The notes under the pieces: model-generated
What the model saw: the letters and a program-made list of their open reading frames with translations, nothing else
Told to the model about the DNA's origin: nothing
The model's database searches: none
Origin: Hormiphora californensis
Taxonomy: Eukaryota > Animalia > Ctenophora
Reading direction: 5' to 3'
Length of the DNA: 64,000 bases
Assembly (NCBI GenBank): GCA_020137815.1
Contig: CM035350.1
Location: forward strand, 7,874,001-7,938,000
Program-made: the position numbers and the translations under genes
In this document: positions 1 to 64,000 of the stretch, piece after piece
Position numbering within the stretch: position 1 is the stretch's first letter
Layout: every line of letters begins with the position of its first letter

Positions 1-131
1 CATTCCCGCCCAGCCACCTTGAGTACTTCAACTATTGTGAGACCAAAACCACTAATTATCCAAACCATATAATTGTAACTAACCCTAACCACACACCACA
101 GCTCCCAATTATCCACCCAGTTACCACTTAC

Positions 132-771
132 CGCTGCTTTGTAGTCGACACTCCGGGGATCCTTATCAATCTCATTAATTAGTGAGTTAATTGCCTTCTC
201 ATTACCAGATAATCGGTACAGGCCGGTACAGGTGATACCCCGCTCCTCGACCTCCCGGATACATCCCGCAACCACAGCAGGTACTCCCTTAAACTGTGAA
301 CACTTGATGCATTTCTCAATGGAGGACCCAAATGAGGGGAAATCTGCAGGGAGGAGGATCGGGGGTTAGTTGGGGGATTATAGATCTGGGGTTAGTTGGG
401 GGGGGGGGTTAGTTAGGGGAATAGATCTGGGGTTAGTTGGGGGATTATAGATCTGGGGTTAGTTAGGGGATTAGGGGAATAGATCCGGGGTTAGTGGAAA
501 CAGGAAACAGATAACAGGTCAGATAACATAACAGATAACAGATAACAGATAACAGAACACCCCTATTCCACCAATTCCCACCAAATCCCACCGTACCATA
601 TCGCTTGTTCAGGTTGGGCTGTTTACGGCAGAATGAGAGATACCGAGGGTAAAAGTTCTTATTAGAGTTGCAATGCACCAACTGGCTGTATGCATCACTC
701 AAGAATATCAGGTCCTTTTGTTTCATAATTGCTTTTAATAGGGATAGGGTAATAGTAAACACGTCGTGGAG
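132..771 (-). CDS. RhoGAP-domain protein, internal exons (597-771, 132-343); gene continues off-window
   Basis: Phase-compatible GT-AG exons translate to ...DFPSFGSSIEKCIKCSQFKGVPAVVAGCIREVEERGITCTGLYRLSGNEKAINSL..., the N-terminal RhoGAP motif with the arginine finger (GLYRLSG). Confidence 0.7.
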
Positions 772-1000
772 CTAGCAAAATGAAAAAAAGAAATTTAAAA
801 TATACTTTAGTAGTCTGACACGAGGATCTATTATAGATAAAGATTGAAGAGTCCTTTTGTAAAGGACAACAAGCAAGACAACAACAATTTACAAGCTACC
901 AATTTACATGCGGTTTTTTTTAACTTCAGTCAGCTGCTCACGCACATCGGAAGCAAGCTGTGAAGTCGGCACTTAGCAAGAAGTCGTGCCCACCTAGTGT

Positions 1001-1133
<133 letters not shown>

Positions 1134-2378
1134 GAGTGTGTGAAAGAGAGAGATAGAATTGGAGTGACTCGGCGTGTTGTGTTTGAGAAAAAGAAAGAAA
1201 GCAAAAGACAGCAAGTCTGCAGCATTTCCAAAAACTTGTAAGGGTGTGAACACACGCCCAAGTTGCAACATAGACCACACCAATACCAAATTAACCAATA
1301 TATAGGCAACACACACATAGCAATACAACTCTGTGACTCATATTGTAACTGGGCATTACAATATATGACACCATGTCTGGGATATATGACGCACGGTAAA
1401 ATATACAAAATCATACAGATATAGCTCCTACCAGTAATATATCAGAGCAATTCAACAGAGACGCGGCGTACTTTATATTATGATTAATCACGCAATATTA
1501 TGTGATCACTTTGCTAGCAAGCTACGTACTAAGACATAAACACGGAAAGCAGATGTACTCTCTGATTGAGAATATAATGTGAATTGATTATACAGTGAAC
1601 TCTGCTGTAGGAATATAATTCGACGCTGCATGAAGGGCAATTGTGTGTGATAGACTGTGTGAAGTGGACGTTCAGTGAGTTTTTTTTCTGCACTTTTTGT
1701 ATGCACACTCTCTCTATTTCTCTCTCTATTTCTCTCTATCTTTATCCCTCCTTCCATCTTTCTCTCTGCCTGCCTTCCTGTCTCCTCTAAGGGCCGGGAC
1801 GTCTAGACGTGCGGCGGCGGCATAGAATATGGGGACAGGTAGGGGGCTACTAGAATGTACTAGAAAACACTCGGCGGCACATACAGGATGTATAAATTCA
1901 CGTGTCCATGCAAGACCGGGGGATTACAATTTAGCACACTCGACATATGCATGGACAGTGGAAAATTTCATAAAGGAGCAGGAGAAAGATTCATAAAGGA
2001 GCAGAATTAGGGAATGAAGGGAATAGGAGCCCTAAGGACAATAACATAATGTGAGAAACTAGACAAGGTTTAGATATGGGTTGGAGGCGTTTAAAATTCG
2101 TTCTATTTTTTGTCCTAAACTAAGATTATCATTGACAAGTTGCGAGCTCGTGATCCCGCTAGTAAATGTTGAGAGAGAGGGGGGACCAGAGGGAGTCACT
2201 ATATAACAAGTTTTATAAAGGGGGTGGGGCAGCATTTAAATATAGAGTATGCTACAGTTGTATAACAGTAACGTACTAATACTACTGCGATGGGGGCACA
2301 ATGTTATGCAATCGTGACAAAGGAACGGGGCACAAGAATATAAGAGCATTCAAACACCGCCCCTTTTAAAATACATTT

Positions 2379-3736
2379 GGGGGGGGGGGCCCGCGTATTA
2401 AAATGTCCTTTAATGTCCCTCGATTTTTGGGACATTAAATTGTCCGTTATTATTTAGGACATTAAAAGACATTAAAGGACATTATAAGACATTAAAAGAC
2501 ATTAAATTATAACTTCCAAAAACCATTCCAAAATGTGTTACCAAACATGTTTACCACCAATGTACTACTAAAGGTCCCATCTTTCGATTCCAATGAATGT
2601 CATAAATGTTCACTGGTGATTAGGCTTGCTTTTGCGTGGGGCGTGGGTGTGGTACCTGTTTTACATACATGCATATTTCTAGCCTAGACGATATCTCAAA
2701 ATCATCTTATGAAACGAGTAGAAAAGACACCGAAGGCTTTAGAGTGAGAGAGAACAGCCCCGATTTTGATGAAACTTGGTCAGAATAGTGTTTGGTGTCA
2801 AAAAAAATTTAGTGCTCAACTCCTAAATTTACGATTTTTAGGTTTTTTAGGTTTTTTTGGTTTTTATGGGTTTCAGGAACGTCCTAGAACAAAATGAATA
2901 GAACCATTTTTCTCAGCGTGAAATTCTGTATCGATTTTAGTGGCTATAAACCTTTCTATGACGTAGAGTTATCCCAAACGGGTACATGTTATAGGGGCGG
3001 GTACATGTTTTAGGCTAACGGGCGAACCTCTTGTCAGAACACCATGTTATAGGTACTCAATCGACGTGTATTGGTGAGGAAATCATTTTAGTGAAAACCA
3101 TTTTGATCTGCGATGTCTGTGTAACGAATAAAACCTAAAAAACCTTACCACATGAAGCATACCCGTTTGGGTTTTTGGGATAACTACGTCATAGAAAGGT
3201 TTATAGCCACTATGATCGATGCAGAATTTCACGCCGAGAAAGATGATTCTATTTATTTTGTTCTAGGACGTTCCTGAAACCCATAAAAGCCAAAAAACCT
3301 AAATAACCTAAAAAAAAACCTAAATTAAGGATTTGAGCACTCAAAAAATTTTTGACTTCTAATTAGACATCAAAGACCATTCTGACTGAGTTTTATCAAA
3401 ATCGGGGCTATTTTCACTTTAAAACCTTGACATTTAGTCCAAAACTTCAAAATTTCCGGGGTTCGCTTAGAGGTACAGGGCCACCCTAAAATGAGGCTTA
3501 ATCACCCCCAACATCTATGGTATTGGTTGGAATCGATAGAGGGGACATTAGAAGTAAATATTAAGTGGTTGAAAACACCATTTTAATTTAATAATAGCTG
3601 AAAATTCATGTTTTAATTAAATGTCCTTTAATGTCTTTTAATGTCTTTTAATGTCCTTTAATGTCCCAGGGACATTAAAGTCAGACGTGTTCATTTAGGA
3701 CATGGATATTAAATTCACGCGGGCCCCCCCCCCCCC
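2379..3736. mobile_element. Non-autonomous TIR element with poly-G/poly-C termini, 8-bp TSD
   Basis: G-run+CCCGCGT at the left end and ACGCGGG+C-run at the right end. ATACATTT is duplicated at 2371-2378 and 3737-3744. Subterminal GACATTAAA repeats, plus an internal inverted repeat (~2755-2990 vs ~3160-3410). Confidence 0.85.
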
Positions 3737-4071
3737 ATACATTTATTTAATATAATATCTTCTTGTATTGATGATTCAGATGGGGAAGAATCAACACAGG
3801 AAGAGGTAGACAAAGGAGACACGAACAACAGATGTTCCACAACAACTACCAGCTCTCAATATCAGAGACCCATGATACAGAGCCACTCACAAATTATCCA
3901 CAGCACCATCTAGTGAGTAAGAGATGCGGAAATGAAAGCTCTAGATGGCATCTCAGCTCTGTGTGCCTCCTTAGTACAGCCCAATATAAAGCAAGCGACA
4001 CATGCACTCATTGAGCTACTATTATAACAACCGTATATAATGGTGGACTCCAGTTAGAGGTCTTACCGCAA

Positions 4072-4179
<108 letters not shown>

Positions 4180-4201
4180 TAGAGAGAGAGAGAGGGGAGA
4201 G

Positions 4202-4264
<63 letters not shown>

Positions 4265-4763
4265 AGACAAATAGAATGCTAAGGAGTGGCAAATTAAGGA
4301 CAGCTAAAAATGAATCTTCTACAGCTAGAGGGACAGATTTACTTTTTTTTCTAGAACTCTCTGATGAACATCTGGCTGAACTTCTAGAAGTAGAATGAGG
4401 AAGTTGCACACTGCCATTAAAACAACTTGTGTAGACATAATAATACCCAGCCGAAGGATATCTAAATTGAGCTTGCTCAATGTGTGTTTTTACTCATAAT
4501 AGGCTGAACTGTTTTAGGCTACAAGTAGTGAAAGTATTAGTGATCAGACCAGGAAGCTACCTCAAGAGAGACTCTCCGAACACAGAGAACTCAGTACTGC
4601 GTGGAGAAAGTAATAAAAAGTGCCGCCCACGGGTAAAGAGAAAAATAAAATTGGAGTTCTTTCTGCTGCAGTAGCTGCAAGGCATACTGTGGCTTCTTGC
4701 ACTCGCGTGCGGATACGCAACTAGACCTTTCTTTCTCGCCTTTTTTTCTATCTCCCTTCCTAT

Positions 4764-4837
<74 letters not shown>

Positions 4838-5754
4838 CCTATCCCTCTTGGTGTTTGGTTGGTTTGTGTGGAGTCAGGCTGGGCGTGTTCCTAGACCAGA
4901 ATAGAAACGTGATTTCACATTGCCCCCTGATCTGTGTTTTACTATCTCCGTCGACATTCGCTACTCTCCATGAAATGGATGCTTCCCATCCTCTTCTTCT
5001 TCTTTCCATCTTCACCACAAGTTAAAAAACGTGACATAGGCCGCACGCGTGCATGGTGACATAGGATATCATTCTGAGCTGACTATTCTTCCTGGCCACT
5101 CACACCATATAGGACGTGTACAGCAGCTCACAAGGAACACTACATCTAGCTACACTGTATCAGCAGCTCCCCCTCATGTGGGGGAGGGGGCGTGGGAAGT
5201 GTTTTATTAATTCACTTTCTGTCAACTTTCACTAGACATGATCCCGTGTGTGCTTTTGACGTGTGAAAAAAGATAATACTGACACTGGGTAAATATAAAC
5301 GCGATAAGAGTCTGAGTAATCAAATTGCAGTTGGGAAGTGACAGAGAGAGAGAGAGAGAGAGACTTTAGACGAACCAAATTTTGACTGATATCCTTTTTT
5401 TTACCGCAAAAGTACTCCCGGGGAGACTAAACTTGGGAGAATCGGGGGAAAGGAGAGACAGAAGAGAAACTCCGGCGATACAATTTGATTCGTTTTTAAA
5501 AGAAAAAAACCCCGAGAAAATTGGCAGAAAATTGGGGTATTTAAGCAAAACAAGGTTGATCATGCACTTTTTAAAAAAAAAAAAAGGTTTAAAATTTCAG
5601 AACGTTGGGGATATACCCACCTAGATGGGGAAATAAAAATAAAAGATAGGGTATAATGGGAAAAGGGGGAAAAGGGCGCGGGGCCCTCATATGGATTTTT
5701 TGGGGAAATGGGAATACACGTGACGTGCCAACAGGCCAGTTTTCCTTTTACTTT

Positions 5755-5789
<35 letters not shown>

Positions 5790-6011
5790 CCCCCCCTCCT
5801 CTTTCCCTTCTCTCTCTCCTCTCCCCTCCCCCTTCCCTTCCTTCTCCCTCCTCTTTTCTCTCCTTTTCCCCCTCCTTCTTGATGTCTCCCTCTTTCCCTT
5901 CTCCTAAAAAAAAAATTCTTTTCTTCCCCAAATAAAATCTTTAAAATTTTCTCCCCGACCTGACCGGTGGTTTTTGAAAAAACAAAAAAAAAAGGGGGGC
6001 AAGTGGGGGGG

Positions 6012-6111
6012 NNNNNNNNNNNNNNNNNNNNNNNNNNNNNNNNNNNNNNNNNNNNNNNNNNNNNNNNNNNNNNNNNNNNNNNNNNNNNNNNNNNNNNNNN
6101 NNNNNNNNNNN
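6012..6111. other. Assembly gap (others at 23172-23271 and 33551-33650)
   Basis: 100-N runs. Confidence 0.99.
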
Positions 6112-6183
6112 GTTCTAGCCTAGCAACCACAATATAATTTAAGTTAGGAACTAGCCTAGCAACCATCTAGTACCGCCCCTCAC

Positions 6184-9646
<3,463 letters not shown>

Positions 9647-9898
9647 CTCACCGCCCCTAGATTACCAGGCCATACAGGGTTGAGTTCCAATCAGGGGGTC
9701 ATATCTGACATTCCGGGGGGCTAAGGAGGGGTGCATGTTAGATTGGGGCAGAGTTGGGATGAGCGAGGGTGAGGGATAGTAAGACACATTAATTTGGTTG
9801 AAAGAAGAATTTCAGATTAAATAATGTCATGATTAAATTTATTTACAAATCTTAAGAACTAAATACAAAAATATAAAAAAGGTTTAAATTATAAAATA

Positions 9899-11167
9899 CT
9901 GTGTGATTTTAAATGACTGAGACTGGTATATTGCAAATTGCGTGAAAACTATGGCATCTTTCGACTTCAAATTTTGGGACATGATAAAACTAGGTTGTAG
10001 CAATTTTCTCCTAGTTTTACAGCAAATTTCAATGTTCCTGAATGAATATATTGCCCAAAAACCTCCTCCAACTTTACACAGCCATATCTCTGGAGTCTAA
10101 TGAGATAGAGTGTTCAAATTTTTAGGAGAGACAGATAAGACGATTTCGAATGTTTTGTCTGCTTTACGAGTTGCTACATTTTACCATTTGTTCACAGGAA
10201 CTGTTTAAAGTGATGTAACACGCTCTAATTAGGCTATATTTAGGTCATTTTACCCCTCAAAGATCACATGTCCAGCTGCATCTAGTGGGCTAATGAGGCC
10301 TTGAACACGCATACGTCACGTGTTACTGCAGTAGGCCAGTAGGGCTACAGCTCTCCTTTTCCATCTTGAACCAGCAGTCATGATCATGGTGTCTGGAAGT
10401 GGTAACAAGCTGTAGAAAAAACCAGACAGACTAGATGCTCTCTACTTCAACTTATCACTCTCTCTCTTTCTCGTTATAAGGTCACGTGACTGGAATTGGG
10501 ATCTCGACATGATCACAATGTCTACAAAGCGTTCTCTCTCTCACACACACTCTCTCTCTCTCTCTCTCATGTCGAGATCCCAATTCCAGTCACGTGACCT
10601 TATAACGAGAAAGGGAGAGAGTGATACGTTGAAGTAGAGAGCATCTAGTCTGTCTGGTTTTCTACAGCTTGTTACCACTTCCAGACACCATGATCATGTC
10701 TGCTGGTTCAAGATGGAAAAGGAGAGCTGTAGCCCTACAGTAACACGTGACGTATGCGTGTTCAAGGCCTCATTATCACACTAGATGCAGCTGGACATGT
10801 GATCTTTGAGGGGTAAAATGACCTAAATTTGGCCTAATTAGAGCGTGTTACATCACTTTAAACAGTTCCTGTGAACAAATGGTAAAATGTAGCAACTTGT
10901 AAAGCAGACAAAACATTCGAAATCGTCTTATCTGTCTCTCCTAAAAATTTGAACACTCTATCTCATTAGACTCCAGAGATATGGCTGTGTAAAGTTGGAG
11001 GAGGTTTTTGGGCAATAGATTCATTCAGGAACATTGAAATTTGCTGTAAAACTAGGAGAAAATTGCTACAACCTAGTTTTATCATGTCCCAAAATTTGAA
11101 GTCGAAAGATGCCATAGTTTTCACGCAATTTGCAATATACCAGTCTCAGTCATTTAAAATCACACAG
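9899..11167. mobile_element. Foldback/MITE, ~1.27-kb near-perfect palindrome with TA TSD (Tc1/mariner-like)
   Basis: Arms 9899-~10512 and ~10567-11167 are reverse complements (CTGTGTGATTTTAAATGAC...GTCATTTAAAATCACACAG), with TA on both sides. Confidence 0.9.
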
Positions 11168-11292
11168 TAGATTTTTGTCCATTTCTCACATTTCTCTTTC
11201 AATCTTACAACCAACAGGAAAATGCTTTGTTTGTCAGGGAAAAAACGAATATAGAGGGAGAGAGAGGGAGAGAGAGAAAGAGAGAGAGAGAT

Positions 11293-11353
<61 letters not shown>

Positions 11354-11789
11354 TAGAGTGATATAGCTGATCGTAAAATTAACAGACCAACAGGTGCTAT
11401 CAATAGGACGACCTACAACTAGAACTCCTTTGTTTTTCTTCTCTCTTTCTCCCTTTCTCTCTTTCTCTATGGTCTACAGGTGCAGATATAATATTTGTAG
11501 TGGTTCATCACCTCACAAATTTCTCCAACATCCAAATGTACACAATATGTGTGTGGTCACACAGTAAAACTGCATAGTTTCTCTCTTGGCAGAAACATCT
11601 GTGATTTGGAGACTGATTTCTCTCTTTTTTTCTCTCCCTCTCTCACTTTCACTCTCTCGCTTTCTCTCTCTCTCTCGCTTTCTCAAAAAGGAGTTATTGA
11701 GTTGGCACAGTTCTTTTTCTCACACAACAACACACAGTTCCAAAAGTTGCATGTTTCCAGAACGTCACGCTAACCTAGTTACCATATTT

Positions 11790-12220
11790 AGCTGAATTCG
11801 TTGCCACGGTAACCATCACCCAATAGGGAGCTAAATTCGTTGCCATGGTTACCATCACCCAATAGGGAGCTTAATTGGTTGCCATGGTTACCATCACCCA
11901 ATAGGGGGCTAAATTGGTTGCCATGGTAACCATCACCCGATAGGGAGCTAAATTGGTTGCCATGGTTACCATCACCCAATAGGGAGCTAAATTGGTTGCC
12001 ATGGTTACCATCACCCGATAGGGAGCTAAATTGGTTGCCATGGTTACCATCACCCGATAGGGAGCTAAATTGGTTGCCATGGTAACCATCACCCGATAGG
12101 GAGCTAAATTGGTTGCCATGGTAACCATCACCCGATAGGGAGCTAAATTGGTTGCCATGGTAACCATCACCCGATAGGGAGCTAAATTGGTTGCCATGGT
12201 TACCATCACCCAATAGGGAG
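11790..12220. repeat. 39-bp minisatellite, 11 units, each with an X-box-like GTTGCCAYGGTWAC
   Basis: Unit CTAAATTGGTTGCCATGGT(T/A)ACCATCACCC(A/G)ATAGGGAG; it overlaps the NAA80 stop codon. Confidence 0.95.
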
Positions 12221-13345
12221 CTGCAGAGACATCCAGGTGACACCTGGAGTATGGGTGGCAACTGTTGCAAACAGATTCTGCTTTCCTCGCAACATCGCGT
12301 TGGCTTTTGATAGCACGCTCACAGATTTAGAGTTTCTGAATCCTAACTTGTGATAGAACCCCTCTTTATCCTTAGTTGACAGGTATAGCTGTGTCATAGA
12401 GTAGGATGTAGCTAGGGCTATACAGTGGTCCATCAGCCGCCGACCCAGTCCTGGGGGAGAACTAGGGTTAACATGCTGTGGAGAGGTAAACATGCTATCA
12501 ACAGTTTTCTGTGAAACGTTGTGGGGATTATTTGAAAGGAGAAATAATGTTTAATATATCACGACTTTTATTTTGTTTCAGTAAAGCATGTGGCCATTCT
12601 CCATGTTGTAATATGAGTTTGGTGGGGACCATTGAAAGTGATACATGAGTATTGTCTTACTTGGTGTCCGGACTGTTGACCGACTGGACGCTTGACCGAC
12701 CAAGTTTTAGGGCTACGTTTTAGGTTAATGGTTAGGGTTAGGGTTAGGGTAGGGTTAGGGTTAGGGTTAGGGTTAGGGTGAGGGTTAGGGGTGTGGTTAG
12801 GGGTTAGGGGTTCGAGATAATGGGGTTGATTTCATACGGTCAAGCGTCCAGTCGGTCAAGCGTCCGGGAGCCGTCTTACTTAGCAAGGTGTGGTGAGTGT
12901 AAAGTGTACAATGTGTAAACACCACAGTGATGATATACCTTTGCCTCGAAGAGACGGGGATACAATAACAGATTCAACTATACACCACGTATCGCTCTCT
13001 AGACACTCGCTAAGTCGGTAGTGACCAACTACACTCCCTTCCTGTAACTGGAATTATTTGGGGGTTACTGGGATTGTTTGGGTTATCCAGTCTGGGGGGG
13101 AGGAGGGCCAGGGGGTAGTACACGTATCTGATGTGATTTCTGTCGCCAGGATACGATGCGTGTGTGTGTGTGTTGTGTACACATAGAAAATATAGGATTT
13201 CAGGGAAAAGACCGGTGCGGAAGAACAACGTGTTTTAGACCCACGCCTTTTTCTATCGAGTTTATCATGGCCTTGTGTATGTTTGTGGGCTGCACACGTG
13301 TGTAAACACGGAACCTCCGTACAGAGAGAGAGAGGGAGAGGGAGG

Positions 13346-13390
<45 letters not shown>

Positions 13391-13471
13391 GAGAAGAGAG
13401 AGAGAGAAGAGAGAAGACGCATCGAGAGGCGACAGAGATCAGAGAGAGAGATGGAAGAGAGAGACGAGGAG

Positions 13472-13525
<54 letters not shown>

Positions 13526-13746
13526 CAAGTTACCAATGTTAGTATAACCAGGTAACCTGAAATAGTATATTTTACGACCAACATATTACATACCATGACA
13601 ATAGAACAAGGTAGGTTAGTTGTGGATGGTATCTTGGAGAGGGTGCGGGCCCTAGAGCCCCGGGACCGCGGCCAGGAGGTGTCTAACAGGTCACATGTGT
13701 CGTCAAACAATTCCTCCTTTTCGTGAAGACACACAAAGTGCAACAT
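12206..13746 (-). CDS. NAA80: GNAT N-acetyltransferase NAA80/NAT6-like, 3 exons (13594-13746, 12939-13047, 12206-12450)
   Basis: CDLLDTSWPRSRGSR, VVGHYRL, VESVIVSPSLRGKGLGRRLM (acetyl-CoA motif A split by an intron), LYLSTKDKEGFYHKLGF, C-terminal TWMS; splice phases match. Confidence 0.8.
12663..12872. mobile_element. 210-bp MITE with 9-bp TSD (Mutator-like) carrying (TTAGGG)n, in an NAA80 intron
   Basis: GTCTTACTT at 12654-12662 and 12873-12881; imperfect TIRs built from GGACGCTTGACCGA; internal TTAGGG run. Confidence 0.8.
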
Positions 13747-14567
13747 ACATCAGCCTGTCCTATTGTAGAGAGGGGGAGATTGAGATGGATATAATATGTA
13801 GCATAGAGAGGAAGGTGGCAAAAGGGCGGTAAGGTGAGAGAATAGTGGACAGTCAGTACCAGGGGATGCTACAGTTAAATTAAGACACAGAGTGTTTTTT
13901 AAAACAACAAAACCAGCTTATAAGTTTAACACAACTTGTAATACAACCACCATAGAGATATAATTACACAATGTTACACTTGAGTGGAACATTGCTGTGA
14001 CGCCGCTCTCGGCCGGCAGTCACACTTTTTGTTTGTTATGTTCTAACCCTCCGATTACAGAGAGAGAGAGAGGGTGGAACAAACTTTTCTAATTTATAAA
14101 GATCTACAAAACACAATATCACAAAAATCTTTACACAAAGCCAGATAGGGGTAGTCCTAAAGCACACTACATTTGCTATTAACCAGCTAATTTTTATTCC
14201 ACCAGGGAAAATAAGAGGAAGAAAAAGGGTGGGCAAACATTGGAAAAAAAACACACTCAACTCAGAAGTATTTTCAAAATGAACACAACGAAACGCACCG
14301 ATGCACAAAATAAGAAGAAGGAAAATGGTGGACTCGACACACTGTTTCCGGTTTCTCTGTTTCTCCAACACTTTTAATTGTTACCACTTAAATTTGTACA
14401 TCACGTGATACCCCGTGCAGTAGTTACTAAATGGGCAATAATTTAACGTTCCTATCAAAGTAAGCATCCATAATGGGACCTATTGAAAAAAGGGGGGCAA
14501 ATTAAAAAGGGTCAACGAAAATGATGGGGAAGTCCTCCTCCCCCTTATAGACAGTCCAGAGAAAACG

Positions 14568-16361
14568 TTAAAGTTTGCTCTTTATGGCTCCCGTGGGGCC
14601 TACAACCCCAATGAGATTACCATTACCGAAAATGTTCTGTGGGTCTAGGCCCTGTTTGACAGCCATTAGGGCCTGTTTTCCCACTGATGATATGGTGCCC
14701 TCCAGGAACTGTGCCCGGACCTTCCCAATACCGTGATGGTGTGAGACACTACCCCCGTTAGCGAGTACTTCCTCTCGGGCTGCCTGCTCCAGATTACTGT
14801 ACACAGCCATCGGATCAGCCAGACCTACACTTGAAAACCCAAAGTAGAAGTAGCAGCATGCGCCAGTGTCATAGCATTGTGTTACTCTGGCAGCGCTGTA
14901 CGGGGTGTGACAAACTCCCTGTTCCAAACAACTGTCAACAATGCGTTGCTTTACATTCTTTATCAGGTCACTCACCCTGTCCCAGGGGACGGAGGTTTCA
15001 AAACTCTCCGCTACAAAATGATAGTCCATGCCCAGATCACGAAGGTAGGCAATGGAAAATGTGAGGAGGTATCCTTGTTTTCCGTTCTCTTCCCCCGCTG
15101 GAATTCCCCCAAACCCTGCTGCAATATCGTATATCTGCTTCTGCTCCCACTGCACCCGATCCTTAGCTCCCTCGAACACCACCGTACACAAGGAGATCTT
15201 CTCTTGCTTGAACCCACGTAACCGAGTTATGTAAACTTGCTTTACATAATCTGTCATTTTCTCAAATATGCTCTTCTCTCCCTTGAGTGCAAGACCGAAT
15301 TGCAGCTGCTCGTTGTCCATTAGTCGAATGGATGCCGGGTAAATCTTTTTCCTCGATACCTCGTGCAGGAAGTTAATACCTTTGTCAAACTCAGGGAAGA
15401 TAAGAGATCCATACTCGGTACACTCGGGAAGAGGCTTGATTTTTAGTGTAACCTCCGTGATGACTCCTAACGTGCCCTCTGATCCCAGGATCATTTGATG
15501 GACATCAGGACCACAACTAATTCTGGGGACTTGGCAGCTCTTTTCGATTGTTCCCTTGGCAGTAACCATCTTTACTCTCACCACCATATCCTCAATATTC
15601 CCATAGATGTTCTTCTTCATGCCGCTCGCCCTAGTTGCTACCCAGCCGCCCAGTGAACTGAACTCCAGGGAGTCAGGCTGGTGCCCTGTTGTGTAGCCTT
15701 CTCTCTCCAGCTGCTTCTCCAGATCCTGCCCAATGATGCCTGCCTCTATATGTGCCATCAAGTTCTCTGGGTCTATCCAATGGATGCGATTCATTTCTGT
15801 CATGTCCATGGAGACGATGGTTCGACGCTCTTCTGTCGGACAGAGCAGGGCCCCTGAGACGGAGGTGCCGCCACCCATGGGGATGATAACAACGTTGTAT
15901 TTAGTAGCTAACTTCACCAGTTCTTCCACATCTTTGTGACAGGAGGGGAAAACTACCATATCAGGAATTCGATCAAAGTACTCGTTGTTTCGGAGCACGT
16001 ATATTTCTTCACAGAGATGACCGTGTCCGTGCATTAGACGATCTTCCGCATCCTCCGAGATGGATTTGCACCATTGGCGAGCCTCGGCAACAAATTCAGG
16101 GCAGCGGATCGGTTGGGGAATTTTAGACAAATCGAGAGGTTTGGCTGGCGATTTTTCATTGGTGTTTGCTCCCAAATGTTCTCTAAACCATTTCATCAAA
16201 TGTGGCATAGATATTCCACACATCGGATATCGGTTCCCAGAGAAGGTACAAGTGTCAGTGTCTGGTGCATGAATAAATTTGGAATCCCTGTATCCCCAAC
16301 CATTCCACTTCAGACCCTCTTGACGTTTCATTGGAAACGCCTTTTCTTCATCTGCGAGCAT
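14568..16361 (-). CDS. AGPS: Alkyldihydroxyacetonephosphate synthase (FAD-linked, peroxisomal), ~597 aa, uninterrupted CDS
   Basis: KWNGWG, GGGTSVS, GHQPDSLEFSSLGGWVATRASGMKKNIYGNIED, ESFETSVPW, SHHHGIG; C-terminal SKL. First ATG is at 16361 (the track start at 16460 is a non-ATG extension). Confidence 0.97.
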   Translation of the reverse strand: MLADEEKAFPMKRQEGLKWNGWGYRDSKFIHAPDTDTCTFSGNRYPMCGISMPHLMKWFREHLGANTNEKSPAKPLDLSKIPQPIRCPEFVAEARQWCKSISEDAEDRLMHGHGHLCEEIYVLRNNEYFDRIPDMVVFPSCHKDVEELVKLATKYNVVIIPMGGGTSVSGALLCPTEERRTIVSMDMTEMNRIHWIDPENLMAHIEAGIIGQDLEKQLEREGYTTGHQPDSLEFSSLGGWVATRASGMKKNIYGNIEDMVVRVKMVTAKGTIEKSCQVPRISCGPDVHQMILGSEGTLGVITEVTLKIKPLPECTEYGSLIFPEFDKGINFLHEVSRKKIYPASIRLMDNEQLQFGLALKGEKSIFEKMTDYVKQVYITRLRGFKQEKISLCTVVFEGAKDRVQWEQKQIYDIAAGFGGIPAGEENGKQGYLLTFSIAYLRDLGMDYHFVAESFETSVPWDRVSDLIKNVKQRIVDSCLEQGVCHTPYSAARVTQCYDTGACCYFYFGFSSVGLADPMAVYSNLEQAAREEVLANGGSVSHHHGIGKVRAQFLEGTISSVGKQALMAVKQGLDPQNIFGNGNLIGVVGPTGAIKSKL

Positions 16362-17165
16362 TTTATTGTCTAGGAAAGTATATAATGTTAGCTCAAATAA
16401 ATCTTGGAAGTCAGTTATAAAAATACTATAAAATTTAAATCCCAGGTAAGTTGGTGCCACTGCCTTGTATTGCTAACAATCCATCAATTTTGGCGGTCGA
16501 GACGGGTTAGGCCTTAGGGCTGTCAGGTAGGGGCCTAATTTGGGTTATATTTTGCGTTATCGGTTAGTGATATCGATTATTTATAAGACATTGTTTGGGC
16601 GACTCAAATCGGCGATGTGGCTGCATGGCCATGTCGTTTGTAAGTTGCAAAAGTCGGTCTGAAAAAGTGAAAAAAATTAAAAAAATTCTTACAGATTTTT
16701 ATTTGCATTTCACGCCACCGCCGCGCATATCATTGCACCTGCCTACGACGCAATACGTGTAACGCGCGATATAATATAATCTTAACTGCGGTATAATTTT
16801 GCTTGGCGTCCACGGATTTTATTTTCTGTAAGCGCTTTTTTAACGATTTTCTCCTTTTCGGTTTTTGACAAGTCGTGTCCGTCTCCGTTCTTGGTTCAGA
16901 TTCTACCTACTAACAGACCGAAATCGGATCAAAAGAACCATTCTGGCGATGCGATTTTTATCTTTATTCTCTCTCTTATTCTCGCTCTTTTTTAGATAGG
17001 AGCCTGGCTGCGGGGTGACTGTGAGAACCCCCTGGGCAGTGGGCCCTGCTGGACCGCCTAGCCTGGACGGATTTCTGGTCAGCTTCTCGAGAGTCGAAAC
17101 GAATCTGACGAAACCAGATTTACTTTTTATCTTATTTATTATTAGGATATTTTAGACCTTAATTT

Positions 17166-18346
17166 CAAACTTTTCAACACTACTTTAAACAAATTAATTT
17201 GAGCAGGTAGATATGGTGATGTGATAGCCCCTATGGGCAGACCGTGCGATATGACAGTTATTCCAGTACGTCAAGAGGAGCTGACTCAGGCTGATTTGGA
17301 TTGGTATGCGAGCCGGATCCTGACCATGGTCAAGTATGCAGGGATTCCTTCACCGGATTTAACCAGAAAGTTAGGGAGTAGCCCTGAGGATATCAGGGAA
17401 ATACCGACATCTTTCAATATCCACTCATCCCACACGAAACGTGATTTGGCATCTGTATTAGAAGATGTATTTATGTCGACCTTGCCACTTCTAAAGTACT
17501 TCCAACATCGTTTCAACGTCGAGAAGTCGCCTGAGTTGGAATTAAAGGAAGAAAGAGATGAACTGTTGAGAAAGAGTTTGGAGTTGCAGAAAAAAGAGGA
17601 GATATTGAGAGTTGAGATGGATGACCTATTGAGAAAGACTATTAGGTTACAAGAGCAGGTCATTGAGCTTCAGGACACTCAGCTACATCGAGTAACCGAA
17701 ACAGTACAGAAAGATCTGCGCTCTTTCTCAACTGTCTTGACGCAGAATTGTAGGTCTGCTCTTGCACCGAAAAATATCAAGAAAGATGAAGGGAAAGCTC
17801 ATGGCAAAAAAGTTTATTCGAGTCCAGATCCAGACAGATCCAAAAATCTGATGGTGTTTGGTCTACCGGAAGTTGAGGCGGAATCTGAATCTGTGTTGAA
17901 ATGTGAGATAGAGAATGTTTTGGCTGAGCTTGATGAGAAACCTATTGTTGTAGCTAAAAGGGTGGGTTTGAAACGGGAAGGAAGGGAGAGACCCGTGATC
18001 GTGAAGCTACAGAGTAGAGAAATGCTGCTGAGCCTTCTCCAGAAGGCTAGGCAGTTGAAACAGTCCGAATCGTACTGCGGTGTATACTTGTCAAGAGATA
18101 TGTCACTCGCAGAGAGAACGGAGAGGAGGGAACTCCACCTTACATTGAAGGAGTTAAGGGAATCGAATCCCGAAAGACAATTTCGGATACGGAAAGGAGC
18201 GATAAACTTTTCATAGAATATCTTTATAAACTGGACTCTTAAATGGACTCATATCTTTGATCAACCGTTTTTTGCCCACAAAAAGGGGCTGATAATTTTA
18301 TACATCAAATTGTGTAAATTATTATATAGATTTAATAAATAAATAA
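17166..18346 (+). mobile_element. ORF1-only LINE-derived retroposed element (HAL1-like organisation)
   Basis: 12-bp direct repeat AGACCTTAATTT at 17154-17165 and 18347-18358, an (AATA)n tail just before the right repeat, a single ORF1p-like CDS, and no ORF2. Confidence 0.65.
17233..18216 (+). CDS. LINE ORF1p-like protein (coiled coil plus RRM/CTD, CR1/L2/L1 ORF1 type), 327 aa
   Basis: Coiled coil followed by NLMVFGLPE...RVG...RPVIVKL...VYLSRDMSLAER, the motif series typical of non-LTR ORF1 proteins. Confidence 0.8.
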   Translation: MGRPCDMTVIPVRQEELTQADLDWYASRILTMVKYAGIPSPDLTRKLGSSPEDIREIPTSFNIHSSHTKRDLASVLEDVFMSTLPLLKYFQHRFNVEKSPELELKEERDELLRKSLELQKKEEILRVEMDDLLRKTIRLQEQVIELQDTQLHRVTETVQKDLRSFSTVLTQNCRSALAPKNIKKDEGKAHGKKVYSSPDPDRSKNLMVFGLPEVEAESESVLKCEIENVLAELDEKPIVVAKRVGLKREGRERPVIVKLQSREMLLSLLQKARQLKQSESYCGVYLSRDMSLAERTERRELHLTLKELRESNPERQFRIRKGAINFS

Positions 18347-19238
18347 AGACCTTAATTTTTGGGTGCGTAGGTCAATCAGAAGCCCGGATTTTGAAATAAA
18401 GGCCTCAGATTGGTTCACAGTTCGCACACTGAAAATTGCCCAAACTTCCAGATAAGGTGCGTTGGATGTGCCTCAAAAAGCTATTCAGAAAAGCTCCGTT
18501 CAGCAGGTGTTTACAGACCACAGTCAGATAAGTTATCTCTAGAGTTCGATTTGTAGTATCTTGAATTCAGTAGAACTTGGATAAATTATGCATAAATTGG
18601 TTCGTCTGCTCTTAAATAGCCCACTTTGATTTATGTATTTTAATAGAATTTATGGAGTGTTTAAATGGAGCATCTTAGACCAGCTGTCCAGTGACTGGCT
18701 GCCTTATTTTAATTTCTCCTTCCGTTTCTCTCCGAATGGCCATAATAATGCTACTTCTGCTCTCAGCCTGTCAAAAATATGCCCTGTAATTCCCCAGATG
18801 TTTGGCTAATTCTGCTTCACTACATCTGTTTAACGAACATGGTAATAACTACCGCGTCAGAGAGCTCATATTGTTGTCATGTGAGCAGTGTTGATCTTGA
18901 AGTTGAGCGGTTATGTTGTGGTTTAGTTGTGTCCGGTACCACGGTCCTTCCCGCTCTCTCAGAATGTTTTCTTTCCATTGTAGAACAAGGCATTAAAGGC
19001 GATGAGTAGTTAGAAAAGGAGGTTTACTACCATAATGGACAACGTGACTCTAACAATACACTTTAAGAATAGAGTCAGACTCTTTTATCCTAAACATCTT
19101 CCCGGACCTCAACTAACAATGCAAGTGATATTGTGTTTTTACATTTTATACACGATAATAAAACCCATGTCGCAAACTTCATCTCTCCTCCTTGTATCAC
19201 CTTGTATCTCTAATTTCAACCTCTTGATATTATAACAG

Positions 19239-22200
19239 GGCTATACAGAAGACATTTGAGTTGTGTAGCGAAGAGGAGGTTGAGCTTGTGGATCACTTAT
19301 CACACGAGAGGCTGAGTCTCACGAAGCTCCACTGTCTCCCACCCAACTCTCATGTTGTATCAACCCTGGTTCTAAAACACGGTGTAAGTAACATTAGTTA
19401 ATTGATTAATTAAGAAATATCTAATGGAGGGTGTGGCGGTGTTTCATTATTATACCTGACAACACTACCAGACACACAACTCCTTCTATAGTATCATGTA
19501 ATTTGGATTGAGGAGTGTAGAAAGCTTGATTGCTTTTTTTCTTCATAACTCTACTTTTAATAATAACTCTCCTGTGCTTGCCTCTGCTAATTGTCTATCC
19601 ATTCTGCTAGTTTGCTACTAAATAACTAGGCGGTAGTTGAAAGGCCATTATGTAGCAAACGGGTATATTGCAGAGTATAATGAGAGATAATTGCCTCCAA
19701 TTATCTTTCTAACCAATTATCTCGTTATGTTTAATCGGCCTTCCTCTCCTTGCAGATGGAGCAAAAGAATGTCCTGAATAAGCGGACTGTATCGTCTCAA
19801 CAGGAGAAAACGATAGTTGTCCACCGACAGAACGGCAGTCTAGGATTCAAACTGCAATATCTCTTTGCACCGTCTCAGTCAACGATTTCCGTAAGTAGCT
19901 GCTGCAGCAAGCAGCATCGGATTTATTTTGTTATTGGAGTGTGCTCTGAAAGGCGTGTACACTGTGTGGTTTCAGGGAGTGTGGTTCTGGTGCATGGTAG
20001 TGTTTATCAAACTAATAGGTGGTAATGAAGGGGTGGTAATTGGCCTAAATGGTAATGGGGCGATAATTGAGGTACTCAGGTTCCTGGGAAGATATTTTGC
20101 TTCTTAACTGTTTAGTCCGACCATACACCCATGTTTTCTTAAATTATGCTCTCTCTCTCTCTCTACTCTCCTTAAGGTTTATCTGTTCCCTTCTTTTGAC
20201 ATCTCTCCTGACTCCTCATCTTTCCTCTTTCTCCTCTCTCTCTCCTCTATCCTAGATTATACAACCCTTAAAATATGTCCTCGTCTTCATTTCTCTTTTC
20301 TCTCTATTCTTCTCTCCCTGTCTCTCTCCTCTCTCTCTCTCTCTCGCTATCTCTCTCTCGCTCCTGACCCCTCTATCTTTCCCTCTCTCTCTCTCTCTCT
20401 CTTAGAGAAATTATAAAGGGGTGTTTAGAGGAATTATGTAGTCAGGGAGGTTTTAGGAAATGCAAGTATTTTGCATTCTATCTCTCCCTTAGTTATTAAT
20501 TCTCTCTCTCTCGCTCCCGCTCCCTCCTTCTCTATCGTGTGTATCCTTCCATAACTGTATGTACTAATAAGGCCATTCAAAAAACAGCAGAAAAGCGATA
20601 AAGCAGAGCTCATTTCGAGTAGTTGAGACTCAGGAGACTCAGGATAATACATTATATAAGGGTTCGTTAGAGGAAGTCAGGAAGGTTTTAGGAGGGGAGA
20701 CAGTGGGGTGATAATTTCCCCTTTTTTTTGTTTTTCCTTTTTCCCTTCCCCTTTCTGATCACCAACGATGAGAAGGGGTGAAAGGGAAAGGGCCAAAAAT
20801 TTGTTCCCCTTTTTAAAAACCCCCTTCCGGGGGCCCGGGTTTGTAGTCCCCTTTTTTCTTTTTTCCCCCTTTCCCCTACTCTTCCTCTCTCTCTAAATCT
20901 TCCCCTTTTCTCTCTTTTCCCTTCTCTCTCCCCTCACCCCGCCTTCTTCTTCCCCCTCCCCATTTTAATTCCCCCTTCCCCCTCTATCTACTCTCTCCTC
21001 TTTTCCCTCTCTTCTTTCTCTCTCTCCCTCTCTCTCTCCCCCCTTCTTATTCTTTCTTTTTGTTCTCTTTTTCTTCTTTTTCCCCCTTCTATCCCCCTCT
21101 CTCTCTTTCTCTTCTTTCCCTCTCTCTCTCCCCCTCTCTCTATTTTCCTCAAACCCCTCTATCTCTCTCTCCCCCCTCTGTCTCTCCTCTCTCTCTCTTC
21201 CTCCTCCTCTTCTCTCTCTTTTCCCTTTTTCTTTGTAAGTTTGTCCTTTTTTGCTCCCTCCCCGGGTAAAAGGGCGAGGCTTATTTTTCCCACATGTTGT
21301 GGGTAAATAAAAGTTTTGGTGGAAAAGGGTTCAAAAATATGGGTGGGGTGGGGGAAAGTGGGGGGAAATTGCAAAATGTCACACTTTATTATTTAATTTT
21401 TTTTATTGAAAAAATTAAAACCCACATGTAGCTGATGCCTTTAAATAGCTTTTTTGCCATCATTTTGAAAAGAAAAAATTTTTCTAACCGATCTCAACCC
21501 CATTCTTACTCCCTTCTTATTCTCTCTCTTCATTTTTTTGATATTTTCCTTTTCCTCTTCTTTTTTATCTCACTATCTCCCCCCTTTCTTTGAACATCTT
21601 TGCTGTAATACCTACCACTCTGAATATATGTGGTGCTGCTAAAAGTACTGGGAGCGAGAGAGGCAGTACAAAGGGAGGGAAAACAGAAGGAGAAGGCTAG
21701 GGAGAACGGAGAGGGAAGGGGAAATGTCGGATCAGAAATACACATTAAAAAGTGTGAAATAAAATTACAGTAGCAATGATATTCAACATGGTTACTGTCA
21801 AACTGCACATGTTTTTTTCCCTTTTAAAAAAACTTTTTCCCCTTCTCCATCTTTTCTCTTTTTTTCTCTCTCCTCCTTCACTTTACAAAAATCTTTGGGG
21901 AAAATCTTTTTCATATAAAACCGTCCCCTTCGCCCGGGCCTCGAGGTTTCAAAGGGGTAAAAATCCGTGCTGACCCAAAAAAAATCCCGGGGCTTTTTGA
22001 ACTTTTTTTTTTAAATCTCCGGCATGCTCTGAATCTTTTTTTTCCCCTATCTTTTCAAAGAAATAAAAAGCCCCTTTTTCGGGGGCTATCATTTATTTTT
22101 TCTCTATCTCTCCCTCTCTTTTTCTGTTCTTCTCCGCACGCAAAATATACCACCTCATTAAACTTTTGGGGGTGTGTCCCCACGGTGGTTTTTATGCGTT

Positions 22201-22676
22201 TAAAGCTACAACAAACGTCCAAGGTTTTTTTGCCCTTTTCTCGCCCCTTTCCCAAGGGGTCTCCCCGTTTTCTCTTCTCTTCTCTTTCTCTCTTCTATCG
22301 CGGGCGCTCCCCCTCCCCTTTGCTTCTCCTCTCCTCTCTTTCCTTTTTCTCTCGCACTTTTTCTCTTCTCTTCCCCTCATTCCCCCTTCTCTCTCTCTTC
22401 CTTTCCCCTTTTTCTCTTTCTCTCTCTCCCCCTCCTCTCTCTCTTTTCTCTTTTCTCTCTCCCCTCCCTCTCTCTCTCTCCAAACTCTCCCCTTTTCTCT
22501 CTCTCCTCTCTCCTTTTTCTCTCTCCTTTTCTCCCTTTTCTCTCTCTCCCCCTTTTCTCTCCTCCTCTCTCTCTCTCCTCTCCCCCCTCTCTCCCCCTCT
22601 CTCTCTTCTCTCTCTCTCTCTTCCCCCTCTTCTCTCTCTCTTTTCTCTCTCTCTCTGTTCCCCTCTCTTTATCTTT

Positions 22677-22708
<32 letters not shown>

Positions 22709-23730
22709 CTCTTCTCCTTTTTACCCCCTTTTCCAGGCAAACCCCTTCCCTGTTTCCTTCGGGGTTCCCTTTTTCATTCACGTAAAACCCCCCCCGGGGG
22801 AAATTTCCCTTTTCCCCTCCTATTCAAAGGAATAAAACTCCCGGGCCCATGCCGGGGTTTTTTTCAAAAATTTTTTTTTCCAGAAACCCCGGGGGGAAAT
22901 TTTAAAGGGGTTTGGGGAAAATTTTTTTTAGTTCCCCCCTTTAAAAAAATTGGGGAACTTGGGTTTCCCCCCCAAAAACAACCCCTTTCTTTTAAAAAAA
23001 CGAAATAAATTTTTTTCCCCGGGACTTTTTTTAAACCTTTTAAATGGTAGTTTTAATTTTTTGGGTTTTTTGACCGTTTAATTAAAGGTTTTGGGCCTTG
23101 GTTTTCCCCGAAGTGAGCTTTTTTAAAAAAAAAAAATGCACAACTTGTTTTTAAAAACAGGCACTTTTTCTNNNNNNNNNNNNNNNNNNNNNNNNNNNNN
23201 NNNNNNNNNNNNNNNNNNNNNNNNNNNNNNNNNNNNNNNNNNNNNNNNNNNNNNNNNNNNNNNNNNNNNNNCCCTAGCAAAAACAAGCCCAAACCACCTT
23301 CTAAGCTCCATTCCCCGCCTGGACTAAAACTAGAATGAAGAACGATAAATGACTTATGACACTTACAACTAAATGAAAGGACATACCGGAAAGGATAAGA
23401 AGAAAGGTGACCTTGCTATTATGAAAAAAAAACTAAATAAATACCATGACATGACCAACTCAAGAAGAAATGAATAATGAACAACACAATAACATGGATG
23501 GTCTTATCTGATTGGAGAATGTAGATCGGTGGTGGTCGGTGTAGCTGGTCCTTTGTTTGCTGTATCTTCACGGGACTTGGTAGATTGAGATATTTACAAA
23601 GTGGTGAAATTTGAGAAGGCCCGGAGAGGAGGGAGAGCCGTGACCTAACAATTACAACAAAACAAGAAGTGCCCCTGGAAACCCTTACCGTACCAACAAA
23701 ATTTTGACCATCTCTCTCTCTCTCTCTCTT

Positions 23731-23782
<52 letters not shown>

Positions 23783-26478
23783 TCTCTCTGTCTAAAGATA
23801 CTCCTCCCTTCCCTCCCAGAGTGGCGAATTGCCCGGCGCCCATGTTATCCCACAAGCCTGCTGTGGCTCTATACCAGCCTGATGTCGCGGAACACATGAC
23901 TTTAGAGCCGGGCAACTTGGTATTCAGCACCAACACGGGGGTGCTAAAGCTGGAACGAGTTAGAGAAAACCCTGATTACCAAAAGGTACATGGCTTCTTT
24001 GATCAAGCATTTTTCATCTTACTACTGAATTGTTATTACTGACTTGTTATCACTGACTTGTTATCACTGACTTGTTATCACTGACATGTTATCACTGACT
24101 TGTTATCACTGACATGTTATCACTGACTTGTTATCATTGACTTGATATCACTGACTTGTTATCACTGACTTGTTATCACTGACTTGTTATCACTGACTTG
24201 TTATCACTGACTTGTTATCACTGACTTGTTATCACTGACTTGTTATCACTGACTTGATATCACTTACTTGTTATCACTGACTTGACGACTTGTTATCACT
24301 GACTTGTTATCCTTGACTTGATATCATTGACTTGTTATCACTGACTTGTTATCACTGACTTGTTATCACTGACTTGTTATCACTGACTTGTTATTACTGA
24401 CTTGTTATTACTGACTTGTTATCACTGACTTGTTATCACTGACTTGTTATCACTGACTTGTTATCACTGACTTGTTATCACTGACTTGTTATTGCTGACT
24501 TGTTATTACTGACTTGTTATCACTGACTTGTTATCACTGACTTGTTATCACTGACTTGTTATTACTGACTTGTTATCACTGACTTGTTATCACTGACTTG
24601 ATATCACTTACTTGTTATCACTTACTTGTTATTACTGACTTGTTATCACTGACTTGTTATTACTGACTTGTTATTACTGACTTGTTATCACTGACTTGTT
24701 ATCACTGACTTGTTATCACTGACATGTTATCACTGACTTGTTATCACTGACATGTTATCACTGACTTGTTATCATTGACTTGATATCACTGACTTGTTAT
24801 CACTGACTTGTTATCACTGACTTGTTATCACTGACTTGTTATCACTGACTTGTTATCACTGACTTGTTATCACTGACTTGTTATCACTGACTTGATATCA
24901 CTTACTTGTTATCACTGACTTGACGACTTGTTATCACTGACTTGTTATCCTTGACTTGATATCATTGACTTGTTATCACTGACTTGTTATCACTGACTTG
25001 TTATCACTGACTTGTTATCACTGACATGTTATCACTGACTTGTTATCACTGACATGTTATCACTGACTTGTTATCATTGACTTGATATCACTGACTTGTT
25101 ATCACTGACTTGTTATCACTGACTTGTTATCACTGACTTGTTATCACTGACTTGTTATCACTGACTTGTTATCACTGACTTGTTATCACTGACTTGATAT
25201 CACTTACTTGTTATCACTGACTTGACGACTTGTTATCACTGACTTGTTATCCTTGACTTGATATCATTGACTTGTTATCACTGACTTGTTATCACTGACT
25301 TGTTATCACTGACTTGTTATCACTGACTTGTTATTACTGACTTGTTATTACTGACTTGTTATCACTGACTTGTTATCACTGACTTGTTATCACTGACTTG
25401 TTATCACTGACTTGTTATCACTGACTTGTTATTGCTGACTTGTTATTACTGACTTGTTATCACTGACTTGTTATCACTGACTTGTTATCACTGACTTGTT
25501 ATTACTGACTTGTTATCACTGACTTGTTATCACTGACTTGATATCACTTACTTGTTATCACTTACTTGTTATTACTGACTTGTTATCACTGACTTGTTAT
25601 TACTGACTTGTTATTACTGACTTGTTATCACTGACTTGTTATCACTGACTTGTTATCACTGACATGTTATCACTGACTTGTTATCACTGACATGTTATCA
25701 CTGACTTGTTATCATTGACTTGATATCACTGACTTGTTATCACTGACTTGTTATCACTGACTTGTTATCACTGACTTGTTATCACTGACTTGTTATCACT
25801 GACTTGTTATCACTGACTTGTTATCACTGACTTGATATCACTTACTTGTTATCACTGACTTGACGACTTGTTATCACTGACTTGTTATCCTTGACTTGAT
25901 ATCATTGACTTGTTATCACTGACTTGTTATCACTGACTTGTTATCACTGACTTGTTATCACTGACTTGTTATTACTGACTTGTTATTACTGACTTGTTAT
26001 CACTGACTTGTTATCACTGACTTGTTATCACTGACTTGTTATCACTGACTTGTTATCACTGACTTGTTATTGCTGACTTGTTATTACTGACTTGTTATCA
26101 CTGACTTGTTATCACTGACTTGTTATCACTGACTTGTTATTACTGACTTGTTATCACTGACTTGTTATCACTGACTTGATATCACTTACTTGTTATCACT
26201 TACTTGTTATTACTGACTTGTTATCACTGACTTGTTATTACTGACTTGTTATTACTGACTTGTTATCACTGACTTGTTATCACTGACTTGTTATCACAGT
26301 GTGATTTCAGATAAACGTGGGTTCACTGAACCTTGACGATGTTAATGGAGTACTTAGCAAGGGAGAGGTGAGGGATAAAATCCAAGCTATGGTCGCCCTG
26401 GCAGTAGAGGATAATACCCCGGCAACTGATAAACCTGAGAGTGCACCTGATACCGCTACAGCTACACCGACTGCCTGA
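19239..26478 (+). CDS. Uncharacterised multi-exon gene; candidate exons 19239-19383, 19756-19890, 23820-23985, 26311-26478
   Basis: Open, GT-AG-bounded exons. The first pair and the last pair each join in phase 0 (..ENPDYQK|INVGSLNLDDVNG..TPTA*). The middle lies in low-quality sequence and a gap, and no family is recognised. Confidence 0.45.
24031..26297. repeat. 14-bp satellite (GACTTGTTATCACT)n, ~160 units, intronic, with higher-order structure
   Basis: Direct reading. A rare CTTGACG variant recurs at 24281, 24919, 25221 and 25859. Confidence 0.95.
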
Positions 26479-28016
26479 AATTTTTGAAATAGACAGTCAG
26501 AGACAGGGAGTATTTTTGTTGTTGAGACTGTTAGTGGTATCAAGTTGCAATGAATATCAGAGTCTTTGAAATATGTTTCTCAAGCAGATGATATATGAGA
26601 TGTTTTGCTTCGTACATATAAGAGCATTTTTCTTTGCTTGATAGAAACTATTTGAGTGGTTTGACACTTTGTCTCTCCTTGAGAAGCAGCACTAAGCAGT
26701 GCCGACACAATTTTGACAGCAGTGATTTATTGCATGTACGTGTGGCGCGAACACCAAACGACTCTTGAGCAACTAAAGTCTAACGATCGCTATAGCAACG
26801 GGCGCGTCGGCGGCAAGTGACGCCGCGCACAACACGCGCAAATTAATAACAGCGCACACGACCCGGCTACGCCGCGCAAATGAAATACCATATCGCGCAG
26901 CGCCGATTTTTTTAAAAATTGCCCTTGGCCTAAAAAAATTTGGCCAACGTTAAAATCTGGGTGCTTGGAGTGTCATCACAGATCACTCACAGTTTTCAGG
27001 TTAGAGCTTGACATTTCTTAATTTGGATTAGCCAAGTAGTTTTGCACTTGGCGGTTAGAGCCGCTTTTGGAGCGAGAGCTGATAAGGACGAAAAAGGATG
27101 TGATGATGAATCTTTCTCCTTCCAGCAGCAGAACTTGTGCTGAGTCGTAAATACGGGCAGTTAATGAGCGGACTATAAATTTATATTTGTATTTAGTATT
27201 TACTATTTGTATTTGTCTTAGTGAAGAAACCGCTTTAGAAAGTGGTAAATGGTGTAGCATCGATCTGATTGAATTAGTAGCAAGCCATCCATATAATAAT
27301 TTCCAAAATGTTAGTCCGATAATTGTTTTCTCCCTACTCCTCCTACAGTTTTTGAGCTAGACCCCTGAAAATTTGTACACTGGTACTTTGGACCAAGGCG
27401 GGTGTAAGTACGGGCTCAGATTTTTGATCCGATCTTTACAACAGTGACGTCACGGGGTGACGTCATTGCGACAAAAAGACTTACATTTTTCAAACGCTTC
27501 TAAGACCCTGAAAACGGCTCTAAATCAAAAAACTAACGCAATAGTGGGGAAAGAGAATCGTTTGAACTTCATTTTACATGATAGCGATTTCCCGTAACTC
27601 AATGTTTAAGGGTCGTAAATCGCGTCGGGAAAGTTAAAAATGCCAAAAATACGATATTTTTCACCGTAGCCACCCAAAATCTTATCCAATCGATACGAAA
27701 CTTGGTCGTTATGTGAACTTTAATGTCCTTTGGCCAGGGGTTCCCGGAAAACGGATTGGCAAGATGAGAACTGACCGGAGTTCTTATAATTCTAAATTCA
27801 CGAATTTGGAATTTTTCGTCGACTTTTTTTGGCGACATAAAACGCTAGGAAATTTTCAATGAATTTTAAAATTTATACTGCGCGCGTAATTCTAGGTTCC
27901 GCGCGCGGCGTAAAAAAGCAGCGCTTTTTTGGGAAAATTCGCGCGTTACAGTAAATGATTTACCCGCCTCGCTAAAATTGTAATGGCCGTTTTTTCAAAA
28001 ACCCAAGGTGTATGAT

Positions 28017-28280
28017 ATAGTAGCAGCGGTTAGATCACCACGTGGTTAAAGTCGCATGCCACCCCTTTTTGCGCATTGTCATAGCTCCTCGAGGTCGCAT
28101 CCATTGGATGATCCAATCATTATCAAGAAATGTCCCTCAAGTTTTCGCTTCTCCTTGAGGAGATCTACAGGTTTAATGAAGGTCACTTTTGGATTGGATG
28201 CAAAATGAAGCCGTGAGAGTAACCTGAGATTAGGGTGGCGTGCGACTTTCTGCACGTGCTGATCTAACCGCTCCTACTAT
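28017..28280. mobile_element. ~264-bp MITE
   Basis: Imperfect ~48-bp TIRs (ATAGTAGCAGCGGTTAGATCA... / ...TGATCTAACCGCTCCTACTAT); no clear TSD. Confidence 0.6.
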
Positions 28281-28927
28281 GAGACTCATTGCTCTAAGGA
28301 ACAAACAAATTATCTTTTAAAAATCAAACACAAATGTCACCGGTTATATGAGGATAAATTACCAATTACCAGGTCACGGGTTCCCAGCAAACGGGTACTC
28401 TAGTTTATTTTAAACACTATTAAGCGGTATATTAAATGTCATGAATTATTATTATTATTAGTGAAGGGCTTAGGGCACTTTTTTGGAGGCGTGCACCTGT
28501 GAACATGCCTCAAAACTCCTAGATGGTAACGGCGCCCCTGAACTTTTGAATTTCCTTCTTATTCTTAACTTGATGACCAAACTCGAAAGTTATGTACGTT
28601 GTAGACATTCTTTATTTTGCAATATATAAAATTGTACAATATCTATACGATAGACAGCTTGAAATATACTTTTCTAAGGTTGTGTCACAATATTAATCAA
28701 TTCAAACGCACAGTTCATAGTCGTATATATTTTTAATCTATATTGACTCTGTTATAAATATTGTTGTTGATATTGAACCTTTGGAACCTTTACTGTCTAC
28801 AACACTGAATACCAAACACCGACTTCTGGAGATTCTGGAGCATCTTGCCTCTCGGTATTGTAACCACCGCCACCAGAACATTCTAGTCCCATACTACTCA
28901 AATAAGTAACAAAAAGATGTGATAACA

Positions 28928-30458
28928 TCAATCATCGTAATCTAAAGACCAATCTACATCAGATTCAACATCTGTGTCCGTACTAAATCGAGCATTTTCC
29001 TGAAGAGGCTCATTTTTAGTTTCATGTTGAATTTGTCCAAACAATATGGCACAAATAAGAAAGACCATTCCTCCGACTGAGAAAAACTCAAACTCATTTC
29101 CAGTAATCCCGTATACAATTATGTAGGGAGATAAGAGGGTGATTGCATGTCCGGAAGAGAATATGAACCCAGTTGCAAGTGCCGGACTGATGTTGGGTAT
29201 ATCTCTTGAATGAACAGGGACACGATAGACATTGATCCGTGATTTAGCGCCAGACCCATCGATATCTTCATGATGAGCATTTCCTTACCATCGCACCACA
29301 GACAGGAGAGAAGGGCTGCAGCAGTAGCAATATAGAGGGTAATCACTGCTGGCTTTCTTCCAACTATCTGGGCCAGGGAGAGACCTGCTACAGTGATTGC
29401 TATACCAAAGATGTAAGCCTTCGTCAAGGAGAAGAGGTTGCTGTCAGAGAGCCCCTTGCAATCATCAATTTCATCCTCTATCGTGGCGTTTTCAGCCGCA
29501 CAATAGGACCCCTGTGGAAAGAGATGGTATTAGTTTCCCTCAGACAAAGTTAGTTCTAAAACATTGAAAAAAGCCTCCCATATATGTATATATTCACCTT
29601 GATTATGAAGGGTATTGCAATGTGAATTGTGGAAGATATCAGATTCTTCAGCAGGAAAACAGCCAGTACAATTAGAGTTGTCTTCTCGAATTCCGGTGTA
29701 AACAACTGCCCAATCTGACCCCTGTTGACGCCCCGTTTGTGTCGAATGAGAGAGGAGACATCCTCCTTTCCATTCCTCATGTATATCTCCCTCAACAGCC
29801 CACACCCTCCTCTGTCCTCCCTGACACCAGGAGGTATCGTGGTGACTCCTCCAAGAAGATGTAGATTATGAGAGGGGTAATACATGGGACTATCATCCAA
29901 AACAGCAACATTCTCCAACTGATGTGTTCATGATCCAAATGGCTGTCATTGCGGCACACGTCGCACCAATCTGACCTGACACCATTAGAGCCATCTTGAC
30001 AAGGAAACGGTACCGACGGGGGGTTATTTCCAGAATCATACACAATGAACTGGGTTTGATAAAGGTAAAGAAGAATAGACATGCTCCCCTACTGATTAGA
30101 AACAGTGTAAAACTGGTTTGGAAAGTAGCCAGAAACCCACTAATAATCATGAAGAGCAGTCCATAAAGGATAACCTTGCGGCGCCCATACTTATCGGATA
30201 TCACTCTCCCGCTAGACCCCCGACAATAAAACTGGTGGATCCCACCATGAGCATGGTCAGAATTTCCTTGTTGCCAAGCGACCACTCACACTGGACACTT
30301 GGCAGGGTCAGTCCGATAGTCATGATTATCTGGACTTCTGTGAAAGACACAACACACGCAGCTAGAAGGTATAGGATCTGGACCCGGCCAAATCCCGCCA
30401 TCTCAATAGCACTGTCCACTGTTATGTACTGCCGCTTCCGCAGTAGCTGTCTGTCCAT
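28928..30458 (-). pseudogene. SV2/SVOP-like MFS transporter with at least 4 frameshifts (pseudogene or indel errors)
   Basis: GFGRVQ, SDKYGRR (motif A), EITPRRYR, EESPRYL and EIYPTSVR are spread over different frames (track ORFs starting at 30458, 30285, 30082, 29918, 29427). One short intron lies at ~29514-29598. Confidence 0.75.
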
Positions 30459-31712
30459 GATAGCTCTTGTAAGGATATTGGATAATTGTTAGGACTGGTT
30501 GAACTGATCATGACATGATCAGTTATCTAAATCAACTCAATATAATACATTGTATACATAATTAAATCATGACTATAATACATTGTATTATATTGATTTG
30601 ATTTAGATAACTGTAATTTTATTATCTCCTATCAAAGGAAGGAAGAAGATATAATTAGGTGGCAGGTAATTGGGTGTACAAAAAACAACAACACACAATA
30701 AGCCAGTGTAATACAGCTAGTCTTTACACACATTGGATATCCATACCAACACGTTAGCAAATGAACAAGAGGCATGCCCCGTAGTATCAATATCCCGTTT
30801 TAGATGATGTCCAAACCGCTGTTACAGGTACAATGATATATGATCATATATCATGCCGTATATTGAAAATTGGAATAAGAAGAAAAATCTCACTTCCATT
30901 TAATTTCATGTTTTACTTCATGGATTTCCCAAGACCTTTATCATAACATATGTCTGATTCTAACAAAACATATCAGTGCCTGTTGTTTTTTCCGCAATTG
31001 CATGCAATCGTTCAAAATATTCATCAGCATCATCATAAGTAATACATAATATAATATAAAGATTGAGCTATAAGGTGGAGCTATAGCAGGAGAGAATAAG
31101 CAAACCACATGAGATGACAACTATAACAATGTACCTCAAGACTCACACGGGGCTCCTATATACACACACTCACCCCCCCCCCCTACATCCGGGTTTTTCT
31201 ATGACTAGCATAAATTAAAAAGTGTATATATTTTAGGGTATGTTAAAACTTAAATATTGTGATATGATGACCCAGTGTCTTTTTATGTTGCCTTACTTGA
31301 CCCTATTTCCCCGCGCCCCACACAAAAAATGAAAAGGGTTAAGATGGGTTTGTAGAATTAAATAGATAGTTAGATACAATTCTCATGTAACAGACCATCT
31401 AGTGTTTCTCTCTCTCTCTCTCTCCTCCTCATCCTCCCCTCCTCGCCTCTCACCTCTTCTCTCATCTCTCCTCTCTCTCTCTCTCTCTCATTCTCTTCTC
31501 TCTCCTCTCTTCTCCTCCGCCTTTCCTCTCCTCTCTCTCTCTCTCTCTCTCCCCCTCTCTCTCTTGTGTCCACTTTCTTTTATTCTATTTGTGTTCTACA
31601 TATGTGTGTGACCGTGCAGTACCCTATACACCAGACGAAACCCTACTTCTACTATCCCCCCTTATCAGTTGCTATTTCCAATTCTCACCCCTGTCAACCC
31701 CTCCCCCAAGGG

Positions 31713-32987
31713 ATGTCACTTCTCCTCGATGTACTGTACCTCTTGTTGTTGGTGGGAGGCACCTTGGCCCAGAGCGAGGATCCCTTTGCAGAGTTTGATA
31801 CCGACGAGGCTGTTCTCGTGGAGCAGGATGACTATGACATCATTGAGGTGGGTGTAAAACTGGTGGTTAATTTATTTGTAACATGTGGGTGTAAAACTGG
31901 TGGTTTAGTTTAGTTTGTAATTCTCCTTCATTACGTACATAAAGTTTATGTTTACTAAGATAAAAACATGCTCGTTTATATGAGGCCTTTAATTTTAGGA
32001 TGTCATGATATTTGTATGAACGTGCGTGTCGTATATCACATATTAAGCTTGGAGTTTATCTCCCCTTCGTTAATCTCACTCCATCCCTATTCCAGTCGGA
32101 AGTAGTAGAAGAGCCGCCCCCTGTGACGTCAGACCAACAAATGATTGACGATGACGTTGACACGGGTGATGACGTCACGATAGAGGACGAGGATTTTGAG
32201 GGTGTGGAAACGAACGAGAAACCCGCACCGGGGGGAGGGAATAAAGAACTTAACATTATCAAGGGCCCGATTAATATGAAGGGGCAATGGGAGGACTATT
32301 ATCTCGAGATAATTGGACTAATTGGGGTGTTTGTTTATGCACTTAACTTCTATACCGGTAAAGCTATCAATAACCGGTTGGCTAATGCCTGGTTCGATCA
32401 CCACAAGAAGTTATTGAGCGAGGCGTTCTGTATTGTGGGGGATGATGGTGTCAGTAAGGAAGTTAGCGATGGTATCTTGGTGAAGGAGAGTGAGAACAAG
32501 TTTGTGGTGTGGTGTACAGGTCGGATGGGCTGTGAGGGGATCAAGATCGAGATCAAATTGCTACGTCGACAGGATCTCATCTCTCTGATTTCCCAGTTGT
32601 TCAAACCTCAGTCTGATACAATAACCATCACAACGTACATGGCACCGGATGATATGGACAGTATTGTACTGGCGATAATGCCCAAGAAGGGCCTCAAACG
32701 GCTCCAGCAGGAAGTACAGGACCTGGCCCATTTTGCCACCGAGAGGAAGATAGAGAGTTATGATCTGCCGAGTACACTGGGTATCCTGGTGGAGTTTACC
32801 GAGGTCGCTAACGATTTACTGACTACCCCCGTCTGCAGGACCATCACCGAGAATATTGATGTGTTCGATTCCATTCATTTCTCCGATTACTACACTGGTT
32901 TCAAGATCTCGCAAGAGGGCCAGGTGGAAACGGACCGACCTAAACCCATGAAACGGCTCATCTTCAACTTTGTTATTCCCGGACATG
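31713..32987 (+). CDS. CCDC47: CCDC47 (PAT complex subunit), exons 31713-31847 and 32096-32987; 3' part not seen (gap)
   Basis: Signal peptide, acidic DPFAEFD region, TM (YYLEIIGLIGVFVYALNFYTGK), then N..LA.AWF, IVGDDG, WCTGR..C, L.RRQDL, IHFSD. Confidence 0.9.
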
Positions 32988-33516
32988 GTAAGCCATTATT
33001 TAGCAGCTTATTGCCCCAGATTATCGTCATATGCAGCGTGACAAATTGTACTGTCACTTTCCTAACTCATTCTGCCTCCTCTGAACCGATCATTAGTTCC
33101 CACTGTTGTCTTCCCTCTCTCTCTCTCTCTCTCCCTCCCTCTCTATCTCACTTTCTATCTCTCTCACTTTAATAACTGCAATTGTTCCAGTCGTGTCTAT
33201 AATATGAGTAAAAATAATGCCCCCCCCCCCCCATTATAATACTTCTCATAGGACACATTAGTTGTAACACTGTTGCCAACAATCATGAGAGAGTATATAT
33301 AGAAGAGGAGAGAGAGAGAGAGAGACGAGCCCCAGAGACAGCAATGAGAGAGATAGAGATGGAGACTATTAGAGGAGAGAGAGAGAGGAAAATGTCAGCT
33401 ATTCTCATATATTAGATCGGAGCTATTTACGTGCAGTACAGTAAACTCTTCCTATATCGTTTCCGCAGCTCCGAATCACTCTTCCGCATCTCTCTCTAGC
33501 TCTCTCTCTCTCTCTG

Positions 33517-33550
<34 letters not shown>

Positions 33551-34582
33551 NNNNNNNNNNNNNNNNNNNNNNNNNNNNNNNNNNNNNNNNNNNNNNNNNN
33601 NNNNNNNNNNNNNNNNNNNNNNNNNNNNNNNNNNNNNNNNNNNNNNNNNNTATGGAAAATTTTTCAAAATTTGCCCACCTTAAAGTTTTACCCCAATCAA
33701 CATAATTGGTTAAAAATAAATTTGGTTTCGAACCAAACTAAGAACATTCTTTTAAAAAATTCCTTTGGGTATTCGAAAGTTTTTCACTAAAGAACCCGGC
33801 ATATTTGAATTATAGCTTTTTCTAATTTTTTTATGACCCGAGTAAACTTTTTTTTTGGAGGCCCATTTCTCAGTGACAAAACAAAGATTGGATGTTTTAT
33901 TACATCTTGAACGATATGTAATCGTCCAATGAACAAGCTTGATGCAAAAAAACATCACGCCGGTACCATTTTTAAGAGATACAGCAACTTTAGTACTAAA
34001 ACTCGTAAATCGCGATTTTCCAAAGCGGCAACAGGAGTGGCGTAGAGAAAATAGCCTACTGGGAACCGAGAACAGCCATTATTATATACCGATATCAGAC
34101 ATGACATTCCGATCCAAAATCGCATGAGAAAAACGGTGGTGATGTCCATTTTGCTCTATCTCAAACCATTTTCCCATAAAAGCCAAACGAAAATATTTAC
34201 TGGACAGCCTAATATTTTCTCTTACTTTCTTTTTCGGTAGGCAACTACTTTCACCTTCATTTTCATTTTCAGCCTGCTCAACCTTTCACTTTCATTATGA
34301 TAGAAGTCGTTGGGACGAATGGCAGGGTGTTAGGCCACCTGCTGCTGGCACGGTAGAGAATTTGAGAGACCCCGTGAGGGCGAAATAGGGAGAGAGACTA
34401 GAGAGATATGAGAGAGAAAGTGGGGGAGAGAGAGAAACGGTCCTCTCACTTTCGTTTCAGCTCAACTCCCAAGGATCATTATAACAGCTAATGTTGGGAC
34501 GAATAGCAAGGCGATGAGCCACCTGCTACTGGTTGTGGTAGAGAATATAGGAGAAGGGATCCCATCCCTAGGGAGAAAGGGA

Positions 34583-34729
<147 letters not shown>

Positions 34730-35234
34730 GGAGAGGGAAAGATATAGGGAGAGAGAGAGAAGGAGTGAGAGAGAAAGAGAGTAGAAAGCGAGAAAGGAGA
34801 AAAATAACATGAGAGCCTTTTGTTAGAAAACTCAACAAACACCACTGAGTCAGCAGGTAAACACCACACAACATTTCGCACATGCAGTAATCAGTATTCA
34901 CCCATCAATCCCCTTGCCTACCAACCATAACAACTACTCAATTTGCACGTGAAAATTCTGGAAGCCATTTAATATAGTTAGATGATTTATGTTCTAAATA
35001 TAATATGAATTTCCCTGCCGTGTGAAGCTCTGAAGAAACCATGGCTAGATTATCTGTGTCAGAAAATTTCACGCCACACATTTCCTGAAAATGCGTCAAT
35101 AAAGTGTTTTATGAAGGAGCAGCTCGTTACTGTGTCCACGGCTCTTTAGTTGCTACCCCGTTGCCCCTCACAACAAAATGGGACATTTTCGGTCCCTCGA
35201 TCTACCGATTAGTTAGTGTTTAGTTAGTGACTAG

Positions 35235-35394
35235 TGAAATGAATGAAGTATTGAATGGATGAGTATAATGTTTTGGAGTCGAGTAGGTACTAAGATGACA
35301 ACAGCTAGATTCACCAAACAAGAAGTGTCTTATCTATAAAACATTGCTCACGCATTGCACATGACATAATATAAAATATAACCTATACATCACA
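35235..35394 (-). repeat. 3' LTR (160 bp)
   Basis: Base-for-base identical to 46577-46736 by visual comparison. Confidence 0.95.
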
Positions 35395-35396
35395 TA

Positions 35397-35405
35397 TCCT
35401 TCCCT
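35397..35405 (-). other. Polypurine tract
   Basis: AGGGAAGGA, 2 nt upstream of the 3' LTR on the minus strand. Confidence 0.8.
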
Positions 35406-35583
35406 AAAAAATCAAAAAATACAGAAATATATATATATAATATGAGTGTCCATGTATCAAAACAATCGCATCTTGATAAAACATAAATCAATAAACTTAA
35501 AATATCTTTAACTAATTAATAATTATAACACTATTTAGAAATCCTGTAAATCATATACCGGTATCTTATTCTAACTTTATAAT

Positions 35584-37185
35584 TTATATTTTCCCGGTTT
35601 CTCTGAGATGGAAAATATAATAAGAACTTGATAGAACTTGATTAAACCATACTGAAATTTCCGCTTGACTCTGCGGTGCCCTATTAGAACTCTTTAGGTT
35701 ACTCTTTATATAATCAATGGCCTCTATGAAGAAATCAAATCGCCTGAAAATAAACAACTTTAATTCTTCCTTTAGAACATCCACAGGTTTGGATCTGTGG
35801 GATGTATGCTGCTTTAAAATTGACACTGGAACAAACAATTTAGGGCCACGTCCGAAAGACCTTTTCGTGATGTTGGCCAGAATCTGTACTCTATCTAATA
35901 CTACCAGTAAATCTGAAAAACACTGTATGGGGGCCGATAGCTCGGAGTGGAGGGTGCCCCACCAATCCTCTGTAATGTTATCTAGAAACTCCTTTATAGA
36001 ATCCAACTCCAAATTCGCACTGTAACTGGGTCCCCACTCTTTAGGCCGCAGAGAGTGAACCTCTGGGTCGATCTGTACTTCACTCATAACCTGTAAAATA
36101 GAAGCGTGAGTAGCTCTTCTTTTATCCCCTGTATTTGACAACTTTAAACCATCTAATTTATCTTTAAGGACCTTTAATGTTCTCTCCACCTGCTCTTGGG
36201 AGTTAAATTTAGAAAACCTGTAACCATTGATCTGAGATCGCCCTGCATTGGTGATCCTATTTCTAGCATCAACCCCCGGGTATGGCTCAACTCTAGACGA
36301 CCTGGAAGACACTACAGAGTAGGTCACGTTAGTAGCCGACACGTTAGACGCGGCGGCTGACGCAAATGTAGAACCCCCAAAATGGGCAGGGGTGTTAGCC
36401 TGTAATGGAACGTCAGTATCCCCGGAAATCTTCCGGTCCTGTAGATTAGCTGGGGGTCGCTTCCCCAAGATACCCTGTAAAAACTCTATCTTCTCTGTAA
36501 TCTCCTCTCTTTCGAGAAGGAGGGCCGCTAAATTCTCTTTAGCCTCCTTCTTCTCGTCGGAGGTCATATCCGGTAACTCAGGGTGCCTGAGGGGAGGGAA
36601 TTCCGGTAACTTTACTTTATTCTTTATGTTAGCCTTTACCGCCTCGATGTACTTGGCGGGTACTTCATACTTACGAACTGGACAAATACGGTCCAGCTCC
36701 CTGTAATCCCCGACTAAGAAGTCAGGTTCGCAGACTTTAACAAACTCTACCTGTATTTTACACACCTCTAGAGACCATCTGGCCATTTTCCATGTAAATG
36801 GCTTCTCTGAACTGTAACATCCTGTAAGAAAATTCTGTATATTGGACAGTCTGTCCCTAGTGGAACTGCCACTAGTCAGACTGTACCGCTGTAGTGCGAA
36901 GTCGGCCTGGACCTTGTCACGGTCCGACATCGCACTCCACCCTACCTGTAGACACCTAGCCACTGGGGCTAGTTTTGATGGAACTGTAAATTTGTCACCT
37001 GTATCAGAGGCAACACTGCCGTCTGTAACTACTCCTGTACCGGCCGAAGCCCAACTATCCTTATCTGTATCGTCCTTACCTGTAGTGGTGGCTCCTGCCA
37101 CCGATACTTCACCTGTAGCCCCTAACCGCTCCATCTCCTCGTCCACGTTCCAGTCCAGTGCATCCGGTGGCTGGTTGCTGTCCAT
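35584..37185 (-). CDS. Orphan accessory ORF4 of the provirus, 533 aa
   Basis: Intact ATG-to-stop ORF between env and the PPT, on the same strand; no recognisable family, signal peptide or TM. Confidence 0.8.
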   Translation of the reverse strand: MDSNQPPDALDWNVDEEMERLGATGEVSVAGATTTGKDDTDKDSWASAGTGVVTDGSVASDTGDKFTVPSKLAPVARCLQVGWSAMSDRDKVQADFALQRYSLTSGSSTRDRLSNIQNFLTGCYSSEKPFTWKMARWSLEVCKIQVEFVKVCEPDFLVGDYRELDRICPVRKYEVPAKYIEAVKANIKNKVKLPEFPPLRHPELPDMTSDEKKEAKENLAALLLEREEITEKIEFLQGILGKRPPANLQDRKISGDTDVPLQANTPAHFGGSTFASAAASNVSATNVTYSVVSSRSSRVEPYPGVDARNRITNAGRSQINGYRFSKFNSQEQVERTLKVLKDKLDGLKLSNTGDKRRATHASILQVMSEVQIDPEVHSLRPKEWGPSYSANLELDSIKEFLDNITEDWWGTLHSELSAPIQCFSDLLVVLDRVQILANITKRSFGRGPKLFVPVSILKQHTSHRSKPVDVLKEELKLFIFRRFDFFIEAIDYIKSNLKSSNRAPQSQAEISVWFNQVLSSSYYIFHLRETGKI

Positions 37186-37246
37186 CCGCGACTGCCGTAG
37201 TAAATTCCTAAAAAAGTCTACAAGGGAAGTTGGAGCGTTAATGTAT

Positions 37247-38971
37247 TTATCCTGTAGTCGAATTTACGGAATCTAGATCTGTATCTGTTCCTTTATCTAC
37301 AACCATGTTATAATCGACTATGTATTGCTTTAATCTATATCTAATAAATACTATTACTCCTATAATGCCACCAATATAAAGCAGTATAATTATTCCTATA
37401 GCTATACTTAAACCTATATTGAAATGGTCTTTATATTTATTGTTAAACAACGGAATAAAAGCACTGGAAAGGGTGGTATTATACTTTAAGCTTAACTCAT
37501 TAATATGCTGTATAACTTCGTCTGCTGTATACCTAAAATGCAATCTAGACAAAGTTAAATTGTAAGAAGCCAAGACAATGGGCTCACTCGTTACTGATCT
37601 AGATAATATTTGTACTCCGCACACAATTAAACTCGAAAAATCTTCCCATTTAACAAAAGAAGATTTCGTTGTGGGGAGAGATGGGTGAATAACGTTAAGT
37701 TCATCCTGTACTACGTAACTAGAGCTATCTAGATCTCTGAATAAAATACCAGTAGAAATAATGCTGTAAGTGCACCTAGGCCTGCACGTCTCTGTAATCA
37801 GCGAGCAACTAAATGTTTTCGACTGTATACACGATGTACTGTTTACTATAGTAAATGATGAGCATACATGCAAAGCGTTATGTTGAGAGCAACTTGATAT
37901 ATCTATATCTATAAACTCATTACCTTTAAGAACTACATATTTAGGGAGGTCAAATCTACCACACTCATTTCCCTTGATCGAAAAACCTACTTGATGCGAC
38001 TTAAATAACGGGAAAATATGCTCAGACTCTTTAATAACTGGTATATGGATAACAAAATGAGCTAAGGAAAAGTCTTCATCTAAACTCAGTAGCGAAATTT
38101 TTGCAATAGAATACATTAAATGTGGCTCTTTATAAAAAATTGATTCTTTAATCTCTGTGTGCTCCTGTACCATTAATTTTAACGTAATAGGATCAATTAA
38201 CTTAGGGGTAAGAACTAAGTCATTCTGGCCTGATAAGGCCGGGAACAAAATATCGTCGATGATCCTAGAACACCTCCAGAACAACGACTCTAAATCCCTA
38301 ATTAAATCGTTAGCATCACTGTAGCATGTTTTAGAATCCATGTATCGTATAAGTATCTCATCTACCGATTTAACGTAAGAAAAGATGTTACTTTGCACTG
38401 TATTTAGCTCTACCTCTTGATTATTAACTACTTCTCGAATCTCGTTAATTACTTTAGAATTATCCTTAATGTGACTCTTTATGCTACTAATTCTATTTGA
38501 ATTAATACCGCTAAACACCAGGCTACCTATGGTGCCTACTCCCAACACAAAATCTGTTAAAGATCTACGATCTCTGTGCCGACTCACTGTATCTACTTTA
38601 TCCTGTATAATATAAGGCGCTAGTGTGCGTTTACGAACAGCTATAAACTCTTCCGCTCTACTAATCCAAGCTAAGGCTGAATAATTCATGGACTGTATAT
38701 CGTGAAAATTATTAGACTCCCTTACTAAGTGCCTAATGCGGGGAAAATTAGAGGGAGGTTTGCACGACAAAGCATCTGTATTAGCTTCAACTTGATGTTT
38801 TAACTTGTGTACTAAATCTGGAAGCTTTATAAAAACTGATATAACTGATTCTTGATTAGATATGGCTACTTTACCAACTTGATCTACTGCTAGTCCTCGC
38901 CCATGATCTAACAAAGTATGACCACAATTAGGCGGGACTAAAATACTTATAAGTAGTAGGGCAATAAGCAT
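37247..38971 (-). CDS. env: Envelope class I fusion glycoprotein (F-type), ~574 aa from ATG 38971
   Basis: Signal peptide MLIALLLISILVPPNCG, furin site RHRDRR, fusion peptide SLTDFVLGVGTIGSLVFSG, heptad repeat, Cys-rich block, sequons NYS/NST/NLT/NTT, C-terminal TM and short tail. Confidence 0.9.
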   Translation of the reverse strand: MLIALLLISILVPPNCGHTLLDHGRGLAVDQVGKVAISNQESVISVFIKLPDLVHKLKHQVEANTDALSCKPPSNFPRIRHLVRESNNFHDIQSMNYSALAWISRAEEFIAVRKRTLAPYIIQDKVDTVSRHRDRRSLTDFVLGVGTIGSLVFSGINSNRISSIKSHIKDNSKVINEIREVVNNQEVELNTVQSNIFSYVKSVDEILIRYMDSKTCYSDANDLIRDLESLFWRCSRIIDDILFPALSGQNDLVLTPKLIDPITLKLMVQEHTEIKESIFYKEPHLMYSIAKISLLSLDEDFSLAHFVIHIPVIKESEHIFPLFKSHQVGFSIKGNECGRFDLPKYVVLKGNEFIDIDISSCSQHNALHVCSSFTIVNSTSCIQSKTFSCSLITETCRPRCTYSIISTGILFRDLDSSSYVVQDELNVIHPSLPTTKSSFVKWEDFSSLIVCGVQILSRSVTSEPIVLASYNLTLSRLHFRYTADEVIQHINELSLKYNTTLSSAFIPLFNNKYKDHFNIGLSIAIGIIILLYIGGIIGVIVFIRYRLKQYIVDYNMVVDKGTDTDLDSVNSTTG

Positions 38972-39566
38972 CAACACACGTTGCAAAGTCTCAGAAGAAG
39001 AGAAAAATGGAAATAAACTAAAATTATCTTGCTGCAACGGAAGGGTTATATGATAAACAGGGTGTGCTCGTGAAACTTACTGCGCTGTTACCACTTATCT
39101 CTTAATCTACAAATTACTGCTCTTGCAGAGCGTGATATAATAAAATTATGCTGCTGCTCAGCACCTCGGCTGAGTCGTTATCGGCTAAATGAAGTTTTAA
39201 CCTAATTAATTAAGTAAAATATACAGTGGGATAAAAGAGAAACTTTAACACTTACTAAAGCTTTGTTAAGAGAGAGCTCAAAAAGTTCCATAAGATAGGA
39301 ATAATTCTAAGATAATCTGTGAGAAAAAATGTTAAAATCTTTCGGTACCTCTGTGCTGAAAGGGGTTCTGTGAAATATGATAAGAAGAGAACTGCGTCAC
39401 CTATCACTGTCAATACCATGTGATTGTTCAGTGACAGGCTGACCAATTATCTCCAAGACCCTATTACAAGCACTAAAATCTTGAGAATAAAACTAAAGAT
39501 TAGAGGTACGTGGAAAAGTGAATTATTTCACTTGAGTGGGAGAAAAAGAAGTTAATTAACAAAAAA

Positions 39567-40479
39567 TTAACTTTTCTTTTTAAGACTAACCTTGCTCTTT
39601 ACTGAAGGTATTGTCTTACTAGGTTTAGACTGCTGTCTCCCGTTATCTGTATCCGCTTGAAGAGTCTTTTCCTTTACCGGATCACTCTTATTGGATCCTG
39701 AAATCTTGGTTGATTTCTTGGTATACGGAATACTTGAACTCTCAAAGTGGCTGGTGGGTTGAGGATTCTTCCTCAAAGTATAAGGACCTTTATTCCTACC
39801 TTTATCTTTAGACGGAAGTAAACTACTCTCTGACTTAGTTCTACTTCTCGTTTTAAGACCTGTATAAGTACTAGTAGACAGGGATGAATCATCCTTCACC
39901 TGATTTGTTGATGCTGGTGTTGGTTTTACCGGTGTACTCGTCTCGGCATCAAAGAATTGATCCGGTGACTCGCTATCATCATCATCATCATCAGTTGGTG
40001 GTTCCTGTAATGGGGTTACTTCACCTTGGTTCTGAGGATCAGTTTCATTCTCTGAAGCTGCAATTAGAGGTGTAGGAGGTGATACTGATTCTCCTGGTTC
40101 CTCTGTTGACTCTGCTTCTGGAATCACCTGAACATCTGTAGTTTCGTCATCCTTATCCTGTATTGGAGAGACCTCTTTATCTGTAGTTAGTGTTAAATCT
40201 ATATTCTCACTCTCTTTAGGGGTTTCATGAGGGGGAGGGGGAGGGGGAGGGGGAGGGGGATGGGGATGGGGATGGGGAGGGGGAGGGGGAGGGGGAGGGG
40301 GAGGGTTAGAGGGGTTAGATTTAGGAGAATTTGGTGGGGAGGGGGATTTTGAAGGATTGGAAGGGGAGGTAACCCTTGATCTGGTGAATGGGGCTGTTGG
40401 AATACTGTCCCATTCAGAATCCGTGTAGTCATCTGTAGTCTCATAACTTGAAGCTCGATACCTTGTTTTCCCTGTATTA
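39567..40479 (-). CDS. C-terminal low-complexity tail of Pol, detached by the MITE insertion
   Basis: Removing 40480-41402 plus one TATTA copy gives a continuous frame ..KIDN-TGKTRYRASSYE..PPPP..DVQVIPEAEST..KKKS*. Confidence 0.85.
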
Positions 40480-41402
40480 TTAGGGCGTTTCAGAAATAAC
40501 TTCGCTTCGCGATATTTTGGGATCTATGATAGATAGAGACTTCTACCCAGTTTTATCTTGTTCAATGGACGATTCTCTTCTTGGGAACGTGTTTTGAATA
40601 GTTTACGGCAATGTTTAGTACCAAAAATTGGGTGATATGATACCAGAAGTCATGTTGCCGCTGAACGGGGTTCCCAGAGTTTTTCAAACGCCGCTGGAGA
40701 GGAGCTGATATGGATTTTTGGCTTTCTGTAGCGCTCAATCGATAGCCCATCGTCTAAGGATGAGATATATATGCGATTTGGGCCTCGACGCGTTGCTCAA
40801 AAACCTCTTGGACAGTAAGTGTAACATAAAAAGTCGAAAAAATGCAAAATTTCACCTCAATTTTTGGCTTGTTTTGGGGGTATGTTCGAAAACGTCAATT
40901 ATTAACTTTTATATGTCAACAAATCAAATAATTGGCTTGACTATGTGATAGAACTTCCTTAGAGCTATCTTTTGCTGCAAAGTTTTTGATTATGAGCTAC
41001 TCATATAAAAGGTGAAGGGACCCGGAAGTGAAACTTTCCAATTCTTACCGAATTTTTTTGGAGGCCGATTGCTCAGCCGCAAATAAAGTTAGGATCTTCT
41101 ATTACATCTTAAACGATAGATAATTGTCTAATTAACAAGCTTGATGCAATAAAACATCCCACAGATTCAATTTTCAAGAAGTACAGTAGTTTCAGCACTA
41201 TGCGCGTTTTTCCCGTTCAGCGGCAGTTTGAGTTAAAGGTGTTTCCGGGTTCGCTGAGAGCCACCCCTGATCAAAAATTTCAAAATAACTACGGTTGTGA
41301 GTAGTCAAGACTTCAAATAACACGCTACAAAAGTGTATATGTGGATATCTTCAATACTTTTTGAAAATATCGGGAGACGAAGTTATTTCTGAAACGCCCT
41401 AA
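40480..41402. mobile_element. 923-bp MITE inserted in pol
   Basis: Perfect TIR TTAGGGCGTTTCAGAAATAACTTCG; TATTA duplicated at 40475-40479 and 41403-41407; a diverged relative of its internal sequence sits at ~33850-33960. Confidence 0.9.
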
Positions 41403-44400
41403 TATTATCAATTTTATCTATATTGGGAGAGTATTTGTTAGGGGTATAATGTTTCATTTTTGAAATATTAATTACTCTCTCTGTATCTCCTATTTGTACC
41501 CTGTATAAATGCTGATTAATTACCTCGTTAACCTTATATGGTCCTGACCACTTATGTCCAAATTTATGTAATGGTACATTAATTAAAACCATACACTGCA
41601 TTCCTGCTTCAAAATAAGGACCTCTCGCATTCTTATCATAACTGTTAGCCATGAACTGAGCTTGTTTCTCAACTTGAGAGCTAACCTTCCGAACTGTATC
41701 TCGTACCTTTAGATAAACTTTATAAGCCTCGGTTTCATAATCTTTAAATTCCTTATCTTGAGGGTCTGGAATAAACAAATCTCGTGGTGAACGAGCTTCT
41801 CTACCAAACACCAAGAAATTAGGTGAAAATCCGGTACGATTAGATCTCATACAATTAAGGGTAAATACTATCCAATCTATATACTGGTCATATTTATGAA
41901 AATCTTTATTTCCCATTATAGCTCTAAAACATGTATTTATTCTACGGTGGGAAGATTCAACTCGGCCTTGAGTGGAAGACTTCCACGGAGTCGAGCGAAC
42001 ATTACTAATACCAAAAACTTTACATGTCTCTTTAAATAATTTAGACTCAAAACCTGAACCCTGATCATGACTAATTGAATCAGGTACACCAAATCTGGAA
42101 ATCCAATGCTTTAATATAGCCTTTATTGTGTGGTCAGCACTAGTTGATCGTACTGGTACACAAACGATATATGAACTGTAAAGATCAATCATAGTGAGCA
42201 AGGCAACATTACCAGATGGCGTTCTGCCCTTTTGTGGCTCGAGATGATCTATCTGTAGGCATGCATTGAATGATTCACAGAATTGTGGCTTTAACGGCGC
42301 TTTAAGTGGCCTATTAGTGGCTTTAACCTGATGACATGTGATACAAGCACCTACATACAACTTTATTTCCTGCTTTATTTTATAGAAGTGAAAACGCCTA
42401 GAAACTTGATCAACCGTGTTTTTAACACCTGGGTGACAACTACCCATGAGATTGTGAAACATGTAGATAGCACGCTTTATGAGAGTATGTGGAACTACTG
42501 TTACCCAATTATAATTATTACTCTCTTGATTAAATACTTTATATTTTAACAACCCTTTACTATACTTTAATAGTTCAAATTTCCGATAATAATACCAAGT
42601 CTCACGGTTACTTCGTATTGGATCAATATCTTCTGGTTTCGATCCAACCGAGACCCAAGATATAACTTCAGATAATATCATGTCATTTTGATACTCTCTG
42701 ATGATATCATCCGTGGTGACTGGATCTAGAGACTCATTTTCACAATCTGGCTCTGAAACTCTGAGTACTCTCTCAAACCTTGACACCATATCTCCTTCAT
42801 TTTCTGAATTGCTATTTACCTCATTACCGTTATCAACATCATAATTTTCACAATTTTCACTTTGCTCTTCATCTGTATCCTGTACCGATATATGCCGCAC
42901 AGAGTTCACAGTCTGTGTGCCGACCGTGTTCTCCGAGATGCCGTAAGCATATCGACTGAGATAATCTGGTATCTGTATCTCCTGCGATTTACCAGAAACA
43001 TGATGGATTGTAAACTGGAAACCTGAGAGATCTGATAACCTTCTCTGCATATATGCATTATCTTTACTAAAAATAGTATTCAAATTCTGTAAACTCTTAC
43101 AATCAGTATAAACTGTAAACTTTGTTCCCTGTAAGTATAATCTCCAATTCATAATAGCTGAATGCAATGCTAAAAACTCTAACCTAGTTGCACCCCATCT
43201 CTGGAAATGCTTAGGAAGCTTCTTAGAGTAATATGATATCACTTTACGTTTTTTAGTCCTTGAATCTAACTGAGACAAAACTGCACCAAGTCCCTTTTTT
43301 GACGCATCCAGAGTCAAAACATACGAAGAGTATTCGTCATTAACACTTGGAATACCCAAAATAGGAGCAGTAGCTAAGCAAGACTTTAGCTTGTCAAATG
43401 AAACTTGACACTCTTTAGTCCACTTAAACTCTGTAATAGATTTACCTGTAAGGTCATATAATGGAGCTGAAATTGAAGCAAAATCTCTAATGAAAAGTCT
43501 ATGATAATTAACCATTCCCAAAAACTTTTGAACTTGCTTCACACTAGTGGGAGGTGGTAAATTTTTTATAGCTTTAACTTTATCGTGATCTACCGCTATT
43601 CCTTCTTTAGAAATTCTAAGACCTAAAAACTTAACTTCCTGTTGAAACAATTTGGTCTTCTTTGGAGAAAGTTTCAAATTGCCAAAAGTTAATCGGTCTA
43701 GAACAAACCTCAATCGCTTTAGATGCTCTGGATAAGTGTTACTACAAATAAGTAAATCATCTATGTATAGTAAGAGTGCTTTAAACGGTACTTTTTGAAA
43801 TAAACAAGCCATAGCCCTTGAAAACTCACTACTTGACGAAGTTTGACCCTGTATCATACGGTTGAACATGTATCTCTTGCTATCATAAGTAAATGCCGTG
43901 AGATGTCGACTTTTCTCTTCTAGCCCGATCTGTGTGAATGAACTCACAAAATCGAGTGAAGACAAAATCTCTGTCTCCGTAAGACGGTCAAATACATTTC
44001 TAATCTTAGGTAGCTCATAATTATCCTGTATACATTGTGAATTTAAACTTCTCGCATCTGTAACAAAACGATAAGTAGATCCTGTAGAATTAGATTTGGG
44101 TACCATAAACACTGCTGAATTCCATAAACTGTACTTACATGGAGAAATCTGGCCTGACTTACATAATGCAGCGATTTCCTGATCCATGTGGGGCTTTATT
44201 TTGTACGGAATGGGCCTAGATGGAACCCATTTAGGTACAAAATCACGCTTTAAATTCAATTTTGACTCATAAAATGATGCACAACCTAGATCATTCTTAT
44301 CACGAGCAAAACAATGACTATACTCTGTAACTAACTCTTTCAATTGCTCTCTGTAGAGTGCGGGAACATGAGAAAGGTTGTCAATTTGCAATTGCTCATG

Positions 44401-45342
44401 CAGCTGATTGACATCTTTCCATTTTCCTGTCTCAATAGTCTCCTCTACCGTACATGCAGTATCTAGACGGGGAATGTCTAGATCGGCATTATACCACTCT
44501 TCTTTACCCGTTACTCTTTTCAAAGATCTTACTTGATCTGTTTCACCTTTATTAATCGGCTCAAAAAATCCAAGTAGCTGATTTCTGTATACCTTTATTG
44601 CATTATCTGTGGGGTTGACGCAATGCACGTGAATTTTATTACCTTTAGAGTAAGATAATGTTCCGGTCACTAACAAATTTGATTTGCATGGTAAGCTACG
44701 ATAAGGTTCAACCACTCCTTCATAATTGTTGTCACGCTGTTTCTTAGATAACGGAAAGTTCCCAAGAACAAACATGGAACAATTAGGTGGAACTGTAACA
44801 GTCTGAGATAATCTAATTCTAACTTTATTCTTTATAACAAGGGGTTTTAATTGACTCTCACACACTCTATTAGAGATTCTAACTGTATTAGATGGAACAT
44901 CAATAATCATTTCCATGGATCTGATAACATCCATACCGAGTAAGAAATCGGTATCAATATGATCACATACGATGAAAGTTTCAATACTACTAGCACCATT
45001 TATCTCTATCTGTAAATCTATCTCACCTCTCATCGGTATAAGCTTCTGACTAAGACCTGCTATAAGCTTATTAGTGGGTTTTACATTATCAGCTAAACCT
45101 ATAATATGTACGAGTCTAGTAGCAACTAAACTGACATGAGCTCCTGTATCTACTAAATAATTTACTGGTTGATCTCCACAAAACCCATTCAAAACAATAT
45201 CACGTGAGAGAGGTCTCCTTTGTCGAGACTCATTCGCACATCTATTGACGGAGCTAGATGGTTCTTGCGAATGTGAATCAACGGTAGGGTTGCCTGTAGA
45301 TATAAAATACCTCTCTCTAAAGAAAATTCTGTTTATGACCAC
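41383..45342 (-). CDS. pol: Pol polyprotein (protease, dUTPase-like spacer, RT, RNase H, integrase), truncated by the MITE
   Basis: LVDTGA; YIDD; LDASKKGLGAVL..LEFLAL..TDCKSL; HHCC (H..SCHPG..CITC); D-D-E (IDH, HDQG, RVES); WSGPY. Confidence 0.95.
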   Translation of the reverse strand: MVINRIFFRERYFISTGNPTVDSHSQEPSSSVNRCANESRQRRPLSRDIVLNGFCGDQPVNYLVDTGAHVSLVATRLVHIIGLADNVKPTNKLIAGLSQKLIPMRGEIDLQIEINGASSIETFIVCDHIDTDFLLGMDVIRSMEMIIDVPSNTVRISNRVCESQLKPLVIKNKVRIRLSQTVTVPPNCSMFVLGNFPLSKKQRDNNYEGVVEPYRSLPCKSNLLVTGTLSYSKGNKIHVHCVNPTDNAIKVYRNQLLGFFEPINKGETDQVRSLKRVTGKEEWYNADLDIPRLDTACTVEETIETGKWKDVNQLHEQLQIDNLSHVPALYREQLKELVTEYSHCFARDKNDLGCASFYESKLNLKRDFVPKWVPSRPIPYKIKPHMDQEIAALCKSGQISPCKYSLWNSAVFMVPKSNSTGSTYRFVTDARSLNSQCIQDNYELPKIRNVFDRLTETEILSSLDFVSSFTQIGLEEKSRHLTAFTYDSKRYMFNRMIQGQTSSSSEFSRAMACLFQKVPFKALLLYIDDLLICSNTYPEHLKRLRFVLDRLTFGNLKLSPKKTKLFQQEVKFLGLRISKEGIAVDHDKVKAIKNLPPPTSVKQVQKFLGMVNYHRLFIRDFASISAPLYDLTGKSITEFKWTKECQVSFDKLKSCLATAPILGIPSVNDEYSSYVLTLDASKKGLGAVLSQLDSRTKKRKVISYYSKKLPKHFQRWGATRLEFLALHSAIMNWRLYLQGTKFTVYTDCKSLQNLNTIFSKDNAYMQRRLSDLSGFQFTIHHVSGKSQEIQIPDYLSRYAYGISENTVGTQTVNSVRHISVQDTDEEQSENCENYDVDNGNEVNSNSENEGDMVSRFERVLRVSEPDCENESLDPVTTDDIIREYQNDMILSEVISWVSVGSKPEDIDPIRSNRETWYYYRKFELLKYSKGLLKYKVFNQESNNYNWVTVVPHTLIKRAIYMFHNLMGSCHPGVKNTVDQVSRRFHFYKIKQEIKLYVGACITCHQVKATNRPLKAPLKPQFCESFNACLQIDHLEPQKGRTPSGNVALLTMIDLYSSYIVCVPVRSTSADHTIKAILKHWISRFGVPDSISHDQGSGFESKLFKETCKVFGISNVRSTPWKSSTQGRVESSHRRINTCFRAIMGNKDFHKYDQYIDWIVFTLNCMRSNRTGFSPNFLVFGREARSPRDLFIPDPQDKEFKDYETEAYKVYLKVRDTVRKVSSQVEKQAQFMANSYDKNARGPYFEAGMQCMVLINVPLHKFGHKWSGPYKVNEVINQHLYRVQIGDTERVINISKMKHYTPNKYSPNIDKIDNIRAFQK

Positions 45343-46546
45343 TTGATTCTCTATAAACGTTATTAATAGTTTTCTTTAAACCTGGACAATTCTTCATATA
45401 ATGCTCACCTTTACAAATATAACACTCTAACTTACGACTACGGGAATCAGATCTACCGATATTACTATATCGCCCTCTACTGTTAGAGCGACCTCTGTAT
45501 GAACGATCTCTATAACTGAATCTATCCGAAGATCGTCTTCGGCCTCTGGACCTGTCCCAGGAACGGTCACGAGAACGATCGCGTGAGCGATCCTGAGATC
45601 GATCGCGAGAACGATCGCGAGAACGATCACGGTAGCGACCTTGAGAACTATCCCGGTAACGACCTTGAGAACGATCACGAGAATTACCTCTATACCTTTC
45701 CCTAGAATCGGATCTATTTCTGTATCCCGATCCACCTGCAGTGTTTGATTCAGAACTATAAGGTGTAGAACTCCGATAATTACCTTTATAATTGCGGTTT
45801 CTTGGCCTTGATCTATCAGAACTAAATCTTACCTCTGTAGTGGAACTCTTCATGATACTTGATGTAGAAGAAGATGTTGCTTCCTCCTCTTGATCCTTCG
45901 CGAGACGCTCAAGATGCTTGGCCTGCCTCACTGCGGTCTTGAATGAATCTAGATCCACGTTTTCGTTCAACTTGGTCCGGATACCTGGATCTGAAATACC
46001 TTTAAGGAATACCAACAAGCACTGGTCTTCAGCTGACTCCTTATCTTCTGGATAAGCTAGAGAAGCCTTTTTCCGCAATTTAAAAACATAATCTGAAATG
46101 GATTCGTTAGTCAACTGTTTACAAGCGTTTAACTGACGCCTCAGAGAAAACCTCTGTTCCCCGTAAATAGCTTTCTTGAAGAGTTCAAGAAACCGTTCGT
46201 GACTCTCTTGATCGTATTCATCAACTGTAACAGACTTAAACAACTGGTAGGTCTTATCATCCTTTATACTCTGCATAAACATTGGAAACTGCCTACTACT
46301 ACCTAGGCGAGCAACTTGACAATACTCTGCATATCTCTCGCAATGCAACATGAAATCATCTCCTTTATTGAAAGATGGACGTTCTGTCTGATTGGACAGA
46401 TTTAACAACTGAATAGCACTTGACAACTCAACTTCTCTACCCGAGCTTTCTTGAAGCTTGGATTCAAGCTCACTCTTGAAATCTGGATCATCCTTTATTA
46501 ACTGATCGACGCGCTCACTTATCTGTGTCTTAGTGAGATCCGTCAT
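45317..46546 (-). CDS. gag: Gag (capsid-like region, RS-rich linker, CCHC zinc knuckle)
   Basis: KQLTNESISDYVFKLR MHR-like motif, RDRS repeats and CYICKGEHYMKNC; the ATG is ~30 nt from the 5' LTR. Confidence 0.92.
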   Translation of the reverse strand: MTDLTKTQISERVDQLIKDDPDFKSELESKLQESSGREVELSSAIQLLNLSNQTERPSFNKGDDFMLHCERYAEYCQVARLGSSRQFPMFMQSIKDDKTYQLFKSVTVDEYDQESHERFLELFKKAIYGEQRFSLRRQLNACKQLTNESISDYVFKLRKKASLAYPEDKESAEDQCLLVFLKGISDPGIRTKLNENVDLDSFKTAVRQAKHLERLAKDQEEEATSSSTSSIMKSSTTEVRFSSDRSRPRNRNYKGNYRSSTPYSSESNTAGGSGYRNRSDSRERYRGNSRDRSQGRYRDSSQGRYRDRSRDRSRDRSQDRSRDRSRDRSWDRSRGRRRSSDRFSYRDRSYRGRSNSRGRYSNIGRSDSRSRKLECYICKGEHYMKNCPGLKKTINNVYRESSGHKQNFL

Positions 46547-46563
46547 CAAACAATTGGTTTTTA

Positions 46564-46574
46564 ATCAGGCTCCA
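46564..46574 (-). other. Putative primer-binding site
   Basis: TGGAGCCTGAT begins 2 nt after the 5' LTR, and TGG pairs with a tRNA CCA end. The tRNA identity is not established. Confidence 0.65.
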
Positions 46575-46576
46575 AT

Positions 46577-46736
46577 TGAAATGAATGAAGTATTGAATGG
46601 ATGAGTATAATGTTTTGGAGTCGAGTAGGTACTAAGATGACAACAGCTAGATTCACCAAACAAGAAGTGTCTTATCTATAAAACATTGCTCACGCATTGC
46701 ACATGACATAATATAAAATATAACCTATACATCACA
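46577..46736 (-). repeat. 5' LTR (160 bp)
   Basis: TGTGATG...CATTTCA on the minus strand, identical to the 3' LTR. Confidence 0.95.
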
Positions 46737-47317
46737 CTAGTGTATCAAAGATTATGTGATTTTCGAATTCTAACCGTCCTTAGGACGGTCCTAATGGCAG
46801 TTATTGTCATTGAGTGCAGTACGCAGTTGTGTTTGAGTGAAGTGAGTGGGTGAAGACGTGAAGTGCGTGCATTATGTAGGTAGTTGCCTGACTTGTACGT
46901 AAGAAGTAATTGAGTCACCCGGGTTGGTTTTTATCGAGTGATTATACACTTCCAGCAAACTATATGACAATGGGTGATCGTTTGGTGGACCATATTGTTT
47001 ATTATTACCATGGTAACCTTCCCATGAAGCTATGGTGAGTCTAATTCGATCATAAATACCATTACACGACAATCCAATATGGAAGTGTTGATGAGAAACT
47101 CGCCGAGAGGGTGGGAGAGAGATATAATAATTAATAGAGCTACCTGCTACAGCTGTTTGTGGCAAAGAATGTGGGGAGCCCATGAGAGACAACTTTCATT
47201 TTCATTTTCAGCCGCTAATGCGATCAGCTTCCACTTTCACTTTCACTACCGAAGCCGTTGAGACGAATGGCAGGGTAAGCCACCTGCTGCCGGTTGTGGT
47301 ACTGGTAGAGAATTTTG

Positions 47318-47433
<116 letters not shown>

Positions 47434-47704
47434 CGTACTACGAGCGAGATTAGTTAAGATATGGACGATGTCATCTAATCTTACTCACGTGGACCCTTTC
47501 AGTTTCACTTTCACTTTCACTTTCATCAACTGGTGACTACTGCACGGGATACACGTGACCGGTACCGCGTGAGTGGCAGGACTATTTAGATCTACCATAA
47601 CACCTCAGAAGTTAGAATTCGTCCCCATTTCCAAGAGTTTTATTCTTTATATAGCAACCACCCATCTAAACTGTTAAACTGACCATTGTAGCAAATATAA
47701 GTTC

Positions 47705-50700
47705 ATGATGAAGTTGTCGATGGTTATTCTGGTAGCCCTGGTTGGTGCAGTCTCTGCCGCCAATCTCAATTGCCCAAAGTGCGTCGAAACCGGTAAGTTT
47801 GGTGTTGTATTAGTACGTCCAGCATTTCAACGTGTCTTTAATATTATACTTACAGTAGGTTAGCGACTGGCTATTTGAAATGGCGGCTAGTTTGAAACAC
47901 CCCTTCTACAGGCCAGCAGGTGCACCATATTTGATTTTTAGACATCAGTGGGATAGTCAAACGGGGGGGGGGGGGGGGGGGGGGGGCCGGCTGAAGTTTT
48001 TGAAGTTTTTGAAGTCGACTTCAAAAACTTCAAACAGAAACTTAGGGTGGAAAACTTCAAAAACTTCAAAAACTCATATCTCCTAAACCGTTGCAGATAG
48101 GCCCTATGTTGCTTCATAACTCTTATATAAACTTGCATATTCCGAACAAGATACACCCCTTTAAAAATCCTATAGACACTCAGAAACCATTAAAACTGGT
48201 CTAGCCCAAAAAAAGTCATGCGCACATACAAAATTATGAAAATATCCCATTATCCCTCGAATTAGATGAGGTGGAGACTTCATTTTGGCACTTACCCCCA
48301 CTAACTCGAGGCCGCTGATGATTTTAGTGTCCATAGTTTTTCACTACTCCCTTCATAAAAAATTTGCATTTTGTGAAACTGGAAAAAAGGGTGTGGCCCC
48401 AAAAAAATTTTTGAAAATTTAATTCATAGTAATTTTAAACACTTTCTTAGCAATTTCTAGGCAATTTGAGTTTTTGAGAATGAAAATTAAATTTGTTTTT
48501 ACAAGAAAATTAAATTTTTCACACCAAATTGTGCCTTGGATTTCATGGCTAGGAATCATTGTAAATATCCTAATTTGTGCTAGAAAAAGGGCAGACAAGG
48601 ACGGATAACTTTGCCACAATATGTATTAAGCATGAAACTAACCTAAACAAGTGTAATAAAAGTCACTAATAGCATATAAAAGTAGTTAAGAGTTTTTGAA
48701 GTTTTTGAAGTTTTTGAAGTCAACTTCAAAAACTTCAAAAACTCAAAAAGTAGGGTGGAAAACTTCAAACTTCAAAAACTTCAGCCGGCCCCCCCCCCCC
48801 CAGTCAAACTCATGCCAAGCCCACTACTGTATAAAAATCCAAATTTGGTGCACCTGTTGTCCTATTATTATGTTTCAAATTAGCCGCCATTTCAAATAGC
48901 AAGTCGCTACCCTATATAATATATATGAATTATATCAAGGTGTGTCGGTACATCAGGAAATTACAAATTTGGAAACTGATATCAGTTTCCAGCTCCCAGT
49001 TACAAATGGCAGTGCTGAAACTACACGCAGCGCTACTTTCAAATGAGTCTCCCAGCTAGAAACTGGTGTCAGTTTCCTGCAACCTGGTGTCAGTTTCCTA
49101 TTTCTAACTGTCCCTCTCTCAATTATTCCCCTCTGTCAACCATTCCGTTCTGTCATAGCATAGACTTTTTGGCGCCCTTATCACAACCCATTGGCCATTA
49201 CTACTGCAGCTGCAGTGATGTGTACACTGTACACACACATTGACCCCTCTGTGTTGTGTTCTTACATGTGTACACTGTAGCTAGTCAGGGCATATGATAC
49301 CAAAAAATGCTGAAAAAGAGTGTTTTTGGTGTTTCTAGGGACCTATTAGAGTCTACTAGAAGTGGAATTAGCTTGATAACAATTATACCCTCATTTTATC
49401 ATCATATGCCCTTGGTAATGAAATTCCCCCTCTGCGCTAGCTCACGGAGGGGTAATAATATCGCTTGTACGGCGGGAAAAAAATTCCTGTGTCCAAACTA
49501 CAAAGCAGAAAGTTCTAATTTTTTGAACATACCGAGGAAATTGTCTGAGCTACCATTACATACCGGAATTTTTCGATATTTTGGCCATTAACACTGTTTT
49601 TGTTTTTGGAAAACTATGAAGATGCTGGAATTTGGCTACAAAAACCTTCAGAAATGTGCAAAATGCCATTCCAAAGGTATTAGAGGTGGATTCATTGATA
49701 ACTAAGCTATAGTCGAGTCAGAAAAAATTCCACAAGATTGGAATTTTATGCCCATATAAGGAGTTATGCGACACACCTCTGTTGTTAAACATGTGGTGTA
49801 ATCGCTACCGGTCGTTACTTTCTGTAGAATTCAGGTCCTGGTTACTATACAAACTAGTACCATACGTTTTAGATAGGTTTTTGACAAGTTTTTGATAACT
49901 TTTTATGAGAAGGTCCCGTAAATTTTCATTTTTAGGTAGGCGGTATTGTCACCCCTATATGCAATAATAGGGGTGACTTCGTAACCAACATATGCCCTGA
50001 CTAAGCGTGCAAATTCATCTCAATAACACGCTCCCGCCGCGATACAAAACTTGTACAGCCGGGATATATACTTTACCGGTATCCCATTTGTAATCAGCGT
50101 TCTCAAATTCAACTTTCCCCCAGAGAAGGGTACAGATTGTACAGCAACATCTACGCAATGTGACAGTGCTGCAGGAAGATGCTACAGTATTACATACACG
50201 TAAGTCATGAGGTAACACTCACAATTATAGCACAGTAAAAGAAAGGTACCTACGTCCTACATAATTTAAATATTTGGTAAAACATGCGGAATATAGCACC
50301 GTTAAACATATGTCTACCCCATCAGAAAGACACCGAAAGATGGGACAGCCAAAGAGTACTTCATGAAGGGCTGTGCTGTACCTACTACTACAGATGAGTT
50401 GACAGTGTTTGGTCTTGTAAATGATGCAGCCGTTGCAACATACACAGCCCTAAAAGGTGAGCGTAAATACCAGTACAAACCCCTCTACCTCTAGATACCA
50501 ATACAAACCCCTCTACCTCTAGATGCCAGTACAAACCCCTCTACCTCTAGATGCCAGTACAAACCCCTCTACCTCTAGATACCAGTACAAACCCCTTTAC
50601 CTCTAGATGCCAGTACAAACCCCTCTACCTCTAGATGCCAGTACAAACCCCTCTACCTCTAGATACCAGTACAAACCCTTCTACCTCTAGATGCCAGTAC

Positions 50701-53700
50701 AAAGTACAAACCCCTCTACCTCTAGATACCAATACAAACCCCTCTACCTCTAGATACCAGTACAAACCCTTTACCTCTAGATACCAGTACAAAACCCTTT
50801 ACCTCTAGATGCCAGTACAAACCCCTCTACCTCTAGATACCAGTACAAAACCCTCTACCTCTAGATACCAGTACAAACCCCTCTACCTCTAGATGCCAGT
50901 ACAAACCCCTCTACCTCTAGATACCAGTACAAACCCCTCTACCTCTAGATACCAGTACAAACCCCTCTACCTCTAGATACCAGTACAAAACCCTCTACCT
51001 CTAGATACCAGTACAAACCCCTCTACCTCTAGATGCCAGTACAAACCCCTCTACCTCTAGATACCAGTACAAACCCCTCTACCTCTAGATACCAGTACAA
51101 ACCCCTCTACCTCTAGATACCAGTACAAACCCCTCTACCTCTAGATGCCAGTACAAACCCCTCTACCTCTAGATACCAGTACAAACCCCTCTACCTCTAG
51201 ATACCAGTACAAACCCCTCTACCTCTAGATACCAGTACAAACCCCTCTACCTCTAGATGCCAGTACAAACCCCTCTACCTCTAGATACCAGTACAAACCC
51301 CTCTACCTCTAGATACCAGTACAAACCCCTCTACCTCTAGATACCAGTACAAACCCCTCTACCTCTAGATACCAGTACAAACCCCTCTACCTCTAGATAC
51401 CAGTACAAACCCCTCTACCTCTAGATGCCAGTACAAACCCCTCTACCTCTAGATACCAGTACAAACCCCTCTACCTCTAGATACCAGTACAAACCCCTCT
51501 ACCTCTAGATACCAGTACAAACCCCTCTACCTCTAGATGCCAGTACAAACCCCTCTACCTCTAGATACCAGTACAAACCCCTCTACCTCTAGATACCAGT
51601 ACAAACCCCTCTACCTCTAGATACCAGTACAAACCCCTCTACCTCTAGATGCCAGTACAAACCCCTCTACCTCTAGACACCAGTACAAACCCCTCTATCT
51701 CTAGATACCAGTACAAACCCCTCTACCTCTAGATGCCAGTACAAACCCCTCTACCTCGACTAGATGCCAGTACAAACCCCTCTACCTCTAGATACCAGTA
51801 CAAACCCCTCTACCTCTAGATACCAGTACAAACCCCTCTACCTCTAGATGCCAGTACAAACCCCATCTACCTCTAGATACCAGTACAAACCCCTCTACCT
51901 CTAGATGCCAGTACAAACCCCTCTACCTCGACTAGATGCCAGTACAAACCCCCTCTACCTCTAGATACCAGTACAAACCCCTCTACCTCTAGACACCAGT
52001 ACAAACCCCTTTACCTCTAGATGCCAGTACAAACTCCTCTACCTCTAGATACCAGTACAAACCCCTCTATCTCTAGATGCCAGTACAAACCCCTCTACCT
52101 CTAGATGCCAGTACAAACCCCTCTATCTCTAGATACCAGTACAAACCTTTTACCTTTGCATGTCAGTGCAGCATTGAACATACAATTATAAATTATATTA
52201 TCCATAATATAATTTAGATTTTTACCAGTTCCGTACTCACTACTCACCCTAAAACCAGCCTAACCATTATCGTTCCTTCAGCGGAATGGTGTAATACCGA
52301 TGCGTGCAACGAGTACTCCGCCCGATTGAATTGTTTCGCGTGTGATGCCGACGTAACTGATATTGATACCCTGTGTGATGCAAAAGATACTACTGCCTTC
52401 TGTGGAGTTGCTGAGCAGTGTGCTTCAGTCTTCTACATGGCGTAAGTATTATAGCAGGGGTACGTGGTGCGGTAGGAGCTGCAACTAAATTTGAAATGAT
52501 AATTTATAGAACATACCATGAATCATATCTTACTATAGTAAAAGCAAAAATGTCCTCAAACATCAGACATCATAATATGCACTTGGAAATAGTGACACAG
52601 TTTCCATGGATCTGGGTATCTCTATTATAATTTGGAGATGTCGCGTGATGGTCTTTCGTTCAGTGCGTTTCTACGCGACAGACTGCTCCTTCATAAAACA
52701 CTTCATATGACCAAAGCTGTTACTCACAGTTTTGGAACTTTCAGTCAGTGGAAGTTTATTAATATTTTCGAATGCCTTTTAACATGCCAGTCCCCATAGT
52801 TACCAATTCAGTTGCCATGGCAACCGTGTTGAAAGGGGCGAAAAGAACCACCAGGCGAAGCCGGGTGGGTTATCAAAAAGCCCTTACTTGAGCGCACCCA
52901 ATGGGTGCGCTAGTCTAAACTAAGATCATATCTTTACAGTGAGGAAGGGTAGAATATTGCACGTGCAACTCAAGTACTGTTTTCACATCACCTTGCGTGT
53001 GCTTGCTCCCATCCTGACTTCACCCTACGACACCACCATCTGCACCATTATCCACCAATTGGTTACGAAGTCACCCGTATTATTGATACATCCGTGTATA
53101 TCCATTAGGGTCACCACACACCAAAGTTAAAATTAAAATTAAAATTTGACGTTTTTGGTCATAACTCTGCCGTTTCTTGGCAAAATTGCTTCTTTTTGGG
53201 CTCATTTGAAAGAGGGCATCGAGCCCGTTCTGAAGAGCTCAAGAAACTTAAAATCGGTGCAGAGTGCGCGGCGTTAAGGCGCATAATGCGCGCGTTAAAA
53301 TTTTAAAATTTTAACGCACACATTTTGCACTGTAACGCCGCACACTTTGCGCAGATTTCAAGTTTCTTGAGCTGTTCAGAACGGGCTCGATGCCCTCTTT
53401 CCAACAAGCCCAAAATGAGGCAATTTTGCCAAGAAATGGCAGAGTTATGACCAAAAACGTCAAATTTTAATTTTAATTTTAACTTTGGTGTGTGGTGACC
53501 CCTAGCTATTATAGCGCAAAGGAGTAATTTCATTACCAAACCAATACCCAAGAAGGAAGGCCCTACTGCATATACCTGTCACCCAAGTTCAAGGCAGTCA
53601 ATTACAATTAGGCATCACATCCCATGTATCCAATCCCGTCCGTAGGGCGGGAATTTCCGCTTGTATTTCTAACCCATGGAACTACCCTACAGGGCAGATA

Positions 53701-54011
53701 AAGCACATAACACAAGGATGTGTAAGGTAAAATCTGACCCCAAGGAATGGGAATGTGCAGACAAGGAGAAACAAAGTGGATGTGGTAAGTGTGATACTAA
53801 TAATACTATAGCTCAGGGAGACTGCAAAACACAAAGTTTACCGTTTAGTACTGTAACAGTTGATTAAAATCACGCACACTCACATGATCACTGCCTTGTT
53901 TCAGGAATCAAGTTCTGCAACGAAGAAAAGTGTACAGATTACAGCTCAAGCATGTCCGCTGCCATCGCTCTTCCCCTGCTCTTGGTGGCCATTGTTAACG
54001 CATACTTCTAA
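47705..54011 (+). CDS. Two-domain Ly6/uPAR (three-finger)-like GPI-anchored protein, 217 aa; exons 47705-47792, 50124-50199, 50326-50456, 52282-52441, 53693-53784, 53905-54011
   Basis: All splice phases are compatible and the total is 654 nt. Signal peptide; domain 1 LNCPKC..CYS..KGC..WCNTDACN; domain 2 LNCFAC..CAS..RMC..FCNEEKC; SSS plus a hydrophobic C-terminus (GPI signal). Confidence 0.85.
47856..48914. mobile_element. Intronic MITE hosting a nested element
   Basis: Imperfect TIRs TAGGTTAGCGACTGGCTATTTGAAATGGCGGCTA / TAGCCGCCATTTCAAATAGCAAGTCGCTACCCTA. Confidence 0.75.
47963..48801. mobile_element. Nested TIR element with poly-G/poly-C termini, 8-bp TSD
   Basis: G-run+CCGGCTGAAGTTTTTGAAG and its reverse complement; AGTCAAAC at 47955-47962 and 48802-48809. 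Confidence 0.85.
50468..52155. repeat. 28-bp minisatellite (TACCAGTACAAACCCCTCTACCTCTAGA)n, ~60 units, in intron 3 of the Ly6-like gene
   Basis: Direct reading. Confidence 0.95.
52811..52824. promoter_or_regulatory. Perfect palindromic RFX X-box motif (intronic)
   Basis: GTTGCCATGGCAAC matches the RFX consensus; function unshown. Confidence 0.35.
53106..53504. mobile_element. ~400-bp fully palindromic MITE
   Basis: TAGGGTCACCACACACCAAAG... / ...CTTTGGTGTGTGGTGACCCCTA; the arms meet at TTAAAATTTTAAAATTTTAA. Confidence 0.8.
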
Positions 54012-54525
54012 CTGAACATGGAAGTGTTGATGCAGGACACGAGGTGCTGTTGAACCGAATCCGGAAGAGTTGATATTATGAACTGAACTCTTCTGCTAGA
54101 CGTCTTATATTATCATTGTATTGTCCATATAGGTGTTCTTTTACCAATTCCTAAAACATTCTTTAAATTCTCTAGATAGGAATATACTTGCAAAATCAAA
54201 TTGTTTTCATTCTCTCCCCCTTTCTCACTCTCACACTCTCACACTCCCGCTAATGTTATAATGTATGTCAATGTGATCTGATATGATCTCTTTCTCAGTT
54301 CCCACATTTCAAAATTTTATCAAAATTGAGAAAGGGAGGAGCTTAGCGCCATATAATAGTTACCTATACCCGGGCGATATTATATGCGGTTTGCTCAGCG
54401 TGTGGCTTAGTGGCTAATGTGGCTAAGTAACCCAAAAAAAACAGATACCGCTATTATGTTGAGGGTTCCAAAACTTCCTGTCATCAGATAAGATCACCCA
54501 CCCATGGATCAAATGCCTCTATTGA

Positions 54526-54696
<171 letters not shown>

Positions 54697-54732
54697 AGAG
54701 AGAGAGATGAGGAGAGAGAGAGATAGAGAGAT

Positions 54733-54827
<95 letters not shown>

Positions 54828-55333
54828 GACAGAGACAGAGAGAGAAAGAGAGAGAGACAGAGAGAGACAGTAATAGTAACTTACTCGTGAATCTCCGGAA
54901 GATTTTGCGGGCATGCAGGAAGGGAGGGAGAGGGTGGGACATAACACTCCAAGGTGCTAGTGTGATTACTACTCATTAACGATACCTCACTTAGCGCATA
55001 ATTGTCAAACCTGAAATAATGTGATTTATTTTAATTGCAGAAAATCGATTTCTTGTTGAGTAACTCAACAATCGATTTCAGGGTTAGTGACGCAGTCACC
55101 CCTACACTAGCAGTCACCTCTACACTAGCAGTCACCCCTACACTAGCAGTCACCCCTACACTAGCCGCGTATAGCGCGGCTAAACGAAACCTGCGGGTTT
55201 AGCCGTTTGCCCCCCCCCCCCCTCGGCCCTCCCTCCCTACCATAATGAAATATTCAGCGATTCTACAATTATTGGATGCAGCACACCTATAAGATGCAAC
55301 ACCTATAAGATGCATCATTATTATTAGTGATTA

Positions 55334-55753
55334 TTAGTGAAAACCTATAATAATGGTAAACGCTAAAACTAACTTCTTCTGTAGCTCATAGACAGTCTGC
55401 TCGAAGTAGAGTCTCTTCTTTACGTACTCCCGTGCTCCTCCTAGCAGGATAACGGAACAAGAAAGAGGACCAACTGCACCAGCGTCACGTGCCGCTTGGA
55501 CAAGAGTTGATGCCATGGCGTCGCTGAGCAACTGATAAACCCGGTCTACCGTGAGAGTCTCTATCGGGTCAGAAAACAATTCCGCCCAGTCGAGTTGGTC
55601 AGAGGCGGCGCAACCCTGCGAGAACCAGATATTAGGTGGGGGTACGGAAGGAGTTACTATGTTGCAACATCTAGTAAGAAACAAGGGAGTTTAATGAAAA
55701 ATGTGGATTACAACAGTGATACAACAGGTTAAATGCGCTACCGAGCAATCTGC

Positions 55754-55798
<45 letters not shown>

Positions 55799-58700
55799 GA
55801 TAGAAAAAGATAGAAAAAAGATAGGATGGTGTAATTGACGGGCCCTCGATCACTGACACTCTGCTCTGTCTGTCTAGAATTTATCATTGATTCATATATA
55901 TTAGGCGTGATTCAGCGTAACGCTGGGCAGGCACGGGGGTTGCAATTGTCACAATATAGAGAGTTCTGCTGCACCGTAACCACGATTGCACCTCCTCCGA
56001 TCCAGCTAGGGTCTCCTGGACCAAATCTTCAGGCCTCCTTCTCAGCCCCTTTATCCCCTCTATCAGATTTTTCAGCTTTTTCATTGCCACCCTTCTCTGC
56101 CTCTTTGTCTCTGTGCTCCGCGAACTTCTTCGCCAACATTGTTGTAGCCATTTTGATGAGCGTGTTAAACTTTACCAGCACCACGTTTTTCTGTTACACG
56201 AGTTACAATATAGTACCGGGCCAGAGGCGCCCATGGGGAAAGGGGTTCGTGGGTCCTTCCCATCCCCATATATATGGAATAAAGTCGGATTTTTTGAAGT
56301 TGTCACCCCCCCCCTTTTCACGCACAGCGTCGTATTTGTGCGTGACAGCCCCCACTCGAGCTCTCACTTTTCGGCAAAAAGCCACATTATATCATCGGAA
56401 AGAGCATAATTTTCCGTCCGTAAAGTTTTTGTTTGACGAAATTGGTCAAGAAACAATTACCGTAAGTTGGGGTAACTTTGTACCACTTTTTAGCATTCTC
56501 CTAAAATAACTCCTTGCCAGAACCACACTCGAAAATTTTTGAACCAAATAATCCCGTTCCAGACCTAGTACACCAGATATAACTAGTGAAATTTTTGGTC
56601 CCCTCTCATTTAATTACATTAATTAGCGTGTATTTTAGTGTAAGTGGGGTTTTAGGGCATGGGGTAACTTTGGAATGAGGGTGGGGGTAACTTTGGACAA
56701 CCCGTCCAAAGTTACCCCAAGATAGTAAATATTGGAACAAACATAAATCCGAACATTTTGCAATGATAAATAAATGAACCTAAAATGTTTAAATGGGGTT
56801 TAAATGGGTCAATAAATTAAAAAAGAACAATAGGGTTAGCCAAACGCCCCATGATTTAAAAAAACATTTGTTGATGTCGGCTCAACTTTTTTGGGTGTGA
56901 GGAATGATGAAACTAGCCACCAAATAAAATTTCAGCTTCAATCGGACTTGATTTAGAGGTTGCCACATTCCGACCTGAAACCCATCAAAACTTCAGTAAT
57001 TTGGGGTCCCCTCATCCATCCTGTAGTTTGGTAGATGGTATTGGCCCTATAGTTCTTTTTGCTGAATTGGATAGACAGGCCTAGTGTTCTACTTATAATG
57101 GGGTACTACGGCTACACATAAAGTGATTTGCTTTTTGGCTATCACCCCCTCTGTGCTCCTGCATAGATTTTCTACAAGACCGAGAACACTCCCATGCTCC
57201 CTTACTTCATAGCCCCCTTTCTCTCAGCTACCCATCTCACCATAACTAAGCTACCCCTAGGATGATGAGGAAACTTGCCCAGCGCGACTTTAGAGTTTGT
57301 ATTGGTTTTTCAGGCGGGATTTTCTGTATTTAGCTCCATAAAATAGTTTTTTCAAAAATCGTAGTTTTTTTTTCCACTAACCTATCGAATAAGATGGATG
57401 GAAAAATGGGCTGTGTGCTGGGGCTGAATCTAGGGTATATGGCCCTAAACACATGCCGAGAGGTCCTACCCCGTACACGCGGCTCTCTCTAACTGGCCCT
57501 CTCGTTTCCTAACCCCTGTCGTGCCTCTTCACTATCTGCCTTCGTCCAACAGAGACATCAAAATTCCAAACCTGTAGTGTGGGGTAAACTTTGGCAACCA
57601 ACCCCGTCAAGTTACCCCCAAATTCAAAAATGGCTATGGGGTAAACACATTGCCACCCCTATTAGCTCAATTCAAGTAATTGAATCGGTTTTGAAAAATG
57701 GTTGCCCCAACCAATTATTTTGAATTCCTAAAACCCTTCCAACCTCTTAACTGGAGACTACAGCTGTGATGTCGGACCTGTCCATTTATCTCCTAGCACC
57801 GGTCAAAGCTAAACGGATCCCCATTTTGGATTTGATACATTTTCAAGCGATTTTGCATCACTATGTTTGCCCCAAATTAGGTCCAGCTAATTATCATAGA
57901 ATTGAAAATACTAATTTTGACCCGTTAGTTCTAGACATTTGTAAGTTAATTTACTTTGTACAAAACTACGACCCAAAATTATGCCAAATCTGGTCGTTAT
58001 CTGGGTTGGAATTTTTGTTCATAAAAAAAAAAATCTCCAAATTTTTGAAAGTGTCCAAAGTCTACCCCTGCAAACAAAGTTACCCCAGATTACGGTATAT
58101 AAAAGGCGTGAGAGCCAAAACAAGTTTCCGGCGTGTAAATAAAAAATCGTGCCGCCACCACGGCCCGGGGGGTGACAACTTCAAAAAATCCGACTTTATA
58201 ATATGATCCCTCTCCTCAAAGTTTTGGCTATAATCGATTACCTCACTCTCGTTATCTGGTACCATAGAGCTTTCCATTGAATCGTCCCCGAAATCAGACA
58301 CAAGTGCATCATAGTCCAATGTTGATGTTTGGGAAATTGCATCATCCTGGTGAAGATTTATTATTATTTATGACAAAACAACATCTATACCATGTATACA
58401 GCTAAACAATATATAATGTTGTAATCACTCACATCATTTTCACCGGGAAGTGTTGTAAAGATGTGAAGCAGTTTCCTCAGACTAGGTCGAAGGATGGAGG
58501 AGCACATGTTGCACGCCTCAACCTCTCCAATGTACTTCAGAAAGGTACTGTTTACTGAAACAAGTGTAATACCCCGTGTGTTATCTTGTGAATCTGGTGA
58601 AGGATTCTCACTACACACCATCTATACGTTTGTCTCATATAAGACCGTCCTCTCCGCACCGGGCCGAAGGCCCGGTGCGGCTACGTGAGGCCGCGATGTA

Positions 58701-61700
58701 CAGTCAGTGTCTGACAACTATACGTATACTACACAGATCGTTACCCAAGACTGACCTAGAAAGATAAACTCATCCGATCTGGCTATCTCCACAGTGGCAC
58801 AGAAGGGTTTCTGAGAAAGGCAGTGGCGAAAGGGAGGGGTTAATCCACCACCGTGGAAACCAAGGCTTTGTACCGGTAATGTAGATTACCCACCTTTCAT
58901 CACCTAAGAGAGAAGATTAGATAGGAGAGAGAGAAGAGAGAGAGAGGCTCTATCTAGATAGAGCTAGGCTACTATTTCTCGATAGCTATATAGAGCTCTC
59001 CTTCTCTTCTCTCGCTCCGCTCTCTATTCTCTCTCGATCGCGCTTCGCTTCTATCTTGTCTTTCTAGCCACTCGCTCTCTCTCTCTCTCCTTCTCGCTCT
59101 TCTCTCTCTCGCTCGCTCTCTCGCTCTCTACCCCCCTCTCTCTCTCTCTCCTTCTCTTCCCCTCCCAGACAGTTCATTTGGTGTCCCCGACCGGGCACAG
59201 CCACACTTCTAAAACGGCTTCACTATACTCTATCCACACCTCACTATCGCCCCATCTCCCATCTCCAACCGGCGTTTACGCTCCACCGTCTCCCCTGCAC
59301 GAGTGGTAGACATAGACTTTTCTCTTGGTTCGGCGGTGTTATGCGGGTGGTCCGTCCCTTCTTTTCTCTCCTGGGCAGTCTCCTATGGGTATCAGAGTAG
59401 GGATTCCTGGGGTGGGCGTTGCGATGGGGGGTTCGGCGGGCGGGGCGTGGGACTCACTTTGGAAAATTCGATTTAGGGTGATTATTCCAGCTTCGGCCGG
59501 GGTCCCGCGGAGTCAGGTTGAAAACTACGTGGCTTTTCTGAGCTGTTTTCTGTCCGCCCCCGACATGTTTGTTGAGGCACGATTTAACGGATGATTAGAG
59601 GTCCGGGCGGAACTCTAACTCACCTTTTCGAGTTGTGGGGGCGAAGTGAGTTCTCCTGTCCGCTAAAAAATGTCGAAATTCTACTTTTTGTCCCTGCCCT
59701 GCGCTAAACTCAACAAAGTCTTCACAGACTCTACAGACTCCACTTTCTTTAGACAGGGGGAACACGAGTGTACAGGGAAGGGCGGGGAGACATATGACTT
59801 GTTTGTGTGCCGCAGTGTAACATAGGCGAATTTCCGACCGAGTTTTCTGGTCCGGACTACGTAAACGTCTTGACCTTCAGTACACAGAGAAAAACGGGGC
59901 GGGTGGTGGAATCTGTACAATGTGTCTGGCCGGGCGTACGATTGTGTGCAGAGCAGAGGGTGCATGCAAAGTTCTGGTGAGTTCCGGGGGAGAGAGAGGG
60001 CCTGACAGGAGTGGACAGAGAGTAAAAGAGAGAAGGAAGTGCTGAAGCAGCAAGGGTGGGGACCCACATGAAGATAGGGTTAAAAATCAAAAATTCGGGC
60101 TAGGCGCTGCAAACCTGTAATATTCCAGTCACAGTGGGGGGAAATTCTAAGCGGTCGAGTAGGGATTGGGGGAATGGGTTTCCTCTTCTTTTTAAAAAAA
60201 GGGCGCGGAAGTAGGGTAGAGTCTCTTTTGGTTGAGGTTTGGATGCCGGTGTGACCCATCCTCGCCGGGAACTCGGGCTCCCTCACTGGATAGCATTGAA
60301 GGCGGGAGGGGGGTTGGTGGTGTGTATGGTGGGGAAGGCGGTGGGGCTGGCATGGTCTGAGGTGGGAGGGGGGTGCCGGAGGGGAAGGGCTTCGAAAAAG
60401 TAAGAATCTCATTTTAGAAATAATTGCGAAAATGTGTAATTGGGGTAAATAGGGGGGAGGGGGCTGACACTAAAAATGCGCTGAGAGGTTCAAGGGGGGA
60501 GATGTTAAAGGTCGGGGGGAAAAAAAAAAAAAGAAAATGGGGGCTGAAAAAGAGAGGGCGGGTTATGGGGGAGCTCTTGGAATGGGTTGAGGTCATCGGA
60601 ATTTGTCGCTTAGGGCTCGATGCTGAAAAGGTTGGGAAAAAACGGGGGGGGTCGGGAAAGGAAAAAGATTGGGGTTCGGAGTAAAGAAACCGTACGGAAG
60701 CAGAAGGGGAAAACGGAAAGCGAGGGTGCAGGTAACGAGGGGGAGGGTCCCTTCTCCTCTATATATTTCCAATCCTTCCCCATCACTGGATCTTCTCTTT
60801 TCATCGTTTCAGGGTCACATGGGGTTCTGGGGGGGGTGAGGGGGGGGGTGTGGGGGGGGGGTGGCGGTATATCTCCTCGTCCAATGCTGTCTGTCCAGAC
60901 CAGCAACTAGCAACTGCAGGCTGCGCTGCTCTCTGTAGCCTACTCAGTGACGATTCACCCATATAACCTTGTCTCGCTGGGGCTCTACAATTCTATCCGA
61001 CAAGTCACCTCCCTCTCCTTCCCTTCATCATCACACGGGATACGCCATTTTATTCAATCTTCTCCCCACACGACCCGTTTCTCCTTCTACTATAACCGTT
61101 CACAAAAAAAAGAGCGAGGAAGAGAGATGGAGAAGGAAGAGAGTGGAGAGAATAAAAGAGGCTGGTCATTCACTCGCATTGGTTTTGTATCCTCCCTCTC
61201 TCCAATACATGGTTTTTCACCATCAGCCTATAAGCTATAGCTACCCCCCTATCCTCGACTCCAATCTATCACAAGCGAACCTACATCACTATTGTTGGAA
61301 TCCTTTTCCTCCTCCTTATCGCGACCCATACCACTATGCAACTACTACTCAAGACCTTCTCTCTACTGAGCCGTCCCGATCCTATAATATGATCCATCAG
61401 AATATGAAACTCCTCAATCAATCTTCTCTGTGTTGACTGGAAATTTGGATTTTCTTCATTAGGCCTTTCGGTAAATACTGATCATGGAGAGATGGCAGAA
61501 ATCGAGACGAGACGAGTGGAGTAGTCAGAGAGTAGAGAGAGGTTAGAGTGACGGACGGTAGTTAGAACACGAAGACTAGGAGGTAGTACTGGTGTGTAGT
61601 AAAGATGATGTGAGAGCGAAGAGAGAAACAGATGATACAGAAGGACATAGGGAGTGGAACGCTAACGATATCAGAGTAGAGAAGTAGAATGCAGACTTCG

Positions 61701-63929
61701 AGACAGTAGAAAGAGCGCGGAAGGGAGTGTAGAGAGAGGAAGAGCTGAGGTGAAAAGAGATCGTGAGAATGAGAAGCACTTGAAGGGACCGATTAAGCTA
61801 ATGAACGGGATTGGGAGATGGGTTTTACAGTGTAGACTTATTGTCTAAACTGCACACATACTTTGTTTTCTCTTGTAATAATGATAGCTAGCTTCACAAA
61901 AGACTCAAAAATTTTGTTTTGGAATACCTATTTCGCTTCGGCACGGACAGAAACTCACCTTTCTGACAATCACCATGGTCAAAAATCGACAAGTCCCACC
62001 CTCCTTAATCTTTTCTTTTTCGCGAGCCTTTTCCTGTAGTTTTTTGCAACGTGACACGTTTGTTGGTTTATTCATCCCTATGTGGAGTTCTCCTGTCCTC
62101 GAACCGAAGTCTCGTGACTACAAAACTTTCGAGTTTACGTGTCCGGCATACATCTTTGCCCTATGGTGCACCCTGTTTACAATTTCTTCGAGTATTTTTG
62201 TCCCTACGCTATCGCAACTGTTTCTAGCTTGTGCGCTTCCTCCATAACTAGCACAGCCAAGTTCTCGACATCAGATAAGTAGTGCCAGGTGGGAGACCAT
62301 AAAGTCACCGCATCATTAAAAAAAAGTCGACTTGTAGACGTGTCGGCTCCACATTTTCGGACAATTAACTACTCACTTTCTTATGTGTACTGTCCAGGTA
62401 TGAGTCTTACAGGTCCGTAGAGATGCCTTTAGAACTGCATTTGGCAGCTATCGTATGACTCACTGTTTCACCGCCCCCATATATACGTTCATAATATGTA
62501 AGGAGGGTTAGAACATAACAACAGGTCATAAGGAATTTTATCAGTCATGATTCTTGAACAAATTGTACCTGCCCTGAGGAGGAGACAGCACCACCATGGG
62601 CAATGACTCTCTGCTTCTCAGCCTCATCTGTCACATTATGGTCCTTAGTACAAATCTTTACGGAACAGGATTTACCCACACACTTCCCGTCCTTCCCTCC
62701 CCTACAGATGTAGGTTCTCCGTCAGTGCACACCCATATTCTCCAACGCGGCGGACGACTGCTCCTTGGAGAAGCTTTTTTGGTGGGACTGGCGTTATCGT
62801 TACTTCCTGTAAACATTGTGTTGTTGTTGTGAACTCAACAATAATTAATAGGTTTAAAGGATTGTATTGCTTGAATACAGGTGAAGATCCTCTCACTCTC
62901 TAAGTTTGTAAATGTAGAAATTAGAAAGTAGAAACAGAATCAGCTAGTACTATCAACTAATAGTATTTCATGTTAGTATTACAAGAAGGTGTCACGTCAC
63001 TCTTCAATGTTATACCCGTGTCAGTATTGGATGCATTGGAAGCGGGCCTGGAGGGTGAGATCGTCTGAAAGAGACACACAGTTCCAGTAACCCCACTCCA
63101 TCGTGTCTGGCCCACTTCATCCTGCCCTTGTTTTAACATCACATCCATAGAATGAAAGGCTCTCTTCATGGCTCTCCTGCAGTTTAGGAGGGTGATTAGT
63201 CTTTGATCATAATGGATACCATGAACGTTCAAATTCGATAGATCTAACTTGTAACCCACTTTTCTATATTCACTGGACAGTCCAGTGGACAGCTTTTACC
63301 TGATATCCTGTGCCGATGGGAAGGTATTTCCAGCCAGAACCTCCCTTACTTTTCCCCAGAAGTTTGCTGCAACCAATCGGGCTGATGTGTTCCCCTTGAG
63401 TCCCTCAAACAGGCCACATCCCCACAAAACCCCCTCTCCCCCGTCTGAAAGTGAGGAGCTGGTAGAGTGAAAGTAGTTATACAAACTTTGCAAGCTGTTA
63501 CTACCTACCCTCGGATGTATCAACGGTCATGAAAGATTGTCGGAGTTCCTGGATCACTTCTTCAACGTGGAAAATATTCTCCTGAAGCTGTTCGATCTTC
63601 AGACCAAACCCGAGCGGCGCAGGTGGTTGTGAACACTCTGTAAATACGGGAATTCAAAAGTGGCACTAGATTTTTAGGGCTAAAGCATAAAGTCACGATC
63701 CTTACGACAAGACTAACTGCTATCATCACACTTACCGGTATCGCCGGAAAAGAAGTTAAAGTTTTTGGGTGCCAGTGCCTCGGCCATTTTCTCGAATGCC
63801 GGTGATATGTGCCTCTCTTCAGGAACTTCCTTGAAATCCTTGAAGTATAGCATCTTGAGAGTATCGTATGCCGTTGTTAGCTGAGCAACTCGTGCCCTGT
63901 CTTTGGATAACTCAAGATGCTCAATTTTA
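55334..63929 (-). CDS. PP2D1: PP2C-like domain protein (PP2D1-like), multi-exon, with some apparent indels; 5' end off-window
   Basis: Ordered exon motifs GLFEGLKG, WSGVTGTVCL, ICTKDHN..EKQRVIAHGG, SLGFHG..NPSLRHCLSQKP..DEFIFL and ASTLVQAARDAGAVGPLSCSVILL follow the PP2C fold, and LGFHG is PP2D1-like. Confidence 0.6.
56279..58199. mobile_element. ~1.9-kb non-autonomous TIR element within the PP2D1-like gene
   Basis: TIR ATAAAGTCGGATTTTTTGAAGTTGTCACCCCC and its reverse complement; internal GGGGTAACTTTG repeats; no clear TSD and no transposase. Confidence 0.75.
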
Positions 63930-64000
63930 CTGAAAATATTACGTTGTTATGCCTTTACTATATAATACTGAGTAATGGCATTACTCATCACATTCGAAAA

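Follow-up and report, generated by a model that had tools for sequence, protein, structure and literature searches.

Introduction

Ty3/gypsy elements with an F-type env have already been reported from non-insect animals by Chary & Hayashi (eLife 2026; PMC13524379), including six F-type entries from ctenophores. The occurrence of env-bearing gypsy elements outside insects, which was part of the preliminary description of the present locus, is therefore not new. The same study argues that the F env is ancient in errantivirus-type elements, and its RT clade X holds just three elements, all from ctenophores, including Bfor_1 and Mlei_1. This catalogue of early-branching-animal elements looked just for gag, pol and env; the elements are presented with three ORFs, and the main text contains none of the terms 'ORF4', 'extra ORF', 'accessory' or 'unknown function'. 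As to other LTR retrotransposons, the CERV protein of Caenorhabditis elegans Cer1 is described as required for export of the genomic RNA (PMC10309623), and the env of Oikopleura Tor elements as being expressed by splicing or from an internal promoter (PMC4402516). The literature that we searched contains no report of an env-bearing gypsy element with a fourth ORF, and none of such an ORF from ctenophores. One paper pairing 'errantivirus' with 'ORF4' was found to deal with baculovirus ORF42/46 and was unrelated.

Architecture of the element

The window (the whole stretch of DNA that was analysed, 64,000 nucleotides) contains two LTRs of 160 bp with TG...CA termini on the minus strand, the 5' LTR at 46577..46736 and the 3' LTR at 35235..35394, which are identical at 160/160 bases. 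They are bordered by CTAG target-site duplications, for which strand does not apply, at 46737..46740 (5' LTR side) and 35231..35234 (3' LTR side), sitting within an ACTAGT palindrome. On the minus strand, a primer-binding site (PBS; 46563..46574) lies 2 nt past the 5' LTR, and an 11-nt polypurine tract (35395..35405; 10/11 purines) adjoins the 3' LTR. Four large frames, gag, pol, env and ORF4, measure 415, 1330, 609 and 559 codons from stop to stop, all on the minus strand. The anatomy given in the preliminary description (identical LTRs, CTAG duplication in an ACTAGT site, PBS, polypurine tract and four same-strand ORFs) was thus borne out, as was a recent insertion.

The gag frame (45317..46546, minus strand) encodes 409 aa from its ATG, with an RS-rich tract and a C-terminal CX2CX3HX4C knuckle; it had no capsid family match and is called gag from its position and the knuckle. 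The pol frame (41383..45375, minus strand) encodes protease (DTGA), RT (YIDD), RNase H and integrase (HHCC, D-D35-E, GPY) in the order PR-RT-RH-IN, with all catalytic motifs present and with RT and integrase full-length within a single continuous ORF. Its best PDB match was Ty3 Gag-Pol (E 3e-81), the foamy virus and MLV RTs following at about 1e-34 to 1e-28. The Ty3/gypsy identity proposed earlier is supported by both the domain order and this match.

The PBS shares 11/12 bases with Mlei_1 and 10/12 with Bfor_1, both ctenophore elements. Of the 1512 catalogue rows, two contain its last nine bases; both are ctenophore F-env elements that likewise have a 2-nt offset. A 7-base core is present in four rows, including one annelid and one mussel. 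Because the PBS matches just two ctenophore entries among the 1512, the element likely belongs to the ctenophore 'ancient errantivirus' clade X/R, a placement made from the PBS alone, and the apparently non-insect host that had been suggested is likely on the same ground. The present family may already figure in the eLife catalogue as a three-ORF element, the two being set apart here by description. The internal regions of Bfor_1 (11.8 kb) and Mlei_1 (12.2 kb) are longer than the 8.4 kb needed by gag-pol-env here and so have room for a further gene; this spare length suggests that a fourth gene may hide in the catalogue.

The predicted envelope gene

The env frame (37247..38971, minus strand; 574 aa) shows a hydrophobic N-terminus, an RDRR furin-type site (133-136), a fusion-peptide-like stretch, a heptad region, 12 cysteines and a C-terminal TM segment (525-543). 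These are the sequence features expected of the F- or gB-type env of an errantivirus, a name that Chary & Hayashi use operationally for env-bearing Ty3/gypsy elements: a position 3' of pol, a signal peptide, a furin site, a fusion peptide and a TM segment. In the Atlas comparison, the top clusters were Fusion_gly PF00523 (0.97, 221-222 of 256 features) and the ten best family matches concurred, at a recognition value lower than the level of known families. This agrees with the F-type env of the preliminary description. One homologous cluster shared 26% identity across 85% of the length and the same layout, and a profile search returned P0001 alone. As a single sequence, env had neither a Pfam match nor a significant PDB match; a two-sequence profile gave just weak matches to coronavirus HR1 in PDB (E 0.04 and above), and the AlphaFold model had a pLDDT of 33. 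No related loci were found among viral contigs and metagenome contigs. From its sequence, we predict that the protein looks like a paramyxovirus F-like fusion glycoprotein.

Between env and ORF4 lies a short spacer (37186..37246, minus strand), in which AG dinucleotides at about 37220 and about 37210 resemble splice acceptors; it is a candidate cis- or trans-splice acceptor, and spliced leaders, which would cap a trans-spliced message, are in use in ctenophores. The element as a whole contains 27 donor-like and 29 acceptor-like signals, too many to pick one splice.

The fourth gene

ORF4 (35584..37185, minus strand) encodes 533 aa without TM segment, arranged as an acidic low-complexity N-terminus, a Cys-bearing domain, a coiled-coil-like region (206-242), a linker and a conserved C-terminal domain. 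Its 559 codons compare with a longest stop-free run of 198 codons in 500 shuffles of the region. We compared the element with contigs from runs X5 and X9, which are two studies of one organism (B), and from X10, another sample of organism A. Together, X5 and X9 covered 30/30 bins of the element, and DNA matching gag, pol, env and ORF4 alike is present in this second species. Among the listed differences within ORF4, 10/16 were silent as compared with 4.6 expected (P=0.004). These sites come from mixed contigs: of 847 differences in all, the 40 with the best support were listed, and 16 of them lie within ORF4. A paralogous piece (84%) was found in run X2, and a search of 1.84 billion representatives gave a sole match, the homologous fragment P0006 (50% identical over 103 aa). 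ORF4 is therefore not a capture specific to this copy, as the DNA in organism B, the silent bias and the shuffles all testify, and is likely a genuine family gene retained by selection.

No similarity was found to Pfam, PHROGs or PDB families, to 7993 scored candidates (lengths 293-933), to the element's own Gag or to other frames of the window, and there was no usable Atlas match. The AlphaFold model (pLDDT 35) was uninformative in Foldseek (0 matches at E 0.001). The C-terminal domain had looked, by eye, similar to a Gag capsid motif, but this did not hold up (probability 0.3%). The GC3s of ORF4 (0.45) differs from that of gag, pol and env (0.27-0.34; P=5e-13; env 0.29), the neighbouring host genes being at 0.50-0.58. 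Because of this different codon make-up, ORF4 may have been captured once from another source.

The largest single option for its role, still a tentative one, is that of a soluble oligomeric accessory regulator of RNA export. The coiled-coil-like heptads have 7/11 hydrophobic a/d positions, and one NES-like leucine motif is present (340-349), with P 0.03 for the strictest pattern, chosen post hoc, and 0.10 and 0.36 for looser ones. Neither a classical NLS nor a clear Arg-rich motif for RNA binding was found in ORF4.

Identity between organisms A and B was 92% for ORF4, 94-96% for env and 98.5-99% for pol and gag; in the X5 contigs, it was 91.8% for the 3' half of ORF4, 95.8% for env with the spacer and 99.1% for pol. 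The excess divergence of ORF4 and env over pol and gag is what a factor acting against piRNA, RNAi or chromatin silencing, or otherwise manipulating the host, might show, and a soluble protein with acidic low-complexity regions would be suited to protein binding. We consider such a counter-defence role, in place of export, unlikely: the listed divergence is mainly silent, a pattern easier to reconcile with a 3' module that is older or has been exchanged than with an arms race, and no known suppressor family was matched.

Mononegaviral P proteins have an acidic disordered N-terminus, a central coiled coil and a C-terminal helical domain, a plan that ORF4 recalls. ORF4 might thus be a second gene from an RNA virus, a phosphoprotein- or matrix-like partner of F serving particle assembly or budding, and its position about 60 nt from env and their similarly raised divergence would fit. 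This origin is nonetheless improbable, as the GC3s of ORF4 and env point to separate origins, no virus other than possibly the source of P0006 was matched among the representatives searched, and the F env is argued in the eLife study to be ancient in errantivirus-type elements.

The GC3s of ORF4, close to that of the neighbouring host genes, and the precedent for ORF capture 3' of env could also point to a recently captured passenger, either a host gene or a gene resembling gag or ORF1 from some other transposon, unused by the element. The open frame, the silent bias, the presence in two species and the 84% and 50% relatives make this quite improbable, as does the lack of similarity to the element's Gag and the other frames of the window. 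ORF4 as an accessory regulator of export is the reading carried forward below.

State of the present copy

The 3' part of pol is interrupted by a high-copy non-coding DNA transposon of 925 bp (40478..41402, strand not applicable), which lies 3' of the integrase domains and supplies the pol stop codon. It has 44-nt inverted arms (40475-40518 and 41364-41407) and is most simply read as a terminal-inverted-repeat element of 923 bp accompanied by a TA duplication. Its read depth was in the hundreds to thousands, and a partial copy (78.5%) lies at 33850-33998 in the window. The insertion is absent from the X5 and X9 contigs, which join 40477 to 41403 and in which pol is continuous into a Pro/Ser/Thr/acidic low-complexity frame without Met (39567..40477, minus strand; open over 39567-40523). 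This fifth long frame is likely the cut-off pol tail, of ~300 codons. A second lesion was found in the gag-pol overlap or recoding region (45290..45330, minus strand): pol is +1 to gag in the present copy, and shortly after the gag stop, near 45304, an indel of one base sets this copy apart from the contigs of X5, X9 and X10. The fifth frame, the insertion and the indel were absent from the preliminary description.

The uninterrupted gag-pol and family-typical junction of an autonomous provirus are therefore lacking here. The provirus is young, already damaged and probably not autonomous, and the reading of this copy as intact or self-mobile is not supported; these lesions count, and citing it as an intact or infectious provirus would be unwarranted. 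Yeast Ty elements use +1 frameshifting, and the CTT-TAG at the gag-pol offset could likewise be a working shifty stop and the pol tail dispensable, all catalytic motifs lying upstream of the insertion and the LTRs being identical. An intact, active and infectious copy is very improbable, however, because contigs of three further runs from two organisms share the other state of the junction, the present copy being the odd one. In addition, the depth of run X2 was 25-30 in contigs internal to the element and 53-59 in flank contigs, i.e. about half, a hint of a single copy carried by one haplotype rather than of a burst.

As to mis-assembly, X2 contigs (X2 may be the source sample and is not independent) showed 0 differences over four internal stretches and crossed the ORF4/3' spacer, env/ORF4, tail/env and pol/gag junctions with 0 differences; none of the listed contigs spans the whole element. 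A chimeric assembly is, despite that lack of a spanning contig, scarcely credible for an element framed by a target-site duplication and identical LTRs, crossed at four internal junctions and found in all its parts in organism B. Among the organism B contigs listed, none runs env-ORF4-LTR in one piece. X10 gave gag- and ORF4-side contigs at >= 99% (at least 99% identity) while env, the pol tail and some of RT and integrase were left uncovered; uncovered stretches were given no weight as evidence, and deleted derivatives are no more than a lead.

Discussion

Taken jointly, the anatomy, the assignment to a Ty3/gypsy F-env family and the reading of ORF4 as a real accessory gene appear quite probable. 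By analogy with the family, the 5' LTR would drive a genomic RNA translated into Gag and, via frameshifting, Gag-Pol; reverse transcription would be primed by a host tRNA and integrase would generate the 4-bp duplications. Env, made from a subgenomic message and cleaved by furin, would bring about the fusion of particles with adjacent cells or germ cells. ORF4 would have been captured once from elsewhere, then kept by purifying selection, and would move with env as a 3' module. Oligomerising by its coiled coil, it may aid the export or handling of unspliced genomic RNA, much as CERV does for Cer1 and Rev for HIV; such a need would arise because the element must also make subgenomic env and ORF4 messages. 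The present copy, in which the frames of env and ORF4 are open, is likely unable to make family-normal Gag-Pol and would depend on help supplied in trans.

ORF4 behind an F env would likely be an undescribed accessory regulator and a new part of such an element, and it is a concrete protein, open to testing. If a large conserved gene behind env is confirmed, retrovirus-style regulatory complexity would also have arisen in this lineage. We regard as rather unlikely the broader proposal that the entire ctenophore clade is 'complex', with a conserved 533-aa Rev/CERV-like regulator of new fold behind a paramyxovirus-type env, swapping of env-ORF4 modules between sub-families and infectious movement between species (the pol of the two organisms sharing 99% identity). 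From the preliminary description of a 'complex' lineage with an accessory gene, the fourth gene stands; 'complex' as a new category does not, since accessory genes have precedents in LTR retrotransposons.

The closest described elements, Bfor_errantivirus_1, Mlei_errantivirus_1 and Pbac_errantivirus_2 (RT clade X / IN clade R; PMC13524379), are reported with the same Ty3/gypsy pol, gag-pol-env order and F-type env, and the clade with a similarly long internal region and few copies; Bfor_1 and Mlei_1 also have a near-identical PBS at the same 2-nt offset. The LTRs are 160 bp here as compared with about 575-715 bp in these ctenophore elements. The bdelloid TelKA env, as described, is also F-like; it measures about 600 aa and combines RXXR with a fusion peptide, a coiled coil and a TM segment, and bdelloid elements resemble the present one in having LTRs down to 159 bp and captured extra ORFs (PMC5408684). 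In the bdelloid Vesta and Juno, however, DEDDy and GDSL ORF3s are reported to replace env (PMC5408684), while ORF4 follows env and fits neither family. The Tor elements of Oikopleura are likewise marine, non-insect, gypsy-related and env-bearing, with mostly hemizygous young insertions, but are described with three ORFs and without a fourth gene (PMC4402516). The sORF1 and sORF2 of the Drosophila MDG1 group are accessory Ty3/gypsy ORFs linked to cell-to-cell spread; they are given as 70-110 aa, 5' of gag, in elements without env (PMC11952523), in contrast to the 533 aa of ORF4, which has no TM segment. The proposed role of ORF4 is modelled on Cer1 CERV, reported as a non-Gag, non-Pol accessory protein of 517 aa that has a coiled coil and is predicted to multimerise (PMC10309623). 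CERV is spliced from the Cer1 polyprotein frame, its C-terminal ORF having once been taken for env (PMC10309623), whereas ORF4 is a separate frame placed after an F-type env.

Structure and age of the provirus

The element runs from 46736 to 35235 on the minus strand. Its two LTRs are identical (160 of 160 bases), CTAG stands at both ends within an ACTAGT palindrome, the primer-binding site (PBS) starts 2 nt past the 5' LTR, and the 3' LTR is bordered by a purine tract. Four long frames lie on the same strand: gag (409 aa from its ATG), pol (1330 codons), env (574 aa) and a fourth gene, ORF4 (35584-37185, 533 aa). This confirmed the proviral layout of the preliminary description, including the CTAG duplication. 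The leader is very short, the gag ATG being just 30 nt beyond the 5' LTR (46546-46576); in organism B, divergence is among the highest in this interval and at the LTR edge, where one 392-nt set of contig pieces shows 30 differences.

This copy is young, with an upper bound on LTR divergence of about 1.9% (95%), although the clock is coarse with so short an LTR. Contigs of sequencing run X2, possibly the source sample, showed zero differences over 35365-37059, 37030-37424, 37484-40222 and 41379-46538. Their depth was 25-30 for internal contigs and 53-59 in the flank, and this half depth hinted at a single copy on one haplotype. A contig of run X10 (organism A; 35195-46753) links both flanks without the element, through a diverged junction with 35 other letters; it represents either an allele resembling an empty site or a paralogous repeat of the flank, and hints at insertion polymorphism. 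In one contig of run X5 (organism B), the gag start and PBS are followed by one LTR and then the purine-tract side (46389-46582 and 35254-35411), which can be read as several LTR copies collapsed into one, as a tandem array or as a circle with one LTR. A short dispersed repeat preceding GA microsatellites flanks the provirus on both sides (34292-34532 and 47240-47296).

Gag, pol and env

Pfam domains in the pol frame followed the Ty3/gypsy order (protease, RT, RNase H, integrase zinc, integrase core), its catalytic motifs were whole (integrase D to E spacing, 35 residues), and its top PDB match was Ty3 Gag-Pol; the Ty3/gypsy assignment was thereby upheld. No capsid family match was found for gag, which is named from its position and its knuckle.

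The N-terminus of Env is hydrophobic; a further hydrophobic stretch comes after RDRR (residues 133-136), and a single strong transmembrane segment lies at 525-543. Its top three Atlas clusters were Fusion glycoprotein F0 (PF00523), with a score of 0.97 (221-222 of 256 features), shuffled proteins reaching 0.95 about once in 100; Baculo_F and Gypsy env came next. These features supported an F-type env, as first proposed, but with no Pfam match, no significant PDB sequence match and no confident predicted fold. One unnamed cluster of env homologs (5 members) was 26% identical and shared the layout of this Env.

Lesions in this copy

Pol and env are separated by a non-coding insertion of 925 bp, which has 44-nt inverted arms, and by a proline-rich frame of some 300 codons that lacks any Met. 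In contigs of X5 and X9, which come from two studies of organism B, 40478-41402 is absent and pol continues directly into the proline-rich frame. The insertion is a high-copy repeat, which each of the four runs shows at a depth of hundreds to thousands, and a partial copy (78.5%) is present at 33850-33998. Thus, a DNA transposon inserted into the 3' portion of pol, past the integrase core and GPY motifs, causing an early stop and orphaning the pol tail. We also found a one-base indel near 45304, just beyond the gag stop, relative to contigs of three of the four runs (X5, X9 and X10), X2 agreeing with the window. The pol frame is +1 relative to gag in this copy; other copies would have the usual -1 offset. 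With the nested transposon and the junction indel, this copy is not intact, and autonomy has probably been lost.

ORF4 as a family gene

By its sequence, ORF4 is a real gene: the longest stop-free run in 500 shuffles was 198 codons, compared with 533. Among the 40 best-supported of 847 differences, 16 fell in ORF4; 10 of these were silent, compared with an expectation of 4.6 (P = 0.004), and no stop was created. Contigs of X5 and X9 covered 30 of 30 element bins, and an X5 contig matched the 3' half of ORF4 at 91.8%. ORF4 is therefore found beyond this copy, though none of the listed contigs runs unbroken from env through ORF4 to the LTR. With matching DNA in X5 and X9, ORF4 is not a capture specific to this copy, a possibility raised in the preliminary description. 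A paralogous piece was present in X2 (84%).

Searching 1.84 billion representatives yielded one homolog, a 114-aa fragment (50% identity over 103 C-terminal residues), and ORF4 matched nothing among protein families, the PDB, the Atlas or known folds. Its GC3s was 0.45 versus 0.27-0.34 for gag, pol and env, pointing to a putative separate origin. Identity between organisms A and B was 92-96% in the env-ORF4 half (35553-39560) and 98.5-99% in gag-pol (41403-46368), a contrast that suggests module exchange or a recent transfer of gag-pol between species.

Possible expression and role of ORF4

From family knowledge, the family would replicate as a Ty3/gypsy element and its F-type Env would likely carry it between cells, a spread likewise not demonstrated for these elements according to the accessible discussion of Chary & Hayashi (PMC13524379). 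Env and ORF4 would need subgenomic messages. The spacer of about 60 nt ahead of ORF4 contains two acceptor-like sites, such sites being common (29 across the element); in the accessible portions of the respective papers, ctenophores trans-splice (PMC7986045) and Tor elements have internal promoters (PMC4402516). Three routes are thus possible: cis-splicing, trans-splicing or an internal promoter.

ORF4 has no transmembrane segment; it contains a coiled-coil-like stretch (206-242) and a single leucine-rich NES-like motif (340-349; P 0.03 to 0.36 depending on the pattern), and no NLS was found in its sequence. The closest functional precedent, from the accessible part of PMC10309623, is CERV of Cer1, a large (517-aa) coiled-coil accessory protein required for export of unspliced genomic RNA. 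By analogy, we tentatively suggest that ORF4 might act in RNA export or RNA handling. A counter-defence factor is a less likely reading. That ORF4 is a viral structural partner captured together with env seems improbable, and a mere passenger slightly more so; some other role takes the remaining share. A bolder form of the export reading, with ORF4 as a Rev-like regulator throughout the clade and the lineage infectious, is unlikely.

Other genes in the window

An unbroken 597-aa FAD-linked oxidase frame (14568-16361, minus strand; PF01565 and PF02913) resembles alkylglycerone-phosphate synthase. A CCDC47 (PAT complex) frame at 32141-33172 (plus strand) covers profile positions 1-242 of 326, and the remaining exon was not found within the 64-kb window. 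The 327-aa frame at 17233-18216 (plus strand), with a coiled coil and an 'MVFGLPE' motif, had no Pfam match; we take it to resemble ORF1 of CR1/L2 LINEs. Fragments of a gene for an MFS/sugar transporter (PF00083, PF07690) lie at 29119-30285 (minus strand).

Comparison with known elements

Ctenophore F-env gypsy elements are already known: the Chary & Hayashi catalogue, in its accessible part (PMC13524379), comprises 1512 env-bearing Ty3/gypsy elements, of which 9 come from ctenophores, 6 of these with an F-type env. Env-bearing gypsy elements outside insects are therefore not new. Neither the accessible main text of that paper nor the literature searched on ctenophore or env-bearing gypsy elements, Repbase and GyDB lying outside the search, mentioned a fourth ORF. 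Extra ORFs do occur in LTR retrotransposons, including downstream of env (PMC6431247; further precedents in PMC5408684 and PMC11952523, all as accessible).

A PBS is assigned in 1151 of the 1512 catalogue rows, and the last 9 PBS bases of our element are present in only two, Mlei_1 and Bfor_1, F-type ctenophore entries with an identical 2-nt offset that share 11 and 10 of 12 PBS bases with it, respectively; a looser 7-base core also matches one annelid and one mussel row. RT clade X consists only of Bfor_1, Mlei_1 and Pbac_2 (PMC13524379). Because the 9-base PBS core is common to two of its members, a ctenophore host and a place in this clade are likely for our element, and the family may already be catalogued as a three-ORF element. 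The internal regions of Bfor_1 and Mlei_1 are 11.8 and 12.2 kb, compared with 8.4 kb for gag-pol-env here, so by arithmetic rather than homology both have room for an ORF4-like gene.

Follow-up and report, generated by a model that had tools for sequence, protein, structure and literature searches.

An intact orphan gene between env and the 3′ LTR of a Ty3/gypsy element in the ctenophore Hormiphora californensis

Introduction

Does an LTR element of a ctenophore carry a gene of its own behind env, and if so, what might that gene do? The question is raised by an open reading frame, here called ORF4, in a 64,000-nt stretch of the Hormiphora californensis genome (contig CM035350.1, positions 7,874,001 to 7,938,000; this whole stretch is called the window, and coordinates below are counted from its first letter). 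A preliminary description, made from the letters of the window, had presented the frame as an intact orphan gene, placed where the accessory genes of complex retroviruses are found, and had offered a matrix-like Gag–Env adaptor, a silencing suppressor and a transactivator as possible roles.

Results

A young insertion with four genes

ORF4 lies in a single LTR insertion that occupies 35235–46736 on the minus strand and is flanked on both sides by the target-site duplication CTAG. The two LTRs are 100% identical and, together with the CTAG duplication, mark the insertion of this Ty3/gypsy element as young. We found paired TG...CA LTRs, a target-site duplication, a primer-binding site (PBS) and a polypurine tract (PPT), the features by which Ty3/gypsy elements are recognised, and the pol domains identified with Pfam follow the Ty3/gypsy order PR-RT-RH-IN. 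The element reads PBS, gag, pol, env, ORF4, PPT (Table 1). Its interior measures 11.18 kb, of which 0.92 kb is a non-coding insertion and 1.66 kb is ORF4 together with the gap that separates it from env.

Table 1. Parts of the element, in the order in which it is read
Feature	Position	Strand	Basis or remark
Target-site duplication CTAG, right copy	46737..46740	.	left copy 35231–35234
5′ LTR, 160 nt, TG...CA	46577..46736	-	identical to 3′ LTR
Primer-binding site	46563..46574	-	starts 2 nt inside the 5′ LTR boundary
gag, 409 aa, with an RS-rich stretch and a single zinc knuckle (CX2CX3HX4C)	45317..46546	-	homology to locus L001
pol frame (PR-RT-RH-IN)	41383..45375	-	Pfam; 59-nt overlap with the end of gag
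920-nt non-coding insertion, terminal inverted repeats of ~37 nt	40482..41401	.	inverted repeat; splits the 3′ part of pol
Low-complexity P/S/T/D-rich frame, likely integrase tail past the insertion	39567..40481	-	likeness to L001 by eye
env, 574 aa, class I / F-type anatomy	37247..38971	-	furin site, TM, sequons, homologue P0003
env–ORF4 gap, 61 nt	37186..37246	-	two splice-acceptor-like sites, no ATG
ORF4, 533-aa orphan gene	35584..37185	-	ORF, homologue, contigs of other runs, substitution test
Polypurine tract abutting the 3′ LTR	35395..35406	-	read directly in the sequence
3′ LTR, 160 nt	35235..35394	-	identical to 5′ LTR

This copy of the element is broken, its pol being interrupted by the 920-nt insertion, and ORF4 is whole. 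The longest stop-free stretch of the insertion is 79 aa, and a partial match to it (78%) lies outside the element at 33850–33998; since it sits inside a provirus with identical LTRs, it must have jumped very recently. The frame beyond it, which follows the integrase, includes a PTAP motif and a run of prolines. By eye, the pol of the metagenomic locus L001 has a similar-looking long low-complexity tail, and tblastn found no link between that tail and the frame at 39567–40481.

The gag product begins Met-Thr, and so has no myristoylation start; it matched no gag family in Pfam and is 32% identical to the ORF in the gag position of L001. In env we located a furin site (RDRR, at 133), a single TM peak (at 525) and five N-glycosylation sequons, along with a heptad region and a Cys-rich body, and recognised a signal peptide and a fusion peptide by eye. 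Its homologue P0003 is 26% identical and has Cys residues in common with it. No F family was matched in Pfam, and env alone found no match in the PDB; the best PDB match of a two-sequence profile was a class I heptad, a weak one (E 0.044). On its anatomy and kinship, env would be of the F type.

Further features were observed elsewhere in the window. A coding stretch of the host gene CCDC47, a subunit of the PAT complex (Pfam E 6e-56), occupies 32141–33172; beyond it, near 33551–33650, the assembly has a gap filled with Ns. At 14568–16472 there is a single-frame, apparently intronless gene for a 634-aa FAD-linked oxidase (FAD_binding_4 and FAD-oxidase_C). A fold-back element at 9897–11169 has 435-nt arms that are 98% complementary, with nested inner arms, and an element of about 1 kb at 47856–48914, with nested terminal inverted repeats, seemingly lies within an intron of a gene for a small secreted Cys-rich protein, which begins near 47705. 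From 23887 and from 50338 there are long tandem arrays, with units of 14 nt and 28 nt.

Kinship with ctenophore errantiviruses

The PBS shares 11 of 12 nt with that of Mlei_1 and 10 of 12 with that of Bfor_1, two ctenophore F-type errantiviruses, and its 9-nt core occurs in just these two rows of the 1512-element table of PMC13524379, in which many rows give none. RT clade X, to which the two are assigned, has three members listed there, all from ctenophores (PMC13524379). On the evidence of the PBS, the present element would also be placed in clade X, a kinship that points to a ctenophore as its probable host. Mlei_1 and Bfor_1 are likewise Ty3/gypsy elements of the gag-pol-env type with an almost identical PBS, but are annotated in PMC13524379 with three ORFs, whereas we find four genes. 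By the coordinates in that table their LTR-to-LTR interiors measure 12.15 kb (Mlei_1) and 11.83 kb (Bfor_1), and that of Pbac_1, from another clade, 7.9 kb (PMC13524379). The two clade X interiors exceed the sum of gag, pol, env and spacers of our element by 3–3.5 kb, which is unannotated; this spare length fits a fourth gene throughout the clade, the comparison being one of lengths and not of sequences.

A scan of metagenomes with pol yielded six loci, the closest of which (L001) has a pol 44% identical to ours. Neither env nor ORF4 was found in the six by tblastn; L001 ends 790 nt past its pol and is uninformative on any gene that might follow.

Anatomy of ORF4

ORF4 runs from ATG to TAA over 533 codons, 61 nt behind the env stop and 189 nt ahead of the 3′ LTR, in full agreement with the preliminary description of an intact frame between the two. 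In 300 shuffles of the stretch from env to the LTR the longest ATG-initiated ORF was 174 aa (mean 76), so that the length of ORF4 is not due to chance. Most of the layout proposed for its product was borne out as well. The N-terminus is acidic (15 D/E against 4 K/R in aa 1–66, with two Trp), a Trp/Cys region follows (three Trp and five Cys in aa 67–195), and aa 246–325 form a linker with 23% S/T. The short coiled coil corresponds to a four-heptad pattern at aa 212–241, in which 7 of 9 a/d positions are hydrophobic, the best of the seven registers. Because the highest hydropathy over any 19 residues is 1.26, there is no TM segment. The pI is 6.5, and the only run of three basic residues is KRR at 355. 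The helical C-domain and the disorder that had also been proposed are predicted from structure models of low confidence (pLDDT 35 and 40, almost all helix). Taken together, ORF4 would encode a soluble protein of 60 kDa in which an acidic arm is followed by a first domain and an oligomerising helix, and these by a linker that leads to a conserved C-domain.

Relatives of ORF4

Searches with HMMER among 1.84 billion representatives returned one match to ORF4, P0002, which is 50% identical over aa 416–518 (103 aa; E 7.8e-22) and keeps the RVQ, ANI, RSxGRGP, VLKE and FRRF motifs of the C-domain. It comes from a 517-nt contig without gene context. A word-index search gave no relative among 7993 candidates of near length or 2105 of shorter length. 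No relative appeared when viral contigs were scanned with ORF4, with the ORF4 alignment, and with env and pol, nor did scans for ORF4 in metagenomes (with the alignment as query) and in prokaryote genomes bring one to light. ORF4 matched no Pfam family at E up to 1, including the DEDDy, GDSL and SMC families, and nothing significant in NCBIfam or PHROGs. The Atlas held no usable match for the whole protein, the best being 0.80 for the C-domain. With the low-confidence models, Foldseek returned no match at E 0.001 or better, and the best hits of the VIA fold search (Z 6.6, on helical hairpins) were within background. Matches to the BRPF1 bromodomain at E of about 1 were dismissed as noise.

A match to a host gene, one of the findings named beforehand as refuting the proposal, did not appear in the family, PDB, Atlas or fold searches. 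The likeness to viral phosphoproteins suggested earlier holds for the layout alone: in Pfam, the PDB and viral folds, with poor models for the fold comparisons, nothing resembled a phosphoprotein oligomerisation or X domain.

Copies in other sequencing runs

Fourteen sequencing runs were listed, and 12 contain the stretch or part of it; four are possibly the source of the window itself, and four others were compared. No run confirmed as RNA was among those containing the stretch, and one presumed RNA run yielded no contigs over it, a result that does not bear on expression. In organism B, contigs 11–14 of run X5 cover ORF4 from end to end, and the env stop is joined to the ORF4 start on contig 14 of X5 and contig 20 of X9, which come from two studies; the X5 junction contig carries 16 gaps, which may or may not keep the frame. 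A second sample of organism A (X10) contains near-identical pieces, with one difference in 294 nt and none in 296.

The substitution test covered 70 of the 533 codons fully (461–530, against contig 11 of X5), two listed differences beside small indels at the last codons being omitted. Of 43 synonymous sites 9 were changed, and of 167 nonsynonymous sites 13, none of the changes producing a stop, so that the dN/dS check called for at the outset gave a ratio of about 0.33 (Fisher p 0.017). Among 33 listed differences over ORF4, a set that contains the 70-codon set and outside which lie 303 further differences and 35 indels, 15 are synonymous against some 22% expected (pN/pS 0.35, p 0.003). Within aa 461–518, one of seven amino-acid changes falls on a column shared with P0002, such columns making up 25 of 56, which is not significant alone. 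These differences point to purifying selection on ORF4 relative to the copy in the second organism.

The listed X5 contigs differ by 5–9% over ORF4 compared to 4% over env. The faster change of ORF4 would suit a host-facing protein; weaker constraint fits it too. Not all copies are intact. X9 holds some with skips of 261 and 266 nt and one with a 1-nt loss at 36832, all in ORF4, and in X10 a contig that is both diverged and deeper lacks 1 nt at 35862. The earlier concern that ORF4 might be absent or degenerate in sibling copies is therefore answered only in part, with ORF4 standing beside env in organism B while some X9 and X10 copies have decayed. In X10, most of env and aa 40–240 of ORF4 were left uncovered, an absence that filtering can cause.

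Pieces of ORF4 (36014–36117) and of the env tail (37270–37358) were also seen in X10 on contigs about ten-fold deeper, some of them frameshifted. These differ from ORF4 and the env tail by 10–15% and hint at high-copy deleted or related families with such pieces.

Expression of ORF4

ORF4 is out of reach of scanning from the genomic RNA. The gap ahead of it contains two acceptor-like sites, with AGs ending at 37218 and 37208, where 0.16 are expected per 61 nt of the element. Drosophila errantiviruses, for which no more than three ORFs are described, produce their env from a spliced RNA (PMC12992720), and ctenophore mRNAs are commonly trans-spliced (PMC8527503). From the features of the gap and from what is known of splicing in retroelements and ctenophores, expression from a separate subgenomic mRNA is likely; this would arise by cis-splicing or by spliced-leader trans-splicing to an acceptor in the gap. 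Some Tor elements, according to PMC4402516, use an internal promoter instead.

Discussion

Intact, longer than chance allows, borne by the element and selected, ORF4 occupies the slot behind env to which the preliminary description had assigned it, and we consider it probably a real accessory gene of the element. Its function is a more tentative matter. We rank an antagonist of silencing first, followed in this order by a transactivator, an assembly adaptor, cargo, and an enzyme or export factor.

In complex retroviruses, the genes behind env mostly encode regulators or antagonists, and it is because of this analogy that we favour, as a leading though by no means secure reading, a host-facing antagonist of silencing. 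ORF4 would then be a soluble, oligomeric two-domain accessory protein that aids the element by countering host silencing. The four-heptad helix would oligomerise it, the C-domain, whose Arg/Gly-rich motifs are kept in P0002, may bind nucleic acid, and the acidic, Trp-bearing N-terminal arm may recruit or block a host factor. Family, fold and motif searches gave no pointers to RNA binding or silencing in ORF4.

The foamy-virus protein Tas is an LTR transactivator, and a similar role for ORF4, although unlikely, comes next. The acidic arm with its two Trp would serve as the activating part, the heptad helix for dimerisation and the basic helical C-domain for binding to DNA, and the post-env position and the conserved basic motifs of the C-domain agree with this. 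However, no DNA-binding family was matched in the searches above, the lone KRR run makes for no strong classical nuclear localisation signal, and the LTR is just 160 nt long.

Slightly less probable in our view is a role for ORF4 as an adaptor in particle assembly, where it would stand in for matrix and bring capsids to Env-bearing membranes, perhaps through a diverged PX-like domain at about aa 135–240. The best PDB match of ORF4 is indeed the PX domain of sorting nexin-22 (SNX22; aa 164–237, E 0.039 with the whole protein), with aligned letters on VPxxYxE, PxFP and EFL; the gag product has no myristoylation start of its own, and ORF4 stays beside env in organism B. The E-value fell to 0.0046 after cropping, but the cropping was post hoc and one of about ten comparisons, and with a two-sequence profile the value was 0.083. 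A single PX chain scored, Pfam listed no PX family for the whole protein or for six sub-regions (the filters of HMMER drop weak matches), ORF4 has Ala or Lys where the SNX22 alignment has arginines, and the model of the region has a pLDDT of 35. The PX lead is probably a chance match. The matrix-like role proposed at the outset also sits badly with the sequence of ORF4, which was found to have no myristoylation start, no late-domain motifs and an acidic rather than basic N-terminus at a pI of 6.5, and Drosophila errantiviruses manage with the three ORFs noted above.

Somewhat more doubtful again is the possibility that ORF4 is cargo, that is, a gene acquired from some other mobile element or from a virus, or a nested insertion that has since eroded, selected for some other role or only weakly for this element. 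Its GC3 of 47% stands out from the 29–35% of pol, env and gag (one host exon tested has 59%), the deeper X10 contigs hint at other families with pieces of ORF4, and rotifer retroelements of different classes share ORF3 types, according to PMC5408684. Yet its codon usage tracks that of gag, pol and env (correlations of 0.43–0.56) and not that of the one host exon tested (0.08). It shares the element's orientation and is tightly spaced, and neither an inverted repeat nor a duplication nor a poly(A) run was seen at its edges, the longest shared word being 9 nt, so that the nested element considered beforehand has left no recognisable ends. A second gag or capsid was tried as an identity for ORF4 and rejected (blastp E 4.9; hhalign probability 0.5% with two-sequence profiles). 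An old capture followed by long residence in the element fits these observations best.

That ORF4 is an enzyme or RNA-export factor of unrecognised fold, acting on the RNA or cDNA of the element, we regard as improbable: rotifer ORF3s do include DEDDy nucleases and GDSL esterases (PMC5408684), and C, D, H, R and E residues persist in the C-domain at 50% identity, but no enzyme family was matched at E up to 1–10 and the low-confidence models are almost all helix.

A bolder proposal, to which we give the least credence of all, joins several of these threads. The ctenophore errantivirus clade would be ‘complex’, with the F-type env and ORF4 as an old two-gene module, and ORF4 would be a dedicated matrix equivalent, derived by capture of a PX-like lipid-binding fold and serving to bring capsids to Env membranes. 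If true, a PX-like matrix equivalent would be the first in Ty3/gypsy elements and would offer a handle on the enveloped particles of non-insect errantiviruses. The mode of transmission of errantiviruses beyond Drosophila is unknown, according to a 2026 survey (PMC13524379).

With the host-facing antagonist as the preferred reading, ORF4 is a new protein family and a candidate for counter-silencing or particle assembly. Its worth is limited by the fact that extra ORFs are common in LTR elements and that the function of ORF4 is predicted only.

Comparison with known systems

In foamy viruses tas and bet lie between env and the 3′ LTR, and Bet is soluble and roughly of the size of ORF4. The post-env genes of complex retroviruses belong, however, to another virus family, and no sequence likeness between them and ORF4 was found. 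Lokiretroviruses, as described in PMC7947760, resemble the present element in combining an LTR element and a Mononegavirales-like F env with a fourth, lineage-restricted gene. In contrast to it, they are a vertebrate sister group of retroviruses and not Ty3/gypsy, and their extra gene, smc, is SMC-like (PMC7947760). ORF4 showed no match to SMC.

The non-env ORF3s of Juno and Vesta in bdelloid rotifers (PMC5408684) and the sense aORFs of plants (PMC7264820) are, like ORF4, family-specific extra genes in sense orientation ahead of the 3′ LTR, and in these accounts they are typically separate spliced units. They replace env (PMC5408684, PMC7264820), whereas ORF4 comes besides it. The main text of PMC13524379, as distinct from its figure supplements, mentions no accessory or post-env ORFs, and a literature search whose scope took in few subscription papers returned no report of a large ORF behind an errantivirus env. 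Extra ORFs in LTR elements are thus already known, and what seems new is a large fourth gene behind the env of an errantivirus, a group whose members are described as having three genes. ORF4 would show that accessory genes like those of retroviruses arose in errantiviruses too, probably in one of the earliest-branching animal phyla.

What the first reader, a model, noticed from the sequence alone, without database searches (positions are those of the whole stretch)
37247..38971. Env resembles pneumo/paramyxovirus F, including an RSV-like fusion peptide
After the polybasic site RHRDRR (38564-38581) comes SLTDFVLGVGTIGSLVFSGINSNRISSIK. This recalls RSV F1 FLGFLLGVGSAIASG more than the baculovirus-F/errantivirus pattern. 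It is followed by a heptad repeat, a dense Cys cluster, a second helical region, a TM and a tail with a YNMV (YxxPhi) motif. The ORF is intact, making it a candidate novel fusogen relevant to the origin of class I F proteins.
Basis: partly seen in the sequence, partly recalled or inferred. Interest (0 to 1): 0.85.

Follow-up and report, generated by a model that had tools for sequence, protein, structure and literature searches.

The report
Comb-jelly retrovirus-like element's fusion protein
This is the intact envelope gene of a retrovirus-like jumping gene, likely recently inserted and likely from a comb jelly, whose protein is predicted to fold like the fusion proteins of RSV, measles and related viruses; such elements are already published, and the special likeness to RSV's fusion peptide is likely a coincidence.

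Summary
It is the env of an 11.5-kb Ty3/gypsy-type LTR element with identical LTRs and a 4-bp target duplication. Its nearest relative is a Pleurobrachia protein.

The model (pLDDT 81) has the class I F fold. Among solved structures pneumovirus F leads paramyxovirus F by only 1-2 Z units. Sequence profiles favour paramyxoviruses. Among predicted viral structures, lispivirus glycoproteins are clearly closest. The RSV-like peptide letters occur in 3 of 58 family members and not in the nearest one. Env is under purifying selection (dN/dS about 0.24).

F-type env Ty3/gypsy elements, ctenophore ones included, are published (eLife 2026, PMC13524379). Verdict: new member of a known kind. Left open: the lispivirus link and a fourth ORF with no relative found.

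The parts
46577..46736 (-). 5' LTR, 160 nt, TG...CA
   Evidence: 100% identical to 35235-35394; ends read
35235..35394 (-). 3' LTR, preceded on the minus strand by a purine-rich tract
35231..35234 (.). target-site duplication, 4 bp (partner at 46737-46740)
   Evidence: a contig of run X2 joins 35229 to 46736, i.e. an empty site, 23 letters on its short side
46563..46574 (-). primer-binding site, 2 nt inside the 5' LTR
   Evidence: its last 9 nt occur in only 2 places of the 7 supplementary files of PMC13524379, both rows of ctenophore ENV_F elements
45317..46546 (-). gag, 409 aa, RS-rich stretch and C-terminal zinc-knuckle-like motif
   Evidence: position and motif read by eye; no Pfam hit at cut-off
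41383..45375 (-). pol frame, 1330 codons: protease-like, RT, single RNase H, integrase; overlaps the gag end in another frame
   Evidence: Pfam RVT_1, RT_RNaseH, Integrase_H2C2, rve; 46% identical over 1305 aa to related polyprotein P0174
40478..41402 (.). about 925-nt insertion bounded by 44-nt inverted repeats (MITE-like), interrupting the region behind the integrase core
   Evidence: arms 40475-40518 / 41364-41407, 91% complementary; a contig of run X5 skips these 925 nt with 5 letters fitting either side
39567..40523 (-). 318-codon frame without Met, Pro/Ser/Asp-rich; likely the cut-off disordered tail of Pol
   Evidence: P0174 has a similar low-complexity tail after integrase but no significant alignment (E 0.093)
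37247..38971 (-). env, 574 aa, F-type class I fusion glycoprotein (the finding)
38564..38581 (-). polybasic cleavage site, aa 131-136 (R-X-R-R)
   Evidence: R136 nearly invariant; R-X-K/R-R in 33 of 58 sequences
38504..38563 (-). predicted fusion peptide, aa 137-156
   Evidence: hydropathy peak; Gly-rich hydrophobic stretch at this place in the aligned sequences, letters variable
38372..38509 (-). heptad repeat A, aa 155-200
37772..37963 (-). Cys-rich beta core, aa 337-400
37343..37399 (-). predicted transmembrane helix, aa 525-543
35584..37185 (-). fourth ORF, 533 aa, between env and the 3' LTR; no relative found, no strong TM
   Evidence: dN/dS about 0.38 on 23 listed differences, p 0.04

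Best explanation
The ORF is the intact env gene of an LTR retrotransposon with Ty3/gypsy-type domain order, likely recently inserted and likely from a ctenophore, and its product is predicted to be a class I F-type fusion glycoprotein that would be cut by a furin-like protease and would let the element's particles fuse with neighbouring cells, likely to reach the germ line. Shown here: the element's anatomy, the intact frame, the motifs, their conservation, purifying selection, and a confident model with the F fold. Inferred from paramyxo/pneumovirus F and Drosophila errantivirus biology: the signal peptide sends F0 to the secretory path; cleavage after R136 gives F2 (about aa 18-136) and F1, held by a C70-C216 disulfide; the protein trimerises; on triggering, the aa 137-156 peptide inserts into the target membrane and HR-A and HR-B zip into a six-helix bundle. 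Env is probably made from a sub-genomic spliced RNA, since pyrimidine tracts ending in AG lie before env and before ORF4. It is one of many deep F lineages, not a specific RSV relative.
For: Identical LTRs, TG..CA, 4-bp duplication, PBS; empty-site contig, and internal depth about half the flanks in run X2 (depth is only a hint). RT-RH-IN order. Nearest of 214 relatives is a Pleurobrachia bachei protein, 37% identical, sister with SH-aLRT 99 in a quick tree; PBS shared with 2 published ctenophore ENV_F rows. A profile of 58 sequences hits F proteins in its top 25 PDB rows (best 1ztm, E 1.8e-8), with a profile Cys aligned to an F2 Cys. Model pLDDT 81, core 92.5; 13 of 13 chains at Z>=8 among 48,161 are pneumo- or paramyxovirus F in both wide searches. 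ESM Atlas top clusters are F0, score 0.97, though recognition was below the tool's threshold. dN/dS 0.235, 21 synonymous to 19 non-synonymous, p 3e-5. Mechanism in flies: passages of 10.1101/2023.08.03.551782.
Against: No cleavage, fusion, trimer or expression was shown. The protein alone hits neither Pfam Fusion_gly nor any PDB sequence. Host is inferred from relatives and PBS, not from host genes. No Pol tree was built. dN/dS rests on 40 of 99 listed differences (aa 344-517) against one other copy. A contig of run X9 carries a one-base insertion in env, so not all copies are intact. This copy has an insertion behind the integrase core, so its own mobility is uncertain.
Confidence: 0.88

Rival explanations
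1. One reading: the Env is specifically allied to pneumovirus (RSV) F, and the fusion peptide is a shared inherited trait.
For: RSV and hMPV F rank first among solved chains: whole model Z 14.2 and 14.1 (rmsd 5.3 and 5.0; 367 and 351 aligned) against NDV 13.0, PIV5 11.9, hPIV3 11.3; core Z 9.4-11.1 (rmsd 4.0-4.8; 214-224 aligned) against 8.3-9.1. The peptide's local score against the quoted motif ranks 3rd of 58.
Against: Margins of 1-2 Z at 8-10% identity, lower than the 10-13% to paramyxovirus F. The profile ranks hPIV3 and measles first, hMPV at 2e-5, and shows no chain identifiable as RSV F. In BFVD lispivirus-type glycoproteins fill the top ranks and RSV fragments come at E 8e-9 (whole) or TM 0.28-0.32 (core), though those RSV models are fragments with high rmsd. 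LGVG is in 3 of 58; in register the peptide ranks about 30th of 58; the nearest relative lacks it. The published F tree has limited deep resolution.
Confidence: 0.1
2. The env was captured recently from an exogenous marine mononegavirus of the lispivirus type, not inherited with the element from early animals.
For: Lispi/arlivirus-type glycoproteins take ranks 1-9 for the whole model (best E 1.7e-22) and 1-8 for the core (TM 0.65-0.71, 15-20% identity).
Against: The env sits deep inside a family of 214 relatives, of which at least P0010/P0174 is tied to a gag-pol 46% identical to this one while its env is only 25% identical, which points to long joint descent. The published study finds env and pol trees congruent.
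Confidence: 0.07
3. The env is a decaying or non-fusogenic passenger, or a host-domesticated gene.
For: No function shown; one related copy has a frameshift; this copy has an insertion behind integrase.
Against: dN/dS 0.24; all hallmarks intact; it lies between identical LTRs at a site that also exists empty, which argues against domestication.
Confidence: 0.05

Closest known systems
F-type 'ancient errantiviruses' (env-carrying Ty3/gypsy), incl. ctenophore ENV_F elements Mlei_1, Bfor_1, Bova_3, Hcal_2, Pbac_1, Pbac_2 (Chary and Hayashi, eLife 2026, PMC13524379)
   Same: LTR-gag-pol-env order, F-type Env with furin site and fusion peptide, RSV-like head and stalk in models; PBS ending shared with Mlei_1 and Bfor_1.
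   Different: Short 160-nt LTRs (about 575 and 715 nt for those two rows); a fourth ORF after env (word searches of the main text found no such ORF described); a MITE-like insertion. Whether this copy is one of the three ENV_F rows without a PBS could not be told.
Lispiviridae (arlivirus) glycoproteins and Wenling thamnaconus filovirus glycoprotein (BFVD models)
   Same: Best structural neighbours among viral proteins: similar length, core TM 0.65-0.71.
   Different: Encoded by negative-strand RNA viruses; 11-20% identity; predicted models only.
Pneumovirus F (RSV, hMPV) and paramyxovirus F (Pfam PF00523)
   Same: Fold, order of signal peptide, F2, basic site, fusion peptide, HR-A, Cys-rich core, HR-B, TM.
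   Different: 8-13% identity; below Pfam threshold; one basic site before the peptide (RSV's second site and p27 are recalled, not tested); no partner attachment protein evident in the element.
Drosophila gypsy/ZAM Env and baculovirus F (PF12259, PF07253)
   Same: Third ORF of a Ty3/gypsy element with signal peptide, furin site, fusion peptide, Cys, TM; fold match E 1e-16 to a granulovirus F.
   Different: Only 1 of 58 family members hits Baculo_F and 1 weakly Gypsy; core TM at most 0.53.
Lokiretrovirus Env (Wang and Han, PMC7947760)
   Same: Retroelement Env with similarity to PF00523.
   Different: Loki elements are vertebrate and carry a tether plus RNase H; here Pfam finds one RNase H directly after RT.

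Membership tests
F-type errantivirus (env-carrying Ty3/gypsy) | LTRs, PBS and target duplication | tested here: met
F-type errantivirus (env-carrying Ty3/gypsy) | gag, pol, env in this order; RT and integrase whole in one frame; order RT-RH-IN | tested here: met
F-type errantivirus (env-carrying Ty3/gypsy) | Pol classed as Ty3/gypsy by GyDB profiles or tree | not tested
   No GyDB profiles here and no Pol tree built; only domain order and 46% identity to P0174
F-type errantivirus (env-carrying Ty3/gypsy) | Env with signal peptide, furin site, fusion peptide, TM and F fold | tested here: met
   signal peptide judged by hydropathy only
'ancient' errantivirus group | single RNase H followed by a 'mini' domain | tested here: inconclusive
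   One RNase H by Pfam; bridge region not folded
F-type errantivirus (env-carrying Ty3/gypsy) | several near-identical copies per genome (most, not all, published elements) | tested here: inconclusive
   No genome held; contig depth hints at one heterozygous copy
Class I F fusogen | F fold of the ectodomain core | tested here: met
   Z 8.3-11.1 over up to 224 of 231 residues; first non-F row Z 6.8 (foamy virus Env), other folds 4.1 or less
Class I F fusogen | homotrimer and six-helix bundle | not tested
   Three ectodomains exceed the 1000-residue limit; no complex job sent
Class I F fusogen | proteolytic priming and membrane fusion | not testable with these tools
   needs expression
Pfam Fusion_gly PF00523 | score at or above gathering threshold | tested here: not met
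   no hit for P0001 up to E 1; 10 of 58 alignment members hit at E<=0.1
Pfam Baculo_F PF12259 | score at or above gathering threshold | tested here: not met
   no hit for P0001; 1 of 58 members
Pneumovirus-type F | RSV-type fusion-peptide letters conserved in the family | tested here: not met
   3 of 58; absent in nearest relative
Pneumovirus-type F | closer in structure to pneumovirus F than to other F proteins | tested here: inconclusive
   ahead of paramyxoviruses by 1-2 Z in PDB, behind lispiviruses in BFVD
Lokiretrovirus | tether domain plus second RNase H | tested here: not met
   single RT_RNaseH region directly after RT against the description

The most novel reading that the evidence does not exclude
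The ctenophore env family is the retroelement sister of the lispivirus glycoproteins and keeps a pneumovirus-like core geometry, so it marks the lineage through which F-type fusogens passed between Ty3/gypsy elements and Mononegavirales; and these elements are 'complex', carrying a conserved fourth gene after env that is expressed by splicing or spliced-leader trans-splicing.
Probability: 0.17. Interest if true: 0.65.

Novelty: new member of a known kind. Interest (0 to 1): 0.3.

Why it matters
As a class this is known: the eLife study lists 1,512 env-carrying Ty3/gypsy elements, 9 from ctenophores, 6 of them F-type. The value of this copy is as a young, well-delimited example from an early-branching animal. 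Two points go a little beyond the paper's main text: the nearest viral structures are lispivirus glycoproteins ('lispivir' occurs 0 times in it; a four-term search listed 2 papers on other subjects), and there is a selected fourth ORF with no relative found. If a proper tree upheld the lispivirus link, it would bear on where F fusogens of RSV, measles and their kin came from.

Tried and rejected
Single-sequence searches gave nothing useful: Pfam only DUF3290 at E 0.059, PDB 0 hits to E 10. The word-indexed search gave 1 relative with the protein and 0 with the alignment. No relative of Env in metagenome contigs (0 of 69 candidate stretches). ORF4: 0 of 7,993 candidates, no Pfam, 2 weak PDB rows at E 0.04 and 0.98, 0 of 10 viral stretches, no Atlas hit, no match among 182 fetched proteins or to L001; it was not folded. 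No RNA holder was listed; guessed-RNA run X13 laid only one 34-nt piece. Run X10 (organism A, another sample) has no contig over the env body; contigs do not show absence. No baculovirus F or gypsy Env appeared in the PDB lists, which does not exclude them. A search of 7 supplementary files for an 8-residue env motif gave 0 hits; uninformative, since long cells are cut and F sequences may not be held; the figure supplements with the F alignment and tree could not be read. No further CCDC47 exon was recognised by a crude scan. The careful tree did not finish; the quick tree is used. In one search the cleavage point was mis-parsed in about 7 of 58 rows, so the in-register rank is approximate. 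Rejected: domesticated host gene, lokiretrovirus, Baculo_F membership, RSV-specific peptide. Earlier-finding look-ups by place and by sequence were empty.

Full report
Observation. The minus-strand ORF 37247-38971 is open for 574 codons. The polybasic site is aa 131-136 (nt 38564-38581) and the hydrophobic Gly-rich peptide follows at once. The three strongest hydrophobic windows are the TM (aa 525), the N-terminus (aa 3) and this peptide (aa 138). Heptad patterns lie at aa 155-200, 204-241 and 478-512. There are 12 Cys, five N-glycosylation sequons and YNMV at aa 554.

Context. The ORF lies in an 11.5-kb LTR element on the minus strand: LTRs 46577-46736 and 35235-35394 are 160 nt and identical, end TG..CA and are flanked by a 4-bp duplication. 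Inside are gag (45317-46546), pol (41383-45375; RT, one RNase H, integrase), env, and a fourth ORF of 533 aa (35584-37185). In run X2, which may be the window's own sample, one contig joins the two flanks without the element (23 letters on the short side), and internal contigs have depth about 35 against 62-75 for the flanks and 72 for the LTR. That fits a single heterozygous, recent insertion; the tool warns that depth is not copy number, so it is a hint. A second organism (runs X5, X9) holds a copy about 95% identical over env (80 differences in 1,625 nt).

Host. Not shown from host genes. The nearest of 214 relatives (37% identity, E 5e-93) is a Pleurobrachia bachei protein and is sister to the query in a quick tree of 58 of those relatives, chosen as near full length (SH-aLRT 99). 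The last 9 nt of the PBS occur in only two places of the eLife supplements, both ctenophore ENV_F rows. A ctenophore host is therefore likely.

What Env is. Alone it hits no F family. A profile of the 58 sequences ranks F proteins in its top 25 PDB rows, led by 1ztm (hPIV3 F by its title; E 1.8e-8), a measles F (3.7e-7) and, lower, hMPV (2e-5); no chain identifiable as RSV F is among the 59 rows, though many rows are named only 'Fusion glycoprotein F0'. Ten of 58 members hit Pfam Fusion_gly, one Baculo_F. The AlphaFold model has pLDDT 81, the aa 240-470 core 92.5. Against 48,161 representative chains, all 13 rows at Z>=8 are pneumo- or paramyxovirus F for both models. R136, C70, C216 and six core Cys are conserved in 52-58 of 58 or flagged nearly invariant. 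Against the X5 copy, 40 of 99 listed differences (aa 344-517) give 21 synonymous and 19 non-synonymous, dN/dS 0.235, p 3e-5.

Is it RSV-like in particular? For: RSV and hMPV lead among solved structures, whole model Z 14.2 and 14.1 against 13.0 (NDV), 11.9 (PIV5), 11.3 (hPIV3); core Z 9.4-11.1 against 8.3-9.1, mostly with lower rmsd. Against: identity to pneumovirus F is 8-10%, to paramyxovirus F 10-13%; the profile prefers paramyxoviruses; in BFVD lispivirus-type glycoproteins take ranks 1-9 (E to 1.7e-22), then a fish filovirus glycoprotein (9e-18), a granulovirus F (1e-16), paramyxovirus F (2e-15) and RSV fragments (8e-9); the core also puts lispiviruses first. The RSV entries there are fragments with high rmsd, so their low rank is not clean evidence. 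The LGVG letters are in 3 of 58 sequences and not in the nearest relative. I read the peptide likeness as chance within a generic Gly-rich hydrophobic peptide, and the deep affinity as unresolved, with lispiviruses the best lead.

Mechanism. Shown: anatomy, conservation, selection, predicted fold. Inferred from known F proteins (own knowledge) and fly errantiviruses (passages of 10.1101/2023.08.03.551782): secretion, furin-type cleavage after R136, F2-F1 disulfide C70-C216, trimer, peptide insertion and hairpin collapse; particles made in somatic cells enter germ cells. Pyrimidine-rich tracts ending in AG precede both env and ORF4, which suggests spliced messages; spliced-leader trans-splicing in ctenophores is recalled and seen only in a search listing (PMC8527503).

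Comparison with the literature. Chary and Hayashi (preprint 10.1101/2023.10.26.564294: abstract, section 6 and 7, first parts of sections 5 and 14, passages; eLife version PMC13524379: passages, section 10, word searches of supplementary tables) describe F-type env in Ty3/gypsy elements across animals, state that the models strongly resemble RSV F, and list 9 ctenophore elements, 6 F-type. Their F tree with viral proteins has limited deep resolution. Wang and Han (PMC7947760, passages) report F-like Env in lokiretroviruses. PMC12440569 (abstract) and PMC13709462 (passages) added nothing decisive. Figure supplements with the F alignment and tree could not be read and bear on whether this family or lispiviruses were included. 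Two earlier scan notes (unchecked) report accessory genes around env in another gypsy element and an F-type env in a copia element, which lowers the surprise of both features.

Side features. A 925-nt insertion with 44-nt inverted ends lies behind the integrase core; the pol frame stops inside one arm, a Met-less 318-codon frame lies on the other side, and the X5 copy lacks the insertion. ORF4 has no relative in any search but shows weak purifying selection (9 synonymous, 14 non-synonymous of 23 listed differences, dN/dS 0.38, p 0.04). L001, which encodes a member of the nearest relative's cluster, also starts an ORF after env, cut by the contig end, without detectable similarity.

Verdict. 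Real, intact, F-type fusogen gene of a young Ty3/gypsy-type element; new member of a known kind; interest 0.3. Most novel reading not excluded: sister relation to lispivirus glycoproteins plus a conserved fourth gene, probability about 0.17.

Noticed in passing
window 35584-37185 (-): 533-aa ORF between env and the 3' LTR; no relative or family found, weak purifying selection; L001 also begins an ORF after its env (2194-2445).
   Followed up: partly
window 40478-41402: MITE-like insertion with 44-nt inverted ends and an inner 23-nt inverted pair, 5 letters fitting either side of the joint; high contig depth in runs of both organisms suggests a repeat family; absent from the X5 copy.
   Followed up: partly
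window 45300-45375: pol overlaps the gag end in the +1 frame; the X5 copy differs by one base just past the gag stop, so the gag-pol frame relation differs between copies. Unresolved.
   Followed up: no
window 46563-46574: Unusual PBS shared with two published ctenophore elements whose tRNA type is listed only as 'others', each with one mismatch; the primer tRNA is unidentified.
   Followed up: partly
window 35393-37057 and 37028-40222: In run X1 the contig over ORF4 has depth 732 and the one over env 71, against 15 for gag-pol; X2 of the same sample shows about 35 throughout. Could be library bias or, if X1 is RNA, sub-genomic messages.
   Followed up: no
window 32141-33172 (+): Host gene exon for CCDC47 (Pfam E 6e-56, profile 1-242 of 326), about 2 kb from the 3' LTR; the rest of the gene was not located.
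   Followed up: partly
window 29556-30458 (-): Pieces of a membrane-transporter-like host gene (MFS-like by eye).
   Followed up: no
window 9897-11169: Nested long inverted repeats (435 nt, 98%; 95 nt, 98%), foldback-like element.
   Followed up: no
window 53108-53501: 197-nt palindrome, 91% complementary, no spacer.
   Followed up: no
window 23887 onward, 50338 onward and 11712-12300: Tandem arrays with 14-nt, 28-nt and 39-nt units.
   Followed up: no
window 14568-16472 (-): 634-codon stop-to-stop frame, not examined.
   Followed up: no
P0077, P0080, P0111, P0130: Several distant env relatives carry PAN/apple domains at the N-terminus, possible attachment modules.
   Followed up: no
BFVD hits: The model also matches an abalone herpesvirus protein (E 4e-13), ranid herpesvirus proteins and a fish filovirus glycoprotein, hinting at a wide spread of the F fold.
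   Followed up: no
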